Part shown: piece after piece, positions 1 to 64,000 of the stretch
How the letters are laid out: every line of letters starts with the position of its first letter
Numbering within the stretch: the stretch's first letter is position 1
From: Candidatus Levyibacteriota bacterium
Lineage (GTDB): Bacteria; Patescibacteriota; Microgenomatia; Levybacterales; UBA12049
Assembly: GCA_963722305.1 (NCBI GenBank)
Contig: CAVRKE010000002.1
Coordinates: 40,566 to 104,565 of the forward strand
DNA: 64,000 nucleotides
Direction of reading: 5' to 3'
Position numbers and translations under genes: made by a program
The notes under the pieces: model-generated
Seen by the model: only the letters and a program-made list of their open reading frames with translations
Database searches by the model: none
What the model was told of the DNA's origin: nothing

Positions 1-467
1 GGAAAATACATAGGATTACTACCAACGAGTACATATTTATCATAGACTTTTGCGATTCTACCCCAAAACGTTCCTTCTTCCGGAGCAGCAAGCGAACCAC
101 TATGTTCATAAACTATATATGTTTTCCCCGAATACAACCCATAAACCTTTAACCACTCTCCTCTTTTGACAGATTGCAACTCAAACATTTCGAAATGCTG
201 TGTTTCTATAATCTGCTCCAATTCTTCAAGTAATTCTTTGGCAAGTGAATCAGGATTTTTGAAATAATAGTTAACAATAAACGTTGTTCCTGAAGGCACT
301 TTAAAATCAAAAATCAACCATTCATTGAAAAGACCTGATACTGCTTCGATATTGTCCACATGCGGATCTATTTGCGTTTTCCCGAAAAACTCCTCCACAG
401 CTTTTCGCATAATGGATTCATCTTGACTTGCATACTCAATAATTTTACTCAAACGAACTTGCAACAT
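1..467 (-). CDS. Hypothetical protein, partial (C-terminus lies beyond the left window edge)
   Basis: Manual translation of the minus strand gives an open frame from ATG (reverse complement of cat at 465-467) running off position 1: MLQVRLSKIIEYASQDESIMRKAVEEFFGK... It is absent from the ORF track because no stop lies inside the window. No recognisable domain. Confidence 0.35.
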   Translation of the reverse strand, partial: MLQVRLSKIIEYASQDESIMRKAVEEFFGKTQIDPHVDNIEAVSGLFNEWLIFDFKVPSGTTFIVNYYFKNPDSLAKELLEELEQIIETQHFEMFELQSVKRGEWLKVYGLYSGKTYIVYEHSGSLAAPEEGTFWGRIAKVYDKYVLVGSNPMYF

Positions 468-675
468 ATGTATCTATTGTACTTGTAATATTTTTATCTA
501 ATCATTTTTTGTATCATTTTTCAATAAGATCCTATTACGTTTAATTTCATTTGACCCCAACGGGAGTTGAGCCATCGATCGAACCTAAACTCTCTGAGTA
601 TATACTTCAGCGTTTAAACTGTACCTTAACGATGTCCAATTTAGTATTAAAATGGTCATCGACAATTTTTAACTC

Positions 676-713
676 TTGACATAGTTTATAGTTTACTATA
701 AACTATAAACTAT
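676..713 (+). promoter_or_regulatory. Sigma70-like promoter (TTGACA 676-681, TATAAA about 17 nt downstream) overlapped by a 15-bp-arm inverted repeat ATAGTTTATAGTTTA-CTA-TAAACTATAAACTAT (681-713); putative autoregulatory operator
   Basis: Read directly from the sequence. The palindrome spans the -10 region and the ATG at 712 of the downstream HTH gene. Confidence 0.4.
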
Positions 714-1686
714 GAAAACCAATACTAGAAAACTGATCGTAGAATATATAAGGGAAAATAATCAACTTAGACCACATGACTTAGCTCGCCTACTTAAAAT
801 TAGTGGTACAGCAATCCATAAACAACTAAAAAAACTTATAGACGATGGTGAACTGGAAAAAATCGGCAAGCCACCTAAAGTGTATTACGTTTTAGCATTT
901 AAAAAAGTAACTAGGCCGGAGCTGATTAATCCGGCTTTACTTCGTACTATTAATGCAAGATATCTTTATATCTCTCCAACTGGAGAATCAAAAGAAGGAT
1001 GGGAAGGGTTTCAGGCGTGGTGCGAGAAAACAAAACAAGATCCAATAAAAACAGCGAATGAATACATCTCTACACTCAAGAAATTTGACAAGTTTAAAGA
1101 GAACGATCTCATTGACGGCATGCCAAAAATGAAAAGTACTTTTAATAAAGTTTATCTAGATAAACTTTATTATCTGGATTTTTATAGTATCGAAAGATTT
1201 GGGAAAACTAAACTTGGACAAATGCTTTTATATGCCAAACAAAGTCAAAATACAAATTTAATTAGCCAACTCATAGATCAAATCCGACCTAAAATAATAA
1301 AAATTATAAAAGAAAACTCAATTGACGGAATACTTTTTGTACCCCCAACTGTGAAACGAGAAATCCAGTTTATGAAAGAGTTGGAAAAACAACTAGCACT
1401 ACCGTCAAGAATTTTATCGGTGACAAAAATAAAAACGGAAATAATTGTACCACAAAAGACTCTTTCAAAACTTGAGGATCGAATTGAAAATGCAAGAAAA
1501 ACAATTATAGTTGACGACAAAAAAGAATATAAAAATGTGCTTCTTATTGACGACGCAGTTGGATCCGGCGCCACAATGAATGAAACGGCAAGACAAATTA
1601 AAAAAATGAGTTTGGCAAGTGGCGAAATTATCGGATTGGCTATTACTGGGAGCTTTAAAGGATTTGACGTAATTAGCGAAGTGTAA
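712..1686 (+). CDS. Winged-HTH plus phosphoribosyltransferase-domain regulator (PurR-like architecture)
   Basis: N-terminal wHTH (RPHDLARLLKISGTAIHKQLKKLIDDGELEKIGKPPKVYYVL). C-terminal PRTase PRPP-binding motif VLLIDDAVGSGATMNETARQI. Confidence 0.6.
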   Translation: MKTNTRKLIVEYIRENNQLRPHDLARLLKISGTAIHKQLKKLIDDGELEKIGKPPKVYYVLAFKKVTRPELINPALLRTINARYLYISPTGESKEGWEGFQAWCEKTKQDPIKTANEYISTLKKFDKFKENDLIDGMPKMKSTFNKVYLDKLYYLDFYSIERFGKTKLGQMLLYAKQSQNTNLISQLIDQIRPKIIKIIKENSIDGILFVPPTVKREIQFMKELEKQLALPSRILSVTKIKTEIIVPQKTLSKLEDRIENARKTIIVDDKKEYKNVLLIDDAVGSGATMNETARQIKKMSLASGEIIGLAITGSFKGFDVISEV

Positions 1687-1778
1687 TTTAGTCTTCTTAT
1701 CTCTTCTTATAAACCTCCATTAGATTCTTGAAATGAGCTAACAATGGTTCAAAATAAGGATTGCTGGCGGTACTCGTG

Positions 1779-2201
1779 CTATTCTCGAACCATATATTTG
1801 ACTAATTCCATTCCCGTTTTGACTTTTTCAAAACCAAATTTTTCGTAAAAAGAAATATTGGGAGGGTTTTCTTCCCAAGCGAATAATCCGATTGAAACAT
1901 ATCCCTTATCTTTTACTTTATCTATTAACATTTCCATAATTCTTGTTCCAATCCCCTTCCCCTGAAATTCAGGATGAACACAAATATCATAAAACATACA
2001 CATTACGCCATCTTCCATGATTCTTCCAAATCCCACCAGTGTATTTTGACTATAAGCGGTAACAATGTAGGTCGACTTTTCAAATATCTTTTGCCACTTT
2101 GCTTTATCTCTTTTCCAGCCTATCGCCTTAAATAATTCGTTAAGTTTCTCGATAGATACGCTTTCCGAATCGGAAAAAACTATATCATTTACTGCCGCCA
2201 T
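1779..2201 (-). CDS. GNAT family N-acetyltransferase
   Basis: Acetyl-CoA binding motif HPEFQGKGIGTRIMEMLIDKVKDKGY; about 140 aa, typical GNAT size. Confidence 0.85.
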   Translation of the reverse strand: MAAVNDIVFSDSESVSIEKLNELFKAIGWKRDKAKWQKIFEKSTYIVTAYSQNTLVGFGRIMEDGVMCMFYDICVHPEFQGKGIGTRIMEMLIDKVKDKGYVSIGLFAWEENPPNISFYEKFGFEKVKTGMELVKYMVRE

Positions 2202-2233
2202 ACTAATTCCATTATAGCAGTTTTTAACTAAAC

Positions 2234-2503
2234 CTTGACAAAAAACGCTTAAGAAGCTATCCTAAGAACGTTCTTTCGGGGTAATTGTGTAAGTCAAAAT
2301 CGGCGGTATACTCCGCGAGCCCAAAAGGCATGAGCTTTTGAAATTAAAGCAGCGACCGTCCTTCAATAAACTCAGGATGCTGAGCGAAGTCGAAGCATAT
2401 AGTCGGGACCGAGTCAAACTCGGCTGCGTGAAAGCAGAATAGAAAGAATTTTGAACGTTTTTAAGGCGTTCTTATTGCAATACCCCGAAGGGGGTATTTT
2501 TTT
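2234..2503 (+). promoter_or_regulatory. Promoter (TTGACA 2234-2239, 17-nt spacer, TATCCT 2257-2262) and ~235-nt structured leader ending in an intrinsic terminator (TACCCC-GAAG-GGGGTA + T7, 2481-2503) that also sequesters the SD-like GAAGGGGG; riboswitch/attenuator candidate of unknown class
   Basis: The terminator T-run abuts the ATG at 2504. Several internal hairpins (e.g. CCGAGT-CAAA-ACTCGG at 2409-2423). The downstream gene is an ECF-type S component, a gene class commonly under riboswitch control. Confidence 0.35.
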
Positions 2504-3085
2504 ATGAAAAAATTGACCACCCGCGAAATCGCTTTAGCTGCCGGCCTGGCTGCCATTTCGGCAGTTGTCCAATTAATTCACATCGGCTATCAATCACCGC
2601 AATTTGGGATGTGGATTGATTTTGTGGCAGTCACCTGGATTATCGGCATTTTCCTTTTTGGATCCCGCATGGCTTTTATCGTTTCTGTCGTCGGGACAAT
2701 TTTTATTGCTCTTTTTGCACCCGATACCTGGCTAGGCGCATCAATGAAATGGCTGGCAAGCTTCCCTGTTTGGTTTTTACTTGGAGTCTGGATTTTTAAA
2801 AAAGGCCAGGCTTTTGAGTATTATAAAAAATGGCAAAGGCTGCTTATTCCGCTTTTTATTGCCATTGTTATCCGCTGTTTGATTATTATTCCCCTGAACT
2901 ATTTCTACGCCATCCCGATTTGGACCGGCTTAAGTCCCACAAAAGCGATGGCGGTAATCCCCTGGCAAATAATCGCAGTCTTTAACATTATCCAAAGCTT
3001 CGTTGACGTCGGAGTAGCTTGGCTTTTGGTCTACAAATTTGGGCTAAACCGTTTTGCTCCTTTTAATCAGACAAAAAAAGACTGA
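2504..3085 (+). CDS. ECF-transporter substrate-specific (S) component-like membrane protein
   Basis: 193 aa, about 6 TM segments, N-terminus MKKLTTREIALAAGLAAISAV typical of S components. Directly followed by an ABC ATPase and a T-like protein. Confidence 0.45.
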   Translation: MKKLTTREIALAAGLAAISAVVQLIHIGYQSPQFGMWIDFVAVTWIIGIFLFGSRMAFIVSVVGTIFIALFAPDTWLGASMKWLASFPVWFLLGVWIFKKGQAFEYYKKWQRLLIPLFIAIVIRCLIIIPLNYFYAIPIWTGLSPTKAMAVIPWQIIAVFNIIQSFVDVGVAWLLVYKFGLNRFAPFNQTKKD

Positions 3086-3087
3086 AT

Positions 3088-3825
3088 ATGAAAAACGGAA
3101 TAATATTGCAGGATATTTCGGTAAGTTATCGGTCAGGGATTTCACAGCTTAAAAATATCTCCGTGCAAATTCCAAAAGGGACTTTTTTGGGCATTACGGG
3201 CGTAAACGGATCCGGAAAAACCACTTTCGCTCTACTTTTAAACGGACTTATCCCTCACGAAATACCGACGAAATTAAACGGAAATGTTTTTGTCGACGGT
3301 GTGAATACTAAGAAAAAACCGGTCGCTTATTTTGCCGATAAGGTTGGCATGCTTTTTCAGAACCCGGATTTTATGTTGTTTAACCTGACCGTTTTTGCTG
3401 AAATCGCTTTCGGACTTAGTAAGCAAACTGATATTGACAATAAAGTCTTCGAAGCTTTGGGAATGGTGGGTCTTAAGGGCTTTGAGAAACGCGATCCGCA
3501 AACCTTGTCTTTAGGCGAAAAGCAGAAGGTCTGCCTGGCAAGCGTCTTAGCCAGGGACTCTGAATATATCGTCCTTGATGAACCGGTGGCAATGCTTGAC
3601 TACAAAGGCGCAGTCAGTCTTTATGAACTGCTGATGAAACTGAATCGACACGGAAAAACGATTATTGTGATTGAGCATGATACGGATTTCTTACTTAAAT
3701 ATGCCAAACGGGTTGTAATTTTAGAACAGGGCGAAATAGTTTCTGCCGGAAAACCAACTTCCATTTTTTCACACAGAGAGCAATTGAAAAAATTAGGAAT
3801 CAAGATCCCCCAACCGATATTATGA
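3088..3825 (+). CDS. ABC transporter ATP-binding protein (ECF A component / CbiO-like)
   Basis: Walker A GVNGSGKTT, ABC signature LSLGEKQKV, Walker B IVLDEP, H-loop IEHD. Confidence 0.85.
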   Translation: MKNGIILQDISVSYRSGISQLKNISVQIPKGTFLGITGVNGSGKTTFALLLNGLIPHEIPTKLNGNVFVDGVNTKKKPVAYFADKVGMLFQNPDFMLFNLTVFAEIAFGLSKQTDIDNKVFEALGMVGLKGFEKRDPQTLSLGEKQKVCLASVLARDSEYIVLDEPVAMLDYKGAVSLYELLMKLNRHGKTIIVIEHDTDFLLKYAKRVVILEQGEIVSAGKPTSIFSHREQLKKLGIKIPQPIL

Positions 3826-4385
3826 AAAAATCCGTTACTGTTTTAAAAATTATTTTGCTTTTGGCAGTTAATTTTTTTGTGTTTTTGACAAAAAATATTT
3901 TTTTACTGTCCGGAATTTTTTTACTTATCACAATCATGCTCCTACCAACAAAGTACTCACTAATCAGTAGGCTAAAAGTAATTCTGCCAATTTGTTTGAT
4001 AATTTTGCTCTCGCAAATGATTTTTAATTCTGCCTTTTCTTTGGAACAACGTTTTATCTTTGGCTATCTTAGCTCAATACGTATTATTATTGTCAGCCTT
4101 TCGGTATTTGTGTTTTTGGCAACGACTGCGCTTTCCGAAATTGTCGCTGTCTTTAATTTTTTACCAAAAGATTGGCTATTGCTACTCACTATTACCTGCT
4201 ATCTAATTCCGGCGACATTAAGCGAAGTAGAACATATCCGCGTCGTCCAAAAATCGCGGACTGCTTATAAAAACCGCTGGAATGTTATCAAAAATATTGC
4301 TTCTTTGTTTGTACCTCTACTGCACCGAATTTTTAATCGGGCCGAGGTAATCTCCCTTACTATTGTTTCCAGAACTATTGAATAA
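3822..4385 (+). CDS. Small membrane protein, putative ECF T component (CbiQ-like, short)
   Basis: Start overlaps the ATPase stop by 4 nt (operonic). Multi-TM. Conserved-looking cytoplasmic stretch EHIRVVQKSRTAYKNRW. Only 187 aa, which is short for CbiQ. Confidence 0.4.
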   Translation: MKKSVTVLKIILLLAVNFFVFLTKNIFLLSGIFLLITIMLLPTKYSLISRLKVILPICLIILLSQMIFNSAFSLEQRFIFGYLSSIRIIIVSLSVFVFLATTALSEIVAVFNFLPKDWLLLLTITCYLIPATLSEVEHIRVVQKSRTAYKNRWNVIKNIASLFVPLLHRIFNRAEVISLTIVSRTIE

Positions 4386-4390
4386 CCCAC

Positions 4391-4999
4391 TTACGGATAC
4401 TGGTAGCAAAAGATGGCAAAGCGAAAGTCAGCAAACAGCAACCACCAAGCGGATACTATTATCAAAAGTGTCAGGATAACCCATCCCCATTTTTGCGCGT
4501 TCATGAATTTTCCAATCCCCAGCAGTGAAATCAAGCCAAAGACAATATAGAACAAGCTGATTCTTAGCAGAAAAGGAATTCGGGAGTAAAAGAAAAGCTC
4601 TGTGAACGGCAATACCAAGAACAATCCGCACAACACCCATTGCCACATTTTCTTAACCTTAGAGGCGAAAAAGTAATAGCCGGCGGCTAAGATTCCAAAA
4701 CCGCCGATAAACGGAAACAGTTCGCCCTGAAAAACAAAATCCCAAAAACGGAAATAGGTTTTAATAATTAACAGCAAGCCATCAACCAACTTGTTGTGGA
4801 AAAAACGGATTAGCAGAAATGGTAAGCCTGAATCTTGGCTCATTTCTCCCTGCAGTTGCAAAACCAGCGGCCCGAAATTGACATGCAAAAGCTCCTGGAA
4901 ATTCTTGCAATGGATAAGCCAGAAAATTAAATTTGCCAGTTCAACTGCAGCCGCCATTAATAAAAATAATAGCGTGATTTTTTTCTTCATAGTTTCCAA
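4391..4999 (-). CDS. Hypothetical integral membrane protein
   Basis: 202 aa, several hydrophobic helices, no recognisable motif. Confidence 0.4.
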   Translation of the reverse strand: METMKKKITLLFLLMAAAVELANLIFWLIHCKNFQELLHVNFGPLVLQLQGEMSQDSGLPFLLIRFFHNKLVDGLLLIIKTYFRFWDFVFQGELFPFIGGFGILAAGYYFFASKVKKMWQWVLCGLFLVLPFTELFFYSRIPFLLRISLFYIVFGLISLLGIGKFMNAQKWGWVILTLLIIVSAWWLLFADFRFAIFCYQYP

Positions 5000-6579
5000 A
5001 ATTGGGCAAAAATATCTTTATTTTGTCCCGGTAAATAAACAGTATCGATAATGTTCGGAGCTGATTTTATTCCATAATACGCACGGATATACAAGGTTGA
5101 ACCGGTTGTCCAATTTTTTGGTTTTTGCCAGGAAGGAGAAACGACCAACGGTTTAAATTTATCACCGGTATAAAATCCAAAATAAAGCGGTATTGTCGAA
5201 GCCCCCAAATTACTGTCAACCACAATATGCTGGAATTCTGGCTGGTATTTTACCGCTTTTGTGACCATTTGTTCATTCCCCGCTCCCCAATCAAGACTGT
5301 TGATAATCGGATAATGCTGGTAATAAAAGTGCAGATAAAAAATAAATTCATAAACAATAAACAACATTATTACGCAGGCTACTAAAATGCGTTTGCCTTT
5401 TAAAAGTTTTCCCATTGCCCAGAGAAAACCATAGGCAACCATTATCGTTAAAGGAACCACCATTAAAAGTGACCTTAACGTGTGGGGACTGGGTACTGTT
5501 GCGGCGGCAGAAAATGGAACAGCAAAGAGCAGGGCAAAAACTGTCAGACTGAAAGGACTTTTCCAGTTTTTGATAAAGAAATACAAACCGATAAGCAGAA
5601 ATGGAAATTCCCAATATGGCATCGGCCCAAAACCGGCTATTTGGTGTCTGCCGATTCCGTCGCCAACGTTAAACAGGAAATTTAAGGAAAAATAGGAAAG
5701 GTAGTTACTTAAAAACATTAGCGGGTAATGAATTATTTTTTCTATTAGCGAAAGATTTGCGTATTGGCTAAAAGCCGAAGTTTCCGCAAAGCGTGTCATG
5801 CCTGCTCCGGTCAGAGTAAACATAATCATTGGGGTAATTAAAATTACGAAAAATATTGAACTTAAGATAATTCCTTTGAGCATTTGTCTTTGTTTAACAA
5901 TAAAAATAACGGCAATAACTAAAAAAGTAGCCGGAACCAAAAGCCTGTAAGCATTATAGGAATAAGTCGTTAAAGCCAGAGATAAAAAGCTTAAAATGAG
6001 TAAGAATAACTGCTTTCTTTTATACGCCAAGATTGCACAAAGTAGTCCGAAAAGATAGAAAGGTAAAGCAATAGTGGCATCAAAACCGGCTCGGGAAAAT
6101 TGGAGGTGCCAGGGGGAAATCGCTAAAAAAAGAGTCGCCGTTAAAGCCAGAATCGGCGGAGCATGTGGCAAATATTTTTTACCAAGCTTGGCCAACTCTT
6201 CAACCAGCCAATAAAAAATTAAGAGTGTTAAAATTCCGCTAACCAGTGCCGGAAAACGGACGGCTAAGTCCGTTCTGCCAAAAATGGCAGTGCCTAAGGC
6301 TGAACCATAAACAAACGCCGGCATTTTATATTCGCCAAAAGCCTTAAACCACAACGGATATCTGACACCATGTTCATCTACGCCTTTAGTTAAAATTGTA
6401 TAGCCGTTATAAGCATCCGATATTTCATCGATGTATAAACCGGGGGGAACAGCCGGCACTTTATAAAGTCTTAAAAAAACACCCAGGGCAAAGATGAGAA
6501 AGAGAAACCAGTACTTATGTTTTTCCACAAAACCAACTGTCATCTCTCTCATTAAAGCCGAAGACCATTCAGAAGTCAA
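4987..6579 (-). CDS. GT-C fold membrane glycosyltransferase (GT39/ArnT/PMT-like)
   Basis: 530 aa polytopic protein with a first-loop acidic motif (PGLYIDEISDAYNGYTIL) typical of the ArnT/PMT_2 family. Confidence 0.6.
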   Translation of the reverse strand: MTSEWSSALMREMTVGFVEKHKYWFLFLIFALGVFLRLYKVPAVPPGLYIDEISDAYNGYTILTKGVDEHGVRYPLWFKAFGEYKMPAFVYGSALGTAIFGRTDLAVRFPALVSGILTLLIFYWLVEELAKLGKKYLPHAPPILALTATLFLAISPWHLQFSRAGFDATIALPFYLFGLLCAILAYKRKQLFLLILSFLSLALTTYSYNAYRLLVPATFLVIAVIFIVKQRQMLKGIILSSIFFVILITPMIMFTLTGAGMTRFAETSAFSQYANLSLIEKIIHYPLMFLSNYLSYFSLNFLFNVGDGIGRHQIAGFGPMPYWEFPFLLIGLYFFIKNWKSPFSLTVFALLFAVPFSAAATVPSPHTLRSLLMVVPLTIMVAYGFLWAMGKLLKGKRILVACVIMLFIVYEFIFYLHFYYQHYPIINSLDWGAGNEQMVTKAVKYQPEFQHIVVDSNLGASTIPLYFGFYTGDKFKPLVVSPSWQKPKNWTTGSTLYIRAYYGIKSAPNIIDTVYLPGQNKDIFAQFWKL

Positions 6580-6588
6580 TATTCGAAG

Positions 6589-7290
6589 TTAAACTCCGGG
6601 GGCCGGATTAGAAGGCGGCGGTGTCGGCGATGTTTCCGCGGGAGCCGCTGTCGCTTCAGCCGGAGCTTCAGTTGCTTCCGGTTGAGCTTCTGCAGCAGTA
6701 GGTGAAGCGGCAGAAGGTTCACCACGAGTTATTGGTATCTCTGTACGAATCCCAATACGTGCCCTATCTTCATAACCTTTGATTATCCTTGCTAGAGTTT
6801 CCAAGGCTGCTCTCGCTTCAGGTGATTCTGGCATTCCATTGGCCTCTGTATCTGTGGTTTTATCAAGTACTTCTCCTGCCTCTGATTGACCTGCTTCTGT
6901 AGCTGACGTTGCTGCTGAAGCATCTGTGGCAATTGCTTGATTCATTCCATGCAAAAGATCAGCTGCTTCTTGAGTCTGATTCGCATCCGCGGTAACTGAT
7001 GCATTCATGTCGTGTAAAAGGGCAGTCGCTTCAGCTACTGGACCTCCGGAAGGTGTAGCCAACACTTGACCTGCTTCTCCAGGTTGTCCTAAGATTACAG
7101 GATTAACTCCGGGTTCTCCAGCCGCTGGTTGAAAAACCGACGTATCCGGTTGCCTTGCTCCTGATGCTGATTGTACTCCCTCTACTGGCGCAGGCGTAGC
7201 AGCAATTGGACTCACATCTGGTTGTTGCCCTACTCCTGTTGGTACTTCTGATGTTCCTCCTGGTCCTCCCATATAATATAGTATGAACAC
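6589..7290 (-). CDS. Pro/Ala/Thr/Gly-rich low-complexity protein (hypothetical)
   Basis: 233 aa with internal repeat LLHDMNASVTADA / LLHGMNQAIATDA. Visibly GC-richer than flanking DNA. Confidence 0.4.
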   Translation of the reverse strand: MFILYYMGGPGGTSEVPTGVGQQPDVSPIAATPAPVEGVQSASGARQPDTSVFQPAAGEPGVNPVILGQPGEAGQVLATPSGGPVAEATALLHDMNASVTADANQTQEAADLLHGMNQAIATDASAATSATEAGQSEAGEVLDKTTDTEANGMPESPEARAALETLARIIKGYEDRARIGIRTEIPITRGEPSAASPTAAEAQPEATEAPAEATAAPAETSPTPPPSNPAPGV

Positions 7291-7321
7291 ACTGAGAAAG
7301 CTTTGTCAATATGAAAAAATT

Positions 7322-8173
7322 GGGTAATCCCACCCTGTTGGTACAAAATCGTTAGAATATGATTATGTACCATTTAAAACAAGTACCTACGGATGCCCAG
7401 ATTAAAAAGTTTCTCAGAAGAACTGTTTTTGGTAGAAATATCTTCTGTCCAAAGTGCAAATCCTGGAATATTGTTCGCTTTGAAAAAAGATACAGATGTA
7501 GACAATGTCAGATTAAGTTCTCGCTGTTTTCCCATACCTGGCTTTGCAATGTGAAGATTCCTTTGCAGAGATTTTGGTTAATTCTCTGGTGCTGGACAAA
7601 ACAAATGCCGGTTAAACAGACTGAAGATCTAACTTCTTTGTCTGAGAAGGGAGTCAGACATTACTTTGACTTGTTCAGAGAACAATTACCAAGAGATCAG
7701 AGGCTTCTAGAGCATATTGTCCAGCTTGATGAGGCCTACTTTGGCAGATTTGGTAATACCGCACTTCTCATGGGAAAGGAGAGAGGAACCAGAAAGCTTG
7801 CTTATCAAATCCTCTCCTCTGATGCCCCAGCGAAGAAAGATGCAATTGATTTTGTTAGAACTTACGTTAAACCAGAGTCTCAACTAAATACAGATGGCTC
7901 TACTATTTACAAAAATATTGATAAGTATTATCCTCTATTCCATATGACAGACATTCACAAGAAATTTGAGTTTACCAACACCTCTGAAATTGAAGGAATG
8001 TTTGGCGTTTTAAGGACTTTTATCCGGAGGATGTACCACCATGTCAGTGAAGAAAAGCTTGAAGAATATGTCTGTGAATTTTACTGCAGATTTTCCAGAC
8101 CGGAAATGTTTAAATCTCCTTACCATTACTTGCAAAACACGCTACATGCTTTACCAACAGGGTAGGAGAACCC
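7322..8173 (+). mobile_element. IS1595-family insertion sequence (ISXO2-like), 852 bp, with 22-bp imperfect TIRs (GGGTAATCCCACCCTGTTGGTA / reverse complement of TACCAACAGGGTAGGAGAACCC, 19/22 identical) and 8-bp direct target duplication AAAAAATT (7314-7321 and 8174-8181)
   Basis: The TIRs and the target-site duplication were read directly from the sequence. An 8-bp duplication is characteristic of IS1595. Confidence 0.75.
7359..8165 (+). CDS. IS1595-family (ISXO2-like) DDE transposase
   Basis: N-terminal Zn-finger CPKCKS...RCRQC. DDE-region motifs QLDEAYFG, NTDGSTIYK, FTNTSEIEGMFGVLRTFIRR. Confidence 0.8.
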   Translation: MIMYHLKQVPTDAQIKKFLRRTVFGRNIFCPKCKSWNIVRFEKRYRCRQCQIKFSLFSHTWLCNVKIPLQRFWLILWCWTKQMPVKQTEDLTSLSEKGVRHYFDLFREQLPRDQRLLEHIVQLDEAYFGRFGNTALLMGKERGTRKLAYQILSSDAPAKKDAIDFVRTYVKPESQLNTDGSTIYKNIDKYYPLFHMTDIHKKFEFTNTSEIEGMFGVLRTFIRRMYHHVSEEKLEEYVCEFYCRFSRPEMFKSPYHYLQNTLHALPTG

Positions 8174-8276
8174 AAAAAATTCTTAATGGTTTGAACTAAA
8201 TGTCTTCCGTGGTAAAGATATTCAATGGTTTGATTTCGTTTCACTCAATCAAACCACTTCGCTACACTTCGTTTGC

Positions 8277-10655
8277 TCAGTCCACCGGTTCGGGAGGTGT
8301 GGCGTGAAGGACCGGATGCGGACTGATTCTTGGCTCGGGTTTTGGCTGAAGCGCTCTGGTTAAAGCCACATCCAAAACTTCATCCATGTGTTCGACAAAT
8401 ACAAATTTAAGTTCTTTAAGCACTTCTTTTGGCACATCTTCCAAATCTTTTTTATTATCTTTTGGCAAAATAATGGTTTTCAGCCCCGCCCGGTGCGCGG
8501 CAATCATTTTTTCTTTCACTCCGCCGATTTCCAAAACCCTGCCTCTAAGCGTTATTTCCCCGGTCATGCCGACAGTTCGGTTGACCGGAATTTTGGTTAA
8601 AGCCGAAGTAATGGCGGTCGTGATGGCGATACCGGCCGACGGCCCGTCTTTTGGCACTGCCCCTTCGGGCACATGCACATGAACGTCTAATTTTTGGTAG
8701 AATTTTTCATCCAACCCCAGTGCTTTAGCCCTGGCCCGAATATAACTTAGTGCTGCCTGGCAAGATTCTTTCATGACGTCGCCCAGTTGTCCGGTCAAAA
8801 GCAAGTTGCCTTTTCCGGGCATTAAAGCCACCTCTATAAATAGTATGTCTCCGCCGGCTTCGGTCCAGGCTAGTCCTGTTGACATGCCGATTTCATCCTT
8901 TTTTTCAACACTGGTGGAGCTGAACTTAACCGGCCCCAAAAACTTGGTGACATTATTTTTAGTCACCACTACTTTTTCCTTTTTGCCTTCGGCAACCTGT
9001 TTGGCCACTTTTCTAAGGATTGACGCCAGCTGTCGTTCTAAGGCTCTGACTCCCGCTTCTCTGGTGTAATGGTCGGCAACAAACCTGATGGCTTCGTCTT
9101 CAAATTCAACGTTGGTCGATTTAAGCCCGTGATTTTCCATTTGTTTTTTCAAAAGAAAATCTTTAGCAATCCGGAATTTTTCCTCCTGGGTGTAACCGGC
9201 AAAATTAATTATCTCCAAGCGGTCTCTTAAAGCCGGAGGAATGGTATCTAAAACATTGGCGGTAGTAATAAACATTACATCCGATAAATCAAACGGCACT
9301 TCCAGATAATGATCCGAGAAACCGAAATTTTGCTCCGGATCCAAGGCTTCCAATAGCGCCGAAGAAGGATCGCCCCGAAAATCTGCTCCGACCTTGTCGA
9401 TTTCATCCAACATGAAAACCGGATTTCTTGTTCCTGCATCTTTAATGCCTTGAATGATACGGCCGGGCAGTGCGCCCACATAGGTGCGTCGGTGTCCCCT
9501 AATCTCCGCCTCATCCCTAATTCCGCCAAGCGATACTTTGACAAATTTTCTGTCTAATGCTCTGGCGATTGATTTACCAATTGAGGTTTTGCCCACCCCC
9601 GGCGGCCCGACAAAACAGAGAATCGGTCCCTTCATTTTTCCGGACAGCTTATGCACCGCCAGGTACTCAACAATCCTTTCTTTGATTTTTTCCAAACCGT
9701 AATGGTCTTCGTCCAGAATTTTTTCTGCCTGCTTGATGTCTACCTTACTTTTACTCAACACACTCCAGGGAAGATCCAACAGCCAATCAAGATAGTTACG
9801 GATATAACCCGCCTCCGGATTAAACTGGTTCATCTGGGAAAGTTTGGTAATCTCTTTTTTCGCTTTTTCCTCGATGTCTTTGGGCATTTTTGCCTTTTTT
9901 AGCTTATCCGATAATTCCCTGGTTTCACTGTCCTCATCGGATTCACCTAACTCTTTTTCGATGGTCTTTAAGCGTTCCCGAAGCATCACTTCGCGGGCTC
10001 CCTTTTCAAATCTCTCCTGGGTTTTGGAAGCAATTTTTTTCTCCAGTTCCAGCACTTTTATTTCGCGGCTTAAAAGTTCGACTACTTTCTCCAAACGTTT
10101 CTTGACATCAATTTCTTCCAGCAGCTCCTGTCTTTCCGCGGGCCGAAGGTCTAAAACCGAAGCTACCAAATCCGCCAGCTGCGAAGGGGTATTTTCCGAC
10201 ATCACATTCATAAACACCAGGAAATCAACAAACTTACCTAAATTAATTGCCCGTTTAAATTCCGTCACCAAATGGTTTGTCAAGGCTTTGATTTCCGGCG
10301 TGTCGATAGCTTCTTCCAAAACCTCCTCAACTCTGGCCATTAGATACGGAGAATCTTCCATAAATTCCAAAATCTTGATTCTGGATAAGCCTTTAATCTG
10401 GGCGTTTATTTCGCCTTCCGATTTAATCATGCGCTCAATGTGCGATAATGTACCAACCGCATAGAGGTCGGAAGGTGATGGATCGTTTAATTTGGCATTC
10501 CTTTGCAACACGAAACCGACAATTCTTTCCTGGGAAAAAGACGACTCGAGAGCCGCCAAGCTCTTTGGCCTGCCGAAAGTCAGGACCGAATCGGTATTGG
10601 GGAAAATTATGCCATCTCTAATTGGGATGATTGGGACTATTTTTTCCATATTCAC
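8277..10655 (-). CDS. lon: ATP-dependent Lon protease
   Basis: Lon N-domain, AAA+ Walker A GPPGVGKTS, proteolytic domain with catalytic Ser in PKDGPSAGIAITTA. Likely GTG start at 10653-10655. Confidence 0.95.
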   Translation of the reverse strand: MNMEKIVPIIPIRDGIIFPNTDSVLTFGRPKSLAALESSFSQERIVGFVLQRNAKLNDPSPSDLYAVGTLSHIERMIKSEGEINAQIKGLSRIKILEFMEDSPYLMARVEEVLEEAIDTPEIKALTNHLVTEFKRAINLGKFVDFLVFMNVMSENTPSQLADLVASVLDLRPAERQELLEEIDVKKRLEKVVELLSREIKVLELEKKIASKTQERFEKGAREVMLRERLKTIEKELGESDEDSETRELSDKLKKAKMPKDIEEKAKKEITKLSQMNQFNPEAGYIRNYLDWLLDLPWSVLSKSKVDIKQAEKILDEDHYGLEKIKERIVEYLAVHKLSGKMKGPILCFVGPPGVGKTSIGKSIARALDRKFVKVSLGGIRDEAEIRGHRRTYVGALPGRIIQGIKDAGTRNPVFMLDEIDKVGADFRGDPSSALLEALDPEQNFGFSDHYLEVPFDLSDVMFITTANVLDTIPPALRDRLEIINFAGYTQEEKFRIAKDFLLKKQMENHGLKSTNVEFEDEAIRFVADHYTREAGVRALERQLASILRKVAKQVAEGKKEKVVVTKNNVTKFLGPVKFSSTSVEKKDEIGMSTGLAWTEAGGDILFIEVALMPGKGNLLLTGQLGDVMKESCQAALSYIRARAKALGLDEKFYQKLDVHVHVPEGAVPKDGPSAGIAITTAITSALTKIPVNRTVGMTGEITLRGRVLEIGGVKEKMIAAHRAGLKTIILPKDNKKDLEDVPKEVLKELKFVFVEHMDEVLDVALTRALQPKPEPRISPHPVLHATPPEPVD

Positions 10656-10665
10656 TTTGAACGTA

Positions 10666-10700
10666 TTAGCACTCTATCATATCAGTTGCTAGCTGTCAAG
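10666..10700 (-). promoter_or_regulatory. lon promoter region: TTGACA (reverse complement of 10694-10699), 17-nt spacer, TAGAGT; overlapped by a CIRCE-like element (TTAGCACTC-N9-AGTTGCTAG at 10666-10692; one half a perfect CIRCE half-site)
   Basis: Read from the sequence. CIRCE consensus is TTAGCACTC-N9-GAGTGCTAA. The second half is degenerate. Confidence 0.3.
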
Positions 10701-10830
10701 ACTTGTTTTAAGCCTTAGCAAACTGCCGTCACTGATATTACAACATGGAAAACTTAGGTAAAGCTGAAAAATAATGTTGGGGTTAACCCTGTTAAATGGT
10801 TGAACCAAAGCTCTGCTTTATTTAATGGGG

Positions 10831-10860
10831 TTGACACACTACAGGTAACGAAACTACAAT
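10831..10860 (+). promoter_or_regulatory. Sigma70-like promoter TTGACA (10831-10836), 18-nt spacer, TACAAT (10855-10860) for the gene at 10890
   Basis: Read from the sequence. Nearby palindromes GGGTTAACCC (10780-10789) and GGTTGAACC. Confidence 0.35.
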
Positions 10861-10889
10861 TAAGATAATGATTTATCAGGGGTTTTTAT

Positions 10890-12077
10890 ATGATTTATTT
10901 AAGTGATTTATTAAATAAAAAAGTTTATTTTAATCAAAAAGTGTTTGGAGAAATGGTCGATTTTGCCGTCTTACAAAGCTCGCCTAACCCCTCTGTTTCT
11001 AAAGTAGTCATCAAAAGACTTGGTAAGAAACTAACAATTTCTCCCTCTTTTCTCGCGATGAGAAAAAACGGTGCGCTTTTAACCGACGAAAAAGCACCAC
11101 TCCTCCCCTTCGACGAAGGGGATTTTTATTTAAATGAGGACCTTTTGGATAAACAGGTTATCGATACTAATGATAAACGCTTGGTCAGGGTTAACGACAT
11201 TGTTTTCGAAAGCAACGGCGAACTTAAGGTTATCGGCATTGATATCGGGGCAGCGGGACTGCTTAGAAGATTGGGCCTGGAGAAAATTATCAAGATTCCC
11301 CATAAAATTCTTCCCTGGCAAATGATTGAAGCTTTTGACTATCAAACCGGAAATATAAAAATCAGCTTAACTCAAGATAAACTAAACAATATGCACCCAA
11401 GTGAACTGGCGGATATTCTGGAAGACTTAGGGACCAAAGAAAGGCAGGGAGTGGTGGAAAGCCTGGAGGCGAAAAGAGCCGCCAGGGCCATCGAAAAAAC
11501 CGAAGAGAAAACCCAGGAAGCAATTTTAGAAGAATTGCCAAAAACTAACCTTAAAGATATTGTCGGCAAAATGCATGTTGCCAATTTAGCTAACATTTTT
11601 TATAAACTTAATCCCTTAAGAACCAGAGAGATGGTGGACCTCATGGACAAAGACAAGGCGGGCAAAGTGGAAAAATTGCTTGATTTTGGAGCTTACACTG
11701 CCGGCGGAGCAATGCGCACCGGATTTGTATCTTTAGATGGGAACACTACAGTCAAGGAAACCATTAACACTCTTTATAAGTTAGTCCCAAAGCCCGAAGC
11801 AATTGTGGTTACCAATGGCAACGGCAGGTTGGTTGGGACTATTTATACTAAAGATATTTTGGACAGCGATTCGCTAGCCGTTTTAAAAGATCTTGTTTCG
11901 GAGCGAAAATTTGTTTTTCCGGAAGCCGATTTTAACCAGGTAATCAGCCTTTTTGGCAGATATAACTTAAGAGCTCTACCGGTAGTGGATAAAGACAGAA
12001 AGCCGCTGGGCATTGTCACTGCCGGCATTGTCTTATCGAAGATTGAGGAAAGAACGCAGACTGATGAAATTATTTAA
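10890..12077 (+). CDS. Soluble MgtE-N-domain / CBS-pair protein with N-terminal PRC-barrel-like region (Mg2+-sensor-like, no TM domain)
   Basis: MgtE_N-like helical region (HPSELADILEDLGTKERQGVVESLEAKRAARAIEK ... LANIFYKLNPLRTREMVDLMD) followed by two CBS-like motifs. No MgtE membrane domain. Confidence 0.65.
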   Translation: MIYLSDLLNKKVYFNQKVFGEMVDFAVLQSSPNPSVSKVVIKRLGKKLTISPSFLAMRKNGALLTDEKAPLLPFDEGDFYLNEDLLDKQVIDTNDKRLVRVNDIVFESNGELKVIGIDIGAAGLLRRLGLEKIIKIPHKILPWQMIEAFDYQTGNIKISLTQDKLNNMHPSELADILEDLGTKERQGVVESLEAKRAARAIEKTEEKTQEAILEELPKTNLKDIVGKMHVANLANIFYKLNPLRTREMVDLMDKDKAGKVEKLLDFGAYTAGGAMRTGFVSLDGNTTVKETINTLYKLVPKPEAIVVTNGNGRLVGTIYTKDILDSDSLAVLKDLVSERKFVFPEADFNQVISLFGRYNLRALPVVDKDRKPLGIVTAGIVLSKIEERTQTDEII

Positions 12078-13335
12078 ATTAATTAAGAAAAGATTAATTT
12101 TCCTCCTTCCTATTATGGCTGTTATTGGACCCGGAATTATTGCCGGGAACGCCGATAATGACGCCGGAGGAATTACAACTTATTCGGTCGCGGGAGCCAA
12201 CTTCGGACTGTCGCTTTTATGGGTACTGCTTTTGACCACTTTTGCCTTAGCCATCACTCAGGAAATCGGGGCGCGCATGGGACTGGTCACAGGGAAAGGC
12301 TTGGCTTCAATTATCAGGGAAAAATTTGGCATTCGCTGGACCACTTTTGTGATGGCCTGTCTGTTTATCTCAAACATTGGCACTATTTCTGCCGAATTTG
12401 CCGGGGTTGCTACAGCCCTGAGCATTTTTCATATCTCGAAATTTATCTCCGTTCCAATCGCTATCGCTGCGATATTTTTGCTGGTCACAAGAGGCAATTT
12501 TAAAAAACTGGAAAGGCTTTTTTTACTAATGTCCGTTTTTTATATTTGCTACATCGTTTCGGCACTCCTTGCCCATCCTAATTTCGGATTGGCGTTAAAA
12601 AGCCTGGCAATGCCTGTCGGAATCAAATTGAATGGTGTCTACATTTTAACTTTAATGGCGGTGATCGGAACCACCATCACCCCCTGGGGACAGTTTTTTA
12701 TCCAAGATTATGTCGTTGATAAAAAACTGACAAAGAACGATTTAAAAATCGAAAGAGGCGACGTATTTGTAGGCAGTTTTTTTACCAATTTCATTTCCTT
12801 TTTCATTATCGTCGCCTGCGCCGCCACACTGTTTGCTAAAGGAATAAGAATTACCGATGCCAGTCAGGCAGCTTTAGCTTTGGTACCTTTAGCCGGGCAG
12901 TTTGCGGCGGCTTTGTTTGCTTTCGGATTTTTAAATGCATCCCTGTTTGGTGCCGCCATCGTCCCGGTTACCACCTCTTATGTTATAACCGAAGCTTTTG
13001 GTTTAGAGTCCGGTTTGAATTTTAAATTCAGAGAAGCTCCGGAGTTTTACGGACTATTCTTACTGCTGTTAATCCTTGGAGGGACAGTTGTATTACTGCC
13101 GTTTATTCCTCTAATTACAATCCTGGTTGTTACCCAGGCCATTAACGCCGCGCTTTTAATTCCGATCTTTATTTTCCTTTATATTGTGTCTAATGATAAA
13201 AAACTACTCGGGGAATACGTCAACGGCAAAATCGTCAATATTGTTTTGATTATTACTTTAATTCTAATTGCAGCTGCTTCCACTCTTTATGCAATTTCTT
13301 TCTTCGCCCCCAGCCTCTTCAATTTTTTCCACTAA
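12064..13335 (+). CDS. NRAMP-family divalent-cation transporter with non-canonical metal site (NRMT-like, putative Mg2+/Mn2+ transporter)
   Basis: TM1 motif GPGIIAGNADNDAGGITTYSVAGANFGLSLLW against canonical GPG...DPGN...LLW. TM6 reads GTTITPWGQFF in place of the A-x-x-MPH motif. Probable true start ATG 12064 (MKLFKLIKK), overlapping the upstream stop by 14 nt. The ORF track extends it to 12013. Confidence 0.7.
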   Translation: MKLFKLIKKRLIFLLPIMAVIGPGIIAGNADNDAGGITTYSVAGANFGLSLLWVLLLTTFALAITQEIGARMGLVTGKGLASIIREKFGIRWTTFVMACLFISNIGTISAEFAGVATALSIFHISKFISVPIAIAAIFLLVTRGNFKKLERLFLLMSVFYICYIVSALLAHPNFGLALKSLAMPVGIKLNGVYILTLMAVIGTTITPWGQFFIQDYVVDKKLTKNDLKIERGDVFVGSFFTNFISFFIIVACAATLFAKGIRITDASQAALALVPLAGQFAAALFAFGFLNASLFGAAIVPVTTSYVITEAFGLESGLNFKFREAPEFYGLFLLLLILGGTVVLLPFIPLITILVVTQAINAALLIPIFIFLYIVSNDKKLLGEYVNGKIVNIVLIITLILIAAASTLYAISFFAPSLFNFFH

Positions 13336-13427
13336 TGACAACATAAACTTACAAGCTATATCTATTTTAGGACTTGACAACTACTTATTTTTAGATATAC
13401 GATATATTTGAATTTATCATTTCATTA

Positions 13428-14324
13428 ATGAATATTAAAACCGGACTACATCACATTAGGCATACACGACCTCAGTGGTATAAACAATATCACGAATGGG
13501 AACCGCACGTCTTTTTGCACTGGACTGCCTTTATTATTTCTTCCATCATTATCCTTTTGGGTTTAACCAATGCAGTTTCCCAATTGCAGGTAAAAAAAGC
13601 CGGCGCCACCTCGTCGTCAACCACCTTAAGCCAAGACTTAACTTCAGGTACACTGACAATTAGTAATACCGGTGGCCAAACTTTAACTGCAGGAGCTGTT
13701 TCCACCAGCAGTCAACTAACCACCGGCAGCTTGGGAACAATTACTTTGGTTGACAACCGAGGAACCGGTGTTGGCTGGAGTGCAACCGCCACCTCAACAA
13801 ATTTTATAAAATATAATAATCCGGTGACAACCGGAGGAACAAATGATACTCTCAGCGTAGACAGTACCTCAACCTACGATAGTACCACCGGAGGAACTTA
13901 TACGGTTACCATTACCACCGGCGGATCGGTTGGAACGGCCAAGTTTGATGTCAGTGGATTGGAAACTGCAACCGGCGTCTCTACCGGTGCAAGTGTATCT
14001 GTGGGAACACGCGGATTGGTGCTTGATTTTGCCGCCGCCACTTATACTACCAGTGATTCATGGACTATCAGAGTTGATGTTATACCGGTTACCGGTTTAC
14101 AAATCACTCCGGGTACGTTAACCACTATTGCCGGTTCGTCTTCAAACGTTACTGCCGGATCTGTACATACCTTTACCGATACAGCCGATGCCACCGATTT
14201 AATTACTGCCTCATCCGGTTATGGAATGGGATCGTACTCAGTCGCCCCTGCTTTACAATTAACCATTCCCGCCAGCAGCTACGCAAATACCTATACGGCA
14301 ACTGTGGTTGAAACCGTTCTCTAA
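13428..14324 (+). CDS. WxL-like cell-surface protein (CscB-like)
   Basis: Signal/TM segment, Thr/Ser/Gly-rich core, motif DNRGTGVGWSATATSTNF and C-terminal YSVAPALQLTIPASSYANTYTATV resembling the two WxL motifs. Confidence 0.5.
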   Translation: MNIKTGLHHIRHTRPQWYKQYHEWEPHVFLHWTAFIISSIIILLGLTNAVSQLQVKKAGATSSSTTLSQDLTSGTLTISNTGGQTLTAGAVSTSSQLTTGSLGTITLVDNRGTGVGWSATATSTNFIKYNNPVTTGGTNDTLSVDSTSTYDSTTGGTYTVTITTGGSVGTAKFDVSGLETATGVSTGASVSVGTRGLVLDFAAATYTTSDSWTIRVDVIPVTGLQITPGTLTTIAGSSSNVTAGSVHTFTDTADATDLITASSGYGMGSYSVAPALQLTIPASSYANTYTATVVETVL

Positions 14325-14335
14325 AGATATTCATT

Positions 14336-15427
14336 ATGACTAACCTGCCTTCCATATTTAAAAAGTTTGTTTTTGGTCGAAACGTTCTTTTACCCCTCCT
14401 TTTTTTTGTTTTGACTTTTTTTTTGTTCGTTGTGCCGGTCTTAGCTGTAAGCTCACAAACTATTAGCGCCAACCCCACCAATCCATCGCCGTCGGACCCC
14501 AGATCAAAATCCTGGTTTATTTATTCTCTGCCGGCCGGCGTCACGAAAAAAGACACTGTTACTGTTGAAAATAACAGCAATCAACCGATTACCTTAAAAG
14601 TCTATGCGGCCGACTCATTAAAAACCAGCCAAGGTGGTTTTGCCCTCGCCAACGAAGACGCAGCAAAGAAAGGGTTAGGTTCATGGGTAAAATTAAGCGT
14701 TGCGGAAGTAACCCTCGGTCCGAATGAAGAAAGAAACATTCCTTTTACTATTTCTATCCCCGCGCAAACTCCAACGGGTGAATATTCCGGCGGAATAATT
14801 TTTCAAGAAACGCAGCCACAAAAATTTACTGGCGGCAACGGCGTTGGAATCAACGTTATTTCCCGAGTCGGAGTACGAATTTATGAAACAGTACCGGGAG
14901 TTAATCAACTAAGCTTGGCCGTTAAGGATTTTCGCTATTCGGTGGCGGACAACAATCTGATTTTTAGCTTTACGGTTGAAAATAAAGGCACAGTCTTTAT
15001 TTCACCAACGGGGACGCTGGAAGTGAAAGATATGATTGGACAAGTGATAAGCGATATACCGCTAGATAACATATTGGGTGTAGTCATACCCGGAGTACCC
15101 AGAACAATAGTCGTCCCCACACAAATTGCCTCACCGATATTTGGTTGGAATACGGCCAGTGTCGCCCTATATTACTCTCCAACCAAAACCGCCATGGCCA
15201 GCATTGTCTTTATGCCAAATCTATGGCCACTGTACATCATAGTTTTTCTAATTGTCTTATTTGTCCTCTACTTATTGCTGAGAAAAAAATTAGTCGGTGC
15301 TAAGGGTAAGCTTTTAACCAACAAGCCGTCAGCGAAAGTCCTACTCGGTGTCGGTGCTATTTTATTGGGGACGGTTATATTTAGTTATCTGATTGTTTAC
15401 CTCTTTGGTTTATTACTGACAAAATAA
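14336..15427 (+). CDS. DUF916-like cell-surface protein with C-terminal membrane anchor (CscA-like)
   Basis: Signal peptide. SWFIYSLPAGVTKKDTVTVENNSNQPITLKVYAAD and GEYSGGIIFQE match the DUF916 pattern. C-terminal TM anchor WPLYIIVFLIVLFVLYLLLRKK. Confidence 0.5.
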   Translation: MTNLPSIFKKFVFGRNVLLPLLFFVLTFFLFVVPVLAVSSQTISANPTNPSPSDPRSKSWFIYSLPAGVTKKDTVTVENNSNQPITLKVYAADSLKTSQGGFALANEDAAKKGLGSWVKLSVAEVTLGPNEERNIPFTISIPAQTPTGEYSGGIIFQETQPQKFTGGNGVGINVISRVGVRIYETVPGVNQLSLAVKDFRYSVADNNLIFSFTVENKGTVFISPTGTLEVKDMIGQVISDIPLDNILGVVIPGVPRTIVVPTQIASPIFGWNTASVALYYSPTKTAMASIVFMPNLWPLYIIVFLIVLFVLYLLLRKKLVGAKGKLLTNKPSAKVLLGVGAILLGTVIFSYLIVYLFGLLLTK

Positions 15428-15518
15428 TATCTGCCTTGCTTCTTTGGATGAGCGCTTCATATTCTCATATTTTTATACTACAATTAGATTGAAGCCTCTT
15501 TAATGGGGTTTTAACAAA

Positions 15519-18392
15519 ATGAAGTTTTGGACAAAATTTTGGCAGAAAAATAAAATCAGTTTTAAAAAACGCTTTGTTTATACCATCCTTCTAACCATCA
15601 TTTTCTTATTTTTAACTACGTCCAAGGCTTTTGCTACTACCTACAATTGCACCACCACTACCAGCGGCACTTGGAACTGGAATGTTGCCGCTGATTGGAC
15701 ATCGGGCACTTGCAACGGTACCTATCCCGGAGGGACCGGGGCACCGGATGTTTACAATGTCGCCATTAATTCTACCACTGCCACCACCATTAATCTGAAT
15801 GTTAATCCGGCAACCATCGGCACTATTACCATTATTGGCAACGGAGTTAGCCACACCATCAACTTTAACGGCCATACCATGACTACCAGCAGCACCACCA
15901 CCATCAATGCCCCAACAGCTGTCATGACCAATTCAATCTCGGTTGATAGCGGTACTTTTAATGCCGGCGGAAACGTGACAATTACCTCCGGCTCAGCCGC
16001 CACCAGGGTTTCCCAGCTCACTGTCTCGACCGGCAATATCAATATTAGCGGCAGCGTGACCTATGGCGGAACAGCAGCAGGAGCTAAATTAATAGTTTCA
16101 AGTGTTGGCAATATCAGTGCCACCAGTGTTGGCGCCAGCGGATATTTTAGCGCCACATCGTCAGGCACTTTAAAACTTACGGGAGCAGCGCCGGTTATTC
16201 AGGTCGGAGCAAATTATACTTATGCCAATTTAAATATGGCCGGATCCGGAACTGCTACTTTTTCCGCCAGCGGTGGGGCACTAAGCGGAACTCTGACTAT
16301 AAATTCCGGAACTTTAGATTTTGGCGCTAATGCCGTCACTGTTTCCGGCGCAACGGAAGTAACGGGTAGCGGAACAATTACTTTTTCATCAGCCACTAAT
16401 ACCAAGATTTTCGTCGGTCTTGTCACGTTAGACTCGGGCAGCATTTGGAATAATTCCGGCAATAGCGCGGTCACTTTTGAAGGAGGACTGACGAACAACG
16501 GCGCGGCCACACTGACGATGGGAACAGGCACGCAAACTTTTAGCACCAATGCCCAAGCCATCGGCGGGACTAGCGGAATCTCTATTCCGAGCATGACTGT
16601 GACAGGCATTGTGGTCACCAATAATTTTACTAGTAGCGCCGTCTCCTTAACCGTTACTACTACTCTTGCGGGAACAGGGACTTTAAGGCAAGCTGCCAAC
16701 GGCTATTTAACTATTTCCGGCAATACCACTATTACCACCTTGGATTGCACGACCAATACTCCCAATACGGTTGAGTATAACGGCTCAGGCGCACAAACCG
16801 TCAAGGGCACTACCTATTATTATTTGCTGCATTCAGGCGCCGGCAACGGCACGATTGGCGCAAATACGACCGTGAATAATAATCTAGACGTCACCGGAGG
16901 GACCTTTACTATCGGAGCATACACAACCTCCGTCAGCGGCACTACTACTATTAGTAGCGGTGCTACCCTAGCTATTACCTCAACTACCGGCACGAAAACC
17001 TTTACCAATCTGACTATTTCCGATGGCGGTACATTCAGTTTTAGCGCCGCAGAGGCAATTACTATGAGCGGAAATTTAACCATCAATGGCGCCGGAGCAA
17101 TTAGCGGTACCACCGGTCTTTGGACCTTTCAGGCTGCTTCCGGCGGAACAATCGGCGGCACCACCACCGGAACCACCACCCTGGGCTCTGCCACCTTTAC
17201 CACCGCCTATTCGGTCGGAATTCCAATCACCTCAACCGGCACTTTAACTGTCACCGGAGTGACTTTAACCAATAATTCTACTCTGACGGCCTCAGCTGCT
17301 TTATCCGGAACATCAGGCACGCTTTTGCAGGGTGCTAATTCAACCTTAATTTTAGGCACAACCAGTGGAATCACCACCCTCACTGCCAACGCCAGTCCAA
17401 ACTTAGTGAAATATATCGGCACGTCCACACAAACGATTAAAGTTCCCTCATCAAGCTACAATAATTTGGAATATGCCGGATCAAGTACGGGCACTTTGGG
17501 AGGCAGTTTTACGGTCGACGGAAATTTTACCATTGACAGTGGCGGCACGGTTGCCGCATCCACTTATAATCTAAGCATTGGCGGAAATTTTTCCAATAGC
17601 GGGACGTTTACGGCCAACACCGGCACGGTGACCTTTGTGAATGCGGCCTTAACCTCTACTATTTCAAATCCTTCCTCCGGTACAACTTTTAATAATTTTA
17701 CCGTCAATACTGCCGGTAAAGCTTTAGTTTTTGACCACACTGACCAGACAACTATCGGCGGAACTTTGACGTTAAACGGGCAGGCCTGCGGCACCATGAT
17801 TACTCTGTCGTCCGATCTTGGCGGCTCTCAGTTTAGCATTAATGCTACCGGCACAAAAAGCGTCACTTATGTCAACGTCACGGATTCCAAGGCCATCACC
17901 GCAATTTCGGTTACCAATAGTAAAGGTTCTAACTATACCAATTGGACTTTTGGTTCGACGACCTGCGGCAGTTTAACTTTAGCCAATCAATCTACTACCA
18001 CTTTAACTGCGGTGACACTTAGCTATCCGGCGCCAAATAGTACCGGCAGTTTAGGACTGGTTACGGCCACCGATACCAGAGGCACCAATGTCGGCTGGAG
18101 CCTAACAGCCACCTCCAGTAATTTTACCGTCAGCTCACATACCATCAATGTCACCAATTTTACCATTAACCCCAACAACTCAACCTTAACTGTAGTTTCC
18201 GGTTCGGGTACCGGGGTTACTGCCGGCACTGCGCATACTTTTACCGGCACCTCCGACCCGGCCACCGTAATTACTACTTCAGGCGAAAACGGTACCGGAC
18301 AATATACGATTAACCCCGATTTAAGCCTGACTATTCCGGCCGGCTCTTATACGGGCAGCTATACTGCTACCATTACTCTGACTTTACAGTAA
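15519..18392 (+). CDS. Large Thr/Gly/Ser-rich surface protein with C-terminal WxL-like domain (CscC-like)
   Basis: 957 aa, N-terminal anchor/signal, long beta-helix-like T/G/S/N repeats, C-terminal DTRGTNVGWSLTATSSNF ... LSLTIPAGSYTGSYTATI. Confidence 0.5.
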   Translation: MKFWTKFWQKNKISFKKRFVYTILLTIIFLFLTTSKAFATTYNCTTTTSGTWNWNVAADWTSGTCNGTYPGGTGAPDVYNVAINSTTATTINLNVNPATIGTITIIGNGVSHTINFNGHTMTTSSTTTINAPTAVMTNSISVDSGTFNAGGNVTITSGSAATRVSQLTVSTGNINISGSVTYGGTAAGAKLIVSSVGNISATSVGASGYFSATSSGTLKLTGAAPVIQVGANYTYANLNMAGSGTATFSASGGALSGTLTINSGTLDFGANAVTVSGATEVTGSGTITFSSATNTKIFVGLVTLDSGSIWNNSGNSAVTFEGGLTNNGAATLTMGTGTQTFSTNAQAIGGTSGISIPSMTVTGIVVTNNFTSSAVSLTVTTTLAGTGTLRQAANGYLTISGNTTITTLDCTTNTPNTVEYNGSGAQTVKGTTYYYLLHSGAGNGTIGANTTVNNNLDVTGGTFTIGAYTTSVSGTTTISSGATLAITSTTGTKTFTNLTISDGGTFSFSAAEAITMSGNLTINGAGAISGTTGLWTFQAASGGTIGGTTTGTTTLGSATFTTAYSVGIPITSTGTLTVTGVTLTNNSTLTASAALSGTSGTLLQGANSTLILGTTSGITTLTANASPNLVKYIGTSTQTIKVPSSSYNNLEYAGSSTGTLGGSFTVDGNFTIDSGGTVAASTYNLSIGGNFSNSGTFTANTGTVTFVNAALTSTISNPSSGTTFNNFTVNTAGKALVFDHTDQTTIGGTLTLNGQACGTMITLSSDLGGSQFSINATGTKSVTYVNVTDSKAITAISVTNSKGSNYTNWTFGSTTCGSLTLANQSTTTLTAVTLSYPAPNSTGSLGLVTATDTRGTNVGWSLTATSSNFTVSSHTINVTNFTINPNNSTLTVVSGSGTGVTAGTAHTFTGTSDPATVITTSGENGTGQYTINPDLSLTIPAGSYTGSYTATITLTLQ

Positions 18393-18533
18393 ACAAAACT
18401 CTACAATCTACCCAGTTTCCAAAGGACTTTTTTTCACAAAGTGATTGCATTTACAACTTGTTTATGAAAAAATATATATAAGCTGTTATGCATACTAATC
18501 TAAATAGAAAAGCACTTATTCGTTACAATACCG

Positions 18534-19454
18534 ATGAATAGTCCGAAACCAAGCCTTCACAAGCTTATCTATCACCACTTAAGATATACCAGACCACAAT
18601 GGTATAGGGATTACCACAAGTGGAAACACGTTGATACCCTGCATTGGCTGACGCTTATTTTTTCCTCCTTTGCAATTGTGGTCGGATTTATGAACGCCTT
18701 ATTGTTAATACAACAGTCTCCCTTGAATTCTACTTATGCCGCTTCCGGAACAACCACTATCAGTCAGCAAGTTAACGCCGGAACGCTCAATATCAGTACC
18801 AATACCAGTTCTACCTTAACGGCCGTGACTGTCAACGCCACCTCCAGCCAATCTTCTACCGGTAACCTTGGCACATTAACTGTTACCGATAACCGGGGTT
18901 CGGGTGTCGGCTGGTCTTCAACCGCCACCAGTAGCGACTTCACCTTTATTAACGCGGCGGTAAAAGTGTCCGGCTCAAATAGTACGGTCACTTCCGGAGG
19001 AACCTATACTAATTCAACCGCCGGCACTTATACGATTACCATTACTACCGGCGGAGCGGTTGGGGTGGCCAAATTTAGCGTAGCGGGCTTAGAATCCGCC
19101 TCCAACCAGACTACCGGCACAGGAGTAGCTATTGGCACCAGAGGCGTAACCGCGACTTTTGGTACCGCCACCTACGCACTTAGCGATTCCTGGACGATTC
19201 GGGTGGATACAATACCGGTAACTAATTTAATGCTTACTCCCAATACTTTTACCACCGTCGCCGGTTCCTCAACCGGTGTTAGTAACGGAACCGCGCATAC
19301 TTTTACCACCACTTCAGACCCGGCAACTATCATTACCGCCTCCTCGGGCAACGGAATGGGCTCTTATTCGGATAATCCGGCCCTACAGCTGACTGTTCCG
19401 GCTGCATCTTATGCAAATTCTTATACGGCAACCATTACCGAAACCGTCAATTAA
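18534..19454 (+). CDS. WxL-like cell-surface protein (CscB-like paralogue)
   Basis: Paralogue of the 13428 gene: DNRGSGVGWSSTATSSDF and ALQLTVPAASYANSYTATI. Confidence 0.5.
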   Translation: MNSPKPSLHKLIYHHLRYTRPQWYRDYHKWKHVDTLHWLTLIFSSFAIVVGFMNALLLIQQSPLNSTYAASGTTTISQQVNAGTLNISTNTSSTLTAVTVNATSSQSSTGNLGTLTVTDNRGSGVGWSSTATSSDFTFINAAVKVSGSNSTVTSGGTYTNSTAGTYTITITTGGAVGVAKFSVAGLESASNQTTGTGVAIGTRGVTATFGTATYALSDSWTIRVDTIPVTNLMLTPNTFTTVAGSSTGVSNGTAHTFTTTSDPATIITASSGNGMGSYSDNPALQLTVPAASYANSYTATITETVN

Positions 19455-19458
19455 AAAT

Positions 19459-21051
19459 ATGCTTAAATTACTTTCCAGATTTAAGAAACAATTCGTAATC
19501 GGCTTGTTTTTGTTTTCTGCCTTAGTTTTTTTCTTCAGTGTCAGTCGTACTTTTGCCGCCGAGGGAAACCTGGGGGCATATCCGACCAATTTTGACGAAA
19601 GCAATCCGAAAACCAAATCCTGGTTTATTTACCAATTAAAACCGGGCGAGTCAAAAGACGACAGCATCACAGTTGTTAATAATTCCGATAAAGAATTGAG
19701 CGTTAGAGTATATGCTGTTGATGCCACCACCACCAGTGACGGGGCCTTTGCCCTTCTCAATGAAAACCAAAGGCAGAATGATGTCGGCAGCTGGGTCAGT
19801 ATCTCCAAGGATGTCATTACCATTGCACCGAGAAGCCGCATCGATGTGCCCTTTACTATTTCTATTCCCAAATACGTTACTGTCGGAGATCACGCCGGCG
19901 GGATTATTGTTCAAGAAGCAACCGCTCCTACAGCCGCTAATGCAGGGATGGCCTTGAATATTGTCTCCAGAGTCGGCACCAGGATTTACGAAACAGTACC
20001 GGGAGACAAAGTGATTAAGCTGGACCTGACCGGTTTTGCTTACAAAATTATCGACACGCATCTGGTTTTTACTTTTAATTTGGTGAATCAAGGCAACGTG
20101 ATTTTAAATCCAACCGGAGACTTGGAAGTTAAAGACTATACCGGTAAAACGATTGATAAGATTACCCTCGGCAATTTGGGTTCGGTTTTTCCCGGAAAAC
20201 CGACCGCTATCACCGTCGCATCCACCCAGACCGCTCCTATATTTGGGCAATATACGGCAGTGGCAACTGTCAATTATTCTCCGATCGAGTCTATTTCTAA
20301 GAGCTTAACGTTCTTTATTTACGTCAACGACTGGCGCTACGCCTCAATAATTCCACTGGCGCTATTGGCACTCTTGATTTTATTTAGAGTGCGTAAAATT
20401 ATTCCTTCCTGGTTTAGAAACCGCCGCAGATTTACCGACACCGTAATTCCCGCGCCCCAACCGGCTCCGGCCATTGCGAAAAGCGTGGGAAAGAAACACC
20501 AGAAAGAACCGCTTATTTTAGCCGAGGAGCAAGCTATACCGGAAAATTACGTCGACAGTTTATTTGTGGCGCACCACCTTAAACTACTGGTTATTCTAAA
20601 CGCAATTGTTATCGTAGTCCTTAGTATTTTGTTCGGATTTATCTTGCAATCTTCGGTAATTACGAAAATAACTTCGGCTGCAAACGGTAATAATCCTTCC
20701 CTACCCGCTTCTAATGTTAATCCCCAGCCGACGGCTGTTCCGCCTCCGGCTGCACCCCCAGCCTCTGCCCCGGTGCCGACCGTAGCAAAAGCGGATATGC
20801 AAATTCAAATCTTAAACGGAGGCGGTGTGATTGGCGCTGCCAAAGCTTTAGCCGACAAACTAACCGCGGCCGGTTTTAACATCACCCAAATCGGCAATGC
20901 CGCTACCGAATCGGCCCAAACAATTGTTGAATATCCTGATCTGCAAAGTTCGGGAACAAACCTGTTAATCAATGCCTTGGAACCCGATTATTCAAATGTG
21001 GTAGAACAGTCCACCGATTCCTCTTATTTTGTAATCATTATCGGGAGATAA
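19459..21051 (+). CDS. DUF916-like surface protein with TM segment and C-terminal LytR_C-type domain
   Basis: KSWFIYQLKPGESKDDSITVVNNSDKELSVRVYAVD (DUF916-like), TM helix, Pro-rich linker, C-terminal MQIQILNGGGVIGAAKALADKLTAAGFNITQIGNA...IVEY (LytR_C-like). Probable start ATG 19459 (MLKLLSRF) 4 nt after the upstream stop. The ORF track gives 19411. Confidence 0.5.
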   Translation: MLKLLSRFKKQFVIGLFLFSALVFFFSVSRTFAAEGNLGAYPTNFDESNPKTKSWFIYQLKPGESKDDSITVVNNSDKELSVRVYAVDATTTSDGAFALLNENQRQNDVGSWVSISKDVITIAPRSRIDVPFTISIPKYVTVGDHAGGIIVQEATAPTAANAGMALNIVSRVGTRIYETVPGDKVIKLDLTGFAYKIIDTHLVFTFNLVNQGNVILNPTGDLEVKDYTGKTIDKITLGNLGSVFPGKPTAITVASTQTAPIFGQYTAVATVNYSPIESISKSLTFFIYVNDWRYASIIPLALLALLILFRVRKIIPSWFRNRRRFTDTVIPAPQPAPAIAKSVGKKHQKEPLILAEEQAIPENYVDSLFVAHHLKLLVILNAIVIVVLSILFGFILQSSVITKITSAANGNNPSLPASNVNPQPTAVPPPAAPPASAPVPTVAKADMQIQILNGGGVIGAAKALADKLTAAGFNITQIGNAATESAQTIVEYPDLQSSGTNLLINALEPDYSNVVEQSTDSSYFVIIIGR

Positions 21052-21116
21052 TAAAAATTGCTGATTAGAAAGTTTTTCTTTTACCCGAAGCCTCTTAAAC
21101 TTTATAAAATAACGGC

Positions 21117-21647
21117 TTATATTTGCGGTGTGGCAACGGCAACAAACCTCTTGCTATCCAAAAACCCGGTGCAGGTATAAATGGTGATTCTACTGTCTTT
21201 TGTTTGCGCTAAAATATGCGTCTCATTGGGGTCGACTACCGAAGTAAACTGAATCACAAACGTTCTTGTTTGCCCGTTATTTAGAACAATTTGAATCGTT
21301 TGCCCCGGTTTCATATTAGTCAATTTACCCAGCAGACTTATCCAATTATGTCCGTATAAAATGCTGTTGCCTCTGGCGCCCGGAACCGGAGAGGATAAAA
21401 GATAAGAAATACCCTTATCGGTTGTTTCCCATTGCCCGTTGGTAATTTTTGCACCATAGATTCCTTCGTCTATTTTTTGTGACGGGATAATTATCCTCAC
21501 GGGAATTAAATTTGAACTCGAAGCACTAACTACTTTTAGATTGTTGAATTCAATTGTTTTTGGACTGTAACGCTGAAAAACCAAGTAGGCACCAAAAAGT
21601 AGTAATAATAGGCCTGAGAAAATTAGAAATTTAGAAGAGAGGCTCAT
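21117..21647 (-). CDS. Sortase (small, class A/E-like)
   Basis: N-terminal TM anchor. Catalytic His in ILYGHNW, Cys in RITIYTCTG (TLxTC-type), Arg in KRFVAVA. Confidence 0.75.
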   Translation of the reverse strand: MSLSSKFLIFSGLLLLLFGAYLVFQRYSPKTIEFNNLKVVSASSSNLIPVRIIIPSQKIDEGIYGAKITNGQWETTDKGISYLLSSPVPGARGNSILYGHNWISLLGKLTNMKPGQTIQIVLNNGQTRTFVIQFTSVVDPNETHILAQTKDSRITIYTCTGFLDSKRFVAVATPQI

Positions 21648-21660
21648 TTTTTCCTTCCTT

Positions 21661-22302
21661 TTATTGCTTTTTCTTTAAAGCCGAAAGAACTCCGCCGCCA
21701 AGCAAAGCCAGCCCCAAGGTGAATACGCTTAAGATAAAGACGATGTTACCGGTTGAAGCCAGTCCAAGCACTGCTTGTGTTGAAGCAGCTAAAACCTGCG
21801 GTGCCTGGGTGCATGACGGACAACTGGATAATCCATCACTTCTTCCGTCTCCACCGCCGCCTCCGCCACCGCCGCCACCCGAATTTGAAGAAGGAGCGCT
21901 GCAGCTATAGCTTAAGTTTTGGGCCAAATAAGGAGCTGCTTCTAATCCCCAGGCCGAACCGTCGGGGATATAAATCCAACCCTGATTAACTAAAACGTCT
22001 TTTTGGTCCTCTGTTAAACTGGATATTTTCCACCAGTTGGTTTGTATTCCACCACCGTTAACGGTACATAAACACTGCGTGACGGTTGCCTCATCCAAAG
22101 TATAAACCGTATCGCTTCCTGTATAAGTGGTGCTGTCTCCCGGTACGCCATGGACTCCGTCCGCGTAGCTTACCGTTACATCTCCTTGGGGATTAAGACA
22201 AGCGGGAAAAGTGGGAGAAACTACGGCGTATGCCGGTCTAACAAAAGCCGATAATAAAATTGCTATTGACAATACCTGTAAAAATAAATACTTGCCTGAC
22301 AT
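21661..22302 (-). CDS. Secreted Cys-containing protein with poly-Gly tract and C-terminal LAxTG-type sorting signal (putative sortase substrate)
   Basis: Signal peptide. GGGGGGGGGGG tract. C-terminus LASTG + hydrophobic segment + KKKQ. Confidence 0.5.
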   Translation of the reverse strand: MSGKYLFLQVLSIAILLSAFVRPAYAVVSPTFPACLNPQGDVTVSYADGVHGVPGDSTTYTGSDTVYTLDEATVTQCLCTVNGGGIQTNWWKISSLTEDQKDVLVNQGWIYIPDGSAWGLEAAPYLAQNLSYSCSAPSSNSGGGGGGGGGGDGRSDGLSSCPSCTQAPQVLAASTQAVLGLASTGNIVFILSVFTLGLALLGGGVLSALKKKQ

Positions 22303-22604
22303 AAAATATATTAAAGCTGTTTTTTTCTATTCAGCAAAATGTTATAGGATTATAGCACTCTTTTTGGAAATGTCAACAGTCAATCCTATAATACTAGCTT
22401 GAGCGTAAGCAACCATTAAACTAAAAGTAATTCCTTTGTTTTAAAACCGCAGCCAATAAAACCCTTTCTGCTTTTTTGAATAATAATTTAAAATTTATGC
22501 TGTAAATTAGATTACAAAATCCAAGTAATTATGTTTACTGAAAGGCTAATTCTTCATCACATATAGTTGATTTAGTAGAACTACACACTATATATATTAA
22601 GACT

Positions 22605-22847
22605 ATGGCACAAACACATCTTGTAAACGCTAAAGGGAATATTCATTCAACCAAAACGGTTTCGGATCACTTGATGCAAGAGCTGATTAGCGCCATGAAA
22701 GACGTGGACGCTTTTGGTAGCGTGGAGATTATGATTCAAGATTATGCGGTGACGCAAATAACGCACCGTTGCATTAGAAAAACAAATGGCTTCCATGAGG
22801 AAGAAACCATAAAGAAAATGAGTTACAAAATGCACCCGGAAGAATAA
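22605..22847 (+). CDS. Small YezD/DUF2292-like protein
   Basis: 80 aa. GSVEIMIQDYAVTQITHRCIRKT resembles the YezD motif. Followed by a strong terminator. Confidence 0.4.
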   Translation: MAQTHLVNAKGNIHSTKTVSDHLMQELISAMKDVDAFGSVEIMIQDYAVTQITHRCIRKTNGFHEEETIKKMSYKMHPEE

Positions 22848-22884
22848 TCTAAAGAAAAGCAGAGGTTATGCCGACCGCAACCGG

Positions 22885-22917
22885 AGGCACCCGTCGAAGA
22901 GGGTGCCTTTTTTTTTA
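22885..22917 (+). terminator. Intrinsic terminator AGGCACCC-GTCGAAGA-GGGTGCCT + T9
   Basis: Read from the sequence. Confidence 0.7.
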
Positions 22918-23009
22918 TTTAAAAATTAAACAAAAATATGTAGATTGATATACAAACAATATGGGATATAAATAAACATAAGTAAAAATAGACATATATC
23001 ATTTTATCA

Positions 23010-23273
23010 TTGACAAACTTAGCAGAATATGATATATATAAACACTCTGTCTTAACTATGAGATATAATAGTGGCAATAACGGTACTAATAAATTCCTGA
23101 CTGTACAGGAAGTCTCTTCTCTTCTGCGTCTGAGCATGCTGACGATTTATAAGTATATTAAAGAAGGAAAAATCTCCGTCGTCGAATTTGGCGGCCACTA
23201 CCGAATCAGCACTGCCTCACTAAATACTTTCATTCAAGAACATACTTTCGAAGAGAAAAAGGAGGAAAAGTAA
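23010..23273 (+). CDS. Excisionase-family helix-turn-helix DNA-binding protein
   Basis: FLTVQEVSSLLRLSMLTIYKYIKEGKISVVEFGGHYRISTASLNTFIQ (HTH_17/excisionase-type). Ends 1 nt before the GT megagene. Confidence 0.55.
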   Translation: MTNLAEYDIYKHSVLTMRYNSGNNGTNKFLTVQEVSSLLRLSMLTIYKYIKEGKISVVEFGGHYRISTASLNTFIQEHTFEEKKEEK

Positions 23274-23274
23274 G

Positions 23275-26274
23275 ATGAAAACCCGAGAAATAAGCGTGGT
23301 TATACCTATCTATAATGAGGCGAAAAACTTGCCGGAACTAATTACGCGTCTTGAACAAGCGCTTGATAAAACCGGGAAAAAATATGAATTGCTGTTTATT
23401 GACGACCATTCGACTGATGATACGGACAAAGTTTTTCAGGCACGAAAAGACGACCAAAATTTAGTCTTGCTTAAAAAGAAAGGCCAAAAAGGCAAAGCTT
23501 ATTCGCTTACGGAAGGTTTTGCTGCTGCCACAGGGGACGCGGTCGTCATGATTGATGCGGATTTACAGTATCCGCCGGAAGCAATCCCCGGAATGGTAGA
23601 AGCTTTGGAAAATGCGGATATCGTAGTCGCCAACAGGAAAAACTATCAAGATTCCCTGCTTAGAAAAGCGCTGAGCAGGACTTTCAGGTTTGGCTTTGGC
23701 AGACTGCTTTTCGGGCTTAACCACGATATTCAATCGGGCCTGAAAGTTTTTTCCCGCGACGTTATTCAAACGATTAATTTTGCGCCTGCATCCGCGTGGA
23801 CTTTTGATTTGGAAATGCTGCATATCGCCCGACATGCGGGATACTCCATAAAAAACTTTGACATTGATTTTGAAAGAAGAAAAAACGGGCATTCAAATGT
23901 TAATGTGCTTAAAACTGCTTTTGAAATTGGCTTTAATTCCCTAAAGCTGCGGACAAAACGGCTTAGTCCCATAACCGTTAAACCGCAAAACGCCGGAAAT
24001 ATGCTTGGAGCAGGTGTTAGGTATAAAAAAAGAGTTTACGTCACACATACGACGCTGTCCCATCATGTGTCCGCACTAAGGACATTTACCTTTTTACAAA
24101 AAGGCATTATCACGCTTTTCCTGATTACTATAATAGTAGGGCTTGCCTTAAAGCCCCTGTTTACCCTTCAAGCTTTAGTGGCTCTTTTAAGCCTGATCTA
24201 TTTTATTGATGTTTTCTTTAATCTTTTTCTGATATTAAAAAGTCTTTCTTTCCCTCAGGAAATTGTTTCTACAGATAAAGAATTGGCCCAAATTAACGAT
24301 AAAGACTTACCGGTTTACACAATTCTTTGTCCTTTATACCGGGAGGCCCATGTTATTCCGCAGTTTATGAATGCGATTAGAAAGCTTTCTTATCCTCGGG
24401 AGAAACTGGATGTAATTCTGCTTTTGGAAGAAGACGACGAAGAATCGATTGCGTCTGTGAAAAAAATGAGATTGCCTGCCTTTGTACGTACCGTTATTGT
24501 TCCTCATTCTATTCCAAAAACCAAGCCGAAAGCCTGCAATTACGGGTTAGCTTTTGCCCGGGGAGAATATTTGGTTATTTTTGATGCCGAAGATATTCCC
24601 GAGCCGATGCAGCTTAAAAAAGCCGTCTTAGGCTTTCAGAAAGTGCCGGCCAATACAATTTGCCTTCAGGCAAAACTTAACTATTATAATCCGCACCAAA
24701 ATCTTTTAACGCGCTTTTTTACCGCCGAGTATTCTTTATGGTTTGACGTAACCCTAACCGGACTGCAATCCATTAACACCACTATTCCTTTGGGAGGAAC
24801 TTCAAACCATTTTAAGATTGAAAGCCTGCGGAAAGTAGAAGGCTGGGATCCGTTTAACGTCACCGAAGACGCGGACCTGGGCATGCGGCTTTTTAAGCGG
24901 GGCTACAAAACCGCCATTATTGACTCCATAACACTTGAGGAAGCAAACAGCAAATACGGCAACTGGCTAAGACAGCGCTCCCGATGGATAAAAGGCTACA
25001 TGCAGACCTACCTGGTGCATGTTCGGGAAACTCTTTCTTTTACTAAAGAGCAGGGCATTCATTCGCTTATTTTTCAGCTTATTATCGGCGGGAAAATCGC
25101 CTTTGTTCTCATTAATCCCCTTTTGTGGCTGGCGACCATTGCCTATTTTACGCTTTACGCTTTTGTCGGTCCGCAGATAGAAGCTTTATACCCGTCGGGC
25201 GTGTTTTACATGGCCGTCGTCTCTTTAGTTTTTGGGAATTTCTTGTTCCTTTACTACTACATGATTGGCGTTGCCAAAAAAGAGCAATGGACGCTGATGA
25301 AGTTTGTTCTTTTAATCCCGATTTACTGGCTGATGATAAGCGTTGCCGCGTTTATCGCTTTATACCAACTGATTTTTAAACCGCATTATTGGGAAAAAAC
25401 AGTGCACGGATTCCATCTTGCGCCAAGTAAAAAAGTTCCGGCCGTTTTCGCTACTGCCATTGCTACGGAAGAAGTCATTTATCTAGCTCCTTTCAGATGG
25501 AGGGCTTTACCAGAAAAAATCGCAACCAGGATAGTGTTTGTTCAAAGCAAAATAATAGAATCGGGGCTAAAGCTCTCCTTACTGATAACAACAGCGATAA
25601 CTACGCTCTTGGATAAAAAGAATTTATACCTTAGTGGAGTCTTATTAATAAGCGCTACGATGACGTCTAACATTCTGAACTTAATCTTTAATATTTATTT
25701 AGGCAGAGCGCTGAGCCTTGAGGAGTTTGGTGAAATAAGTTTATTTACTAGCCTTTTGTACTTAGTTTCTATTCCTTTGGGATCTTTTTCGTCTACGATT
25801 TCGCACAACATTGCCTACCTGTATGGCAAACAATCTAAAGAACATGCACAGGGATACCTTAAATATATTTTTAGAAAATCTCTTGTTTTTGGAATTATTC
25901 TTAGCACGTTATGGTTTTTGCTAACTCCATTTTTGTCAAAGTTTTTCCAGACCGAGTCTCTGGTTCCGATCATCCTTTTTTCACCAATTTGGTTTATAAA
26001 CGTAGCCAGTTCTAATTTCTCAGGATTTTTTGCGGGAACATTATCTTTCGGGAAAAAAGGGTTGATACTTCTGACAGAGTCGGTCGCCAGGCTAATACTG
26101 GCAATTTTATTGGTTTCTGCCGGCTTTTCAAATATTGTATTCTTGGCGATTGTTTCATCTTTAAGCATATCGGTTATAGTCGGTTGGTTATTAGCAAAAG
26201 GGGATCAGGCAAAAGAAGTATCCGTAGCGGACAGAAAGTTTAATTTTACCTTTCTTTCTAACTTCCAATCTTAA
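23275..26274 (+). CDS. Multidomain glycan-synthesis protein: DPM1-like GT2, cellulose-synthase-like processive GT2 (QxxRW), then the N-terminal half of a Wzx-type flippase
   Basis: Domain 1: VVIPIYNEAKNLPEL...LLFIDDHSTDDT...MIDADLQYPPE. Domain 2: YTILCPLYREAH...IFDAEDIPEP...QRSRWIKGYMQ. Flippase start: LGRALSLEEFGE with 6 TMs. The flippase continues out of frame in the next ORF. Confidence 0.7.
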   Translation: MKTREISVVIPIYNEAKNLPELITRLEQALDKTGKKYELLFIDDHSTDDTDKVFQARKDDQNLVLLKKKGQKGKAYSLTEGFAAATGDAVVMIDADLQYPPEAIPGMVEALENADIVVANRKNYQDSLLRKALSRTFRFGFGRLLFGLNHDIQSGLKVFSRDVIQTINFAPASAWTFDLEMLHIARHAGYSIKNFDIDFERRKNGHSNVNVLKTAFEIGFNSLKLRTKRLSPITVKPQNAGNMLGAGVRYKKRVYVTHTTLSHHVSALRTFTFLQKGIITLFLITIIVGLALKPLFTLQALVALLSLIYFIDVFFNLFLILKSLSFPQEIVSTDKELAQINDKDLPVYTILCPLYREAHVIPQFMNAIRKLSYPREKLDVILLLEEDDEESIASVKKMRLPAFVRTVIVPHSIPKTKPKACNYGLAFARGEYLVIFDAEDIPEPMQLKKAVLGFQKVPANTICLQAKLNYYNPHQNLLTRFFTAEYSLWFDVTLTGLQSINTTIPLGGTSNHFKIESLRKVEGWDPFNVTEDADLGMRLFKRGYKTAIIDSITLEEANSKYGNWLRQRSRWIKGYMQTYLVHVRETLSFTKEQGIHSLIFQLIIGGKIAFVLINPLLWLATIAYFTLYAFVGPQIEALYPSGVFYMAVVSLVFGNFLFLYYYMIGVAKKEQWTLMKFVLLIPIYWLMISVAAFIALYQLIFKPHYWEKTVHGFHLAPSKKVPAVFATAIATEEVIYLAPFRWRALPEKIATRIVFVQSKIIESGLKLSLLITTAITTLLDKKNLYLSGVLLISATMTSNILNLIFNIYLGRALSLEEFGEISLFTSLLYLVSIPLGSFSSTISHNIAYLYGKQSKEHAQGYLKYIFRKSLVFGIILSTLWFLLTPFLSKFFQTESLVPIILFSPIWFINVASSNFSGFFAGTLSFGKKGLILLTESVARLILAILLVSAGFSNIVFLAIVSSLSISVIVGWLLAKGDQAKEVSVADRKFNFTFLSNFQS

Positions 26275-26302
26275 CGGAATTTCCCTTATTACCTTTCTTA
26301 CT

Positions 26303-26914
26303 TTGGATGTTATTCTGGTAAAACACTTTTTAACTCCAACGGCAGCGGGCCAATATGGGCTTCTGTCTTTAATTGGGAAAATGACTTACTTTCTCGGCTC
26401 GTTATTCGTACCTTTTGTAATCCCGATAATCTCTCACCATGAGGGAGCAAAGAAGAACAGCGAGCAGGTTTTTCTATTCCTCTTTGCTACAACATTTGCC
26501 TTTTGCGCCGCTTCATTTGTGGGACTGGGTTTATTGGGACAATACATTGTTCCGCTAATTTTTGGGGCAAAAACCCAAGCAATCATTCCCCTTCTGGCGC
26601 CATACGTTTTAGCCATGGCAATTTTTACAATATCGCAGCCTATTGTTTCCTATTTCCAGGCTAAAGAGAATTACTCTTTTACAATAGTCGGATTTTTAGT
26701 TGCACTTATCCAAATCGGTCTAACCTGTTTATTCCATGAAAACCTTGAGCAAATAGTTTTAGTCATGCTTACCACAAGCATTATTAATCTCACTTTAATG
26801 GCCCCGCTTTACGCTTTTCAGAAAGAAGTTAAAATAATAACTTCAAATCTTAAGGACTTTTACGGTCTCTTTAACTCTGTAAGGTGGAGAAAAAACCTGA
26901 ATACAATCCTTTAG
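26303..26914 (+). CDS. C-terminal half of the Wzx-like flippase (out of frame with the upstream ORF; frameshift or sequencing error)
   Basis: VILVKHFLTPTAAGQYGLLSL... is the polysacc_synt_C-type region. Deleting one T from TTTT at about 26243-26247 restores a continuous ...DRKFNLPFFLTSNLNGISLITFLTLDVILVKHFL... reading frame. Confidence 0.55.
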   Translation: MDVILVKHFLTPTAAGQYGLLSLIGKMTYFLGSLFVPFVIPIISHHEGAKKNSEQVFLFLFATTFAFCAASFVGLGLLGQYIVPLIFGAKTQAIIPLLAPYVLAMAIFTISQPIVSYFQAKENYSFTIVGFLVALIQIGLTCLFHENLEQIVLVMLTTSIINLTLMAPLYAFQKEVKIITSNLKDFYGLFNSVRWRKNLNTIL

Positions 26915-26929
26915 ACAAACTCAGAATTC

Positions 26930-28012
26930 TTGATTCTTAACTGGAGGGATACAAAGCATAAATGGGCAGGCGGAGCGGAGGTTTACGTCCATGAGCTGGC
27001 TAAACTTTGGGTCAAAGACGGAAATAGCGTCACGCTTTTTTGCGGAAACGATGGCCATGAGGTAAGAAACGAAGTCATTGACGGCATCCAAATCTACAGA
27101 CGCGGAGGGTTTTACACTGTTTATGTTTGGGCGCTTTTGTATTACCTGTTTCGCTTCAGGGGAAAATATGATGTGATTATTGATTCGGAAAACGGCATTC
27201 CCTTCTTTAGCCCGCTCTATGCAAATATTCATAAGTTTTTGCTTATTCATCATGTTCATCAGGAGGTGTTTAGAAAAAGCTTAAGGTGGCCGCTTTCAAC
27301 CATCGCCTTGTTCTTGGAGGCAAAGCTGATGCCTCTGGTTTACAGAAATGTACAGGTGGTCACTGTTTCACCTTCTTCCAAAGAGGAAATATTAAGGCAT
27401 GGGCTTACCAAAAAGGAACCACTCACTATTTATAACGGGGTTGACACTCTCAAGTTTAAACCCGGCCAAAAAAGCGAAAAACCGTTAGTCTTATACCTGG
27501 GAAGACTGCAGCGCTACAAGAGTTTGGATATTTTTATCAAAGCGGCTAAAGGAATTTTAGCACAAATTCCGGAGACTGAATTTGTCATTGCCGGAGAAGG
27601 AGGAGAAAAGATGCATCTAATTAAATTAGCCAAAAAAATGGGAATTTTAGACAAAATTAAATTCACCGGAAAAGTAACCGAGGAGGAAAAAATTGCACTT
27701 TTCCAAAAAGCCTGGGTTTTCATGAATCCCTCACTAATGGAAGGCTGGGGCATTACCACTATCGAGGCAAATGCCTGCGGTACACCAACCATCGCTTCCA
27801 ATGTTCCCGGGCTTAGGGACTCGGTCAGCAATTTAAAAACCGGAATTCTTGCCGATTATGGAAATAATGAAGCTTTTGCCCAAGACGCGATTATTCTTCT
27901 TCAAGACAAAATTTTAAGGAAAGAAATGTCTTTAAACGCTATTGAATGGGCCAAAAATATAGCTGGGAACAAAGCGCAATGGTCTTCTATGAGACATTAT
28001 CAAATCACTTAG
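26930..28012 (+). CDS. GT4 family glycosyltransferase
   Basis: Glycos_transf_1 motif EGWGITTIEANACGTPTIASNVPGLRDSV. Confidence 0.8.
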   Translation: MILNWRDTKHKWAGGAEVYVHELAKLWVKDGNSVTLFCGNDGHEVRNEVIDGIQIYRRGGFYTVYVWALLYYLFRFRGKYDVIIDSENGIPFFSPLYANIHKFLLIHHVHQEVFRKSLRWPLSTIALFLEAKLMPLVYRNVQVVTVSPSSKEEILRHGLTKKEPLTIYNGVDTLKFKPGQKSEKPLVLYLGRLQRYKSLDIFIKAAKGILAQIPETEFVIAGEGGEKMHLIKLAKKMGILDKIKFTGKVTEEEKIALFQKAWVFMNPSLMEGWGITTIEANACGTPTIASNVPGLRDSVSNLKTGILADYGNNEAFAQDAIILLQDKILRKEMSLNAIEWAKNIAGNKAQWSSMRHYQIT

Positions 28013-28084
28013 AAAGAAATCCAATCGTAAGAAGCAATGGATTAGCTTACGTACTGAACAGGTTTATGTCTTTATTGTAAAAAT

Positions 28085-29068
28085 ATGAAAAAATTAAAAA
28101 TCGCAATTATGGATATGGACAATCTTAAAAATCCTTTTTGGGGAGCCGGCCAAGCTAGGGTAACTAGAGAAGTGGGTAAAAGACTAGCAAAGAAGCATGA
28201 TGTAATTGTTTACAGCTCTAAATATCCCGGATATAAAGATTATGTTGAAGACGGAATAGTCTATAAACATATCGGAATAGTCAGTAAGAGCTCTAAGCTA
28301 ACAAACATTGCCTACTTATTAAGCGTTCCTTTGCAGGTCAGAAAAATAAAAGATGCCGATATTATTATTGAAGAATTTAACGCGCCAATTTCGGTAAGTT
28401 TTTCTCCGCTTTTTACAAAAATACCGATAATTGCGATTCCGACTATTTTTGCGGCAGAAAAATTTGCTAAGAAATATCATCTGCCTTTTGATTGGGTGGA
28501 GGCTATAGGCGTAAAATTGTATAAATATTTCCTGCCCTATTCTGCTACTGACAGCGGCAAAATAAAAAGACTGCATCCGAAAGCAATATATAAGATTGTA
28601 CCGGTAGGAGTCGGAGAAGAATATTTTGCCATAAAACATCTTAAGCCGGAATATATTCTGTTTTTAAGCAGATTTGATATCCACCAAAAGGGACTTGACT
28701 TGCTTTTGGACGCTTATGCAAAAATTTCCGATAAAATCGGCTATCCGCTTGTGCTGGCTGGGCACGGCTCAGACGAGCAAAAAGTCAGAGCCTTAATAAA
28801 GGAATTAAAACTTGAGAAAAAAATTAGCATAGTTGGTCCGGCATATGGGAAAAAGAAATTTGATTTAATCTCAAAAGCCATCTTTGTGGCGTTTCCTTCT
28901 AGATTTGACGAGTTATCTCTCTGGGCTCTTGAAGCATTGGCGTCGGGAATGCCTTTAGTGGCCTTTGATATACCTGAAGCAAACTGGTCGGACAAAAAGC
29001 GTCGCCTTAAAAGCAAAACCATTCGATACGGACGAATACGCAAAACTAATGCTAAAAGCAACGGATAA
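28085..29068 (+). CDS. GT4 family glycosyltransferase, with apparent frameshift near 28993-28997 (A5)
   Basis: FPSRFDELSLWALEALASGMPLVAFDIPEA is the GT4 EX7E region. The C-terminal tail is nonsense. The true C-terminus continues in the ORF at 28965-29201. Confidence 0.65.
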   Translation: MKKLKIAIMDMDNLKNPFWGAGQARVTREVGKRLAKKHDVIVYSSKYPGYKDYVEDGIVYKHIGIVSKSSKLTNIAYLLSVPLQVRKIKDADIIIEEFNAPISVSFSPLFTKIPIIAIPTIFAAEKFAKKYHLPFDWVEAIGVKLYKYFLPYSATDSGKIKRLHPKAIYKIVPVGVGEEYFAIKHLKPEYILFLSRFDIHQKGLDLLLDAYAKISDKIGYPLVLAGHGSDEQKVRALIKELKLEKKISIVGPAYGKKKFDLISKAIFVAFPSRFDELSLWALEALASGMPLVAFDIPEANWSDKKRRLKSKTIRYGRIRKTNAKSNG

Positions 29069-29201
29069 AAATCTCAATCAAACAATGCGCATAGCCGCAC
29101 GTAATTTGGCGAGAAAATATAACTGGGACGAGGTAACAAAAGATTTCGAAGACTTTTTCAAAGAAGTATTCAAAAGGGAGGGTAAATATGTACAAAGATA
29201 A
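28965..29201 (+). CDS. Displaced C-terminal segment of the preceding GT4 gene
   Basis: KSVALKAKPFDTDEYAKLMLKATDKNLNQTMRIAARNLARKYNWDEVTKDFEDFF is a typical GT4 C-terminus. Removing one A at 28993-28997 would join it to the upstream ORF. Confidence 0.45.
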   Translation: MIYLKQTGRTKSVALKAKPFDTDEYAKLMLKATDKNLNQTMRIAARNLARKYNWDEVTKDFEDFFKEVFKREGKYVQR

Positions 29202-29994
29202 AGTTTTTGTAACAAAAACATTTTTACCTCCGCTTGAGGAATATGTCAAATACTTAGAAAAAGTTTGGGATTCACGCTGGCTGACAAACAATGGGCAATT
29301 GGCCGTAGAGCTGGAAAATAAGCTGAGCGAATATCTTGGAGTCAAGCATGTAATTTTTGTCTCAAACGGAACAATCGCGATTCAGATGGCAATTAAAGCT
29401 CTGGATATTAAAAAAAGTATTATTACTACCCCACTCACTTTTATTGCTACCACTTCTTCTATTCTTTGGGAGAAATGCAAACCTGTTTTCGTTGACGTTG
29501 ATCCGAATACCTTTTGTATTGACCATACAAAAATAGAAGCAGCTATAACCGAAGACACAGAGGCAATCCTTGCCGTACACGTTTATGGATATCCCTGTAA
29601 CGTTAAAGAGATTGAAAAAATAGCCAGAAAACATAATCTAAAAGTTATTTATGATGCGGCACATGCCTTTGGAGTGAAAATTGATGGAGAATCCATATTT
29701 AAATTCGGCGATATCTCAACCCTTAGCCTGCATGCCACTAAACTTTTTCATACCGCTGAGGGGGGACTCGTCCTGACAAACAATGACGCATTGGCAAAAA
29801 AAATTGAACTGCTTAAGGATTTTGGCCTGGAAGGAGAAAACCCAATAGAAATAGGTATTAACGGAAAAAATTCCGAACTGCATGCGGCCCTGGGTTTAGC
29901 AAATTTTAAGCACCTAGACGAAATTAGAGAGTGCAGAAAAAAATTGTCGAAAAATACAAGGAACTGCTTTCGGGAACTAATCTTCATAATGTAA
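29188..29994 (+). CDS. DegT/DnrJ/EryC1/StrS-family PLP-dependent sugar aminotransferase (N-terminal ~250 aa; frame lost at an A7 tract 29937-29943)
   Basis: SLHATKLFHTAEGG contains the PLP lysine. The C-terminal 20 aa are nonsense after the A7 run. Confidence 0.7.
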   Translation: MYKDKVFVTKTFLPPLEEYVKYLEKVWDSRWLTNNGQLAVELENKLSEYLGVKHVIFVSNGTIAIQMAIKALDIKKSIITTPLTFIATTSSILWEKCKPVFVDVDPNTFCIDHTKIEAAITEDTEAILAVHVYGYPCNVKEIEKIARKHNLKVIYDAAHAFGVKIDGESIFKFGDISTLSLHATKLFHTAEGGLVLTNNDALAKKIELLKDFGLEGENPIEIGINGKNSELHAALGLANFKHLDEIRECRKKLSKNTRNCFRELIFIM

Positions 29995-31184
29995 GCTACT
30001 TTAATAACGTTGAATATAATTACGCTTATTTCCCGATTGTCTTTACTACGGAAAGCGATTTATTAAAAGCTGAAAAAGCACTTCGAGAACAAAATATCTT
30101 TGCCAGAAGATATTTTTATCCTTCCTTAAATACACTACCGTTTGTGGAATATATGCCATGCCCGAATTCCGAATCTATCGCAAAAAGAATTCTGTGTCTT
30201 CCTTTATATCACGATCTTCCGCTTGAAAAAGTCGAAGAAATAGCCGGCATTATTAAGGAAACTTTAGAAAAAAATAAACCGACTTTAACTGTCGGCATTC
30301 CTGCCCATAACGAGGAAGAAAATATCGTTAATTTAATTCAAGCAATATTAAACCAAAAAGACGGAAATTACGCTCTTCAAGAAATAGTTATTGCTTCCGA
30401 TGCCTCTACCGATAAAACAGTTTCTTTGGTAAATGAACTTCGGAAAAAAGACCCGAGAATAAAAGTTATTGGGAGTGAGACAAGAAGAGGCAAAACCTAT
30501 CGCTTAAATGAATTATACACCATGCATAATAGTGATTTTATTCTGACTTTGGATGGTGACGTTTTATTAAAAGATTCCGACTCTATTGAGAAAATGGTCA
30601 ATATCTTTTTGGAGGATAAAGATGCCTGCGTAGTCGCTGGTCATTTAAGACCGATTAAACCTGAGTCGTTTATTGGTAAGGTAATTTATACAAGCGACGT
30701 TTTGTGGGATACGGTAATAACGCAGATTAATAATGGAGACCATATTGCAAATCTTTATGGAGCCGCCCACATGTTAAGGAAAGATTTTTCAAAATCTTTT
30801 GTGTATCCGACAAATATTAGCTGCGATGAGGAATATCTATATATAAAGGCTAAAGAGAAGAATGGATTCCGCTACGCCAGAAATGTGTATATTCTATTTA
30901 TGGCGCCGGCAACCATCAAAGAAGTTATTTTGCAAGGCAGGAGGGCCTTAAAAGAGCGAAAAGCTTTAGTTGAAATATTTGGCAATGCTGTCCTTAAACT
31001 TCATCACGTTCCCATAAAATATAAACTTCAGGGGATCTTAAAAATGTTAGGTTCTAGCCCATTGTATACGATTTTATCCTTGTTACTAATGCTCGTTATA
31101 AAAGTTTTTCCATATGAAGATTCCCTTAATAAACAGGGGATGTGGCAAATTGCTTCTTCGACAAAGACTGTCACTGAAGCGTAA
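29931..31184 (+). CDS. DegT aminotransferase C-terminal domain fused in frame to a GT2 glycosyltransferase
   Basis: N-terminus KIVEKYKELLSG...ILCLPLYHDLPLEKVEEIAGI is the DegT C-terminus. TLTVGIPAHNEEENI...IASDASTDKT is a GT2, with no stop or start codon between them. One extra A in the A7 tract would give ...ECRKKIVEKYKELL... in frame with the 29188 ORF. Confidence 0.7.
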   Translation: MQKKIVEKYKELLSGTNLHNVSYFNNVEYNYAYFPIVFTTESDLLKAEKALREQNIFARRYFYPSLNTLPFVEYMPCPNSESIAKRILCLPLYHDLPLEKVEEIAGIIKETLEKNKPTLTVGIPAHNEEENIVNLIQAILNQKDGNYALQEIVIASDASTDKTVSLVNELRKKDPRIKVIGSETRRGKTYRLNELYTMHNSDFILTLDGDVLLKDSDSIEKMVNIFLEDKDACVVAGHLRPIKPESFIGKVIYTSDVLWDTVITQINNGDHIANLYGAAHMLRKDFSKSFVYPTNISCDEEYLYIKAKEKNGFRYARNVYILFMAPATIKEVILQGRRALKERKALVEIFGNAVLKLHHVPIKYKLQGILKMLGSSPLYTILSLLLMLVIKVFPYEDSLNKQGMWQIASSTKTVTEA

Positions 31185-31191
31185 ATAAACT

Positions 31192-32085
31192 ATGAACAAA
31201 AAGAGTATCGCAAAAAAAATAAGCATAACCATAGGAATTCCGGCTTACAACGAAGAAGCAAATATTGCTATGTTACTGGATAAAATCCTTCTGCAAAAAG
31301 GCAATAGTTTTGTCGTAAAAAAAATAATCGTCGTCTCGGATTCGGACTTGGACAACACTAATAAGATTGTGTCGGAATATAAAAATACAAAAATTCATTT
31401 GGTCGCTAACGCCAGCCGAAAAGGTCAAGTTTATGCACAAAATTTGATTTTTAAACTGGCCGATACCGATTTGGTAGTTTTGTTTGAAGCCGACACTTAT
31501 CCTGAAAATGAAGACTATCTATCGAACTTGATAAAACCTTTATTCAAAAATAAAAATGTCGGCCTAATTCAAGGATCAATGCAACCGTTAAAACCTAAAA
31601 CGATGATAGCAAAATGTTTAGCGATGCAATTTAAGATTTTTTCAAAAATTATGTTGACCTATCATTCCCAGAAGAATCCAATCCCTTCCGGAAGAGGTGG
31701 CCGGGCTTTTACAAAAACTGTCTACAAAAATCTTATTTGGCCAACTTCAGTTCCTGAAGATGAATATGCATATCTTTGGTGTGCTGCAAAAGGAATTGAA
31801 ACTATGCTTCAGAAATCTGCAATTTGTTATTTCCGATTACCTCAAACAGTTTCTGAATATATAAAATCTATGCAAAAAAATAAATCTGCGTCTATAACCA
31901 TTCATAAGTATTTTTCTTCGGAAATAATTTCTTCTACCATGTCTACTTCTTCTAGGGAAAAGGCGCTTATCTTCTTTTATTTTCTACTTGCAGATCCCGC
32001 ACTTTGCCTCAGATACATTTTTTTAAGAGTGGCCGTATGCTTTGGAACAAAAAATTTGGAGTTTACTGATTTTTGGACAACATAA
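31192..32085 (+). CDS. GT2 family glycosyltransferase (paralogue 2)
   Basis: ISITIGIPAYNEEANI...VVSDSDLDNTNKIV. Confidence 0.75.
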   Translation: MNKKSIAKKISITIGIPAYNEEANIAMLLDKILLQKGNSFVVKKIIVVSDSDLDNTNKIVSEYKNTKIHLVANASRKGQVYAQNLIFKLADTDLVVLFEADTYPENEDYLSNLIKPLFKNKNVGLIQGSMQPLKPKTMIAKCLAMQFKIFSKIMLTYHSQKNPIPSGRGGRAFTKTVYKNLIWPTSVPEDEYAYLWCAAKGIETMLQKSAICYFRLPQTVSEYIKSMQKNKSASITIHKYFSSEIISSTMSTSSREKALIFFYFLLADPALCLRYIFLRVAVCFGTKNLEFTDFWTT

Positions 32086-32089
32086 GAAT

Positions 32090-33025
32090 ATGAAAAAAAA
32101 TAAATTATATAAACTAAGTATTGGCATACCTGCTTATAACGAAGAAGAAGGCATCGAAAACTTGCTGAATTCTATACATCTCCAGAAACAAAAGTCTTAT
32201 GTTATAGAAAAAATTATCGTTGCTTCCGACGGAAGTACGGACAATACAGAAAGCATTGTCTCGAAGATATCTAAGAAGAAAAATAATGTCATGCTGGTGC
32301 CATACAAAAAAAGAGAAGGCAAGGCAGAGCGTCTTAATAATTTGTTAAAATTAAATAAGAGCGAAATTCTGCTAATTTTAGATGCAGATACCATATTGTC
32401 GGAAATATATATCTTAGAAAAGCTATTTAAGTATTTTAAAAAGGCAGAGGTAGGCATTGTCGGGTTAAATATGAAACCGGTTAATTCCGAAAAACTTATC
32501 GGAAAACTAATTAATACCTGGTATCAGTTGTGGTACGAGGTAAGAAAAAATGTCAATGGTGGCGATTCTATTCATAATATAAGAGGGGGAGCATTTGCGA
32601 TTCGGAAATCATTAGCCCAAGAAATTCAAATCCATAAAAATATTCAACAAGTGGGAAGACTTGCCTATCTTACATCGCATAAAAAGGGATTTACTTTTGC
32701 TTTTGCTAAAGATGCAATAATTTTATATCGGGCTCCCGATAATTTATCTGACTATATTTCAACCCTAACTAGAGGAGATAATATTGAAACAAATTATTTT
32801 GAAAAGGCTTTTGGTAAGGAAATTAATAAACAATATTCTGTACCGAGAGAAAATAAAATTAAAGCTTTACTTAAGATGATTATAAAAAATCCTGCTATGC
32901 TTATCTTATCTTTCTTGTTTATAAATGCGGCAAATATTTTAGCCAGGAATAAAAAAAGCTTAGATAATCATGGGTTTTGGCAAATAGCTTCTTCAACCAA
33001 AAGAAGCATTAATATTAATTTTTAA
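32090..33025 (+). CDS. GT2 family glycosyltransferase (paralogue 3)
   Basis: LSIGIPAYNEEEGI...VASDGSTDNTESIV. C-terminal FWQIASSTK shared with paralogue 1. Probable start ATG 32090 (MKKNKLYK). The ORF track gives 32042. Confidence 0.75.
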   Translation: MKKNKLYKLSIGIPAYNEEEGIENLLNSIHLQKQKSYVIEKIIVASDGSTDNTESIVSKISKKKNNVMLVPYKKREGKAERLNNLLKLNKSEILLILDADTILSEIYILEKLFKYFKKAEVGIVGLNMKPVNSEKLIGKLINTWYQLWYEVRKNVNGGDSIHNIRGGAFAIRKSLAQEIQIHKNIQQVGRLAYLTSHKKGFTFAFAKDAIILYRAPDNLSDYISTLTRGDNIETNYFEKAFGKEINKQYSVPRENKIKALLKMIIKNPAMLILSFLFINAANILARNKKSLDNHGFWQIASSTKRSININF

Positions 33026-33028
33026 GAG

Positions 33029-34558
33029 ATGAAAAGAATTTATTTAATATTTACTGTAATTATAATCATTCTGACAATTGCTTTTTTGACAGTGGCTATA
33101 CGTGGTAAAGCAGGTAATCCTATTGCTTATCAATCGGATTACAATACACAGCTCGGAGGACCATTTGAAGCTTCAAATAGCACTTCCAGATATGCTTTGA
33201 CTGAGGCAATAGTTAAAACCGGAACTTTTTTTCTCAATCCTACCCTTGCCCAATTTGGTTCTCCGGATGTAATTGTAAATAAAAAAGGGCAATATATTTC
33301 TATATTTACTCCGGGAGTATCCTTTATTGCAGTTCCATTTTATATTTTAGGTGAAAATTTTGGAATGCCGCAATTATTCACTTATTTATCTGTTTTCTTA
33401 ATTTCGGTTTTGAATGCTTTTTTAATCGCCAGATTGGCCTACAAGCTTGGGGCGAAATATTATACAAGTCTTTTAAGCGGTCTCATTTTTTTGTTTGCGA
33501 CAAATGCCCTACCGTATTCACAAACCCTCGCCCAGCATCAAGCCAGCGTTCTCGTAATTTTATTAAGCTTATTAAGCATATTTAGTCCCCCAACTTTACT
33601 CAAGAACATCATTCTAGGAATGCTATTTGGAATAGGAGCTTTAATTGACGTACCTAATGCTTTCTTTTTAATGCCCATCTTAATCTACGTTTTATTTCAG
33701 GATTTTAATCTCGAATCCAACGGTAAAAAGTTGGTTATGTTTTTCAAATTAAATATTTTAGGTCTTATTATAGGAGTAATTCCGTTTCTTGTGTTATTTG
33801 GTGTTTACAATAATATTACCACCGGGTCCTATTTTAAACTGGCACAAACAGGTGGACAACGCTTCTCGGTTACATCCGTAAACGGAAAAGCACCCGTAAG
33901 CACCTCAAATACATCTAATGGAACATTCTTTCTGCCATTTAACACTAGATATCAACTGAACGGCTTGTACACTTTGTTAATAAGTAATGAAAGAGCTTGG
34001 ATATATTATAGCCCCATTCTCTTCTTAGGACTTTTGGGAATTTTTGTTCTTTATAAAAATAGGAAGAATGATAAAGTTGCCATCATAATGGCATCCGTTA
34101 TCTTGACGAATATTATTGTCTATTCAATGTTTTCTGATCCATGGGGCGGATGGGCTTTCGGACCAAGATACCTAATACCAAGCGCTGCAATATTAAGCAT
34201 CTTTATTGGTATCGCCATAGAAAGGTACAAGCAAAATATTTTTTTCGCGGTAATCCTATTTGTTTTAACGGCATATAGTATTTTTGTAAGTTCTCTAGGA
34301 GCATTCACTACCACTGCTATTCCTCCAAAGCAGGAAGCGGAACATTTAATTACCCCTATTCCTTATACCTATCAGTATAATTTGGATTTACTCAACAAAA
34401 ATTTTTCAAGTTCTTTAATCTATAATTTGTACGTACCAAAAATAATAACTCCGCGAAACTTTTTATACATTTATACCGCGCTATTACTCCTCTTCTTTAG
34501 CGGAATTTACACTGCAGCCATAGTTGATAAGAACGAACAAGGAGAAGAAAATGAATAA
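33029..34558 (+). CDS. GT-C fold polytopic membrane glycosyltransferase (ArnT/PMT-like)
   Basis: 509 aa, about 12 TMs. First-loop region SRYALTEAIVKTGTFFLNP resembles the ArnT/PMT loop motif. Confidence 0.5.
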   Translation: MKRIYLIFTVIIIILTIAFLTVAIRGKAGNPIAYQSDYNTQLGGPFEASNSTSRYALTEAIVKTGTFFLNPTLAQFGSPDVIVNKKGQYISIFTPGVSFIAVPFYILGENFGMPQLFTYLSVFLISVLNAFLIARLAYKLGAKYYTSLLSGLIFLFATNALPYSQTLAQHQASVLVILLSLLSIFSPPTLLKNIILGMLFGIGALIDVPNAFFLMPILIYVLFQDFNLESNGKKLVMFFKLNILGLIIGVIPFLVLFGVYNNITTGSYFKLAQTGGQRFSVTSVNGKAPVSTSNTSNGTFFLPFNTRYQLNGLYTLLISNERAWIYYSPILFLGLLGIFVLYKNRKNDKVAIIMASVILTNIIVYSMFSDPWGGWAFGPRYLIPSAAILSIFIGIAIERYKQNIFFAVILFVLTAYSIFVSSLGAFTTTAIPPKQEAEHLITPIPYTYQYNLDLLNKNFSSSLIYNLYVPKIITPRNFLYIYTALLLLFFSGIYTAAIVDKNEQGEENE

Positions 34559-36248
34559 AATTAAAAAATATCAAACAACAATAAAGAGTTTTTTTCAAAC
34601 TTTTGCTGTTCCATGGATCAGCAAAAACGAGATGGAAATAGATATCCCCCTCAATGAAGAGGCTAATAGTAAGGTTTTAAATATTTTAAAAACACATACG
34701 GTTTTGTTTTTACTTATCATCTTATCGGTGGTATCAATTACCAGTTTTATCGTCTTCTACTTTAACCACTTGGGCTTGGCTTATAATGACGCCCGCTCAC
34801 ATCTTGACATCGGACGGCGTGTGGTGGAAGGATTAAAACCCGGTTTTGCACAACTCGGAAGCGTTTGGCTTCCCCTACCCCATCTTTTAATGGTTTTAAC
34901 TATCTGGAATGATTTCATGTGGCATTCTGGTCTTGCCGGTGCTTTACAGTCAATGATTTCCTTTGTGGCAACCGGCTATTTAATTTATCTGTTTCTTAAA
35001 AAATTAGGCGTTGGACTGGTTGGCCGGTTGGTCGGTGTTTTTATTTTTGCGGCCAACCTGAATATTTTGTATTTACAATCCACCGCTATGACAGAACTCT
35101 TACTGATCGCCACCATGATGGCCGGGGTTTATGAGCTCTTAAACTGGTTTAATAACGATAAAATTTTAAGTTTGATAAAAGCGGCTTTTTGGATTATGCT
35201 TTCAACCTTAATCCGCTACGACGGCTGGTTCTTGCTGGTCCTGGCAACCTTGCTTATCGGAATTCAGGTGCTGCGTAAAAAAGGCTATAAGGCCTCCGAA
35301 GGCACTGTGATTTTGTTTGCAACCCTGGCCGGCTTTGGAATAGTGTTATGGGTTTTCTGGAATTGGTTAATTTTTAAAGACCCTTTGTATTTTATTTTCG
35401 GCCCTTATGCCGCTGCTACACAGCAACAGCAACTGGCAGCGGCCGGAGTGCTTGCAACCAAGGGGAATTTATTATTCTCCATAAAAGTATATCTTTACGC
35501 TTTACTCTATAACTCCAACGCCTTCGTGACAATTCTTGGCACAATCGGAGCAATTGTCTTCTGGTTTGATAAAAGAATAAATCTTTCGGTAAAAATTGGC
35601 TCGCTGACGCTTTTGGCGCCGCTGATTTTTAATATTCTCGCTCTCTATCTTGGCCAGTCCGTACTTTTTATCCAGGGCCTATCCGGAAACACCTGGTTTA
35701 ACGTCCGCTACGGAATAATGGTTATGCCGTCCATTGCCATATTCATCGGCTATCTTGTCAACAGATTTAAAGACCTGCGTGCAGTAATGATTGGACTGCT
35801 ATTGTTTGTGCTTTTCTTTTCGTTTGCCAATGCCGATGCGGTAACAATTGACGATGCCAGAGTCGGTTCCAGCCAGAAAAATGTCTCGGAAGTTTCCGGC
35901 TGGCTTAATAAAAATGCCAAGGATAAGCCGGGGTTTGTTTTAATCTCTGCCGCCAGCCATGACGCGGTTATTTTTTCCTCCGGCCTGCCGATGAGCAAAT
36001 TTATTCATGAAGGAACGGGTGAGTATTGGCTTGATGCCACCACCTCACCTGACAGATGGGCACGCTGGATTGTGATGCGCACAAATGATGTAAATGACTC
36101 AACGTTTAAACTGGTGAGTAAATCGACTGCCTACAGAAATGGCGACTATACTTTAGTTAACCACTATCCTTTTGCCGATATCTATCAGTTGAAACCGCAA
36201 TTTATTAAGTATTTGCACACCACGCCTATTTTGGGCAAACAAAGATGA
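34551..36248 (+). CDS. Polytopic membrane protein with C-terminal soluble domain, GT-C-like (putative glycosyltransferase)
   Basis: First-loop motif YNDARSHLDIGRRVVEG...LGSVWLPLPHLL, multi-TM core and about 150-aa C-terminal extracellular domain. Probable start ATG 34551 behind AAGGAGAAG. The ORF track gives 34524. Confidence 0.4.
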   Translation: MNKIKKYQTTIKSFFQTFAVPWISKNEMEIDIPLNEEANSKVLNILKTHTVLFLLIILSVVSITSFIVFYFNHLGLAYNDARSHLDIGRRVVEGLKPGFAQLGSVWLPLPHLLMVLTIWNDFMWHSGLAGALQSMISFVATGYLIYLFLKKLGVGLVGRLVGVFIFAANLNILYLQSTAMTELLLIATMMAGVYELLNWFNNDKILSLIKAAFWIMLSTLIRYDGWFLLVLATLLIGIQVLRKKGYKASEGTVILFATLAGFGIVLWVFWNWLIFKDPLYFIFGPYAAATQQQQLAAAGVLATKGNLLFSIKVYLYALLYNSNAFVTILGTIGAIVFWFDKRINLSVKIGSLTLLAPLIFNILALYLGQSVLFIQGLSGNTWFNVRYGIMVMPSIAIFIGYLVNRFKDLRAVMIGLLLFVLFFSFANADAVTIDDARVGSSQKNVSEVSGWLNKNAKDKPGFVLISAASHDAVIFSSGLPMSKFIHEGTGEYWLDATTSPDRWARWIVMRTNDVNDSTFKLVSKSTAYRNGDYTLVNHYPFADIYQLKPQFIKYLHTTPILGKQR

Positions 36249-37249
36249 AAAAAAATACACTTTTTAAAATAATTATTTTTGTCATCATGGTTGGCATTAT
36301 TTGTGCTGCTGCATATTTGGGACAACAATCTTTCACTCCCGGTAGCACAACCATCTGGAGTTTCCAGTCTATTGATACGATGAAGTATTCACGGGATTTA
36401 AGCAGACAAGAACTGGATAATACTTCCTTTGACGCAGTGATAGATACGCAGATCAAAAATATCGCCGCTACCGGAGCGACCTACGTGGCAATCGACACTC
36501 CGTACGACGAAGAATTTTTTCCCATGCTGCAAAGATGGGTAGCAGCTGCCAGAAAATATAATCTTAAGGTTTGGTTTAGAGGCAATTGGTCCGGCTGGGA
36601 AGGCTGGTTTGGCTATTCAAAAATTGACAGACAAACTCACATTGCAAAAACTAAACAGTTTATTCTAGAACACAGCGCTATATTTCAAGACGGCGATGTC
36701 TTTACCGCTTGTCCGGAATGCGAGAACGGCGGACCGGGCGACCCCAGAGTAACCGGAGACATTGCGGGATACAGACAATTTCTTATCGACGAATATCAAG
36801 TTACCAAAGCGGCTTTTAAGCAAATCGGTAAAAATGTCGCTTCAAATTATGACTCGATGAATGGTGATGTTGCAACTGTGGTAATGAATAAATCAACCAC
36901 AAAAGCACTTGACGGAATTGTGACCATTGACCATTATATCGCCACTCCCGAACAACTGGCGGCTAAAGTTGCGGCGCTTACAAAGCAGTCCGGCGGAAAG
37001 ATCGTCCTTGGGGAATTTGGGGTGCCTATCCCAAACGTTAATGGAGATATGACCGAGGACCAACAGGCTGCCTGGATTTCGCGCGCCTTGCAACTACTGG
37101 AAAACACGCCTAATGTTGTCGGCATGAATTATTGGACCAATGTCGGCAGCAGCACGGCCCTTTGGAATGACGACGGAAGCGAAAGAAAAGCGGTGTCGGC
37201 AATTAAGAGTTTTTATAACGTAAGGCTCGTTCAAGGTATTACCCGCTGA
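36245..37249 (+). CDS. Membrane-anchored putative glycoside hydrolase (TIM-barrel, GH5-like)
   Basis: N-terminal TM anchor. Candidate nucleophile motif VLGEFGVP and upstream acidic ECENGGP. Weak family assignment. Confidence 0.35.
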   Translation: MKKNTLFKIIIFVIMVGIICAAAYLGQQSFTPGSTTIWSFQSIDTMKYSRDLSRQELDNTSFDAVIDTQIKNIAATGATYVAIDTPYDEEFFPMLQRWVAAARKYNLKVWFRGNWSGWEGWFGYSKIDRQTHIAKTKQFILEHSAIFQDGDVFTACPECENGGPGDPRVTGDIAGYRQFLIDEYQVTKAAFKQIGKNVASNYDSMNGDVATVVMNKSTTKALDGIVTIDHYIATPEQLAAKVAALTKQSGGKIVLGEFGVPIPNVNGDMTEDQQAAWISRALQLLENTPNVVGMNYWTNVGSSTALWNDDGSERKAVSAIKSFYNVRLVQGITR

Positions 37250-37310
37250 AAAATCTTATCTTCTTAAGATAAAATTTGACAAAGAGTTTTTAAAGGAGTA
37301 CAAAAAGCTT

Positions 37311-37718
37311 ATGAAAAAGGCAGGGTTTTTGGTTATTCCTCTGCTGCTTTTAATCTTTTCTGCTCATTCTTCTTTTGCCGATAATGTACAAACCGGCAAT
37401 GTCGTAGACGCCCAAAGTACGGTTGAAAATAATGTCCAGGGAAGCGGTTCTGTTACCACCCATATCGAAACCTCGGCCAACGGACAAACCAATGTGATAG
37501 ACACCAACGGCAACGGCACGGTAAACGTCACTAACAACAACGGTAATGTGAGCATCACTAAAACTCCCGACGTAAACATTACCCAAACCCAAGTTGAGAC
37601 ACAAATTTCCACCCCAACACCAAAAATCACGCCGCCAATTATTCATAAACCTTCCTTGATGTCAAATATTTTTACCAACATTACCGATTTCATCAAACGC
37701 GTATTTCGCGATCTCTAA
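37311..37718 (+). CDS. Secreted Asn/Thr-rich small protein (hypothetical)
   Basis: Signal peptide MKKAGFLVIPLLLLIFSAHSSFA. N/T/V-rich low-complexity sequence. Confidence 0.4.
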   Translation: MKKAGFLVIPLLLLIFSAHSSFADNVQTGNVVDAQSTVENNVQGSGSVTTHIETSANGQTNVIDTNGNGTVNVTNNNGNVSITKTPDVNITQTQVETQISTPTPKITPPIIHKPSLMSNIFTNITDFIKRVFRDL

Positions 37719-37736
37719 AAGGAAGGAGGTGAAATA

Positions 37737-38813
37737 ATGAATTTTAAAAAATCTATAATCGTGGCCGCTGCGGGAACGCTATTATTTGGAGCTCTTGCAA
37801 CCGGCGTCTTCGCGACCTCGGGAAATTTCAGAGACTGGAATTGGTTCCAGCATAATAATCACTATAACGGTAATAATAAAAATTTCAATGCCGATATCCA
37901 GCTGCAGAAATCACAGTGTGGACAAAATTTAGGCAAACCAATTATTGATGTAACGTTAAAGACTCAAAATGATGTTGATGACGGATACAACACTAACGCC
38001 GACAACGTTGAGAGTAATTGGGCTTTTGATTATTACAATAAACATATCCAGGTCTGGCCAACCGGGACATGGAACGTAACAGGAACATATACGTTCGATA
38101 CTATATACTTAGGCAACCCTTATAACTATTCCGTAACTTTGTCTCAAAGCGTAAATATAATTACGGGTAGTTTGGACGATAGCTATGGACCGGGCGTATT
38201 GCCTATAATTAATGGTTCCTTATCCGGTAATACGATTACGTTTTCGGTGAACTATGGTTCCAGTTCTTCGCAAGGTACAAGAACCTTTACGGGCACCATT
38301 GATTCGTCCGGACACATGACGGGTAAATGGACCGAAACCGGACCGGAAAAAGGTTCTGACACCTGGTCAGCCACAGTCGGAGTAGCGACAATCAGTAATA
38401 GTTACTGTGCTGTTGTTACTTATGACGGGCAATTCTATGCCATCCCGGGACAACTTAGTCCTGGTTACGGATACAATGCCCAAATTGGTTCGCCTGTAAA
38501 TGGCGATATGGACGGAGGATATAGAGCGACTTTCAATGCTACTTTTGCGCCAAGCGATTTACCGAACTGGCCAACAAACGGAAAAGTTGCATCAACTATT
38601 AATAACGCCTGCGTAGTTTATCTTAGCAAGGATAACGGAAATAACTGTAAGGGCGCTGTTGATTGGTTAAGTAAATACTTTACTTCCACAGAAGTTCCGG
38701 CTTTTAATTCTTTTAACGAAGTATGGTGGGGCTGGAAATATGATGGCGGAAGTCATGGAACTTGGATTGACGCAAGCGATCTTACAAACGGAAGCTTGGG
38801 GAATATCCAATAG
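37737..38813 (+). CDS. Secreted hypothetical protein
   Basis: Signal peptide. 358 aa, Gly/Asn/Thr/Trp-rich, with no recognisable catalytic motif. Confidence 0.4.
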   Translation: MNFKKSIIVAAAGTLLFGALATGVFATSGNFRDWNWFQHNNHYNGNNKNFNADIQLQKSQCGQNLGKPIIDVTLKTQNDVDDGYNTNADNVESNWAFDYYNKHIQVWPTGTWNVTGTYTFDTIYLGNPYNYSVTLSQSVNIITGSLDDSYGPGVLPIINGSLSGNTITFSVNYGSSSSQGTRTFTGTIDSSGHMTGKWTETGPEKGSDTWSATVGVATISNSYCAVVTYDGQFYAIPGQLSPGYGYNAQIGSPVNGDMDGGYRATFNATFAPSDLPNWPTNGKVASTINNACVVYLSKDNGNNCKGAVDWLSKYFTSTEVPAFNSFNEVWWGWKYDGGSHGTWIDASDLTNGSLGNIQ

Positions 38814-38830
38814 TATATTAACCTACTCTA

Positions 38831-38860
38831 AAACAGACGGATTAAACCCCGTCTGTTTTT
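38831..38860 (+). terminator. Intrinsic terminator AACAGACGG-ATTAAACC-CCGTCTGTT + T6
   Basis: Read from the sequence. Confidence 0.65.
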
Positions 38861-39050
38861 TATTTAAAAATTGATAATTAGGTTTAAAAAAACTCTTTTA
38901 GTAAAGAATCCTTTTATTTAAATATCTCTGATTCCCCATTATTGTAAATCAAGTTTTTGTTATCATCTAAAAAATCTTCCGGCGCTTTGGTTTCGGAGAA
39001 TACTGCCGGTATATTTGACTCTCTAGCTATTTCTGCTAGAATGGCCGAGC

Positions 39051-40058
39051 ATGAAAGACGGAGAAAGGAGGCTGGGGCTTTTTGCCACGTTGGCATACGC
39101 AGCAGCAGTCGCTGTTTCTTGTCGCGGAGGTGGCATGGCTCCAAGAACTCCAAGCGTGCCATCGCCAGTCGGTCCTGGTCCGACAGAAATGTTACGCTCA
39201 CCAACAATAGCACCAACGACAGCACCGATTTTAGAACTGACTCCAACGCCTGACAGTAGTAATCCCTCCGGTGTGGCAATGCCGGTTGGTGATATTCCCG
39301 GCTGGCACATGATATTTAGCGATGATTTCAACGCGAATGTACCGGTCGGAGAATTTAGTGGCTGCAGACCTTCTCCTCCTCTAGTTTGTAGGGGACTTCC
39401 TGCTAGCGTACGGGCAAAATGGTGGGCTTATCCGGACGGATGGCCCGACACCAGCGGAAACGGTGAGTATTATCCTTCAACGGTGTTAAGCGAGGAAGGT
39501 AGTATATTAAATATGCATCTTCATACGGCGGATGGAATTCATATGGTAGCAGCTCCGGTGCCTTTATTGCCAAAGCAAGACACTGTTGGCAGTGAAGGCG
39601 GATTGGAATATGGCCGTTATGTGATTCGTTTCCGTGCTGATGCAATCTCCGGTTACAAAACTGCCTGGTTACTCTGGCCGGAAAGCGAAAACGGGCTTAA
39701 AGATGGGGAAATCGATTTTCCCGAAGGGAACCTAACCGGCAACATTGACGCCTTTATGCATTGGCAGAACGGAACATCAGGAAAATCTCATGACGCCTAT
39801 ATGACCGACATAACCTATACGGTCTGGCATACGGCAGAAATTGACTGGACGCCGACATCGGTAACTTTTTTACTTGATGGGGTAAAAGTTGGAGAATCAA
39901 CCGCCAAAATACCCGATACGCCAATGCACTGGGTGCTGCAGACCGAAACATCAACCGTCGGCCCAGTCCCAACTAATACAGCTTCGGGAAATGTTCAAGT
40001 TGATTGGGTTGCCGTATATGTACCCAGTAACAACCCGCAGCCGCAAGCTGCTTTCTGA
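39051..40058 (+). CDS. Glycoside hydrolase family 16-like lipoprotein (beta-glucanase/laminarinase type)
   Basis: Lipoprotein signal RRLGLFATLAYAAAVAVSC. Pro/Thr linker. GH16 catalytic motif E-x-D-x-x-E in DGEIDFPEG. The region is GC-rich relative to its surroundings. Confidence 0.65.
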   Translation: MKDGERRLGLFATLAYAAAVAVSCRGGGMAPRTPSVPSPVGPGPTEMLRSPTIAPTTAPILELTPTPDSSNPSGVAMPVGDIPGWHMIFSDDFNANVPVGEFSGCRPSPPLVCRGLPASVRAKWWAYPDGWPDTSGNGEYYPSTVLSEEGSILNMHLHTADGIHMVAAPVPLLPKQDTVGSEGGLEYGRYVIRFRADAISGYKTAWLLWPESENGLKDGEIDFPEGNLTGNIDAFMHWQNGTSGKSHDAYMTDITYTVWHTAEIDWTPTSVTFLLDGVKVGESTAKIPDTPMHWVLQTETSTVGPVPTNTASGNVQVDWVAVYVPSNNPQPQAAF

Positions 40059-40716
40059 TCCTTTTTTGTCTGTCCATTACTTTTACCTCTAAATCATAAT
40101 TCCTACGGCTTTTGTAAATTAAGCCTATTCCCCCGGGTAATTTATGGGTTGTGACCCGCGTCGCATGATCTACGATTTAGGACGTACACTTGTGGTTCGA
40201 GTCTTGAGCCGGAGGAAAATTCAGTATCGCTGGACTAATCACGGAGTATAATTCCTAGTAGCTGGAAACCCTTTGCTGATAGAGAAGATTTATCGTCTTC
40301 TCTGCAAGTTTATCCAGCAAACTATTGTAAACTGCTAAAAATTTAGCAGATATCTTTAATAAAATGTTAACCCGTATGCTGTTTCTTTTCATATCTTCAA
40401 TCTATAACCCTTACCTTAAATTTTGCTTAAAACTTGTAGCTTGTCTTTTTCCAATTGCCAATAGCCTACTACAGTTTACGTCAAATATTGCTCCACCGTT
40501 TTTTCTGCTTGACAAAGCAATCTAAAAGAGATAAAGTTTACCTACACTAAGTCTGCCTCATTGTTAGGAACTGTCCACGAATCATCTGCCAACTGCCAAA
40601 AAAATCTACTGCCTGGTTAATTAAAAATTAATTTAGGAACAGAAAAATTTAAAAAAATCTTTAGACTTATGGATTCGACAAATAACGGAAACTTATTTGT
40701 TAAGAGGCTAAGTGCA

Positions 40717-40757
40717 AACCGATGTTTATATAGCGGAGATAAAGCATCGGTTTTTTT
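40717..40757 (+). terminator. Strong intrinsic terminator (AACCGATGTTTAT-loop-ATAAAGCATCGGTT + T7)
   Basis: Read from the sequence. Ends a ~700-nt non-coding stretch. Confidence 0.6.
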
Positions 40758-40814
40758 GTGGAAAATACATAAATTTAATTAATTAAACTTATGACGAAGG
40801 GAGGTGAAATATAA

Positions 40815-41231
40815 ATGAAAAAACTTTTAATAACAGGAGCAGCCGCAGGACTTTTATTAGTTTCTGCAGCAGCAGCTTTTGCTAAACCACCTATGCCAGG
40901 AACATCCAACATGGCATTTGTTACCAGCAACGTTAGCGCATCTTCCGTAACAGGAGGAAATAGTACCAGCGCAACTTGGGGTAGCAATAGAGTTACAACG
41001 GGAAATGCCTACTCAACAGCAGGAGCAGGTACTCTTGCTAATACAAACGTCGGAGGCGGAAACGCATCCAATACTGCGTTTGTTCTCAGCAATGTTGGTG
41101 CAGGTTCCTCAACAGGAGGAAACTCGACAGTCGCATCTGGGTTTGGTAGCAATACCGTTACAACGGGAAATGCCCACTCAACAGCAGGAGCGCTGACCGT
41201 GGTTAACACCAACCTGTCATTCGGTAGATAA
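40815..41231 (+). CDS. Small secreted protein made of two ~50-aa N/T/S/G-rich repeats (novel repeat family)
   Basis: Signal peptide. Repeat units NMAFVTSNVSASSVTGGNSTSATWGSNRVTTGNAYSTAGAGTLANTN and NTAFVLSNVGAGSSTGGNSTVASGFGSNTVTTGNAHSTAGALTVVNTN. Confidence 0.5.
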   Translation: MKKLLITGAAAGLLLVSAAAAFAKPPMPGTSNMAFVTSNVSASSVTGGNSTSATWGSNRVTTGNAYSTAGAGTLANTNVGGGNASNTAFVLSNVGAGSSTGGNSTVASGFGSNTVTTGNAHSTAGALTVVNTNLSFGR

Positions 41232-41407
41232 ACCGAAATTCTTTTTTGTCCCTGGGGAAGAGGTATGCCTTAGGCACTCTTCCCCGGGACGAAAGAATTT
41301 ACCCTGTTAAATGCTATAGCGCTGCACCAGCTTTGCCGGTATTTAACAGGGTGAACCCGCAGGGCGGGAAGATTTAAGAAATAAGATTTAGGATTTAAGA
41401 ATTAAAA

Positions 41408-43591
41408 ATGAAAAGACAATTTAGAAAATCAATCGCACTGCTCTTAACAGTATTCTTACTGTTTTTCTACGTGGCTTATCCGGTGCTGTCTTACGCCCAG
41501 GACGTTCCGACCGATACGCCAACGCCAACAGTTGATCCTTCGTCAAGCTCAGGACCTTCGGCGCCGACTGATACTCCGACACCAACCGTTGACCCTTCGG
41601 TAACGGACACGCCAACACCAACAGTTGATCCGACAGCTACCGACACTCCAACACCAACCATTGATCCATCGGCAGATCCTACTGATACGCCAACGGTAAC
41701 TCCGACCGATACGCCAACACCTACCACCGACATTTCTAACAATGCTGACGTTAACGACAATAGTCAATCGGATGCCAATAGCGGCGACAATACCATCATT
41801 AGTACCGGCAGTGCAACCGATGATGCCACCCCTTCGGCCGATGACAATTCCCAAAATCCAACCGATGACTCAACGGGAGCAGGTCAAAACGGTTCTTCAG
41901 CTGGCTCATCAATTAACACCGGCGACGCCACTTCGTCAACCTCGATTGTTAATGATGTCAACACTAACTCTATAAATTCCAGCGTTGTCAACCAAACGCT
42001 GAACATTTTTGTCGCCCAAAACGGCGACCTGAATTTGTCCGACCCTTTCACGATTGCGGCCGACGCCATTTCCGCTCATCCGCTGGACAGCGTCATTAAC
42101 GTTTCCGTCACCAATGTCAATAACTATGCCTATATTACCAACGACGTTGCCTCACAAGCTTTAACCGGACAAAACTTGATCAGTACCGCCGACCAAAGCG
42201 CTTCGCTGACTACCGGAAGCGCCGACAGCGCAGTTTCGCTTTTAAACAAAGTCAATTTTACGGTGGTTAATTCGCAAATCCATTTGGTGACAATAAACAT
42301 TTTTGGCAACTTAAACGGCAACATCATTTTGCCCGACCCAACCGCTTCGACCAATTGTTCTGGTTGCGGTGTAAGTACCACTATTAATAATACCGCTACG
42401 GTTAACAATAATCTTAGCTCAACTGCCGATACCGGTAATAATTCAATTGTGGCCTCAGGCAGCGCCACCATTGTAACCGGAAATGCCCAAAGCGCTGTTA
42501 ATACTTTAAACATTGTTAATACCAATCTCTTAGGCGCTAATGCCGAAGTTTTATATATTAACGATTTAGGGACTTGGAATGGCAATTTTATCGGCTGGGG
42601 TAATTTTGCGGCGACCAGTGGCGGAGGAAGCCTGGTCCTTTACAGTCTTACTCCCGGCGCAGGCGGCTCTCCAACCGACCTGACTCAAGCCGGCATTACT
42701 AATACTGCTTTTGTCACTAACAACGTTTCCTCTTTGGCTTTAAGCGGCGGCAATTCGATTAACGGCGGGAATTCTTCGATTACCACCGGCAATGCTTTCA
42801 GCGCCATTTCTTTAATGAATTTTATTAACACTAATTTTATCAACTCGTTTGGTTTTTTTGGCTTTATTAATATTTTCGGTAACTGGACCGGCAATATTGG
42901 CGGAGCCAGTCAGTTTGCCGCTTTGAATGCAGCCAATTCCGATACTTCCCCATCCAGCGACTCGGGGACCGGTAACGCAAATACGACTCAGGACCAAGGC
43001 GGACAGCTAAGTATTGATAATACCAATAATGTCGGCTTATATGCTTTACCCGGCGATACGGTCACATTCTTCATGACAATTAAAAATAGCGGAACCGGTA
43101 AAGTTTATGGGACAAAACTAAACTTGACGCTTATGCATAACGGTCAAGCCTTAGGAACAGCCAGCTTTGCTTTGGGTGATATTGCCGGAGGGCAAAGTGG
43201 AAAAGTCACCACCGGCATTGTTCTTCCCAAAAATACTCTTCCGGGCTATTACATTGCGGTCGCAGATGTTAGCGGCAATGTCGGACCGGACAACAGTTCT
43301 GTTTCGGCCAACTCCAATAGTGACTTTACGGTTTTTGGTAGGACCATTGTCGCCGCTGCCAGCTATAACGGTGGCAACCATCCAAAAACGGCTGTTTTAG
43401 GCTCGACAAATAAAAAAGGTCTGGCTATTAAAAGCGCTGCTGAAAACTTGCTCTATCTTTCCTTAATTTTCCTACTGCTTTTTGTCTATTTCTCTTTAAG
43501 ATTAATCAGAGGCAGAAAATATCTGCTTGAAGTAATCTCCAGCCCCAGTTTTAAAGAAAAACTGGTCTCGATACGGATGCTGCTTTTATAA
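41408..43591 (+). CDS. Large surface protein: signal/TM, Pro-Thr repeat linker, at least 4 copies of the same N/T/S repeat, DUF11/CARDB-like domain, C-terminal TM anchor
   Basis: PTDTPTPTVDPS x6. Repeats such as NTAFVTNNVSSLALSGGNSINGGNSSITTGNAFSAISLMNFINTN. DUF11-like LYALPGDTVTFFMTIKNSGTGKVYGT. C-terminal LYLSLIFLLLFVYFSL. Confidence 0.55.
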   Translation: MKRQFRKSIALLLTVFLLFFYVAYPVLSYAQDVPTDTPTPTVDPSSSSGPSAPTDTPTPTVDPSVTDTPTPTVDPTATDTPTPTIDPSADPTDTPTVTPTDTPTPTTDISNNADVNDNSQSDANSGDNTIISTGSATDDATPSADDNSQNPTDDSTGAGQNGSSAGSSINTGDATSSTSIVNDVNTNSINSSVVNQTLNIFVAQNGDLNLSDPFTIAADAISAHPLDSVINVSVTNVNNYAYITNDVASQALTGQNLISTADQSASLTTGSADSAVSLLNKVNFTVVNSQIHLVTINIFGNLNGNIILPDPTASTNCSGCGVSTTINNTATVNNNLSSTADTGNNSIVASGSATIVTGNAQSAVNTLNIVNTNLLGANAEVLYINDLGTWNGNFIGWGNFAATSGGGSLVLYSLTPGAGGSPTDLTQAGITNTAFVTNNVSSLALSGGNSINGGNSSITTGNAFSAISLMNFINTNFINSFGFFGFINIFGNWTGNIGGASQFAALNAANSDTSPSSDSGTGNANTTQDQGGQLSIDNTNNVGLYALPGDTVTFFMTIKNSGTGKVYGTKLNLTLMHNGQALGTASFALGDIAGGQSGKVTTGIVLPKNTLPGYYIAVADVSGNVGPDNSSVSANSNSDFTVFGRTIVAAASYNGGNHPKTAVLGSTNKKGLAIKSAAENLLYLSLIFLLLFVYFSLRLIRGRKYLLEVISSPSFKEKLVSIRMLLL
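41500..41725 (+). repeat. Imperfect tandem DNA repeats (~33-36 bp units) encoding the PTDTPTPTVDPS linker
   Basis: Repeated CCGAC(C/T)GATAC(G/T)CCAAC(A/G)CCAAC(A/C)GTTGATCC units are visible in the sequence. Confidence 0.5.
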
Positions 43592-43594
43592 AGA

Positions 43595-44197
43595 CTATTG
43601 TTTGATGTATAAGAGGTAGGGAATAATCCCCAAAATATTAATCAAAGCCGCAAGCAAGAATAAAGGCCCAAAACCGTACAGGCTGGCAATAAATCCCCCC
43701 AGGGCTGTTGCCAAAGCAATTCCGAGCAGGGTCACCGCATCATAAAGTCCCCACTCCGTTGGTTCCTTATTGTGGTCTAAATGAGCAGAAAACAAAGAGT
43801 TTTTGGCCGGAGTGGCAATGCCGATGGCTATTCCGGTAATCACATAGTAAAAAAATAATTGGACCAATGAGTGGGAGAAGGAAAATCCAACGTAAGCGCC
43901 GCTTAGTAAAATCATACCGATAATCGTCATCCACAGTTTATGGAAATCGCTTTTGCCGGTTGAATATCTCCCTGCAATCACTTCGACAATGACTCTGGTA
44001 ATCAGATAAAAACTGAAGGCCGAGGCGGCAATTTGGATATTCCCGCCTTTAATATCGTTAATGACAAAAATGGCAAATATCGGAGTGACAAAATTCCAGG
44101 CAGCCCAGAAAAAAGTTTCGGATACAATAAACGCTTCAACAATCCGGTTAAGATTAAAATGAGAAGGAACTCTCCCAATAAAGGTTTCCCTAAGCAT
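43595..44197 (-). CDS. Six-TM membrane protein resembling the C-terminal half of an MFS transporter (possibly truncated)
   Basis: 200 aa. Loop motif IAGRYSTGKSDFHKLW between TMs resembles the MFS motif. No N-terminal half upstream. Confidence 0.4.
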   Translation of the reverse strand: MLRETFIGRVPSHFNLNRIVEAFIVSETFFWAAWNFVTPIFAIFVINDIKGGNIQIAASAFSFYLITRVIVEVIAGRYSTGKSDFHKLWMTIIGMILLSGAYVGFSFSHSLVQLFFYYVITGIAIGIATPAKNSLFSAHLDHNKEPTEWGLYDAVTLLGIALATALGGFIASLYGFGPLFLLAALINILGIIPYLLYIKQ

Positions 44198-44242
44198 AAT
44201 TTATTGTAACCACAATTGTTTGTAAAACACAATCGGAGGCTT

Positions 44243-45382
44243 TTAGTTTACATCCTTACCCACTGCTTCGGAAATGTTGATGAAACCGTCTTTTTTCAGC
44301 AGCTCGACCAGCTCAATATTGATTTGAGCCACCAGTTGCGGCCCGACAAAAATTAAACCCGTAATTAACTGTATTAGAGATGCCCCGAGTTTGATTTTCC
44401 GGTACGCGTCTTTGGCGCTGAACACTCCTCCACAACCGACAATCACCAACTGATGAGCGTATTTCCGATACGCCAGTTCGATTAATTCGTTAGAACGCTG
44501 CTCGGTCGGTTTTCCGCTAAAATTCCCCAGCGGAAATTTTTTAATTTCTGCGGCGTTGAAGGTTTTGTCTTTTCGGTTTTTTTGCAAGTTTCCAAAGACA
44601 ACTCCGGCTACGGGAAAATTTGTAATGACATCTAACATTTTTTCCGTTTCTTCATTGCTTGTCTCAATCGGCATCTTTACCAGTAACGGCTTTTTCAACT
44701 TAAGATTCGTGACGGCAGTTAAAAGTTCCTTAAGATGTTGGGGAGAATAAAAATCTACATCGCCAAAAAGATTAGGGCAACTGATATTCAATTCGTAATA
44801 ACTGAAATTTACTCTTGAGCACTCGGCTATTTTGAAGGCGGAGACAATGTCCTCAACCGCTTCTTTTTGAGTCATTTCTTTAACGCTATTTGTTTTGCCG
44901 ATGCTTATTCCGACCGGAATTTTGAATCTGGTTTTTTGCAACTTTTTTACAATTTCTTTTATCCCGGGATTTTTAAAACCTTTATTCACCATTAAAGCTT
45001 TTGATTTAGTCAGTCTGCCAAGTCTTGGTTTCGGATTGCCGCCATAGGCATGATTAGTGATAGTACCAACCGTATCAAAGCCAAAACCAAGCGAAGGCAA
45101 AATTTTAGTTAGCTTTGCCTGATAATCAAATCCGGCGGCCAGTCCGATTGGGTTTTCAAATTCAATTCCGGCAACGGTTTGTGATAATTTTCTGTTTTTA
45201 AAATAAAAAATTCTTTTAAGCAAACTTCTGGAGAATCCTAAATCACCTAAGATTTTTCCGTAACTGGTGATAAATTCGTGAACAAATTCCGGCTCGAATA
45301 AAAACAAAACTCTTTTTATTAAACTGCCGTAAAGCAACGAATAACCCCTCAGGAAAAATTTCTGCATTATTGAATTATACAA
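44243..45382 (-). CDS. pyrD: Dihydroorotate dehydrogenase (class 2-like)
   Basis: GLAAGFDYQA, GFGFDTVGTIT...GNPKPRL, NKGFKN, LNISCPN, PLLVKMP, VIVGCGGV...GASLIQLITGLIFVGP align with E. coli PyrD motifs. Confidence 0.75.
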   Translation of the reverse strand: MYNSIMQKFFLRGYSLLYGSLIKRVLFLFEPEFVHEFITSYGKILGDLGFSRSLLKRIFYFKNRKLSQTVAGIEFENPIGLAAGFDYQAKLTKILPSLGFGFDTVGTITNHAYGGNPKPRLGRLTKSKALMVNKGFKNPGIKEIVKKLQKTRFKIPVGISIGKTNSVKEMTQKEAVEDIVSAFKIAECSRVNFSYYELNISCPNLFGDVDFYSPQHLKELLTAVTNLKLKKPLLVKMPIETSNEETEKMLDVITNFPVAGVVFGNLQKNRKDKTFNAAEIKKFPLGNFSGKPTEQRSNELIELAYRKYAHQLVIVGCGGVFSAKDAYRKIKLGASLIQLITGLIFVGPQLVAQINIELVELLKKDGFINISEAVGKDVN

Positions 45383-45432
45383 CGGACGTCAGCTTAATTG
45401 AAGAGGAATTACAACTCTGCTAGAATCTGTCT

Positions 45433-46476
45433 ATGGGCAAAGAAAAACAGAATCTATACAATCCTGTCATCGACATCTTAAGGACAATTTCCATCTTTGC
45501 GGTAATATTGGTCCACACTACCACCAGAACACTTGAAGTTACTAAGTACAATCTATTAAAAACTCCCTGGACGCTGTTTTTGAATCAGGCCGCCCGCTTT
45601 GCCGTTCCCCTCTTTTTTATGATCTCCGGTTTTGTGCTGGAGTTAAATTATCATTTGCACGAAAGCTATCTTACCTATCTTAAAAAAAGATTCAGCCGGA
45701 TCTTTGTCCCTTATGTTTTTTGGAGTATAATTTATTATTTTTTTGTTTACTATAAAAACCGTGACCCTAATTTTTTACGCTCTTTGATTTTCGGAGACGC
45801 ATCTTATCAGCTCTATTTTATCCCGTCACTGCTAATTTTCTATTTGCTTTTTCCGTTTTTGCATAAATATTTCAAACTTGTTGGTAATAAATGGATGATG
45901 ATTGCACTTGGCTTATTCCAACTCTTTTTTCTTTACTTTGATTACAACATCAAAGCTCTGCCGTTTTATTATCCACTGAATATTGCTTTGTTAAATTACT
46001 TTGTTTTTATCTTAGGCATGTCTTTAGCCCGCAATCAGAAAATATTCTTGAACTTTATTAAACAATGGAAAATGGTATTATTTGTTGGAACAGTACTTTT
46101 TGCTTGCCTGGTTTTTTTTGAAGGCTTAACCGGTTACCTGGCAACTAAAAATTACGGCCTGTTTTACTCCTCATGGCGCCCGAGCATCCTGGTTTACACT
46201 CTCTTTTTTGCCGGCTTTATGTACTGGGTTTTTGACCGCAAGTTAAAATTTATTTCAATTATAAAAATTTTTGCCAAACTATCCTTTTTTGTATTTTTTA
46301 TTCATGTAATTATTCTTGAAGCACTCTGGTACTTAATCGGAGTCAAAATCTTCCAGCTAAGACTTGCACAGCAAGTTTGGTACGACCCTTTGTATTTTTT
46401 GGCAGTGACTGGCATCTCGTTTTCAATTGCCTACCTCGTCCACAAAATTCCGTATCTGTCCAAACTGACAGGGTAA
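45433..46476 (+). CDS. Acyltransferase family 3 membrane O-acyltransferase
   Basis: N-terminal ILRTISIFAVILVHTT (Acyl_transf_3 signature), about 10 TMs. Confidence 0.75.
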   Translation: MGKEKQNLYNPVIDILRTISIFAVILVHTTTRTLEVTKYNLLKTPWTLFLNQAARFAVPLFFMISGFVLELNYHLHESYLTYLKKRFSRIFVPYVFWSIIYYFFVYYKNRDPNFLRSLIFGDASYQLYFIPSLLIFYLLFPFLHKYFKLVGNKWMMIALGLFQLFFLYFDYNIKALPFYYPLNIALLNYFVFILGMSLARNQKIFLNFIKQWKMVLFVGTVLFACLVFFEGLTGYLATKNYGLFYSSWRPSILVYTLFFAGFMYWVFDRKLKFISIIKIFAKLSFFVFFIHVIILEALWYLIGVKIFQLRLAQQVWYDPLYFLAVTGISFSIAYLVHKIPYLSKLTG

Positions 46477-46490
46477 ACTTATTTACTCCC

Positions 46491-47405
46491 TTAACTGGCA
46501 TTGGGGCTCTTAATGATATGTTTCTTGCGCTCAGCGATTATTCCCAAACCAAGTCTTAAGATTGTTTCTTCCAAAACTTTTCTGATATCCGAACCTTTTT
46601 GGTAATTTCCCGTATATGGCCCAAGCGTAATTCTGTTTCCTCTGGCCAGTTCATAGCCTTTTTCGAAACTGCCAAAGGGAGCTGAGACGCCAATGCCCGT
46701 CCCGCCGTTTCCGGTAATGGCCGAAAGGCAGGGAATGTCACTTGGCCCGTCACCTAAATAAATCATCTGGGGAAAGGGAATCCTTTGCATATTTCCTGGG
46801 ATTGAATCGTTAATTGTGTAGGGATTGTCTCTTAAATCTTTAACGCTAATGCCTTTTCGGATTCCGTGAACATATCTGGTTTTTTCGGTAAAAGTAATCG
46901 TTGACTTTACGCCAAATGGTTGTTGAGAATTTTTATTGTAGGCGAAATTACAACCGAAAATGCCGTCAACCAGCGGAGCAATCTTGGTACTTCTGATTAT
47001 CTCTTCCAAACCACCGCTGATGATGTAAAACTCAAGCGAAATTTTGGCATTTTTGAGCTCTTTATTAGCTCTGACATAATCCTTGAGCTCTTGCAAAGCC
47101 TTCGGCAGTCCCGGAAACAAAGAAAGCTTCCGACCTGTATCTATTAGTGCTTTTTTTGAAATATCGAGCTTTTGTGCTTGAGTAAGCTCAAGCATCTTTT
47201 GCATGTAGGCAAGCGGAGGATCCCAGGCCTGTCTGACCATGTCATTGACCTCTGCCCAAAACTGCTTAACATCAATTCCTTGCTTTTCTAGAAAAAACGA
47301 AATCGTATCCGGCCCTAAGGTCTCGTCAAAATCAAAAATAATTCCAATCACTGCTTCAACCATGCAACAATTATAGCACTCCTTATTATGTAAAAGGCTT
47401 ATCAC
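46491..47405 (-). CDS. HAD-superfamily hydrolase
   Basis: Motif I FDFDETL, motif IV YLGDGPSD. The start may be the internal Met (MVEAVIG...) at about 47363. Confidence 0.65.
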   Translation of the reverse strand: MISLLHNKECYNCCMVEAVIGIIFDFDETLGPDTISFFLEKQGIDVKQFWAEVNDMVRQAWDPPLAYMQKMLELTQAQKLDISKKALIDTGRKLSLFPGLPKALQELKDYVRANKELKNAKISLEFYIISGGLEEIIRSTKIAPLVDGIFGCNFAYNKNSQQPFGVKSTITFTEKTRYVHGIRKGISVKDLRDNPYTINDSIPGNMQRIPFPQMIYLGDGPSDIPCLSAITGNGGTGIGVSAPFGSFEKGYELARGNRITLGPYTGNYQKGSDIRKVLEETILRLGLGIIAERKKHIIKSPNAS

Positions 47406-47880
47406 TTAAGTGTTTGCCGAAAAGGTGTTCGGTTTCGCCAAACCAGGCGTTTTCGTGGGTGCCGATATACTTGAAACCTTTACTTTGGTAGAAACCCTTA
47501 TTCTTTTCCGTTTCCGTATAAAGATAAATATAATGGAATTTATTTTCCAAAGCCCATTTTTCCATTTGTTCCAAAAGTGCGCTGCCAACTCCCTTACCCC
47601 GGTATTGTTTGACCACAATAAACCATTCGACAAAAACTACTCCTCCATATTCCGGTTTTAAGGCGATAAATCCGACTAAATTGTTATTTACGTAAACTCC
47701 GAAGATAACATTTTGTTTAATCTTTAAAAAATCCCTGAAAAACTTTTTGCCATAGATTTTTTTATAGGAAGTTTTTGTTTTTGTTTGATAAGGAAAATCT
47801 TCACCAAGAGAAACTCCAATTATTTCCGCAACTTTATCCGCGTCTTTTATAGAAATAATTTTACTAATTTTATAATTCAT
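47386..47880 (-). CDS. GNAT family N-acetyltransferase
   Basis: VKQYRGKGVGSALLEQMEKWALEN. Confidence 0.8.
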   Translation of the reverse strand: MNYKISKIISIKDADKVAEIIGVSLGEDFPYQTKTKTSYKKIYGKKFFRDFLKIKQNVIFGVYVNNNLVGFIALKPEYGGVVFVEWFIVVKQYRGKGVGSALLEQMEKWALENKFHYIYLYTETEKNKGFYQSKGFKYIGTHENAWFGETEHLFGKHLSDKPFT

Positions 47881-47987
47881 GTTGCCTTGCCACCATTATA
47901 GACATGTTTGCCTTCGCTTTCAAATTAAATGAACAAAAGCATTTTTGCTCCTTTGACAGAAATTTAAAATTAAGCTAAGCTAAGTAT

Positions 47988-50837
47988 ATGCTGCCTAGGA
48001 ATTTAGATACGCTACTTTCTCCAAAATCAATTGCCGTGGTTGGTGCCTCCAGTGCGCCGGAAAAAGTCGGGGCAATTGTTTTAAGCAACATTGTTGCTTC
48101 AAAATTTACCGGCCACCTTTATCCTGTTAACCCAAACGAGCAAAAAATAAATAATCTACAGTGTTATCCAAATGTCAAAAGCCTTCCCGAAATAGTCGAT
48201 TTGGCAGTAATTGCCATTCCCTCGAATTTGGTTAACCAGGTTCTGATTGAAATCGGGGAAAAGGGCATTAAAAATGTGGTGGTTTTTAGCGCCGGCTATA
48301 AAGAAATCGGTCCGGACGGAAAAGCTTTGGAAGATGCTCTTATCCAAATTGCCCAAAAATATAATTTGAACATTTTGGGGCCGAATTGTTTGGGGTTTGT
48401 CAACAATCTTTGTCCGGTTAATGTTACTTTCGGCCAACCGGTGCATCAGGAAGGAAACTTACGTTTTGTTTCCCAATCGGGCGCTTTGGCTGCCAGCCTT
48501 TTTGACTACTGTAATGCTACCGGTTTAGGTTTTAGAGAATTTATCACTTTAGGTAATAAAGCGGTGGTTAACGAAAATGACGTTTTAGCGCATTTTTTGG
48601 ACCAAGATAAAAAAATGCCCGATGACGGTAAACAATATCCAATCGGCATGTATTTGGAATCAATTTCCGACGGTAAAGAACTCCTAGAAATTACCCGACA
48701 GCTGTCTTTGAAAAATCCGGTTTTTATTATTAAACCCGGCAAGACTCAGGCTGCCGCCAAAGCAATGCAGTCCCACACCGGCGCAATTGCCGGAGCCGAC
48801 AACGTTTTGCAGGAAGCGCTATTAGAAACAGGGGTCACCCGCTGTGAAACCTTGGAAGATTATTTTGATTTATCCCGCGCGATGTCTTGGGAAAAAGCAC
48901 CAATGGGACCAAAAGTGGCCATCGTTTCCAATGCCGGCGGCCCGGCAGTGATTAGCGCCGACGCGGTGGCAATGGAAGGCTTAGAGTTAGCCGAGTTTGA
49001 TGATGAAACTAAACAGAAATTGCACGAAGTACTGCCCCGCTATGCCAGCGTTTTGGATCCGGTTGACGTCTTGGGAGATGCTTTAGCCGACAGAATTGGC
49101 AAAGCCTGCGAGATCATTTTGCAAACCAATAAAGCACAAAGTTTAGTGGTAATCTTAACTCCCCAAGTGATGACCCAAATTGAAAAAACCGCAGAAAGGA
49201 TCGGAGAACTTGGTAAAAAATATAGTATCCCGATTTTTTGTTCTTTTATCGGCGGCTCACTAATTGCCGAAGGCGAGAAGAAACTAAATGAATTTAAAAT
49301 TCCCTCGTTCAGATTTCCGGAAAGAGCAATTTCCGCCATTAAACAGATGTGGAAATGGAAAGAATGGCAGCAAAAAAATGTCAATTTGACCCTTCCGCAA
49401 CCGAGCTGTCTTCTCTCCGATGACAACAAAAACAAAGTCCGTGCTATCTTAACCAAAGCTTTAACCGCCCACCAAACTTCCTTAGACAATTTAGATGCTA
49501 ACGAAATCCTAAAGTTATCCGGCATTCCTACTCCACCAACCCAAGTCGTTACGACTATCGATGAGGCCAAAAAATTTGCGGCGGAAAATGTTTGGCCGGT
49601 GGTTTTAAAACTTTCTTCGCCCGGGCTTTTACACAAAGCCGACGTCGGCGCGATTATCACCAAAATCGGAAATGACGGTGAACTGGAAACCGCCATGGTT
49701 AATCTTGACCACAAAATTACCGAGCTACCTGCCAATATCCAAGCTCACGTCGTTAAGCAAATCCAAAAAGGCATTGTCTACGGCATTGAAGTCATTGTTG
49801 GCATCAAACGCGACCCAAATTTCGGCCCGGTACTGTTATTCGGCGCCGGCGGAAAATTGGCGGAGCTGATTATGGACAGGAATTTACACCTTCTGCCAAC
49901 GAATTTGGATCAGGTTAAAGAACTGGTGACTCAATCAAAAATCTACATCATGCTTAAAGGTTATCGTGGAGAACCACCGTTTGCCTTAGATAAGCTATAC
50001 GACACTATTATGAAGTTAACCAGTTTAATCGATTGCCTACCGCAAGTTTCGCAAATCGAGATAAACCCTTTAATCGTTACTCAAAACGATGTCTGGGCGG
50101 TTGACGGAAAAGTGGTATTTGAAGAACAGGCAAAACCGGCGGTAAATCCTCCTCAATTTAAAGTTGCCGAAACAATTGAATGTGAAACCTTAGCCGGCAA
50201 CTTCCACAGCTTTGTTTTTAAGATTGAAGCACCGCTTAAGTTTATACCGGGCCAATACATCAGCGTTAAAGTTGCCACTACCCGCATTAACAGTTATTCG
50301 ATTGCCGACCATGACGGTGAAAATAAATTTGGGCTCTTAATTGACACTTCGCCCGGAGGACCCGGCTCCAAATATTTTGAGAACTTAAAAGTCGGCGACA
50401 AGATAACTTACCTTGGACCATTCGGGATATTCACTTATAAACCCGACCCCGTTAAAAATATTTTATTTCTGGCAACCGGTTCGGGTTTGGCTCCTCTTAG
50501 GTGCATTATTGATGACCTTTTGAAAGTCCGGAACGTTCAGACACCGATTACTCTTTATCTGGGGCTAAGATTCCCGGCCGACGTTTTCTGGCAGGATTAT
50601 TTTGCCGACTTAGCTAAACAATATCCAAATTTCCACTTTATCTTGGCAATTTCCAAACCCGACCAAACCTGGAAAGGCAAAACCGGACATATTACCGACC
50701 TGGTTGCGAAGGATTTTCCCGATGCCTCACAATGCTGCGCTTACCTTTGCGGTAATAAATTAATGGTGGAGGAAACAACTCAGATTTTAATTTCCCATGG
50801 TTGTAAAAAAGAGCGTGTGTACACCGAAAAATTCTGA
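47988..50837 (+). CDS. ADP-forming acetyl-CoA synthetase (fused alpha-beta) with a C-terminal ferredoxin-NADP reductase-like FAD/NAD(P)-binding domain
   Basis: CoA-binding SIAVVGASSAPEKVGAIV, succinyl-CoA-ligase-like and ATP-grasp regions (about 700 aa), then FNR-like RINSYSIAD, LGPFGIF, FLATGSGLAP, ERVYTEKF. Confidence 0.8.
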   Translation: MLPRNLDTLLSPKSIAVVGASSAPEKVGAIVLSNIVASKFTGHLYPVNPNEQKINNLQCYPNVKSLPEIVDLAVIAIPSNLVNQVLIEIGEKGIKNVVVFSAGYKEIGPDGKALEDALIQIAQKYNLNILGPNCLGFVNNLCPVNVTFGQPVHQEGNLRFVSQSGALAASLFDYCNATGLGFREFITLGNKAVVNENDVLAHFLDQDKKMPDDGKQYPIGMYLESISDGKELLEITRQLSLKNPVFIIKPGKTQAAAKAMQSHTGAIAGADNVLQEALLETGVTRCETLEDYFDLSRAMSWEKAPMGPKVAIVSNAGGPAVISADAVAMEGLELAEFDDETKQKLHEVLPRYASVLDPVDVLGDALADRIGKACEIILQTNKAQSLVVILTPQVMTQIEKTAERIGELGKKYSIPIFCSFIGGSLIAEGEKKLNEFKIPSFRFPERAISAIKQMWKWKEWQQKNVNLTLPQPSCLLSDDNKNKVRAILTKALTAHQTSLDNLDANEILKLSGIPTPPTQVVTTIDEAKKFAAENVWPVVLKLSSPGLLHKADVGAIITKIGNDGELETAMVNLDHKITELPANIQAHVVKQIQKGIVYGIEVIVGIKRDPNFGPVLLFGAGGKLAELIMDRNLHLLPTNLDQVKELVTQSKIYIMLKGYRGEPPFALDKLYDTIMKLTSLIDCLPQVSQIEINPLIVTQNDVWAVDGKVVFEEQAKPAVNPPQFKVAETIECETLAGNFHSFVFKIEAPLKFIPGQYISVKVATTRINSYSIADHDGENKFGLLIDTSPGGPGSKYFENLKVGDKITYLGPFGIFTYKPDPVKNILFLATGSGLAPLRCIIDDLLKVRNVQTPITLYLGLRFPADVFWQDYFADLAKQYPNFHFILAISKPDQTWKGKTGHITDLVAKDFPDASQCCAYLCGNKLMVEETTQILISHGCKKERVYTEKF

Positions 50838-50849
50838 TAAGATATTTAA

Positions 50850-52571
50850 ATGGAAGAAAAAATTTTTAGCGTTACAATTGGCGGAGCGGCAGGACAAGGC
50901 ATTAAGGCGGCCGGCCTGATGTTGGCAAAAGTCGCAACGAGACTTGGTAAAAACGTTTACACCTATTCCGAGTTTCCTTCGCTTATCAAAGGCGGACATA
51001 ATTTAACCCAGGTTTCCATTTCCCAAGAATCAGTCACTGCCCCAAGAAAAACTAATCAATTCTGGGTTGCGCTTGACCAGAATACTTTGAATGTTCATCT
51101 GAACGAGTTTACTGACGGATGCGAAATTCTTTTTGATGAGGAACGAAAATATGATCTGTCAAAAATCAATAAAAATTCTATTCTTTTACCACTTCCCTTG
51201 GGAAAATTGGCCAAAGACGCCGGCGGCTCGGAGATAATGAGTAATACTGTCGCGGTTGGTGCGGTTGTCGCAATGCTAAGCGGAGATTTACAAGTTGTTA
51301 AAGACTTATTACAGGATGAGTTCGGGCACAAGGGTGAAGAAGTTGTAAGACTAAATCATCTGGCGGCAGAAAACGGTTATAATTACGCTTTGGAACATTT
51401 TGGAGATAGGAAAAAGGTGATCTTGACCAAGGAAGACACAGTTGAACCGAAAATGGTGACTAATGCCAACGACGCGGTGGCCCTTGGCGCAATTGCCGCC
51501 GGCCTGCAGTTTGCCGCCATTTATCCGATGTCTCCGATTTCCGAAATTCTGACTGTTTTGGCAGCTAATCAGGAACAATTCGGCTACATTTACAAACAAC
51601 CCGAAGATGAAATTGCCGCCATAAATATGGCTATCGGCGCCTCTGTCGCCGGGGCAAGAGCAATGACTGCCACTTCGGGCGGCGGATTTAGCCTCATGGT
51701 TGAAGGGTATGGGTTGGCCGCAATGATTGAAACGCCCTTAGTCATTATTGACGGGATGCGCCCCGGGCCTGCCACCGGACTGCCAACCTGGAGTGCTCAG
51801 GGAGATTTGCGGTTCGTACTCCATGCACATCAGGGAGATTTTCCCAAAATTGTTTTGGCTGCCGGAGACGCCGAAGAAGCTTTTTACTTAACCATGCAGG
51901 CCTTTAATTTGGCCGACAAGTACCAAACTCCGGTAGTGCTTTTGATTGATAAAAATATTTGCGAGCATGACCAAAGTATGCCGATTTTTGACTATGCAAA
52001 CTATAATATCGATAGAGGGAAGTTCACAAGCGAAAATAAAGACGGGTATGAAAGATATGCTTTGACTGATGATGGCATTTCCGAAAGAACTGTCCCCGGC
52101 TCCGGCAATTTTTTTATTGCCAATTCTTACGAACACACCCCACTTGGCCATGATTCCGAGGAAATTATCGATATTGAAGCCCAGATGCGCAAAAGGATGA
52201 AAAAACTGGTTACCTGCGCCGCTAACGAAGACATCTCGCCAAAACTGTACGGTCCGGCCGAAGGTGCCAACGCCACCATCGTTTCTTGGGGCAGTAACAA
52301 AGGTAGCATTCTTGAAGCTTTGAAAAACTTTCCGAATGTTAACTTTCTAGACATTACTTGGATGAGCCCATTTCCCGTTGAACAAGTTAAAAAAGTGTTG
52401 CTAAACGCCAAACATGTTGTCAATATTGAATGCAATTATACCGCGGCCTTGGGCGGATTAATTAAAGAGCAGACCGGAATCGAAATTAGTGATAATTTTT
52501 TGAAATACGACGGCCGGCCGTTTTTTCCAGAAGAAATTATTAAGAAATTAGAAACTGTTTTGCAAAAATAA
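50850..52571 (+). CDS. 2-oxoacid:ferredoxin oxidoreductase alpha subunit (fused gamma-alpha)
   Basis: N-terminal POR gamma-type domain ITIGGAAGQGIKAAGLMLAK, followed by the POR/KOR alpha domain. Confidence 0.85.
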   Translation: MEEKIFSVTIGGAAGQGIKAAGLMLAKVATRLGKNVYTYSEFPSLIKGGHNLTQVSISQESVTAPRKTNQFWVALDQNTLNVHLNEFTDGCEILFDEERKYDLSKINKNSILLPLPLGKLAKDAGGSEIMSNTVAVGAVVAMLSGDLQVVKDLLQDEFGHKGEEVVRLNHLAAENGYNYALEHFGDRKKVILTKEDTVEPKMVTNANDAVALGAIAAGLQFAAIYPMSPISEILTVLAANQEQFGYIYKQPEDEIAAINMAIGASVAGARAMTATSGGGFSLMVEGYGLAAMIETPLVIIDGMRPGPATGLPTWSAQGDLRFVLHAHQGDFPKIVLAAGDAEEAFYLTMQAFNLADKYQTPVVLLIDKNICEHDQSMPIFDYANYNIDRGKFTSENKDGYERYALTDDGISERTVPGSGNFFIANSYEHTPLGHDSEEIIDIEAQMRKRMKKLVTCAANEDISPKLYGPAEGANATIVSWGSNKGSILEALKNFPNVNFLDITWMSPFPVEQVKKVLLNAKHVVNIECNYTAALGGLIKEQTGIEISDNFLKYDGRPFFPEEIIKKLETVLQK

Positions 52572-52590
52572 TACCAAAGGTACTTTACGT

Positions 52591-53451
52591 ATGACACAAA
52601 TTGCCGATTTAACCACACAATGTTCACCAACCTGGTGCCCGGGTTGTGGAGATTTTGCCATTTGGGCGGCGTTTAAAAACGCCGCTGTTGCCCAAGGTTG
52701 GGATGATACCAATACGGTTTTGGTTGCCGGTATCGGCTGCCACGGACATATTTTGAATTATGTCAAACTGACTTCGGTTGAAGGCTTGCACGGCCGGGCC
52801 ATACCGGTGGCAACCGGCCTTAAAATGGCCAATCATAACCTGAATACTTTTGTTTTTACCGGCGACGGAGATTGTTTGGCAGAGGGTGGAAACCATTTTA
52901 TCAATGCCTGCCGCAGAAACCATGACCTTACCGTCCTTCTTCACGACAATGCCATTTATGGATTAACAACCGGTCAGACTTCGCCCCGTTCACCCCACGG
53001 ATTTAAATCAAAATCTACTCCTTTTGGTAACTTGGACGAACCGATTTCTCCAGTCAGTCTGGCGATTGCTTCCGGCGCAACTTTTGTCGCCAGAGAGTAC
53101 GCAGCTCATATTCCCCAACTGGCAGAGCTAATCGCTAAAGCCAACCAGCATAAAGGCTTTGCCCTGATTGATGTTTTACAGCCTTGTGTCACCTGGAACG
53201 AAGAATATAATCACGCTTTTTACCAAGCAAATACTTATTATCTCGGCGATGATCATGATAAAACCAGCGAGGTCAAAGCTTTTGAAAAATCGCTGGAGTG
53301 GGAAGAGAAGAAAATCCCCTTGGGAATTTTCTATGAGGCCGCAGGAAGGGCGTCTTATGAAATGCAAATTCCGCAAATTAAAGATAAAACTTTAGTGGCA
53401 ACGCCTCCCACCAAAAAAGACTTAACAGAGATTTTCAAAAAATACACCTAA
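52591..53451 (+). CDS. 2-oxoacid:ferredoxin oxidoreductase beta subunit (TPP-binding)
   Basis: WCPGCGDFAIW and GIGCHG...TGDGD TPP-binding motifs. Confidence 0.85.
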   Translation: MTQIADLTTQCSPTWCPGCGDFAIWAAFKNAAVAQGWDDTNTVLVAGIGCHGHILNYVKLTSVEGLHGRAIPVATGLKMANHNLNTFVFTGDGDCLAEGGNHFINACRRNHDLTVLLHDNAIYGLTTGQTSPRSPHGFKSKSTPFGNLDEPISPVSLAIASGATFVAREYAAHIPQLAELIAKANQHKGFALIDVLQPCVTWNEEYNHAFYQANTYYLGDDHDKTSEVKAFEKSLEWEEKKIPLGIFYEAAGRASYEMQIPQIKDKTLVATPPTKKDLTEIFKKYT

Positions 53452-53454
53452 AAC

Positions 53455-54162
53455 CTAATAACCGGTAAATATCTCCATGGCGATATTTTTTGCTTCAATT
53501 TGAAGTTCTCTCAAAATCTTGAAAGCCGGAATGACGAAACTTTGTTCTCCCGTTACAACATAAGTGCTATTTTGAAAATTTGGAATTTGATTTTTAATCA
53601 ATTCTGAATTTAGAGCATTGGCTTCCGAAATAATTGGAATGAACGTGAATGATGAGTTTTCTTTTGCGTAATCTGTAAGTTCTTGAAGAAACACCGCTTC
53701 CTCCTGATTTTTGCAAACGTAAATTAAGCCGACTTTATTCTGCAAAGACTTCGCCTTTACTTCCCTGATGATGCTCATAAATGGCGCCACGCCGATTGCG
53801 TCCGCGATCCACACGAACTGCTGATTAATATCGGCCGGAAGATGATTATGTCCGTCAACGCCGTCAATTTCTACTTCGGCTCCAACCGGAAGCTCTAATA
53901 ACGATTTTTTAAAAGCACTGGCGCCAATCTTAGTTAGTATTGAAATTGAGCCGGCTTCCGTCGGGCTGTTAATGAATCCGAATTTGCGGCTGTTGCCTCG
54001 TTCGTCGGCGTAAGGAGGATTTATCAATGTCAGTGAAAAAAATTGTCCGGCCACAAACGGAAACGGCTGACCCGATAAGTCTAATTGAACTTCGAATAAT
54101 TCTTTAGACAGCTGCTGCTTGTTTTTTATTTTTACTTTCATTCCTATCTTAAATAATAGCAC
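53455..54162 (-). CDS. FNR-like FAD/NAD(P)-binding oxidoreductase (no Fe-S domain)
   Basis: Beta-barrel FAD domain plus nucleotide-binding GVAPFMSII region. 235 aa. Confidence 0.55.
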   Translation of the reverse strand: MLLFKIGMKVKIKNKQQLSKELFEVQLDLSGQPFPFVAGQFFSLTLINPPYADERGNSRKFGFINSPTEAGSISILTKIGASAFKKSLLELPVGAEVEIDGVDGHNHLPADINQQFVWIADAIGVAPFMSIIREVKAKSLQNKVGLIYVCKNQEEAVFLQELTDYAKENSSFTFIPIISEANALNSELIKNQIPNFQNSTYVVTGEQSFVIPAFKILRELQIEAKNIAMEIFTGY

Positions 54163-54173
54163 ATCGCCGGATT

Positions 54174-54485
54174 TTGCTGCTTGAAAAGTTTTTTAAAAAT
54201 GTTTATGATAATTTAAGCATGGATAATCAAACGCCCGCAACCGGTGACCAAGAATTTCAAATCGGCAAATACAAGATTAAAGTCATCAGAGACCTTTGCA
54301 TTGGCGCCGCTTCGTGTGTTGCTGTTTCCCCCAGTACTTTCCAGCTGGACTCAGAGAATAAAGCCGTGGTCGAACCGGGCTCAAATGACACGCCGGAAAA
54401 CATTCTCATGGCCGCCCAGTCTTGTCCAACTAAAGCCATCATTATTATCGACACCGAAACCAATACCCAGGTCTGGCCTGCATAA
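54174..54485 (+). CDS. Small single-cluster ferredoxin
   Basis: CIGAASCVAVSP...CPTKAI matches the mono-cluster (Fer4_13/15-type) ferredoxin pattern. Confidence 0.6.
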   Translation: MLLEKFFKNVYDNLSMDNQTPATGDQEFQIGKYKIKVIRDLCIGAASCVAVSPSTFQLDSENKAVVEPGSNDTPENILMAAQSCPTKAIIIIDTETNTQVWPA

Positions 54486-54487
54486 AT

Positions 54488-55402
54488 ATGTCTTCAACTC
54501 TCAAAAAAGGCATTTACTTTGCGTTTTTGACTGCTCTTATTTCGGGGGTTTCAAACTTTGTGAATAAAATTGCGGTTGACGTGATTAAACCGCCTCTGGT
54601 TTTTACCGCCGAGAAAAATGCTTTTGTTGGACTACTGATTATCGGTGCGCTCATTGCCACCTGGAAATGGCAGAAAATTAAAAAGCTGAACAGGAAACAG
54701 ATTATTTATCTTTTGGCAATCGGTATTATTGGTGGCTCACTGCCTTTTTACCTCTTTTTTACCGGCCTGTCACAAATTCCGGCTATCAACGGCGCCATCA
54801 TTAATAAAACCTTAATTATTTGGGTAGCAATCTTAGCCATTCCGCTACTGAAAGAGCGAATGTCGCCGCTACTCGTTACTGCCGTGGCACTTTTATTTTA
54901 TGCCAATTTACTTATCGGCGGTTTTGCTAAATTTCAGTTTTCCCAGGGCGAATTATTTGTATTGCTAGCCACTCTGCTTTGGGCGGTGGAGTATGTTTTA
55001 GCTAAAAAAATTCTGCCGGAAGTTGATCCGGATATTGTTACTGCTGCCAGAATGGGTTTTGGTTCCTTAATCTTATTGGCCGCCGCCGCAGTGGTGGCGC
55101 CGGCCGCCTTGGTCAGGGGTTTTATCCCGACACCCACACAGTTTTTCTGGATGGCAACAACCGTTATCCTTTTGTTAGGATATGTGACTACCTGGTATCG
55201 GGCTTTGAAATTTGCGCCCGTGACGCTGGTTGCCTCGGTTTTAGTCAGTGCAACACTGATAACTAACGTTCTTTCGGCCATTTTTGTCACCCACGCTTTA
55301 GACTTAGGATTAGTCATTCAAGCCTTCTTTACGGTTTTAGGGGTTGTCTTCTTGTGGCTGGCTTCGGAAAAGCTTAGTTTTAAAAAAACTGCTGCAGTTT
55401 AA
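54488..55402 (+). CDS. EamA/DMT-superfamily transporter
   Basis: 10 TMs with a duplicated EamA-like architecture. Confidence 0.65.
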   Translation: MSSTLKKGIYFAFLTALISGVSNFVNKIAVDVIKPPLVFTAEKNAFVGLLIIGALIATWKWQKIKKLNRKQIIYLLAIGIIGGSLPFYLFFTGLSQIPAINGAIINKTLIIWVAILAIPLLKERMSPLLVTAVALLFYANLLIGGFAKFQFSQGELFVLLATLLWAVEYVLAKKILPEVDPDIVTAARMGFGSLILLAAAAVVAPAALVRGFIPTPTQFFWMATTVILLLGYVTTWYRALKFAPVTLVASVLVSATLITNVLSAIFVTHALDLGLVIQAFFTVLGVVFLWLASEKLSFKKTAAV

Positions 55403-55411
55403 TATTCGATA

Positions 55412-56821
55412 TTATTTGGCCACTTTAGACCTTTCATCTGAAACTTGTTTAAGATAAGGAAAAACCTCAATAATAACCTCAGGTTCTACCCGATGACCAA
55501 CCTTACCTTCATAAAATCCGTATCTGTTAATCATTTCTCCCAATAATAAATTAAAATGCATCGATTTTCCATTGGTTAAGTTGTGCACCTCGACATCTGT
55601 CCGACCACCCGTATCGTCATGAAAAGGAGAAAGAACTGCTGATACATAATTGCCCAACACGTCTACTTTATATTCACTCCCACGAAAAGCAAACTCTTCA
55701 CCAAATCCAAAATTTACTATCATTGCAACGTATCTAAGAGGTAGTGCCAAATCCTGATGAGTTAACCCAAGGCTTTGGACAAATTCGTTATCTACGGCAA
55801 GAACATCAATTAATGAATCGTCCTTTGAAATAAAACCGCCAAATGAAGCAGCTCCGCCTAGTTTTCCCGGCCGCATTTCATCCTCCAACTCTGCTAAAGA
55901 TTGGCCATTGAGGCCGTTTAAATTCCTAATTACCTCGGTACTATTAGTTCCACAGATCATAAATGATGGTGAAGATTTATCTGGATAAGGAGTCTGATCT
56001 TCTAAGCCCAACTCCTTTGCAGTAAGTTCTCTAGATTGCTGTATTTCTCCTAGGCTGGCTATACCAAGAGAATAAAATAATTCCCCGGTTAATAAGTTGC
56101 TCCTTAAACTAAGACTTATTGTTGGCGACAATGCTTTTGGATATTTATTGACAGCAAGTATTTCCGTTGTTTCATCAAGTTGATAATATTGAAATATTCT
56201 TTGATCAATTGGTGTTAAAAGCTGTAAGAGGACGTCATCTTTAATGATAGCAATTACATCTTGTTGTCCTCCGTCTTTGATTTTTATTTTCCAAACCCCC
56301 GAATCGTCTGGATCTTCTGTAAAATCGGCTGCTGCCAGCTGAGCAGTTATTGGCAATAATGATAATTGTTGTAATTTAGCTGTTAACTCATCTTCCGGTT
56401 TAGCCAAATAAGAATTCATCGATCCGTCTGTATAACTTCCTGTTGCTAAAACTCCATCTTTATTCGTTTGCAACACTTGAATTGCGGGTGTATTGCTAAA
56501 CTCGTCGAATCTACCAACAGAAATTGCCTTTACCTGTCGGGGGTCGATAAAATGTTCGTAATCAATAAAAAAATTGTACCTTCCGCTAACAGGATCTATA
56601 GTTAAAACAAACCCTTCTTTATCTTGATGGGCTAAATAAGCACTACCTCCGACAGACTTAAAACCTAATTCTGTTAGATGTTGCCTTCTTTGTTCTGCTA
56701 ATTGACTTGGCATTGGTCTTTCTCCCATATTGGTCGTAAAATTATACCCCGGCACGTTCATTTTGTCAACTATAGGCTTAAGGTTAGAGGTTTTTGAGTA
56801 CCTTCTTCGTCCAGTATTCAA
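55412..56821 (-). CDS. Uncharacterised protein (469 aa)
   Basis: No signal peptide or TM. No motif I can assign. An internal ...SFMICGTNST... is the only weakly Ntn-hydrolase-like feature. The true start may be MNVPGYNF at about 56761. Confidence 0.4.
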   Translation of the reverse strand: MNTGRRRYSKTSNLKPIVDKMNVPGYNFTTNMGERPMPSQLAEQRRQHLTELGFKSVGGSAYLAHQDKEGFVLTIDPVSGRYNFFIDYEHFIDPRQVKAISVGRFDEFSNTPAIQVLQTNKDGVLATGSYTDGSMNSYLAKPEDELTAKLQQLSLLPITAQLAAADFTEDPDDSGVWKIKIKDGGQQDVIAIIKDDVLLQLLTPIDQRIFQYYQLDETTEILAVNKYPKALSPTISLSLRSNLLTGELFYSLGIASLGEIQQSRELTAKELGLEDQTPYPDKSSPSFMICGTNSTEVIRNLNGLNGQSLAELEDEMRPGKLGGAASFGGFISKDDSLIDVLAVDNEFVQSLGLTHQDLALPLRYVAMIVNFGFGEEFAFRGSEYKVDVLGNYVSAVLSPFHDDTGGRTDVEVHNLTNGKSMHFNLLLGEMINRYGFYEGKVGHRVEPEVIIEVFPYLKQVSDERSKVAK

Positions 56822-57488
56822 GATTATTTATTTCTTCTTCCTCGAGAATTTTGACTACCATTTGCCAATGCACTGCTACCGTATCGCCCTTTTTCAGATT
56901 TGGAGCTAAAGCTGGATTAAACGGAATTTGAGTTTTGATTTTACTAAGTGAATATTTATTGCTTGATTTTTTCAATGAATTAAGATTAATAGTTGTCTTG
57001 TTTTTCGCAATTGACCGAACCTCTCCCCATCTAATCATGCAATTGTTGATCGAATTAAGATTAAACGGTACTGCACCACTGGCTTTACCGACACCGACGT
57101 GTAAAACGTGAAATAAATGACTGGGGATAAATTGTTTAGGCTTTTTGAGTTTTAATTCTTCGATAAAAAAATCCGGTACTCCCTGTTTCTTAAAATAATC
57201 TAACAAAACCGAATAATCTTTGGCTTTGAATTTTTTGAGAAGCTTATTTCCCAACCAATAACTTTCAATTACTGGATAGGAAAACTTTGGACGTTTGGTA
57301 ATTTTAGCAATTGTCTGAAGATAAGGATGCAAAACAATAAACTTCGTTACTTCTTCCTCAACGCCTACACATGTACCCTTGCTGATGCAATTTTTGAACT
57401 TGAAAGTGGCTGTTTTTTTGCCACAATAACCCAACGCATTGGGTGGCAAGGAAAAGCGTGATTCCAATTGTAAAGCGGTGTCTTTCAC
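56784..57488 (-). CDS. Uncharacterised Lys-rich protein with an N-terminal four-Cys cluster (234 aa)
   Basis: GYCGKKTATFKFKNCISKGTCVG. Co-directional with, and overlapping or abutting, the 55412 gene. Confidence 0.4.
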   Translation of the reverse strand: MKDTALQLESRFSLPPNALGYCGKKTATFKFKNCISKGTCVGVEEEVTKFIVLHPYLQTIAKITKRPKFSYPVIESYWLGNKLLKKFKAKDYSVLLDYFKKQGVPDFFIEELKLKKPKQFIPSHLFHVLHVGVGKASGAVPFNLNSINNCMIRWGEVRSIAKNKTTINLNSLKKSSNKYSLSKIKTQIPFNPALAPNLKKGDTVAVHWQMVVKILEEEEINNLEYWTKKVLKNL

Positions 57489-57574
57489 CGAATAATGATA
57501 ATGCTTATGCTAAAATAAGTCCAGCACCTTTCTTGAAACGTTAATCCCAGTGTGATAGGCGGAATTTTGAAAAG

Positions 57575-57991
57575 GTGCTGGATAAATCAATGAATATTTA
57601 TGTTTTTGGTAATGTTGATGTGCCCGAGGATAACCTGGCTTTTATAGTTGCCGATAAACTCAGGGGTGCAATTCCTCAGATTAAATTTGTGAAAGTAAAA
57701 CCAAATGAGGACCTGCCGTTTATTGGCAAGAAGCGGGTTGTAATCTTGGATGCAATTGAAGGCATTGAAAAGATAACTGAATTGAAAAACGCGGATTTAG
57801 ACAAGTTGGTTTTATCTAAAAGCCTAACGGTCCATGATTTCGATTTAGGCTTCCAACTAATGTACTTACAAAAAATCGGCAAGCTCGGAGATGTCATGAT
57901 TATCGGTTTACCGCTGAGAAAAAAAATCAACTATTCGCGGGTCCAGTCTATCTTGAGAAAATTAGTGGCGCAGGACATGCAGGGGTCGTAA
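57575..57991 (+). CDS. Hydrogenase maturation endopeptidase (HycI/HybD-like)
   Basis: IYVFGNVDVPEDNLAFIVADKL, VVILDAIEG, LTVHDFDLG and IIGLP match the protease family pattern. Adjacent to the hydrogenase. Confidence 0.6.
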   Translation: MLDKSMNIYVFGNVDVPEDNLAFIVADKLRGAIPQIKFVKVKPNEDLPFIGKKRVVILDAIEGIEKITELKNADLDKLVLSKSLTVHDFDLGFQLMYLQKIGKLGDVMIIGLPLRKKINYSRVQSILRKLVAQDMQGS

Positions 57992-59232
57992 GCCCGGACG
58001 ATTTTCTCCGCCGCCAAATGAAGAAAGGCTTCATCTTTGTCTAAATTTTCGTTAAAATATTTTTTTAAGTCGTTTTCAATTGTAATTTGGTTTTGTGAAG
58101 TCGGAACGATCACATCGTAATCCTCAATCAGCCCTTTGTCGTTAATTTTTGCCATGTGGTATAAAGTGCCGCGGGGCGCTTCGACTACCCCGACTCCCGT
58201 ACCGGCCTGAGGCGCTTTTCTGACCGGTTGTTCGGCTGTAATTTTAATTGTTTTTAAAATATCTAGGGCATCATCAACGCACTGCAAAACTTCGAGCGCC
58301 TGCGCCAGATTATTGTGGTACAAATTATTTGACGGAAAGACTTTAAGATATTCTTCCACGTCCGCTTTCGTCTGTGGGTTGAGTAAATCTTTATTAAAGT
58401 TTACACGCGCCAATGCGCCAACCAGATAATCCTCCTTGCCTGCGGAAAAAACGTAGCCGTTTGACTCCGAATACGGAATAACCACTTCTTCTAAGAAACT
58501 TAAGAAATCTTTAGCTTGAATCCTTTTGCCGCCGGAACTAACCAAATCGCCCTCCAAAAAATCAAACTGTTTATCGTTTCTTAGATATAAATAATCGGAA
58601 TTTCTAACTAATGACTCTTTCCAGTCATAAAAAGTTTTTATCCCCCGCAAAACCTGCGGTCTGATTGCTTGGAGTTTGGCAATTAAATCGGGAAATTTGG
58701 ACGGGTCAGCTGTTCTTAAAAATCCGCCGACTGTCGGAAACGGCGCGTGAATGGCCGCCCCGATTACGACATTAGTTATTTCCGTCCCGACTTTTTTAAT
58801 ATCAAACGAGTCATGTAGCAGCACATGCCCGGGACTATCGTGGTCATCCGGAATATCCAAAATCGAATCAACGCCCAAAACATCCGGCAGAGTGAAAAAA
58901 TACAAATGCAAAGCGTGGTCTCTAATCATTAACCCGTCGTAGGCTAAACGACGCAGTAGTTTTGTCTGTTCGGAAACTACAATCCCCTCTGCCATTTCAA
59001 TCGCTTTAATCGAGGCAAAAAGATGGGCAACAGAACAGGTCCCGCAAATTCTGGATAGAAATGAAGGCACCGCAATAATCGGCTTTCCTTTGACAGCCTG
59101 TGTATAAAAACGCCTGTAGTCCTGGATAATGAATTTTAAGTCGCTGACCTTATCGTTAGCAACGGTGACTTTAAGTCCGGCCGAGCCTTCAATTTTGGTA
59201 ATGTTATCAATGGTAATTTCGCCTGAGTGCAT
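57931..59232 (-). CDS. [NiFe]-hydrogenase large subunit
   Basis: N-terminal RICGTCSVAH. C-terminal DPCMSCATN followed by a 9-aa extension (processing site). Confidence 0.85.
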   Translation of the reverse strand: MHSGEITIDNITKIEGSAGLKVTVANDKVSDLKFIIQDYRRFYTQAVKGKPIIAVPSFLSRICGTCSVAHLFASIKAIEMAEGIVVSEQTKLLRRLAYDGLMIRDHALHLYFFTLPDVLGVDSILDIPDDHDSPGHVLLHDSFDIKKVGTEITNVVIGAAIHAPFPTVGGFLRTADPSKFPDLIAKLQAIRPQVLRGIKTFYDWKESLVRNSDYLYLRNDKQFDFLEGDLVSSGGKRIQAKDFLSFLEEVVIPYSESNGYVFSAGKEDYLVGALARVNFNKDLLNPQTKADVEEYLKVFPSNNLYHNNLAQALEVLQCVDDALDILKTIKITAEQPVRKAPQAGTGVGVVEAPRGTLYHMAKINDKGLIEDYDVIVPTSQNQITIENDLKKYFNENLDKDEAFLHLAAEKIVRAYDPCMSCATNFLKIDWTRE

Positions 59233-59736
59233 TTAGATAATTCCGAAAAGCTTTAAGTATTTTTGTAAAATTGTCTGAAAGGTAGTGACGTTCATCGGAC
59301 AACCCGGCACTACGTCGTCAACCTTAATTACCTCGTCCAGCTTTTTGACTTTCTGATTGTAATTAAAATCCTTTAAGTACCTTTGGATTTTCTCGTTTAA
59401 ATCTTTGTCTACAAACTGGTTTCTGGTGGCCGAGGGCAGCCCGGTAACGGCGCAGGCGCCGATTGCCACGACGTATTTGGCATTGGCGCGGATTTTTTGC
59501 ATTTCTTCCTCCTGTTTTTGCGAAGACGCGGCCCCCTCGATAAACGCCACGTCCAAATTGGTCATGTCGTTTTTCGTCTTTAGAGCCCGCATGTATCTAA
59601 ATTCTACCACCTTTTTCCATTCATCCAAATTGTCGTTTAGAAGCTCCGTCAAAAGAATGGTCGAATCCTCACAACAGGTAAAACTAAACCAACCAACCAC
59701 TAATTTCTTTTTTTGAGAAGTTTGAACAGAATCCAT
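59233..59736 (-). CDS. [NiFe]-hydrogenase small subunit (NuoB-like fold)
   Basis: WFSFTCCEDS, GACAVTG and VPGCP cysteine motifs. Confidence 0.8.
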   Translation of the reverse strand: MDSVQTSQKKKLVVGWFSFTCCEDSTILLTELLNDNLDEWKKVVEFRYMRALKTKNDMTNLDVAFIEGAASSQKQEEEMQKIRANAKYVVAIGACAVTGLPSATRNQFVDKDLNEKIQRYLKDFNYNQKVKKLDEVIKVDDVVPGCPMNVTTFQTILQKYLKLFGII

Positions 59737-59795
59737 GCCGTAAATCTATAATACCAGAAATTAGCAGAGAAAAAAATGGTAGAATAGAAGTTGAT

Positions 59796-59999
59796 ATGTG
59801 TATTGCCGCTCCCGGAAAAGTAATTGCCATTGAAGACAAAAAAGCCCTGATTGATTATCAGGGTGAAACAAGATACGCCATGCTGGCCGATGAAAAGGTT
59901 AAAATTGGTTCCTATGTTTTAGTGCAAATGGGAATTATTATTGAGGTTTTAACTCAGAAAGAAGCTCGGTCCGCCGCCAAAGCCTGGAAAAGTAATTAA
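59796..59999 (+). CDS. hypC: Hydrogenase assembly chaperone HypC/HupF
   Basis: N-terminal MCIAAPGKVIAI. 67 aa. Confidence 0.8.
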   Translation: MCIAAPGKVIAIEDKKALIDYQGETRYAMLADEKVKIGSYVLVQMGIIIEVLTQKEARSAAKAWKSN

Positions 60000-60004
60000 A
60001 TTGG

Positions 60005-60391
60005 TTAATTTTTATCATCCATTTCATCCCAAGGACTTCCGAGCTGAAAAAAGTTTCCGTCGGGGTCGGCAAGAGTAGCAATCAACATTTTATCGTCCTT
60101 GTCTTCGGACATTGAATAAGGCTCGGCGATTACTTTTGCGCCTAAATCCTTAATCCTCTCAAACTCTTCTTCGACGGCATCGGTTTCAAAATTAAACATG
60201 ATGCGTTCGGGATTTTTACTTTTGCCGTTGACTTTATCATGCGGACCGATTGTTATCATTCCCTGCCCGACCGCAAAACTATAATATTCCTGGTCTGACC
60301 AGTCGGGATCTTTCTTGAACACTTTTTGATAAAAGTCGGCTAACTCTTTAGGCTTTTCGGAAAAAATGAGAATTGATTTGAAATCCAACAT
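60005..60391 (-). CDS. VOC/glyoxalase-family protein
   Basis: 128 aa with beta-alpha-beta-beta-beta-like segments. Weak. Confidence 0.5.
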   Translation of the reverse strand: MLDFKSILIFSEKPKELADFYQKVFKKDPDWSDQEYYSFAVGQGMITIGPHDKVNGKSKNPERIMFNFETDAVEEEFERIKDLGAKVIAEPYSMSEDKDDKMLIATLADPDGNFFQLGSPWDEMDDKN

Positions 60392-60466
60392 TATTTACTC
60401 CTTTCCAGAGGATTTTAGTTCAATTCTGAATACAACGCTGTTAGTTTTCTTACAAAATCTGAATTA

Positions 60467-60829
60467 TTATTTTAGCCCTTTTTGCAAGGCACGAAAACAT
60501 AACAGGGCGCAGTTGTGGCGGGCCGGAGTTATGGAAACCGGCAAAGTTTTGAGAACATCTTCATCTTTGATTTTACGAAGTTTTGAAAGCGTTTGATTTT
60601 TGATTTTTTCGGTGAAAAGCGAAGCCGAGGCTTTGGAAATTGCACAACCTTCGGCTGTAAATTGAACCGCAACCAGTTTGTTATTTTCAATTTTTCCCGT
60701 CAATCTTATTCTATCTCCGCAAGTCGTGTTTATTTCCGATACGTCGAAATCCGAATTTTTGACCGTTCCATAATTTTGCGGGTTTTGCCAATGCTCTAAA
60801 ATAATCTCCCTGTATAGTTGATCTTCCAT
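60467..60829 (-). CDS. sufU: SufU/IscU-like Fe-S cluster scaffold
   Basis: LYREIILEHWQNPQNYG, TTCGDRIRL, EGCAISKASASLFTE, RHNCALLCFRAL. Confidence 0.8.
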   Translation of the reverse strand: MEDQLYREIILEHWQNPQNYGTVKNSDFDVSEINTTCGDRIRLTGKIENNKLVAVQFTAEGCAISKASASLFTEKIKNQTLSKLRKIKDEDVLKTLPVSITPARHNCALLCFRALQKGLK

Positions 60830-60861
60830 AAATCTTTTTCTTATATCTTAAATCTTACGTC

Positions 60862-62073
60862 TTAAATCCTGAATATTCTTTTTACTTCCTCTATCCCTTT
60901 AAATAATTTGTCTGCGTCTTTTTTAGTGTTATAGATGGCAAAAGAGGCACGGACCGTACTCGAAACTCCCAAGACCTGATGGAGAATTTGGGCGCAGTGA
61001 TGGCCAGTCCTGACACAAATTTGTTGCCTATTCAGGATTTCGCCGACATCATGCGGATGAATATTGCCGATGTTGAAGGCAAAAACGGGCAACCTGTCTT
61101 TTGCGTTTTTGCTTCCGTACAAAGTTACATTTTTGGTTTTTTGGAAAAGCCGAAGGCAGTACCTGGTTAATTCTGCTTCGTAAGCAATGATTTTTCTGAT
61201 GCCGATTAAATTCATGTAATCAATCGCCGCTCCTAAGCCCGCCACTGCTTCCAGCCGACCTGTCCCCGCTTCAAACTTCTGTGGAGGAGGAGAAAAAGTG
61301 GCTTTTTCTTTAGTCACATTTTCAATCATGTGACCGCCGCTAAAAATCGGCTCAAGAATATCCAGCAATTCATTTTTTGCCCATAATACCCCGACTCCCG
61401 ACGGTCCATACATTTTATGGCCGGAAAAAGCCAAGAAATCACAACCCATCTTTTGGACGTCGACCCGAAGGTGCGGTATTGACTGGGCCGCGTCAATGAT
61501 AATTTTTGCGTTTGGACATTTTCTCCGCAAAATTGGAACAATTTCGGCAAGTGGATTAATTGTTCCTAAAACATTTGAAGCCTGGGTTAAAGAAATTATT
61601 TTTACCTTTTTAAAATTGAGTGATGAACGAAACAACGCTTTATAATCCAATCTAAAATCTTTATCTAGCGGAAGAAAAAATATTTTAAATCCTAGTTCTT
61701 CTTTTAATCTTTGCCAGGGAACGATATTGGAATGGTGTTCCATTTCCGACAAAACGACGATGTCTCCCCGCTGCAAGCGCTTTCGCGCGTAGCCGATTGC
61801 TACGAGATTTAGGCTTTCGGTGGTGTTGCTGGTAAAAATAACTTCTGAAGCATTTTTTGCGTGAATAAAATCGGCCACTTTTTGCCTTGTTCCTTCGTAA
61901 ATTTCGGTTGCCTCAACACTTAAATCATAAATGCCCCGGTGGACATTACTGTTGTATTTTGTGTAGAAATTCTGCACCGCAGCGATAACTGGTTTTGGCT
62001 TTTGCGCTGTCGCAGCGCTATCCAGATATACTAGATTTTTATGCGTCGTAAAAATCGGGAAGTCGTTTTTCAT
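60862..62073 (-). CDS. sufS: Cysteine desulfurase (SufS-type, class V aminotransferase)
   Basis: PLP lysine in SGHKMYGPSGVGVLW. Catalytic Cys region RTGHHCA. Confidence 0.85.
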   Translation of the reverse strand: MKNDFPIFTTHKNLVYLDSAATAQKPKPVIAAVQNFYTKYNSNVHRGIYDLSVEATEIYEGTRQKVADFIHAKNASEVIFTSNTTESLNLVAIGYARKRLQRGDIVVLSEMEHHSNIVPWQRLKEELGFKIFFLPLDKDFRLDYKALFRSSLNFKKVKIISLTQASNVLGTINPLAEIVPILRRKCPNAKIIIDAAQSIPHLRVDVQKMGCDFLAFSGHKMYGPSGVGVLWAKNELLDILEPIFSGGHMIENVTKEKATFSPPPQKFEAGTGRLEAVAGLGAAIDYMNLIGIRKIIAYEAELTRYCLRLFQKTKNVTLYGSKNAKDRLPVFAFNIGNIHPHDVGEILNRQQICVRTGHHCAQILHQVLGVSSTVRASFAIYNTKKDADKLFKGIEEVKRIFRI

Positions 62074-62633
62074 AGTTTTAATCTCCTTGCCTGTTGCTTG
62101 ATTGGCCCTTCGGGAAATTGCTCTATAAAACTTTCAAGAAATCCCTGAACAATTAATTTTTCCGCTTGGTTTTGCGAAAGTCCCCGCGACATTAAATAAA
62201 ATATTTCCGTATCGTTGACCCTTCCGACAGTAGTCGCATGCCCAGCCTTAACATCGTTTTCCAAAATTTCTAAACCCGGTACCGCTCGCCCCTTTGCCTG
62301 GTTTGATAATAACAGTAAATTGGCAGATAGCCAAGCACCTGCCCCCTTACTGCCTTTGGCAATTTTGACCAGACCGTTAAAATCAACGCTCGCGCTATCG
62401 TTGATTACACCCTTCACAATCACTTTGCTTTTGGTTGCCTGAGCCTGATGGTTAACGTAGATTTGAATTTTAACCTTATCCTCTTTTTTCCCCAAAAGCA
62501 ACATTAGAAAAGTCAGGCTTACCCCAACACCGGTAAGTTGAATGCTGTAATTAATCTCTGACTCTTCTCCAACCCACACCACGGGAAGAATCACTTCCTC
62601 GTTCTCTTTCTTAATTCTTAATTCATGATTCAT
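62070..62633 (-). CDS. sufD: Short SufD-like Fe-S assembly protein (SufBD beta-helix domain only)
   Basis: C-terminal GHATTVGRVNDTEIFYLMSRGLSQNQAEKLIV parallels the SufB/D C-terminus. Confidence 0.55.
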   Translation of the reverse strand: MNHELRIKKENEEVILPVVWVGEESEINYSIQLTGVGVSLTFLMLLLGKKEDKVKIQIYVNHQAQATKSKVIVKGVINDSASVDFNGLVKIAKGSKGAGAWLSANLLLLSNQAKGRAVPGLEILENDVKAGHATTVGRVNDTEIFYLMSRGLSQNQAEKLIVQGFLESFIEQFPEGPIKQQARRLKL

Positions 62634-62663
62634 AATACTTCGCTCGATTCTTTCGGATTTCGC

Positions 62664-64000
62664 TCAGCCCACCGCCCCTTCCATCGAAAGATTGATAAGA
62701 CGATTTAACTCCACCGCATATTCCAAGGGTAATTCCTTAACAATCGGTTCGATGAAACCATTAACTATTAGTGAAGTCGCCTGCGCTTCATTTAGTCCCC
62801 TCGACATTAAATAAAATAGCTGCTGTTCGCCGATTTTGGAAACCGATGCCTCATGCCCCAAGGTGACATCCTGCTCCTCGACAATATTGGTAGGATAAGT
62901 GTCCGACCTTGACTTTTCATCCAACAAAAGCGCATCACAACGGACAAACGATTTGCTGCCTTTTGCGCCATGGGCAATCTTAACCATTCCGCGGTAACTC
63001 GCCCTGCCGCCGTTAACGCTGACCGATTTTGAGGTAATGGTACTGGTCGTAAACGGCGCTAAATGAATGGCTTTCCCGCCCGCATCCTGGTACTGTCCTT
63101 TTCCGGCATAAGCCAGTGATAACAACTCCCCATGTGCTCCCTTTCCCGCCAAAATTAACGACGGGTATTTCATGTTAATTTTAGAACCCAAATTTCCGTC
63201 TATCCATTCGCCGACCCCGTCTTCTTCGATTCTCATCCTTTTTGTCACCAAGTTATAGACGTTTCCGCTCCAATTTTGGATAGTGGTGTAACGCACTCTG
63301 GCGCCTTTTTTAACAATCACTTCGACGACTGCCGCATGTAAGGAATCGCTAGTGTAAATCGGCGCCGAACAACCCTCGACGTAATGGACGTAACTGCCTT
63401 CTTCGGCAATAATCAGGGTCCTTTCAAACTGTCCGACCGCCTTGGCATTAATCCGAAAATAAGCCTGCAGCGGAATTTCCACTTTGACATTTTTGGGAAC
63501 ATATAAAAAACTTCCTCCGCTCCAAACCGCTGTGTTTAAGGCACTGAATTTATTATCGTCTGCCGGAACCAAACTGCCAAAATATTTCTTGATAATTTCC
63601 GGATATTTTTGGACCGCCGTATCCGTGTCGATAAAAATTACACCTTTTTTCTCCCACTGCGCTTTTAAATTATGATAAATAACTTCCGAATCGTATTGGG
63701 CGCCTACCCCTGCCAAAAAGTTTCTTTCCGCTTCGGGAACGCCGATCTTGTCATAAGTATCCCGAAGGTCTTTTGGCATCTCCAGCCAGGTTTTAAATTT
63801 TTTTCCGGTCGGGCTGTTGTAGTAATAAATGTTCTTGAAGTTTAATTTGGAAAGATCCGGCCCCCAGCTTGGTAGTTTTTTCTTTTCAAAAACTGCATAG
63901 GCATTGGTTCTTATTTTTGTCATCCAGTCCGGTTCGTTTTTGTAATGGGAAATTTGTTCGACGATTTTTTTACTGATGCCTTTGGGGGTTTTGAAAACCG
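62664..64000 (-). CDS. sufB: Fe-S cluster assembly protein SufB (N-terminus runs beyond the right window edge)
   Basis: C-terminal SufB core. The frame stays open upstream of the annotated Met: ...KGISKKIVEQISHYKNEPDWMTKIRTNAYAVF matches the SufB N-terminal RNEPEWMLEFRLNAY region, so the gene is partial. Confidence 0.8.
   Translation of the reverse strand, partial: VFKTPKGISKKIVEQISHYKNEPDWMTKIRTNAYAVFEKKKLPSWGPDLSKLNFKNIYYYNSPTGKKFKTWLEMPKDLRDTYDKIGVPEAERNFLAGVGAQYDSEVIYHNLKAQWEKKGVIFIDTDTAVQKYPEIIKKYFGSLVPADDNKFSALNTAVWSGGSFLYVPKNVKVEIPLQAYFRINAKAVGQFERTLIIAEEGSYVHYVEGCSAPIYTSDSLHAAVVEVIVKKGARVRYTTIQNWSGNVYNLVTKRMRIEEDGVGEWIDGNLGSKINMKYPSLILAGKGAHGELLSLAYAGKGQYQDAGGKAIHLAPFTTSTITSKSVSVNGGRASYRGMVKIAHGAKGSKSFVRCDALLLDEKSRSDTYPTNIVEEQDVTLGHEASVSKIGEQQLFYLMSRGLNEAQATSLIVNGFIEPIVKELPLEYAVELNRLINLSMEGAVG

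Follow-up and report, generated by a model that had tools for sequence, protein, structure and literature searches.

The window analysed here, a 64,000-nucleotide stretch of DNA, carries a cassette of five co-oriented genes on the + strand (13428–21051) and, 65 bp from it on the opposite strand, a two-gene module encoding a sortase and a protein with a sortase-type signal. All seven ORFs were found at the coordinates given for them beforehand. The order within the cassette is small WxL, WxLIP (DUF916), large WxL, small WxL and WxLIP fused to LytR_C, so that one large WxL protein stands between two paralogous small WxL + WxLIP pairs, making this a duplicated cluster. Export is predicted for all five products. 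A promoter-like site, TTGACA-18-TACGAT (13374–13403, + strand), is located 25 bp upstream of the first gene; it has 10 of 12 matches in a scan with a consensus that is not validated for CPR promoters. Among ORFs of at least 150 aa, the flanks of the cassette encode Lon, MgtE_N/CBS, Nramp, the sortase pair and glycosyltransferases.

The two small WxL-like proteins (298 aa, 13428–14324, and 306 aa, 18534–19454, both on the + strand) are 56% identical and belong to one family; that of the second protein comprises 64 clusters. The first, delineated by its ORF, family alignment A1 and custom HMMs, has at its N terminus a conserved extension rich in His, Trp and Tyr, followed by a hydrophobic helix (together aa 4–54), and its WxL core is interrupted by an inserted β domain of about 80 residues (aa 127–209); the HMM scores for the N-terminal part, the core and the insert are 2e-26, 3e-40 and 2e-33, respectively. 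The second is built alike, with the extension at aa 11–61 and the inserted domain at aa 138–217, and its AlphaFold2 model (pLDDT 90.4) displays N-terminal helices followed by an all-β part. The Pfam WxL model (PF13731) matches the second protein at 1e-5 (26.1 bits, cutoff 25), and the first, taken alone, is under that cutoff with 14.3 bits. The model is matched by 30 of 38 members of the small-WxL family and by 19 of 24 compact relatives.

The large WxL protein (957 aa, 15519–18392, + strand) consists of a signal peptide, a passenger of about 770 residues and a C-terminal WxL domain (aa 814–957, nt 17958–18389). This domain is compact, with W-S-L as its first motif; as in Firmicutes, the large protein has the smaller and simpler WxL domain, here without the ~80-aa insert of the small proteins. 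Scanned whole, the protein has no Pfam match; its last 144 residues, scanned alone, match Pfam WxL at 2.2e-8 (34.8 bits, cutoff 25). Furthermore, residues 864–956 are 59% identical to the second small WxL protein, and the core HMM matches the large protein at 1e-48. The preliminary description had ascribed long β-helix-like T/G/S repeats to this protein. The passenger is indeed rich in these residues and in Asn (T 22%, G 13%, S 12%, N 8.5%), but the putative β-helix is suggested by this composition; the passenger has no Pfam or PDB match, no recognised fold and no clear period. The passenger is wholly different from one related cassette to the next (452–957 aa).

All three WxL-like proteins carry a core homologous to the Firmicutes WxL domain. 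When the CPR WxL core was compared profile to profile (hhalign) with nine canonical WxL domains from Firmicutes, the probabilities were 97–98% and the E values 5e-11 to 3e-12 over 108–148 columns, and the CPR core HMM detects canonical WxL proteins of Listeria (1e-8), Bacillus (1e-13), Melissococcus (5e-10) and E. raffinosus (7e-8). Firmicutes WxL domains have a conserved Asp at W1−8, a conserved Arg at W1−6 and a Gly-rich turn ahead of the first Trp (PMC9772566). In the small proteins, the first-motif Trp is invariant (38/38), and the residues near it are kept: Asp at W−8 in 37, Arg at W−6 in 35 and Gly at W−1 in all 38. The two Trp-x-Leu motifs that give the domain its name are not: at the position of the second Trp, 27 of the 38 have Glu, eight have Leu or Met and none has Trp, and the Leu of the first motif is retained in two of the 38 small and three of four large proteins, being mostly Ala otherwise. 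The small-WxL model has no significant PDB match in Foldseek, where the WxL chain of 9i25 was not recovered. The sequence comparisons support the view that the cassette WxL proteins are divergent but genuine relatives of the WxL/WxLIP complex known from lactic acid bacteria.

WxLIP 1 (363 aa, 14336–15427, + strand) matches Pfam WxLIP_PGBD (formerly DUF916, PF06030) at 4.4e-13 (49.8 bits, cutoff 27.3) and consists of a signal peptide, the PGBD/DUF916 domain (aa 55–158), a second Ig-like domain and two TM helices (aa 296–314 and 335–353). WxLIP 2 (530 aa, 19459–21051, + strand), which is 44% identical to WxLIP 1 across residues 1–295, matches PF06030 at 3.9e-15 to 4.1e-15 (56.3 bits against 27.3) and LytR_C (PF13399) at 3.8e-10 to 4.1e-10 (40.9 bits against 22.2). 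Its signal peptide is followed by the PGBD (aa 50–152), an Ig-like domain (~188–287), TM1 (297–315), a basic loop, TM2 (377–395), a Pro-rich linker and the LytR_C domain (aa 447–529, nt 20797–21045). The most likely start of this gene is 19459 and not 19411 (546 aa), because the 530-aa product is on record in public assemblies, in its exact form on a 679,204-bp contig, and the 546-aa product is not. Orthologues of both WxLIPs in three related contigs (L003, L004, L006) likewise have two helices after the ectodomain, as judged from hydropathy and basic loops, whereas one helix follows it in Firmicutes, Arthrobacter and simpler CPR loci.

Structural comparison of the WxLIPs likewise supports homology to the Firmicutes system. 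The best Foldseek matches of the WxLIP 2 model are the E. faecium WxLIP 9i25_C (1e-13, 263 columns spanning both Ig domains) and 9i1y_A/B, and its next neighbours include RbmA (7e-9) and the chaperones CfaA and Caf1M (1e-8 to 5e-8); the pLDDT of the model is 81–93 in the second Ig domain and 29–75, that is, of low confidence, in the PGBD part. The CPR WxLIP HMM detects the WxLIPs of E. faecium (2e-12) and Vagococcus (9e-7). DUF3324/WxLIP_HBD has no match at E≤1 in 19 members, which show only weak matches to generic Ig-like families (DUF7507, ASH, CARDB). The fusion of a DUF916-like protein to LytR_C, remarked upon in the preliminary description, is real, both domains being found together in 19 of the 19 relatives scanned; in sister families, LytR_C is replaced or joined by LysM.

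Hassan et al. 2023 (PMC10599100) define a WxL gene cluster operationally as one or more WxLIPs and two or more WxL proteins encoded within four genes; with two WxLIP and three WxL-like genes in five consecutive ORFs, the locus is a WxL/WxLIP (Csc-like) cluster in this sense. The run of five WxL/DUF916 genes is present as previously claimed, and the Pfam models for WxL, DUF916, LytR_C and Sortase each found a match above cutoff. The five-gene order recurs in four further contigs (L003, L004/L005, L006 and the P0012 contig), and a WxLIP gene adjoins WxL-core genes at most metagenome loci that retain flanking sequence.

We consider it probable that 13428–21051 encodes a lineage-specific, internally duplicated WxL/WxLIP cell-surface complex of a Levybacteria-like CPR bacterium, and we propose the following model for its organization. 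It draws on analogy to the WxLIP-WxL complex of E. faecium (PDB 9i25) and to the model that Hassan et al. 2023 put forward: membrane-embedded WxLIPs would extend their Ig-like ectodomains into the wall zone, where they would hold the WxL-domain proteins non-covalently via β-strand complementation. Peptidoglycan binding, complex formation and the surface location of the cassette products are likewise predicted. The large WxL protein would project its variable, adhesin-like passenger outward from the C-terminal WxL domain; such variability among cassettes would suit a part that binds a host or a ligand. The LytR_C domain of WxLIP 2, predicted to be extracytoplasmic, could provide a second attachment, either to the wall or to wall-building enzymes. 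The N-terminal extension of the small WxL proteins and the extra WxLIP membrane helix co-occur, and they probably mediate a membrane-level contact between the partners or constitute a specialised export signal. The small WxL proteins may stay membrane-anchored, unlike those of Firmicutes, which are released. In an episymbiotic CPR cell, the likely role of such a complex would be adhesion to a host cell or surface.

A more specific reading, which refines the WxL/WxLIP assignment and does not contradict it, is that the cassette corresponds, in Microgenomatia, to the Pam pilus operon of Ca. Mycosynbacter amalyticus. The small WxL-like proteins would then polymerise as pilins through donor-strand exchange, the large one would be a tip or adhesin subunit, and the two WxLIPs would be membrane-anchored chaperones (PamC/PamD-like), with the LytR_C-bearing WxLIP perhaps serving as a terminator or anchor (PamR-like). 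The Pam operon encodes pilins with Ig-like folds, two chaperones with two β domains and a C-terminal TM helix that are FimC/PapD-like by Foldseek, and a two-domain protein resembling RbmA, likewise with a TM helix at its C terminus; the preprint describing it makes no mention of WxL or DUF916 (10.64898/2026.03.03.709456). RbmA and CfaA/Caf1M, the neighbours of our WxLIP model, are the kinds of structure that were used to name PamR and PamC/D, the insertion of a strand from WxLIP into WxL is the mechanism proposed for Firmicutes, and Pam homologues are reported in Saccharimonadia and in Microgenomatia (10.64898/2026.03.03.709456), all of which would fit this reading. The Pam pilins, however, have an NTD-linker-CTD architecture and masses of 38.7 and 55.3 kDa, whereas the small WxL proteins are ~24 kDa when mature and contain one core with an inserted domain. 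Furthermore, no ATP synthase genes, which are said to flank pam operons, are found near the cassette among ORFs of at least 150 aa, and profile searches of PDB sequences, a set that may lack 25PZ and 25QA, gave no pilin match. We regard a Pam counterpart as a less likely, tentative idea and retain the WxL/WxLIP complex as the preferred reading.

The neighbouring module comprises a small membrane-anchored sortase (176 aa, 21117–21647, − strand; Pfam Sortase PF04203, 3e-17, 63 bits) and its dedicated substrate (213 aa, 21661–22302, − strand), in which a signal peptide, four invariant Cys and a Gly/Ser tract precede LASTGN, a hydrophobic helix and KKKQ. Both genes and the LASTG-hydrophobic-KKKQ tail, the sole sortase-type signal within the 64-kb window, are as previously described, but they stand tail-to-tail with the cassette, convergent and not divergent. 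The substrate matched no Pfam family. None of the NCBIfam class models reaches its cutoff on the sortase, the best being class GN (38 against 158 bits), and class E scores 18.6 bits. We take the LAxTG motif to be reminiscent of class E sortase substrates. The sortase has 296 related clusters, the named ones being from Levybacteria or Patescibacteria.

Could the LASTG protein be a CscD-like, covalently anchored member of the complex, and the sortase serve the WxL cluster? A small LPXTG protein is common in Firmicutes WxL clusters (PMC9772566), as seen here in L011, L017 and L020, and the short distance to the cassette would favour such coupling. The pair, however, is on the opposite strand and has its own promoter-like site upstream of the LASTG gene, a perfect TTGACA-16-TATAAT with TG (22376–22349; by the same scan, with a consensus not validated for CPR promoters). 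In three Levybacteria-type contigs (L008, L009, L010), the gene for a LASTG homologue with 51–71% identity and an invariant L-A-x-T-G-N immediately precedes that for the sortase, and ~18 kb of sequence contains neither a WxL nor a WxLIP gene. Conversely, a sortase is absent from every other WxL/WxLIP cassette or locus examined. The closest syntenic contig, L008, is collinear with the window at 70–76% nucleotide identity but has 113 bp in place of the 7.9-kb cassette, so that its sortase abuts Nramp. As the pair is conserved without WxL genes elsewhere, and the other cassettes examined have no sortase, we place it outside the WxL system and consider a sortase-coupled complex very unlikely; judging by this conservation, the sortase/LASTG operon is a separate, housekeeping-type anchoring module that is a neighbour by chance. 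Of the Csc-like locus of the preliminary description, the five genes stand, on the operational definition and on homology to the Firmicutes proteins, and the sortase and its LAxTG substrate drop out.

The nearest named relatives of three different genes are from Candidatus Levyibacteriota/Levybacteria and 'Patescibacteria group', with identities to CPR relatives of 48% (a Levyibacteriota MAG), 56–57% and 63% (a Levybacteria sortase). No rRNA, tRNA or ribosomal marker is present in the window. These relatives, together with a contig of 679 kb, a size typical of CPR genomes, support the assignment of the genome to CPR (Levybacteria-like) and not to Firmicutes, as had been suspected. The accompanying premise that WxL/Csc systems are a Firmicutes feature is dated: relatives are found in many CPR contigs as well as in Actinobacteria and Deinococcus, and proteins of this kind from Levyibacteriota MAGs already bear NCBI labels ('WxL domain-containing protein [Candidatus Levyibacteriota bacterium]', 'DUF916 domain-containing protein [Patescibacteria group bacterium]'). 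DUF916 with WxL-like partners is found in Paenibacillus as well, and 265 representatives of the CPR-type WxL family were counted at E≤1e-10 among 1.84 billion. That the cassette is foreign DNA, from a recent transfer out of Firmicutes or Actinobacteria or from a chimeric assembly, is improbable in the extreme: it is an indel relative to L008 and its GC (0.43–0.49) is slightly higher than that of the flanks, but a Logan run and the 679-kb record gave the same sequence in independent assemblies, the nearest relatives of each cassette gene are CPR, no Firmicutes protein is among the matches of two of the searches, Lactobacillales WxLIPs match at E 0.2–0.8 only (Actinobacteria, 1e-8 to 4e-17), the WxL family has diversified inside CPR-type contigs, the GC3 of the cassette (0.41–0.50) is within that of its neighbours (0.39–0.49), and there are no flanking repeats of at least 9 bp and no mobility genes inside it.

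The WxL clusters of Lactobacillales and Listeria (cscA-D of Lactiplantibacillus plantarum, E. faecium loci A–C, the E. faecalis elr operon) share with the cassette (i) adjacent, co-oriented genes for a small WxL protein, for a large one whose WxL domain is C-terminal and whose passenger varies, and for a membrane-anchored DUF916/WxLIP protein, (ii) a homologous WxL core with the Asp/Arg/Gly-turn/Trp signature, and (iii) the WxLIP fold, solved for E. faecium and matched by our model. The Firmicutes PGBD motif NQIDKxxxYFDLK (PMC10599100) is resembled by the motif NPKTKSWFIYELK in the N-terminal PGBD of the cassette proteins (alignment A3). On sequence grounds, the loss of the second Trp-x-Leu motif, the ~80-residue insert, the His/Trp-rich extension (~30 conserved residues before the hydrophobic helix), the two-helix WxLIP anchors in place of one helix and the conserved LytR_C fusion are lineage-specific. 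The cassette further differs from the Firmicutes clusters in the Ala that mostly replaces the first Leu, in giving no DUF3324 sequence signal, in the duplication of its unit into a fixed five-gene order, in having no LPXTG member and in its host, a CPR bacterium and not a gut or food Firmicute. Siezen et al. reportedly described, in 2006, a small LPXTG-anchored member, CscD, in the cscA-D cluster; no CscD-type LPXTG-anchored member is present in the cassette, and the LASTG protein belongs to a separate convergent operon.

The DUF916 loci of Actinobacteria, represented by the Arthrobacter caoxuetaonis plasmid NZ_CP099467.1, resemble the CPR WxLIPs more closely in sequence than Lactobacillales proteins do. 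In Arthrobacter, the DUF916 gene is preceded by one annotated as 'hypothetical protein', which matches the CPR WxL core HMM at 3e-11 and likewise has a single Trp. This locus differs in its single C-terminal TM helix with a basic tail and in having neither LytR_C nor the N-terminal extension. LytR_C itself is known as a solo or LCP-appended domain: the C-terminal 83 residues of WxLIP 2 match Mycobacterium Rv0431 (PDB 2m5y) at 5.6e-8 and, weakly, the NCBIfam model Cei (envelope integrity protein). In WxLIP 2, as in the Rv0431/Cei proteins, a TM helix and a Pro-rich linker precede the domain, for which an extracellular location is predicted. Its attachment to a WxLIP is a combination undescribed in the literature consulted.

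Compared by description only, the Pam pili (bioRxiv 10.64898/2026.03.03.709456) are likewise the product of a CPR-specific operon of secreted Ig-like subunits and membrane-anchored two-domain 'chaperones', have, like the cassette, no dedicated trans-envelope machine, and are reported in the class to which Levybacteria belong, Microgenomatia; the pilin architecture has no obvious match to a WxL core with an insert. It is conceivable, if doubtful, that the Levybacteria WxL/WxLIP cassette and the Saccharimonadia Pam pili are one ancient system, in which the Pam 'chaperones' and anchor would be DUF916/WxLIP proteins and the strand-accepting pilin domain would be of WxL type. If so, a chaperone-driven, usher-less pilus would be related to the WxL clusters found in enterococci, listeriae and lactobacilli, and small WxL proteins might polymerise and not merely decorate the wall.

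Five consecutive genes on the forward strand of the window (13428–21051) form a cassette that is best read as encoding a Firmicutes-type complex for non-covalent surface display. Gene 1 (13428–14324) is an ORF for a small WxL protein with a sub-threshold Pfam WxL score of 14.3 bits, and gene 2 (14336–15427) encodes a WxLIP, a membrane-anchored protein that matches Pfam WxLIP_PGBD (formerly DUF916) at 4.4e-13. The full-length product of gene 3 (15519–18392), a large WxL protein of 957 aa, has no match in Pfam; its last 144 residues match Pfam WxL at 34.8 bits and are 59% identical to gene 4 (18534–19454), a second small WxL protein that scores 26.1 bits, just above the cutoff of 25. Gene 5 (19411/19459–21051, with the start most likely at 19459) encodes a second WxLIP (4.1e-15) that ends in a LytR_C domain (4.1e-10). 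Two reverse-strand genes follow, a sortase (21117–21647, Pfam Sortase 3e-17) and an ORF (21661–22302) whose product has a C-terminal tail of LASTGN, hydrophobic helix and KKKQ, the sole signal of its kind across the window. Each unit, the cassette and the sortase pair, is preceded by its own promoter-like site found by pattern matching. All seven genes of the preliminary description are thus present as ORFs, with WxLIP_PGBD, LytR_C, Sortase and (in gene 4) WxL domains detected and the LASTG tail confirmed; the sortase pair, which it called divergent, is convergent with the cluster.

The WxL identity of the CPR proteins is supported by profile comparisons. Pfam WxL is matched by 30 of the 38 members of the small-protein family (best 2.3e-7) and by 19 of 24 compact relatives (best 3e-10). 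When the full alignment of small CPR WxL proteins was compared by hhalign with a canonical set of nine WxL domains from Enterococcus, Vagococcus, Listeria, Bacillus, Melissococcus and Lactococcus plasmids, only the last 43 C-terminal columns aligned, at 78% probability. The small proteins contain an inserted domain of ~80 residues, and a convincing match emerged only after its removal: a revised core profile, from which the insert was taken out and to which the compact domains from the C-termini of the large proteins were added, matched canonical WxL over 108–148 columns at 97–98% probability (E 5e-11 local, 3e-12 global). A direct search with the core HMM likewise detects canonical WxL proteins (1e-8 to 1e-13). 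Among the residues around the first WxL motif that the literature singles out (PMC9772566), the CPR cores retain the Asp at W−8, the Arg at W−6, the Gly turn and the first Trp, and the Leu of this motif is mostly Ala. The second Trp-x-Leu motif is absent from the small proteins, its Trp being found in 0 of 38 and replaced by Glu in 27. An AlphaFold2 model of a small WxL protein (pLDDT 90.4) has no significant neighbour in the PDB by Foldseek, and the WxL chain of the Enterococcus faecium structure 9i25 was not recovered; PDB sequence searches with the profiles for WxL, and with the C-terminus and the passenger (the T/G/S/N-rich N-terminal region) of the 957-aa protein, likewise gave no match. 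In the 957-aa protein the WxL part proposed earlier lies at the C-terminus. The passenger carries no significant internal repeat or period, so that the "beta-helix" suggested by its composition stays a guess.

The small WxL proteins begin with a conserved His/Trp/Tyr-rich segment, HHIRHTRPxWYxxYHxWEHHxTLHW, after which come a long helix of hydrophobic residues and a small-x-small (A-x-A-like) site. The segment and the helix span 13437–13589 (amino acids 4–54) in the first small protein and 18564–18716 (amino acids 11–61) in the second, both on the forward strand. The conservation of the segment far exceeds that of an ordinary signal-peptide n-region (at least 90% in 38 proteins at positions R20, P21, W23, Y24, Y27, H28, W30, H37 and W38), and together with the helix it may anchor the protein in the membrane or serve as an unusually elaborate signal peptide. 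The segment was seen only in loci with two-helix WxLIPs, the two features co-occurring in the window and in L003, L004 and L006; both are absent from simpler CPR loci, Arthrobacter and Firmicutes, which have one-helix WxLIPs and ordinary WxL signal peptides.

The WxLIP proteins are related to those of Firmicutes. In the AlphaFold2 model of gene 5, a pair of beta-sandwich domains is accompanied by two long helices and a LytR_C domain of alpha/beta type; among PDB entries the model most closely matches 9i25_C ("bound to long WxL") and 9i1y, both E. faecium WxLIP structures (E 1e-13 to 3e-12, ~263 columns). The CPR WxLIP HMM detects WxLIPs of E. faecium (2e-12) and Vagococcus (9e-7); DUF3324, named in the preliminary description as a domain to look for, gave no sequence signal in any of the 19 WxLIPs scanned. 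Both WxLIPs of the cassette have two predicted membrane helices, separated by a basic loop, and beyond the second helix of gene 5 come a Pro-rich linker and LytR_C, which is therefore predicted to lie outside the cell. This fusion, unfamiliar when first noted, is kept in 19 of 19 relatives. Sister WxLIP families bear LysM, with or without LytR_C, which argues that the C-terminal position after the second helix holds a wall-binding module. One sister family of CPR WxLIPs, of 575–686 aa, has LysM repeats after this helix (L007 4732–6744; L023 10025–12085; P0024–P0032), and L023 shows two LytR_C-like stretches.

The gene order of the cassette recurs in L003 (a Levyibacteriota MAG), L004/L005, L006 and the P0012 contig, with one additional SdrD_B-domain gene in L003. 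Among these cassettes the large WxL protein varies from 452 to 957 aa and its N-terminal parts are unrelated, the pattern that would be expected of a variable ligand-binding passenger. A search with the WxLIP profile yielded 15 metagenome loci; in most of those that keep their flanks a WxL-core gene adjoins the WxLIP gene, and several carry a simpler three-gene unit. The closest syntenic contig, L008, is collinear with the window at 70–76% nucleotide identity (Lon, MgtE_N/CBS and Nramp, then sortase and glycosyltransferase), and window positions 13242–21139 are replaced there by 113 bp (reverse complement 8910–9023). The cassette is thus a clean 7.9-kb indel relative to L008, with no flanking repeats of at least 9 bp, no mobility genes inside and no composition signal, GC3 being within the local range. 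Directly upstream lie a PRC-barrel/MgtE_N/CBS protein and an Nramp transporter (10890–13335), and an IS1595-family (ISXO2-like DDE) transposase gene (7359–8165) follows Lon closely on its downstream side, ~5 kb away from the cassette. At a second indel, ~0.56 kb of the window (22392–22955) with one small ORF (22605–22847) stands opposite L008 5717–7682, which carries two NAD-dependent epimerase/dehydratase genes.

On the comparison with L008, the position of the cassette next to the sortase operon is incidental. In L008, L009 and L010 the sortase gene is always preceded by a co-oriented gene of 188–213 aa that is 51–71% identical to the LASTG protein and in which four Cys and L-A-x-T-G-N are invariant; none of these loci has WxL genes, and none of the 15 WxLIP loci has a sortase gene. 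The proposal that the sortase and its substrate belong to the WxL system was rejected on these comparisons; the pair is a neighbour of the cassette, not a member. The sortase fits none of the NCBIfam sortase classes. The LASTG protein family is uncharacterised, without a Pfam or NCBIfam match, and has conserved NPQG, GVHGVPGD, TQCLC and GIQTNWWK motifs.

As no tRNA, rRNA or Rfam family was found in the window, its lineage was judged from relatives. A 679,204-bp contig and, independently, a Logan assembly of 10.9 kb carry the exact products, in the case of gene 5 with the start at 19459 and not with the longest ORF. With one genome per GTDB species, gene 5 has a single relative, from a Candidatus Levyibacteriota MAG (48% identity); named relatives of gene 4 are Levyibacteriota (56–57%), and those of the sortase are Candidatus Levybacteria, "Patescibacteria group" and one 1.2-kb contig labelled Ignavibacteria. 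Taxonomy lookup places Levyibacteriota in the Microgenomates group of the Patescibacteria group, and no Firmicutes protein is among the relatives. This is good evidence, from relatives rather than marker-gene phylogeny, for the CPR origin supposed at the outset. A fermentative CPR organism would fit the gene content, which includes PFOR, ADP-forming acetyl-CoA synthetase, NiFe hydrogenase, Suf and a large locus of glycosyltransferases. The ~14 kb of glycosyltransferase genes (GT2, GT4, DegT-like) are headed by a 999-aa fusion (23275–26274) of two GT2 domains and a flippase-like Polysacc_synt membrane domain, whose L008 orthologue has 1572 aa and extra GT4 domains. A 949-aa protein (47988–50837), directly followed by PFOR subunit genes, joins ADP-forming acetyl-CoA synthetase (CoA_binding, Succ_CoA_lig, ATP-grasp_5) to C-terminal FAD_binding_6 and NAD_binding_1, a fusion that we do not recognise.

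WxL systems had been taken as a Firmicutes feature, and Firmicutes do hold 91% of 938 WxL sequences (PMC9772566); the matches reported here extend beyond them. In tblastn, the CPR WxLIP gives E values of 1e-8 to 4e-17 against Actinobacteria, Paenibacillus and Deinococcus, much stronger matches than those to Lactobacillales (0.2–0.8). On the Arthrobacter caoxuetaonis plasmid NZ_CP099467.1, the "hypothetical protein" gene immediately upstream of a DUF916 gene (L013 5113–5760) matches the WxL-core HMM at 3e-11, so unannotated WxL-like partners of DUF916 exist in Actinobacteria. The CPR-type WxL profile matched 1860 representatives among 1.84 billion at E<=1e-3 and 265 at E<=1e-10. NCBI pipeline names for these proteins are already present in Levyibacteriota and Patescibacteria MAGs; no paper treating WxL or DUF916 in CPR was found in the literature searched.

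From the domain composition, homology, gene order and topology of the cassette we infer how its products may bind, localise and function. The membrane-anchored WxLIPs would hold WxL domains through strand complementation, the large WxL protein would bear a variable adhesin, and LytR_C would supply additional wall attachment. A possible, though rather unlikely, extension is that these clusters form one superfamily with the operons of the "Pam" pili, described in a Saccharimonadia bacterium in a June 2026 preprint (10.64898/2026.03.03.709456) and known here by that description only. The preprint, which mentions neither WxL nor DUF916, describes Ig-like pilins linked via donor-strand exchange, their assembly by two membrane-anchored two-domain "chaperones" and an RbmA-like anchor, and Microgenomatia homologues, all of which suggests the link; the pilin architecture as described does not obviously match the small WxL proteins. 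Ten 370–525-aa representatives and contig L036, considered as possible PamA/PamB relatives, showed no ATP synthase neighbourhood. A CBS-domain CorB-like transporter and an MFS transporter lie near pam operons (10.64898/2026.03.03.709456); since L008 has the MgtE_N/CBS–Nramp pair regardless of the cassette, this likeness is probably coincidence. If true, the link would join two literatures without mutual citation and point to a mechanism, open to testing, by which the Firmicutes complexes assemble.

The Csc-like cluster is, in any case, a genuine variant of a known system, conserved and resident in CPR bacteria. Work on WxL clusters has treated them as adhesion and virulence factors in Firmicutes of the gut and of food. 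With the conserved, elaborated Levybacteria version, the system reaches episymbiotic small-genome bacteria, for whose lifestyle attachment to surfaces is central. Its natural variants, namely the single-Trp core, the inserted domain, the two-helix anchor and the LytR_C or LysM appendages, indicate which features of the WxL system are dispensable.

What the first reader, a model, noticed from the sequence alone, without database searches (positions are those of the whole stretch)
23010..26914. Excisionase-type HTH gene abutting a GT2-GT2-Wzx triple fusion
A small excisionase-family HTH protein ends 1 nt before a 999-codon ORF. That ORF fuses a DPM1-like GT2, a processive cellulose-synthase-like GT2 (QRSRW) and the first six helices of a Wzx-type flippase. 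The flippase C-terminal half follows in another frame. A single polypeptide with two transferases and the flippase would be an unusually compact glycan assembly line. An Xis-like HTH as its putative regulator is also unusual.
Basis: partly seen in the sequence, partly recalled or inferred. Interest (0 to 1): 0.5.

Follow-up and report, generated by a model that had tools for sequence, protein, structure and literature searches.

The report
Frameshift-broken four-domain glycan synthase–flippase gene
The "triple fusion" is a copy, broken by single-base indels that are probably sequencing errors, of a roughly 1,600-residue protein common in Patescibacteria that joins three sugar-transferring enzymes and a lipid-sugar flippase and is led by a small, conserved DNA-binding gene; the family is uncharacterised but built from known parts.

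Summary
An HTH_17 gene stops 1 nt before a 999-codon ORF (GT2 + cellulose-synthase-like GT2 + half of a Wzx/MOP flippase), and the other flippase half lies in another frame.

- In relatives the gene is one ORF of about 1,570-1,600 aa with four domains (GT2a-GT2b-MOP flippase-GT4). This holds in 44 of 79 fetched loci, out of more than 570 matches across Patescibacteria.
- In the window this gene (23275-28080) is cut by four 1-nt indels, near 26251, 26895, 26932 and 27952. Two more hit the next two genes.
- A 93%-identical sister contig is in frame at all four sites but has its own private indels.
- A 99.9%-identical sibling assembly lacks the window's fifth indel and has two of its own.
- The breaks are therefore most likely long-read consensus errors, not biology.

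The HTH gene (true start 23058) is a conserved operon leader. Starting from HTH homologues, three of three look-ups land directly upstream of this glycosyltransferase family.

My inferred mechanism has three parts: GT2a loads a sugar onto polyprenyl phosphate, the MOP domain flips it, and a conserved Pfam-less GT-C protein (34551-36248) uses it outside the membrane. GT2b polymerises a β-glycan. Biochemistry is untested.

The parts
22883..22920 (+). Intrinsic terminator of the upstream gene. It marks the start of a new transcription unit.
   Evidence: 10-bp GC-rich stem followed by a T9 run.
22960..22978 (+). Upstream copy of a direct repeat (TATGGGATATAAATAAACA). The second copy, 23026-23044, overlaps the -10 region. 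This is a candidate operator; function not shown.
   Evidence: repeats D1/D2. A similar motif sits about 95 nt before the HTH ATG in L046, L067, L021 and L003.
23010..23039 (+). Promoter-like element: TTGACA (23010-23015), 14 nt, then TGATATATAT (23030-23039).
   Evidence: The same TTGACx-N14-TGnTATAnAT layout lies 25-30 nt before the HTH ATG in orthologous loci. Inferred from conservation, not tested.
23058..23273 (+). HTH_17 (excisionase-family / MerR-like) DNA-binding protein of 71 aa, the first gene of the operon.
   Evidence: Pfam, TIGR01764. The start codon aligns with the Met of 17 orthologues. The gene is always directly upstream of the GT gene.
23275..28080 (+). One gene for a GT2a-GT2b-MOP-GT4 membrane protein of about 1,601 aa, read as four pieces in the window because of four 1-nt indels.
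   Evidence: Four single-base repairs give an uninterrupted 1,601-aa ORF ending in the conserved tail LAYVLNRFMSLL*. Homologues of 1,540-1,650 aa share 50-70% identity.
23275..23964 (+). GT2a: a polyprenyl-phosphate glycosyltransferase-like GT-A domain (DPMS/ArnC/GtrB type), aa 1-230.
24097..25416 (+). GT2b: a membrane-embedded synthase-like GT2. It has two N-terminal TM helices, a catalytic domain with DAED/TED/QRSRW, C-terminal TM helices and the invariant PHYWEKTVHG motif (aa about 275-714).
25615..26860 (+). MOP/Wzx-type flippase domain. The N-lobe is in frame 1 up to 26250 and the C-lobe is in frame 2 from 26254.
26251..26253 (+). Lesion 1: an extra T (ACCTT[T]CTTT), frame 1 to frame 2. 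It creates the TAA at 26272-26274 that ends the '999-codon ORF'.
   Evidence: The sister contig L081 has ACC-TTCTTTCTA and reads ...KFNFTFFLTSNLNG....
26890..26896 (+). Lesion 2: one base missing after the A6 run, frame 2 to frame 1. Staying in frame 2 runs into the TAG at 26912.
   Evidence: KKPEYNPLDKLRIL is in frame 1. L081 has AAAAAATCCT here.
26930..26932 (+). Lesion 3: an extra G (CTT[G]ATT), frame 1 to frame 2.
   Evidence: Homologues read LRILILNWRD. L081 has CTT-ATT.
26933..28080 (+). GT4 (GT-B) glycosyltransferase domain plus the conserved C-terminal tail. Stop codon TAA at 28078-28080.
   Evidence: PF00534, E 1e-43, and PF13439. The EGWGITTIE motif is conserved. The domain is 83% identical to that of P0002.
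27952..27957 (+). Lesion 4: an A missing (A5 here, A6 in L081), frame 2 to frame 1. It puts the last 44 residues out of frame.
28085..29201 (+). A second GT4 gene (371 aa when repaired), broken by lesion 5, an extra A in the run at 28994-28998.
   Evidence: The sibling assembly L082 (99.88% identical) has A4 and an intact ORF.
29188..31184 (+). DegT aminotransferase-GT2 fusion gene (665 aa when repaired), broken by lesion 6. The window has A7 at 29937-29943, and A8 would restore the frame.
   Evidence: L006 encodes this fusion as a single ORF. The same A7 is present in L082.
34551..36248 (+). Conserved Pfam-less membrane protein with a predicted GT-C fold. It is the proposed extracytoplasmic user of the flipped lipid-linked sugar.
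   Evidence: Homologues share 68-89% identity, and 21 lie on the same contigs as the GT fusion. The AF2 model (pLDDT 71.5) gives top Foldseek hits that are all GT-C enzymes: STT3, ALG12, ALG9, ArnT, DPY19, Emb and PMT.

Best explanation
Window 23010-28080 is a two-gene operon head from a Microgenomates-type (Levybacteria-like) Patescibacteria genome.

**The genes.** A 71-aa HTH_17 DNA-binding protein (23058-23273) is followed, with translational coupling, by one gene of about 1,601 codons (23275-28080). That gene encodes a four-domain inner-membrane protein:
- GT2a, a DPMS/ArnC/GtrB-like polyprenyl-phosphate sugar transferase.
- GT2b, a BcsA/HAS/PgaC-like membrane-embedded synthase with the D,D,D,QxxRW signature.
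- A Wzx-like MOP flippase.
- A GT4 glycosyltransferase.

**The breaks.** The 999-codon ORF and the 'flippase half in another frame' arise from four single-base indels in this one gene. Two more indels hit the next two genes. They are most likely consensus errors of a long-read metagenome assembly, not a biological split.

**Shown by computation:** the domain identities, the conservation of the single-ORF architecture, the positions of the indels, their absence in sister and sibling assemblies, and the HTH linkage.

**Inferred mechanism:**
1. GT2a charges polyprenyl phosphate with a sugar on the cytoplasmic face.
2. The MOP domain flips this lipid-linked sugar, or a GT4-extended version of it.
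3. The conserved neighbouring GT-C protein (34551-36248) transfers it to an extracytoplasmic acceptor.
4. GT2b polymerises and extrudes a β-linked glycan that could be that acceptor.
5. The HTH protein regulates the operon from a conserved promoter and repeat region.
For: **Architecture**
- More than 100 homologues of 1,540-1,650 aa carry GT2+GT2+Polysacc_synt+GT4 Pfam domains.
- At least 572 genome loci matched.
- 44 of 79 fetched loci hold all parts in one ORF.
- All three catalytic motif sets are conserved.
- Fold matches to each domain class are given.

**Lesions**
- Four 1-nt repairs restore one 1,601-aa ORF.
- Domains after the breaks are as conserved as those before them, with identity ratios of 0.95-1.02.
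- L081, 93% identical at the nucleotide level, is in frame at all four sites. Its protein P0310 reads through lesions 1-3. L081 also has at least five private frame-breaking indels elsewhere.
- L082 is 99.88% identical and differs from the window by 5 SNPs and 3 one-nt indels. Each indel breaks an ORF in only one of the two assemblies.
- Both sister contigs carry 'contig_N' names from ENA analyses. I read these names as typical of a long-read assembler.
- About 250 homopolymers of 6 nt or more elsewhere in the window sit in intact ORFs, so the problem is local.

**HTH**
- It lies adjacent upstream in 15 of 54 loci and nowhere else in those loci.
- Three of three look-ups started from HTH homologues land 1-3 nt upstream of the fusion or of its modules.

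**Mechanism**
- A GT-C-fold neighbour shares contigs with the fusion.
- A Ktedonobacterales protein fuses GT2a-GT2b directly to a PMT_2 GT-C domain.
- No phosphoglycosyl transferase or Wzy was found among the window ORFs scanned.
- There is a precedent in GacI (GtrB-type GT2), GacK (Wzx-family) and GacL (GT-C) (bioRxiv 10.1101/180810).
Against: - No reads are available, so error versus real mutation is not proven.
- Lesion 6 (A7 in DegT) is shared by two assemblies. It could be real or a systematic homopolymer undercall.
- Lesion 3 is not in a homopolymer.
- Broken copies without N-gaps also occur in other MAGs (L069, L040), so natural inactivation of this gene does happen or is at least mimicked.
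- The six lesions cluster in 3.7 kb and I can only guess at the cause.
- The mechanism is inference from domain homology and gene linkage. Sugar specificity, the lipid carrier, the flipped substrate and the acceptor are all unknown.
- pTM of the three-domain model is only 0.62, so inter-domain geometry is uncertain.
Confidence: 0.75

Rival explanations
1. The indels are real. This strain has recently inactivated, or phase-varied off, the flippase-GT4 part of the gene and the two following genes. It keeps a truncated GT2a-GT2b product, an architecture that exists naturally elsewhere.
For: - GT2a-GT2b-only proteins occur naturally (P0101, L086).
- Several lesions sit in A-runs, the classic slippage substrate.
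- Lesion 6 is shared by two assemblies.
- Other MAGs carry non-homopolymer disruptions of this gene (L069).
- The region downstream of 28278 is strain-variable.
Against: - There is no sequence decay after the breaks.
- Lesion 5 is absent from a 99.88%-identical assembly, and that assembly has its own ORF-breaking indels. The ratio of 3 indels to 5 SNPs is much higher than I would expect from natural variation.
- The 93% sister contig has a comparable density of private indels at different sites.
- The lesion zone starts mid-domain and ends mid-gene rather than at module boundaries.
- Six simultaneous 'off' switches are not how phase variation works.
Confidence: 0.2
2. One reading: a genuine GT2-GT2-half-Wzx polypeptide, with the other flippase half and the GT4 made as separate proteins that assemble.
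For: - The ORFs exist as read.
- TTG start codons are available at 26303 and 26930.
Against: - No relative is split inside the flippase. Natural splits lie after GT2b or remove the whole MOP domain.
- The other apparent mid-gene breaks in fetched loci are runs of N.
- The 26303 ORF loses part of helix 7.
- The linker KKPEYNPLDKLRIL and the conserved C-tail are readable only in other frames.
Confidence: 0.03
3. Programmed ribosomal frameshifting or stop-codon recoding joins the pieces during translation.
For: Lesion 1 lies at UUU-C, where tRNA-Phe could in principle slip +1.
Against: - Four shifts of alternating sign would be needed in one gene.
- Homologues, including the 93% sister contig, are simply in frame at these sites.
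- No conserved slippery site or stimulator is present.
- The stops involved are TAA and TAG, and ordinary code 11 fits the rest of the window.
Confidence: 0.02

Closest known systems
Three-component extracytoplasmic glycosylation systems (GtrB-GtrA-GtrV; CsbB/GtlA-GtcA-YfhO; GacI/GacJ-GacK-GacL of the Streptococcus group A carbohydrate)
   Same: There is a GtrB/DPMS/ArnC-type GT2 that would make polyprenyl-P-sugar, a flippase, and a GT-C enzyme nearby. As with GacK, the flippase is of the Wzx/MOP family.
   Different: Here the GT2 and the flippase are one polypeptide, together with a synthase-type GT2 and a GT4. The GT-C partner belongs to no Pfam family. No biochemical data exist.
Synthase-dependent polysaccharide synthases (BcsA, PgaC/IcaA, hyaluronan synthase, NodC, chitin synthase)
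   Different: It scores far below the PgaC_IcaA and CelA equivalog cutoffs (117 against 422 bits; 72 against 699 bits). It has no PilZ domain, and no PgaD- or BcsB-type partner was seen among the window ORFs scanned. It is fused to three other modules. Processivity and product are unknown.
Wzx/Wzy-dependent pathway flippases (WzxE, O-antigen and capsule Wzx, MurJ)
   Same: The MOP fold and the Polysacc_synt/Polysacc_synt_3 membership match. The flippase is the most variable domain of the fusion.
   Different: No initiating phosphoglycosyl transferase or Wzy polymerase was found in the window. The flippase is covalently tied to glycosyltransferases.
Multi-catalytic glycosyltransferase fusions (K4CP chondroitin polymerase, PmHS2 heparosan synthase) and the ypfP-ltaA glycosyltransferase-flippase gene pair
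   Same: Several glycosyl-transfer activities sit in one chain (K4CP was the top Foldseek hit). I cite the ypfP-ltaA pairing of a cytoplasmic GT with a lipid-sugar flippase from my own knowledge.
   Different: The polymerase examples I know of are soluble or peripheral two-domain enzymes, and the flippase pairing is between separate genes. I found no described protein that combines a polyprenyl-P GT2, a synthase GT2, a MOP flippase and a GT4 (literature searches).
Excisionase-family (HTH_17 / TIGR01764) DNA-binding proteins
   Same: The domain match is above the curated cutoffs.
   Different: No recombinase is adjacent. The gene is a conserved first gene of glycan operons in a Patescibacteria clade. 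It should be treated as a small transcription factor, not an excisionase.

Membership tests
Polyprenyl-phosphate glycosyltransferases (DPMS/GtrB/ArnC-type GT2) | GT-A fold with a DxD motif | tested here: met
Polyprenyl-phosphate glycosyltransferases (DPMS/GtrB/ArnC-type GT2) | Membrane anchoring by TM helices following the catalytic domain | tested here: met
   Two long helices at about aa 275-327 directly follow GT2a.
Polyprenyl-phosphate glycosyltransferases (DPMS/GtrB/ArnC-type GT2) | Transfers a sugar from a nucleotide sugar to polyprenyl monophosphate | not testable with these tools
   Needs an enzyme assay. NCBIfam ArnC scores 104 bits against a cutoff of 529, so it is not an ArnC equivalog.
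Processive membrane-embedded GT2 synthases (BcsA/HAS/PgaC/chitin synthase) | D,D,D,Q(Q/R)xRW signature including TED | tested here: met
   DAED, TED and QRSRW are invariant in 102-109 homologues.
Processive membrane-embedded GT2 synthases (BcsA/HAS/PgaC/chitin synthase) | Catalytic domain flanked by TM helices that resemble the synthase channel | tested here: inconclusive
Processive membrane-embedded GT2 synthases (BcsA/HAS/PgaC/chitin synthase) | Membership of a named equivalog (PgaC_IcaA, CelA) | tested here: not met
   117 bits against a cutoff of 422, and 72 bits against 699. It is a separate subfamily.
MOP superfamily / Wzx-type (PST) flippases | Pfam Polysacc_synt / Polysacc_synt_3 above the gathering score over both lobes | tested here: met
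MOP superfamily / Wzx-type (PST) flippases | MOP fold of 12-14 TM helices | tested here: met
MOP superfamily / Wzx-type (PST) flippases | Translocates a lipid-linked saccharide | not testable with these tools
   Needs a flipping assay or genetics.
GT4 (GT-B, retaining) glycosyltransferases | Glyco_transf_4 N-domain, Glycos_transf_1 C-domain and the E-x7-E motif | tested here: met
   PF13439 and PF00534 (E 1e-43). EGWG.T.IE is conserved.
Excisionases (Xis) of mobile elements | HTH_17 / TIGR01764 DNA-binding domain | tested here: met
Excisionases (Xis) of mobile elements | Partner integrase or recombinase and a mobile-element context | tested here: not met
   No recombinase lies in the flanking genes. 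The only transposase-like ORF is 15 kb away. Orthologues always sit upstream of the GT gene.
Programmed ribosomal frameshift genes | The shift site is conserved in orthologues | tested here: not met
   Orthologues and the 93% sister contig are in frame.
GT-C glycosyltransferases (for the neighbour 34551-36248) | GT-C fold with a conserved acidic first extracytoplasmic loop | tested here: inconclusive
   The top 12 Foldseek hits are all GT-C (probability 1.00) but TM is only 0.35-0.52, and the model's pLDDT is 71.5 with the key loop at low confidence. YNDARSHLDIGRR is invariant. There is no Pfam hit.

The most novel reading that the evidence does not exclude
In most Microgenomates a single polypeptide physically couples four activities: synthesis of a polyprenyl-phosphate sugar (GT2a), a synthase-type polymerase (GT2b), a Wzx-like flippase and a GT4. 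It works with a previously unclassified, highly conserved GT-C enzyme. Together these would form a covalently channelled surface-glycan assembly line, under a dedicated HTH_17 regulator, that builds a major envelope polymer of these ultra-small bacteria. If true, it would be a natural system in which a MOP flippase is hard-wired to the enzymes that make its substrate. That would make flippase-substrate coupling directly testable.
Probability: 0.3. Interest if true: 0.6.

Novelty: new variant of a known kind. Interest (0 to 1): 0.4.

Why it matters
**For this window.** The lesson is practical. The odd ORF structure most likely reflects indel noise in a long-read MAG, and annotation should treat 23275-28080 as one gene.

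**For biology.** The intact family is a widespread, unnamed four-enzyme fusion in Patescibacteria. It is linked to a conserved Pfam-less GT-C-like protein and a dedicated small HTH gene.

Very little is known experimentally about the envelope glycans of these episymbiotic bacteria. A single protein that makes, flips and perhaps polymerises lipid-linked sugars is a compact target for heterologous expression and cryo-EM. It could show how Wzx-type flippases are coupled to their substrates. All parts belong to known families, so this is a new arrangement rather than a new principle.

Tried and rejected
- **Programmed frameshift or recoding:** rejected because orthologues are in frame.
- **A natural split inside the flippase:** rejected. 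The only similar-looking breaks in relatives (L019, L024, L057) are runs of N.
- **Globally error-ridden sequence:** rejected. About 250 long homopolymers elsewhere lie in intact ORFs, and other adjacent ORF pairs proved to be complete separate genes.
- **Sequence decay after the breaks:** looked for and not found.
- **Source record:** look-ups by exact protein for P0001 and for the 203-aa and 177-aa flippase fragments returned nothing. No independent same-strain contig covering lesions 1-4 could be found. Only the 93% sister contig covers them.
- **Literature:** five searches for this fusion in Patescibacteria/CPR found nothing relevant.
- **PDB sequence searches for the two downstream membrane proteins:** empty.
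- **Rfam and tRNA scans of the window:** empty.
- **Upstream gene in loci without the HTH:** I looked for another conserved upstream gene and found none.

Full report
**1. What is in the sequence**

Pfam gives HTH_17 for the small ORF. For the 999-aa ORF it gives Glycos_transf_2 at residues 7-165, Glyco_tranf_2_3/Glyco_trans_2_3 at 348-630, and Polysacc_synt at 790-973. The last match covers only profile positions 7-183 of 274. NCBIfam places the small protein in TIGR01764 'excisionase family DNA-binding' above its cutoff.

The HTH stop codon is 1 nt before the ATG of the large ORF, and a Shine-Dalgarno AAGGAGG lies inside the HTH coding end.

**2.

A search of 5.8 billion proteins returned more than 100 homologues at 50-70% identity. 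Nearly all are 1,540-1,650 aa long and carry two GT2 domains, a Polysacc_synt domain and a C-terminal GT4 (Glyco_transf_4 + Glycos_transf_1). They come from Patescibacteria: Levy-, Curtiss-, Davies-, Woese-, Gottesman-, Ames-, Chisholm-, Dojka-, Moran-, Falkow- and Andersenbacteria.

Of the 79 loci fetched, 44 hold GT2a, GT2b, the whole flippase and GT4 in one uninterrupted ORF. Natural variants break only at domain boundaries:
- GT2a-GT2b followed by MOP-GT4 as two genes (L012-14, L017, L031, L066, L048).
- GT2a-GT2b-GT4 without a flippase (L015, L036, L047, L062, P0044).
- GT2a-GT2b alone (P0101).

These are documented. The few loci that look split elsewhere contain runs of N (L019, L024, L057).

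In the window, the ORF after the flippase C-half (26930..28012) is the GT4 domain. The conserved C-terminal tail '...LAYVLNRFMSLL*' is readable in frame 1 up to the TAA at 28078-28080.

**3. Four single-base lesions**

Comparison with homologues locates four frame changes:
1. Frame 1 to 2 at ACCTT[T]CTTT (26251-26253).
2. Frame 2 to 1 just after the A-run at 26890-26895.
3. Frame 1 to 2 at CTT[G]ATT (26932).
4. Frame 2 to 1 at GCC-AAAAA (27952-27957).

Removing or adding one base at each site yields a 1,601-aa ORF with no stop. On that sequence Polysacc_synt_3 matches profile positions 2-290 of 293 straight across lesion 1.

The next two genes are broken in the same way. The second GT4 (28085-29201) has A5 where A4 restores 371 aa. 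The DegT-GT2 fusion (29188-31184) has A7 where A8 restores 665 aa.

No frame change was detected between 23.0 and 26.25 kb or between 30 and 37.2 kb. Other adjacent ORF pairs in the window are complete, separate genes. About 250 homopolymers of 6 nt or more lie mostly in intact ORFs. The lesions are therefore local: six in 3.7 kb.

**4. Error or biology?**

Per-domain identity of the repaired protein to 108 homologues equals the homologue-to-homologue average both before and after the breaks, with ratios of 0.95-1.02. There is no decay.

Cluster look-ups uncovered other assemblies of the same and a sister strain:
- Logan contigs of run ERR11594402 are 100% and 99.93% identical to window 22692-23688 and 30174-33172.
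- ENA contig_122536 (L082) matches 28097-34701 at 99.88%, with 5 SNPs and 3 one-base indels. It has A4 and an intact second GT4 where the window has A5. It lacks a C at two CT[C]AA sites and has a split membrane-protein gene where the window is intact. It shares the A7 in DegT.
- ENA contig_146399 (L081) matches 24357-28278 at 93% nucleotide identity. Its 945-aa product P0310 reads '...ADRKFNFTFFLTSNLNG...' and '...RWRKNPEYNPLAKRILILNWRD...', straight through lesions 1-3. L081 also has A6 at lesion 4. Its own private frame-breaking indels lie at window positions 24391, 24480, 24555, 27444/27466 and 28007.

Three features fit what I expect from long-read consensus error. ORF-breaking indels are private to each assembly. 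The indel-to-SNP ratio is 3:5 between near-identical sequences. The contig names look like those of a long-read assembler.

I put about 75% on artefact and about 20% on real recent inactivation. The case for real inactivation rests on three points:
- Lesion 6 is shared between two assemblies.
- Lesion 3 is not in a homopolymer.
- L069 shows non-homopolymer disruptions of this gene in another MAG.

Programmed frameshifting, or a functional split, gets a few percent. Only reads can settle it.

**5. What the domains are**

PDB and NCBIfam sequence searches agree, but no equivalog cutoff is reached.

Invariant motifs indicate that all three transferases are active: D.DLQYP in GT2a; DAED, TED and QRSRW in GT2b; and EGWG.T.IE in GT4. 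GT2b is the most conserved module (about 75-85%) and the flippase the least (about 35-40%). The best flippase match comes from a different homologue than the best GT match.

**6. Context and proposed mechanism**

Downstream genes are a second GT4, DegT-GT2, two GT2 genes and two large membrane proteins.

The second membrane protein (34551-36248) has no Pfam family. Its model matches only GT-C enzymes at the top of the Foldseek list: STT3, ALG12, ALG9, ArnT, DPY19, Emb and PMT.

A Ktedonobacterales MAG encodes GT2a-GT2b fused directly to a PMT_2 (GT-C) domain in one 1,543-aa protein (L074). No phosphoglycosyl transferase or Wzy was found among the window ORFs scanned.

Together with the GacI/GacK(Wzx)/GacL precedent (bioRxiv 10.1101/180810), this supports the following model, which is inferred and not shown:
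1. GT2a makes a polyprenyl-P-sugar.
2. The MOP domain flips it, possibly after GT4 action.
3. The GT-C protein transfers it outside the membrane.
4. GT2b makes a β-glycan that may be the acceptor.

**7. The HTH gene**

Alignment with 17 orthologues puts the start at ATG 23058 (71 aa). Orthologous loci have the same layout. An intrinsic terminator precedes it.

Within the fetched loci the HTH occurs only directly upstream of the GT gene, in 15 of 54 loci that have upstream sequence. Starting instead from HTH homologues (66 hits, all HTH_17), three of three look-ups gave related results:
- In two cases the gene lies 1-3 nt upstream of a 1,583-1,585-aa fusion.
- In the third case two divergent HTH genes head a GT2a-GT2b gene and a GT4 operon.
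- In all three a sortase gene lies nearby, as in the window.

No recombinase is adjacent. I conclude that it is a dedicated operon-leader DNA-binding protein in a Levybacteria-like clade, not an excisionase. Its regulatory role is inferred.

**8. Verdict**

The fusion is real, conserved and larger than stated. The split is a sequence lesion, most likely an artefact.
- Novelty: a new arrangement of known domain families. It is present in many public genomes under the generic label 'glycosyltransferase'. I found no description of it in the searchable literature.
- Interest is moderate.

Noticed in passing
window 34551-36248 (also 33029-34558): This is a Pfam-less membrane protein that is 68-89% identical across more than 100 Patescibacteria proteins, which makes it more conserved than the glycosyltransferases beside it. 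It has a predicted GT-C fold and an invariant YNDARSHLDIGRR loop. The preceding 509-aa membrane protein hits only NCBIfam 'LA_3751/LA_3752 putative glycosyltransferase'. Together they look like an unclassified GT-C family.
   Followed up: partly
L074:5878-10506 (Ktedonobacterales MAG JBJKSJ010000048.1): A 1,543-aa protein fuses the same GT2a-GT2b pair directly to a PMT_2 (GT-C) domain. This is a Rosetta-stone link between the GT2 pair and polyprenyl-P-sugar-dependent transferases outside Patescibacteria.
   Followed up: partly
window 29188-31184: This is a DegT/DnrJ aminotransferase fused to a GT2 glycosyltransferase (665 aa once an A7 run is read as A8). The same fusion is a single ORF in L006. 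The A7 is also present in the sibling assembly L082.
   Followed up: partly
window 28278 onward versus L081:3918-10848: Homology to the 93%-identical sister contig stops just inside the second GT4 gene. Beyond that point the sister strain carries different genes (GT2, GT2, APH/polysaccharide deacetylase). The region downstream of the fusion gene is therefore a strain-variable glycan island.
   Followed up: partly
window 22960-22978 and 23026-23044; L046, L067, L021, L003 upstream regions: A direct repeat, GATATA(A/T)ATAAACA, occurs once about 95 nt upstream of the HTH start and once over the -10 region. A related motif is conserved at the same distance in orthologous loci. It is a possible operator for the HTH protein.
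   Followed up: partly
L082 positions about 5137 and 5502 (window 33235, 33601): Both private deletions in the sibling assembly remove the C of a CT[C]AA context. This may reflect a systematic, motif-dependent base-calling error.
   Followed up: no
window 47988-50837: A 949-aa ORF combines ADP-forming acyl-CoA synthetase domains (CoA_binding, Succ_CoA_lig, ATP-grasp_5) with C-terminal FAD_binding_6 and NAD_binding_1 domains. It lies directly upstream of 2-oxoacid:ferredoxin oxidoreductase subunits (50850-53451). This is an unusual fusion.
   Followed up: no
window 10890-13335: An ORF with PRC-barrel, MgtE_N and CBS domains but no MgtE membrane domain overlaps the start of a full-length Nramp transporter ORF. 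It may be a regulatory partner or a fusion.
   Followed up: no
window 43595-44197 (-) and 62070-62633 (-): The MFS_1 ORF covers only profile positions 6-171 of 347. A SufBD-core ORF covers only positions 92-232 of 232. These are possible truncated genes or further sequence lesions.
   Followed up: no
window 13428-22302: This is a cluster of WxL / WxL-interacting surface-protein genes, a LytR_C-containing protein, a sortase (21117-21647, -) and a Gly-rich surface protein. A sortase also lies next to the HTH-GT operon in L084, L086 and L087, and in L006, L007, L019, L066 and L068.
   Followed up: partly
window 1-64000: No tRNA gene and no Rfam family reaches threshold anywhere in the 64 kb. An IS1595-type transposase fragment lies at 7359-8165.
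   Followed up: no

Follow-up and report, generated by a model that had tools for sequence, protein, structure and literature searches.

A GH16-family gene at 39051-40058 (+ strand) of the window, by which the whole 64-kb stretch of DNA analysed here is meant, probably encodes a membrane-tethered secreted GH16 endo-beta-glycanase that was laterally acquired by Levybacteria and ameliorated to its host. The gene is real, and its product adds one more, unexceptional member to an enzyme family already known. Its intact ORF, the longest one for this gene, encodes 335 aa, divided into a lipoprotein-type signal (residues 1-24), a linker (residues 25-76) and a GH16 beta-jelly-roll domain (residues 77-326). 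An earlier note, made from the sequence alone, had placed a GH16 lipoprotein gene at 38950-40060; the gene exists, but that start lies about 100 nt too far upstream of the ORF, which begins at 39051. The host is a member of the Levybacteria, as the window Lon is 83% identical to Lon of Levybacteria MAGs, which agrees with the CPR-like organism supposed before.

GH16 fold, catalytic motif and likeness to known enzymes

The assignment to GH16, which the earlier note had based on the motif E-I-D-F-P-E, was borne out by the Pfam match, the fold and an intact catalytic triad within E220-E225. Pfam PF00722 (Glyco_hydro_16) matched residues 181-320 with a score of 48.3 bits (cutoff 22; E=1e-12). The AF2 model was all-beta, with pLDDT >93 over residues 75-325 and <65 over residues 1-70. 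The top 50 Foldseek matches in PDB were all GH16 structures (target-normalised TM scores of 0.38-0.80), with laminarinases first (E about 2e-13), and the identity to any solved GH16 was only 15-21%. The profile match to ZgLamA (4bq1, E about 1e-5) aligned the catalytic motif GEIDFPE with GEIDILE. The features by which CAZy and Pfam define GH16, namely the family model, the beta-jelly-roll fold and the strand motif E-x-D-x(x)-E, were all found, and both the profile and the predicted model support an enzyme of GH16 fold whose catalytic triad is intact.

The catalytic motif E220-I-D222-F-P-E225 (39708-39725, + strand), of the beta-bulge EXDXXE type, was located by homolog conservation and by the ZgLamA 4bq1 alignment. 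It is embedded in G219-E-I-D-F-P-E-G226, in which P224 and E225 were invariant in 94 homologs and E220 and D222 were kept in 93/94 and 92/94 of them, respectively; H237 was invariant as well, and the W209-P210 motif was conserved. In the predicted secreted GH16-fold retaining endo-beta-glycanase, E220 would serve as the nucleophile, D222 as the helper and E225 as the acid/base, all on the beta-bulge EXDXXE strand.

Laminarinase-like subfamilies are characterised by the beta-bulge, by a conserved His and by the WP...WPX pattern; in GH16_3 the pattern WPA...WXX...WPX runs along the negative subsites, which are bordered by the 'WPX' motif, and specificities within GH16 vary widely (PMC6827312). 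In the window protein, the beta-bulge EXDXXE and the His next to the motif were found (EIDFPE and H237), and the pattern WPA...WXX...WPX was incomplete. The family consensus reads W206..W209-P210-D...W215-P216-x, and the window copy has G215-L216-K217 at the third motif, which is therefore missing. G215-L216 (39693-39698, + strand) stands in place of the aromatic-Pro dipeptide of the 94 closest homologs, among which an aromatic residue was present at 215 in 93/94 and Pro at 216 in 94/94. To judge from the sequence, loss of the WPX motif could alter the specificity or reduce the activity. Taken further, it could mean that catalysis is impaired in this copy or that the copy has been decaying since its transfer, leaving at most a surface protein that binds glycan, comparable to the pseudo-glucanase Rv0315, which is among the structural matches; the five deviations at 86 conserved positions and the long terminal branch in the tree would fit this reading as well. 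It is nevertheless very unlikely: the copy has kept E220, D222, E225 and H237, a count of five deviations falls inside the span seen in the family (mean 2.8, maximum 8), the intact ORF is the same in two assemblies, and the WP motif is also absent from about 3-4 of 62 species-representative homologs.

Comparison with known systems placed the predicted enzyme nearest to the GH16_3 laminarinases (Zobellia galactanivorans LamA, 4bow/4bq1; Cellulosimicrobium cellulans endo-1,3-beta-glucanase, 3atg), with which it shares the beta-jelly-roll, the beta-bulge EXDXXE strand, the conserved His on the neighbouring strand, WP...WPX in the family consensus and secretion. It differs from them in its low identity and marginal profile match (values above), in a Pfam match confined to the C-terminal half, in the Phe-Pro inside its catalytic motif, in a Cys-Cys loop inserted at residues 104-113 and in the third WPX motif that the window copy lacks. 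The Bacillus/Paenibacillus lichenases (GH16_21; 3wvj, 3o5s, 1gbg) were the best single-sequence PDB matches (E 2e-4) and share the fold and the positions of the nucleophile and the Asp, but their motif is EXDXE, lacking the beta-bulge, and they fall short of the window protein by about 40 residues; with the NCBIfam BglS model the window protein scored 23 bits against a cutoff of 300. The mycobacterial Rv0315-type GH16_9 proteins (4wzf, 4xdq, 5dxd) resemble it as secreted GH16 folds of actinobacterial type with a similar Foldseek rank, but Rv0315 is a pseudo-glucanase according to the title of entry 4wzf, whereas the catalytic residues of the window protein are intact.

There is also a likeness within CPR genomes, to GH16 homologs of Saccharimonadales MAGs (P0045/L043, L028, L072, L076, L080), which belong to the same clade at 46-59% identity and whose gene GC tracks the host GC. 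They come from another CPR class, however, and in the tree they stand at scattered places, none of them as sister of the window gene, which points to independent acquisitions and not to CPR ancestry. The best explanation of these likenesses is that the gene belongs to a large uncharacterised laminarinase-like clade, recognised in sequence by WPxDGEIDFPEG and scattered among Actinomycetota, Chloroflexota, Myxococcota and Saccharimonadia from soil and sediment. In the literature on Levybacteria glycoside hydrolases, on GH16 in Saccharibacteria or Corallococcus and on CPR lipoproteins, nothing specific to this clade was found.

Start codon, lipobox and linker

In a regex scan, a lipobox rule of PROSITE type was satisfied by the N-terminus MKDGERRLGLFATLAYAAAVAVSC, and MKDGERRLGLFATLAYAAAVAVS-C24 matches the PS51257-style succession of n-region, h-region and lipobox ending in Cys. 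The putative signal peptide with the lipobox A-V-S-C24 (39051-39122, + strand) is translated only from ATG 39051. The GH16 ORF was the only one in the 64-kb window to match the lipobox rule. Lipoboxes stand at the equivalent place in the homologs P0012, P0060, P0064 and P0087, and homologs in general carry signal peptides or lipoboxes together with low-complexity linkers. Residues 25-76 consist of 48% Pro+Thr+Ser (counted on the translation) and are predicted to be disordered, in agreement with the Pro/Thr linker described before. An N-terminal lipid anchor would probably tether the enzyme to the membrane, and the disordered Pro/Thr/Ser linker of roughly 50 residues would space it off. No Lgt or LspA was found in the 64-kb window, and tblastn with approximate E. 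coli queries against the collected loci gave no match and was uninformative.

The lipoprotein of the earlier note matches the lipobox rule but hinges on the start codon. On the 679-kb source contig, the gene as called begins at the internal ATG 39135 (39135-39137, + strand; M29), and the product (P0241) has 307 aa. The lipobox and the Pro/Thr linker exist only if translation begins at 39051; the M29 start omits the signal. The protein might accordingly start at M29, without a signal peptide, and be cytoplasmic or non-classically exported, the lipobox being an untranslated coincidence; besides the gene call, GGAGGTG just 5' of ATG 39135 favours this, and no Shine-Dalgarno motif was found before ATG 39051. 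We regard this start as rather unlikely. The GGAGGTG string is made of the Gly codons GGA GGT GGC and is spaced 2-4 nt from the ATG, compared with 6-9 nt in those window genes that have clear Shine-Dalgarno motifs, and a motif of this kind in any form precedes only 13/55 window genes. The 28 codons upstream of M29 form a complete n-h-c signal with its lipobox, the homologs are secreted proteins, and a -10 box stands 8 nt upstream of ATG 39051. The architecture of the homologs, the -10 box and the Shine-Dalgarno statistics favour the start at 39051 over that at 39135, and the annotated start codon probably hides the signal peptide of the GH16 gene. A third start, at M77, was suggested by the 259-aa ENA protein P0001 and was rejected: an extra C in a C-run frameshifts the contig of P0001, and an in-frame PSG motif upstream of M77 is conserved among homologs. 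By exact-product look-ups, neither the 335-aa GH16 protein nor the upstream 358-aa protein was on record.

The -10 box belongs to a promoter-like site, TTGACT-16-(TG)C-TAGAAT (39015-39042, + strand), and its TGCTAGAAT recurs at a distance of 6 nt upstream of 45433, a native gene. A -10 box was found 4-12 nt upstream of the start in 8/55 genes (2.9 expected), and the site at 39015-39042 is compatible, as a sequence match, with a leaderless or short-leader mRNA. A sequence scan revealed an intrinsic terminator of the upstream gene (38830-38866, + strand; 11-bp stem and T-run). With this terminator before it and the promoter-like site at 39015, the GH16 gene is a transcription unit of its own, apart from the upstream one.

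Lateral transfer, base composition and assembly

Horizontal acquisition, as proposed by the earlier note, agrees with the distribution of the gene. It was absent from all 80 related metagenome contigs (L081-L160) recovered via the nearby DHODH gene, and it was absent at this locus in L082, L084, L093, L098 and L102, the few contigs extending through; in L084, an s138-like gene follows directly on an s135-like gene, with no GH16 gene between them. Homologs were taken from the best 80 of 348 species-representative matches and the best 120 of 1797 database matches, and no Microgenomates were seen among the former or among the named top matches. The best non-self matches, among the matches listed, had 60-68% identity and came from contigs with GC of 0.50-0.70 of Chloroflexota, Actinomycetota, Myxococcota and Saccharimonadia, so that best matches within the same phylum at similar GC, named before as the finding that would speak against transfer, were not obtained. 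In the family tree (NJ), the phyla were interleaved, Saccharimonadia were scattered and the window gene stood on a long terminal branch. The actinobacterial origin suggested in the earlier note was not upheld, as the closest sequences came from five phyla at 60-64% identity (trimmed catalytic-domain alignment) and no sister group of the window gene exceeded 10% bootstrap. Nor does the linker style mark the gene as foreign: Pro/Thr linkers are native to this genome, with DTPTPTVDPS repeats in the surface protein of 727 aa encoded at 41408.

The base composition was then no sign of transfer. The gene is visibly GC-richer than the window (about 0.504 against 0.413) and falls in its highest 1-kb bin; the GC contrast had been observed before, but the GC-rich island drawn from this did not hold. 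GC3 was 0.426 compared with a window mean of 0.408 +/- 0.065, and the excess lay in codon positions 1 and 2 (0.562 and 0.524, respectively). The raised GC arises because the protein is rich in Gly, Pro, Ala and Trp: the GC expected from its amino acids with host codon usage was 0.518, against 0.505 observed (difference -0.013, sd 0.023). With GC3 at the window mean and this expected GC, there is no compositional island, and the shift, being fully explained by amino-acid composition, carries no weight as transfer evidence. Other secreted-protein genes in the window reached GC of 0.48-0.50, and in low-GC hosts such as L072 the homologs are likewise GC-richer than their surroundings. The codon-fit z was -2.54 (window mean -0.25, sd 1.49), which is low but not an outlier, so that the comparison of GC and codon usage proposed in the earlier note gave a host-like and not an atypical synonymous composition. 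The gene may serve as a worked example of a GC-rich gene in an AT-rich genome that is a pure effect of amino-acid composition, and tests of GC3 and of expected GC should precede any 'island' call.

Among the usual marks of a genomic island, absence from the syntenic site of relatives and nearest homologs in other phyla were found, and atypical composition, mobility genes, tRNA and flanking repeats were not. The tRNA scan gave no tRNA in the window and thus no tRNA-linked integration site, the flanks shared only short AT-rich matches at chance level, and the neighbouring proteins showed no integrase or transposase domain. Together with the host-like GC3, the host-style promoter and a hypervariable locus in which losses are plausible, this lack of mobility signatures would suit a gene already present in the ancestor of Levybacteria or of Microgenomates, which the relatives sampled here later lost, with no lateral transfer at all. 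Such a history is improbable, since it would have to accommodate the want of a Microgenomates homolog among the matches listed, the closest relatives in other phyla and the interleaved tree, while the native neighbour 36245 has graded Microgenomates homologs of 78-56% identity. Acquisition by the Levybacteria lineage from an unrelated bacterium, by ordinary gene transfer, is supported by these sequence comparisons. The gene would have been taken up by a Levybacteria (CPR) lineage and, with no recognisable mobility genes, inserted into a hypervariable cell-envelope locus, where a native surface-protein gene stands on either side of it, and since then it would have gained the synonymous-codon GC of the host and a host-style promoter.

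That the gene is an assembly chimera or a contaminant joined to the Levybacteria contig is extremely improbable. A contig of a second, independent assembly, L001, is 99.4% identical and joins GH16 contiguously to 10 kb of native syntenic Levybacteria genes downstream. Its end lies close to the left border, at a distance of about 40 nt (around window position 38835-38877), which speaks for a chimera, but its last 42 nt, though noisy, still resemble the upstream terminator region of the window; the host-like GC3 and codon usage and the 679-kb length of the source contig also argue against it.

Surrounding locus and predicted role

The gene lies in a 28-kb lineage-specific expansion (13428-41407) of a hypervariable cell-surface locus, as determined by tblastn synteny against L082-L102. 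The expansion is bounded by the conserved genes 12013-13335 and 41408-45382, and in the relatives 0.2-6.6 kb separate the 12013 homolog from that of the MFS gene 43595. It contains surface proteins, a sortase-like gene, the glycan-biosynthesis cluster 23275-36248, the GH-A-like gene 36245 and GH16, and it appears as an expanded Levybacteria locus that accumulates genes shaping the environment or host contact. The earlier note had seen a run of secreted hydrolases and surface proteins (36245-43591) here; the neighbours 36245, 37311, 37737, 40815 and 41408 do have signal-peptide or TM-like N-termini, but only two neighbours are hydrolase-like and the rest are without a recognisable domain. The protein encoded at 36245 has the barrel fold of clan GH-A, and PDB sequence searches with 36245 and 37737 gave nothing useful.

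With the gene standing 2.8 kb downstream of that 13-kb cluster (GT2, GT4, DegT, GT-C-like) on the same strand, the enzyme might trim or remodel the cell's own surface glycan, like PslG, BcsZ and CcsZ in exopolysaccharide loci, and a GT2 or GT1 gene accompanies a small number of homologs (4 and 2, respectively, of the 114 flanking ORFs). This role is unlikely, as the strong terminator and the separate promoter-like site set the gene apart from the cluster, two unrelated secreted-protein genes lie in between and the cluster already has a translationally coupled GH-A-like hydrolase, 36245. The genomic context of the homologs is not conserved either, with 120 different families among the 114 flanking ORFs.

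For the secreted endo-beta-glycanase preferred here, the substrates would be beta-1,3(/1,4)-glucan-type polymers cut outside the cell, and the freed oligosaccharides could feed the fermentation encoded nearby (POR, ADP-forming acetyl-CoA synthetase and NiFe hydrogenase). The scavenging of beta-glucan may reasonably be inferred, and is put forward as no more than that. Lateral transfer of secreted hydrolases is commonplace, and the finding adds little by itself, since such transfers and CPR glycoside hydrolases are already known. The glycoside hydrolases of CPR genomes have been catalogued (Danczak 2017, PMC5581439). A bolder and very doubtful proposal is that the WPxDGEIDFPEG clade forms an uncharacterised GH16 subfamily of non-laminarinase specificity (e.g. 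for bacterial or fungal cell-wall glycan), captured repeatedly and in independent events by CPR epibionts (several times by Saccharimonadia and once by Levybacteria) as a surface-tethered tool with which host envelopes are opened or fed upon, the change of WPX to GLK in the negative-subsite loop being a host-specific retuning. Should the enzyme act on a host cell wall, this would be relevant to the way in which Microgenomates feed.

Downstream of the gene, a 756-nt spacer without a convincing ORF (40059-40814) was found. An Rfam search of the whole window at the gathering threshold, and of 38800-41450 at E<=1, returned only a chance HIV_FS2 hairpin match at 41244-41294. A GGTTCGAGTC-containing element of the spacer (40160-40218) was taken by eye for a tRNA T-arm and rejected as such on account of absent T-arm pairing and of no CM match. 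This element, of roughly 60 nt, is conserved in one related contig (L099) and is followed by TATAAT, and further along the spacer come a promoter-like site (40509-40537) and then, at 40716-40753, a terminator hairpin.

Fold, catalytic strand and N-terminus of the GH16 protein

The GH16 ORF (39051-40058, + strand) is intact, with 335 codons. Glyco_hydro_16 (Pfam) was matched on residues 181-320 (48.3 bits, cutoff 22). In an AlphaFold2 model from 95 sequences, residues 75-325 were predicted as all-beta with pLDDT >93 and residues 1-70 as disordered. The top 50 PDB matches obtained with Foldseek were exclusively GH16 enzymes, led by laminarinases (ZgLamA 4bow/4bq1, E 2e-13; 3atg), with Rv0315-type proteins and lichenases ranking after them; identities to all these solved matches were 15-21%. 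WPxDGEIDFPE of the window family was aligned by the family profile to WPACGEIDILE of ZgLamA. Among 94 homologs, P224, E225, H237 and W209-P210 were invariant and E220 and D222 nearly so, which matches the beta-bulge EXDXXE strand, conserved His and WP motifs of the laminarinase-like subfamilies as described by Viborg et al. (PMC6827312). Fold and catalytic machinery are shown or strongly implied, and the gene adds a member to a known enzyme family.

The window copy carries G215-L216 in place of the aromatic-Pro dipeptide of 94/94 closest homologs, the 'WPX' motif bordering negative subsites. An impaired enzyme, to which this substitution would point, has lower support; the motif is also missing from a few more distant family members, and the catalytic strand is kept.

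The protein from ATG 39051 starts MKDGERRLGLFATLAYAAAVAVS-C24, with the sole PROSITE-type lipobox among window ORFs of at least 80 aa, followed by a 52-residue stretch of 48% Pro/Thr/Ser. A cytoplasmic protein starting at M29, the 307-aa gene call of the 679-kb source contig, has lower support. The start at 39051 is favoured over M29 because homologs carry signal peptides or lipoboxes and low-complexity linkers, because the PSG motif 5' of M77 is conserved in frame, and because TGCTAGAAT ends 8 nt 5' of 39051 and 6 nt 5' of native gene 45433. GGAGGTG ahead of M29 consists of Gly codons at a spacing of 2-4 nt, and an SD-like motif of any kind was found in just 13/55 window genes, which likewise favour 39051. 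Export is shown or strongly implied, and C24 would be the lipidated residue. The protein is most likely a surface-tethered retaining endo-beta-glycanase, with an external beta-1,3(/1,4)-glucan-like polymer as its inferred substrate and the breakdown of such a polymer as its inferred role.

TATAAT-like -10 boxes with their 3' end 4-12 nt ahead of the start codon were enriched in the window (8/55 genes, 2.9 expected), the starts surveyed for -10 boxes and SD motifs including 1779-2201(-), 18534, 39051, 43595-44197(-) and 45433. Together with the few SD-like motifs, this excess suggests that leaderless or short-leader mRNAs are frequent in this Levybacterium.

Base composition and origin of the GH16 gene

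The earlier note had taken the gene for a GC-rich island and its compositional shift for a sign of horizontal acquisition. GC of the gene was 0.504 (window 0.413), and GC3 was host-like (0.426; window mean 0.408 +/- 0.065). GC predicted from the amino acids and window codon usage was 0.518, with 0.505 observed, and the synonymous-codon fit (z -2.54 vs -0.25 +/- 1.49) was low and not an outlier. GC of 0.48-0.50 was attained by other secreted-protein genes of the window. GH16 homologs follow host GC in other hosts, and those in AT-rich hosts also exceed their surroundings (0.41 vs 0.35 on a contig of a Saccharimonadales MAG). Based on these GC3, expected-GC, codon-fit and homolog comparisons, the island is an amino-acid-composition effect between AT-rich intergenic spacers, and the compositional claim falls.

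Horizontal acquisition itself is supported on other grounds. Lon (8277-10655) matched a protein on the 679,204-bp contig at 100% identity and proteins of Candidatus Levybacteria MAGs at 83%. For the GH16 protein, 1797 database homologs were found; the matches listed, its own population aside, had catalytic domains no more than about 68% identical to it, and the best lay on contigs of GC 0.63-0.66. The best 80 of 348 GTDB species-representative relatives were from Actinomycetota, Chloroflexota, Myxococcota and some Saccharimonadia, with none from Microgenomates. In contrast, neighbour 36245 had 2304 homologs (78-56% identity), and every named one came from Patescibacteria or Microgenomates. GH16 was present in 0/80 Levybacteria-like metagenome contigs recovered via the nearby DHODH gene. 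The neighbour-joining tree was star-like with phyla interleaved, and bootstrap support for any sister group of the window sequence stayed at or below 10%. Vertical inheritance with loss in relatives, which would read the 0/80 as losses, has lower support; lateral acquisition is well supported by the distribution of homologs in other phyla, the relatives lacking the gene and the Microgenomates homologs of 36245, together with the phylogeny. The gene would either be fully ameliorated or have come from a donor that was not rich in GC.

The clearest compositional outlier near GH16, more so than GH16 itself, was a block of 4 glycosyltransferase-type genes (29931-34558, +), with GC 0.03-0.04 below the amino-acid-based prediction. 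A 233-aa low-complexity ORF (6589-7290, -), rich in Ala/Pro/Thr/Glu/Gly, had a GC as high as that of GH16 (0.507) and extreme codon-position GC (GC1 0.68, GC2 0.59, GC3 0.25).

Genomic setting and assembly

The gene order in relatives was Lon, 10890, 12013, variable surface genes (0.2-6.6 kb), the gene for the 727-aa surface protein, and finally MFS and DHODH; in L084, sortase is followed by genes resembling those for the 135-, 138- and 727-aa proteins. Compared with related contigs L082, L084, L093, L098 and L102, the variable interval is expanded in the window to 28 kb (13428-41407), with conserved borders at genes 12013-13335 and 41408/43595. Besides surface proteins and a sortase-like gene, this interval contains a glycan-biosynthesis cluster of 13 kb (GT2, GT4, DegT, GT-C-like) and the GH-A-like hydrolase. 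Next come the 135-aa protein, a secreted protein of 358 aa and GH16, which a 756-nt spacer separates from the 138-aa protein. Since 28 kb stands against 0.2-6.6 kb, the region is, by gene order, a hypervariable cell-envelope locus in Levybacteria. GH16 forms its own terminator-bounded unit; a tRNA scan and a flanking-repeat search gave no mobility signature at the gene, and GH16 homologs elsewhere had no conserved neighbours. The gene would have entered this variable surface locus of a CPR bacterium by lateral transfer of an ordinary kind. Self-glycan remodelling, a role with which the nearby glycan cluster would agree, has lower support than action on an external polymer.

The neighbouring protein (36245-37249, +; 334 aa, N-terminal TM helix) was predicted as a clan GH-A (beta/alpha)8 barrel (pLDDT 90) like those of PslG, CcsZ, GH5, GH53 and GH10 (identity 10-16%), with invariant E158, E160, N161 (CPECENGG) and E257 (LGEFG) and no Pfam family matched. 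Its ATG overlaps the stop of a GT-C-like gene (34524-36248), and the protein probably serves the glycan cluster as its own hydrolase for processing, from an uncharacterised CPR family.

An assembly chimera at the locus is unlikely. In an independent contig of a second assembly (ENA ERZ25039473 contig_174004, 99.4% identical, aligned to window 38877-50063), GH16 and 10 kb of the native genes that follow it were contiguous; this contig stops at the upstream terminator, with its last 42 nt noisy. Over 11.2 kb, 36 mismatches and 24 indels set it apart from the window, probably through homopolymer errors in a long-read assembly. One indel, an extra C in a homopolymer, frameshifts GH16 and accounts for the 259-aa gene call there; because of another difference, the 727-aa gene is called at 434 aa.

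Downstream spacer and other features

The ORF-free spacer 3' of GH16 (40059-40814, 756 nt) contains a ~60-nt element (40160-40218, ATCTACGATTTAGGACGTACACTTGTGGTTCGAGTC...), 82-92% conserved in one related contig (L099 2622-2681). TATAAT follows the element in both; after it comes an alpha/beta-hydrolase-like ORF in L099 and nothing in the window. A promoter-like site (40509-40537) and a strong terminator (40716-40753) were also found in the spacer, which had no Rfam match. Candidate readings are an orphan promoter or leader and a small RNA.

A strong hairpin with 21-bp arms (41244-41297, +) separates the gene for the 138-aa surface protein from that for the 727-aa one and is likely to act as a terminator or attenuator; its Rfam match to HIV_FS2 was sub-threshold and was rejected as chance. 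In a 949-aa ORF (47988-50837, +), ADP-forming acetyl-CoA synthetase domains (CoA_binding, Succ_CoA_lig, ATP-grasp_5) are joined at their C-terminal end to the oxidoreductase domains FAD_binding_6 and NAD_binding_1.
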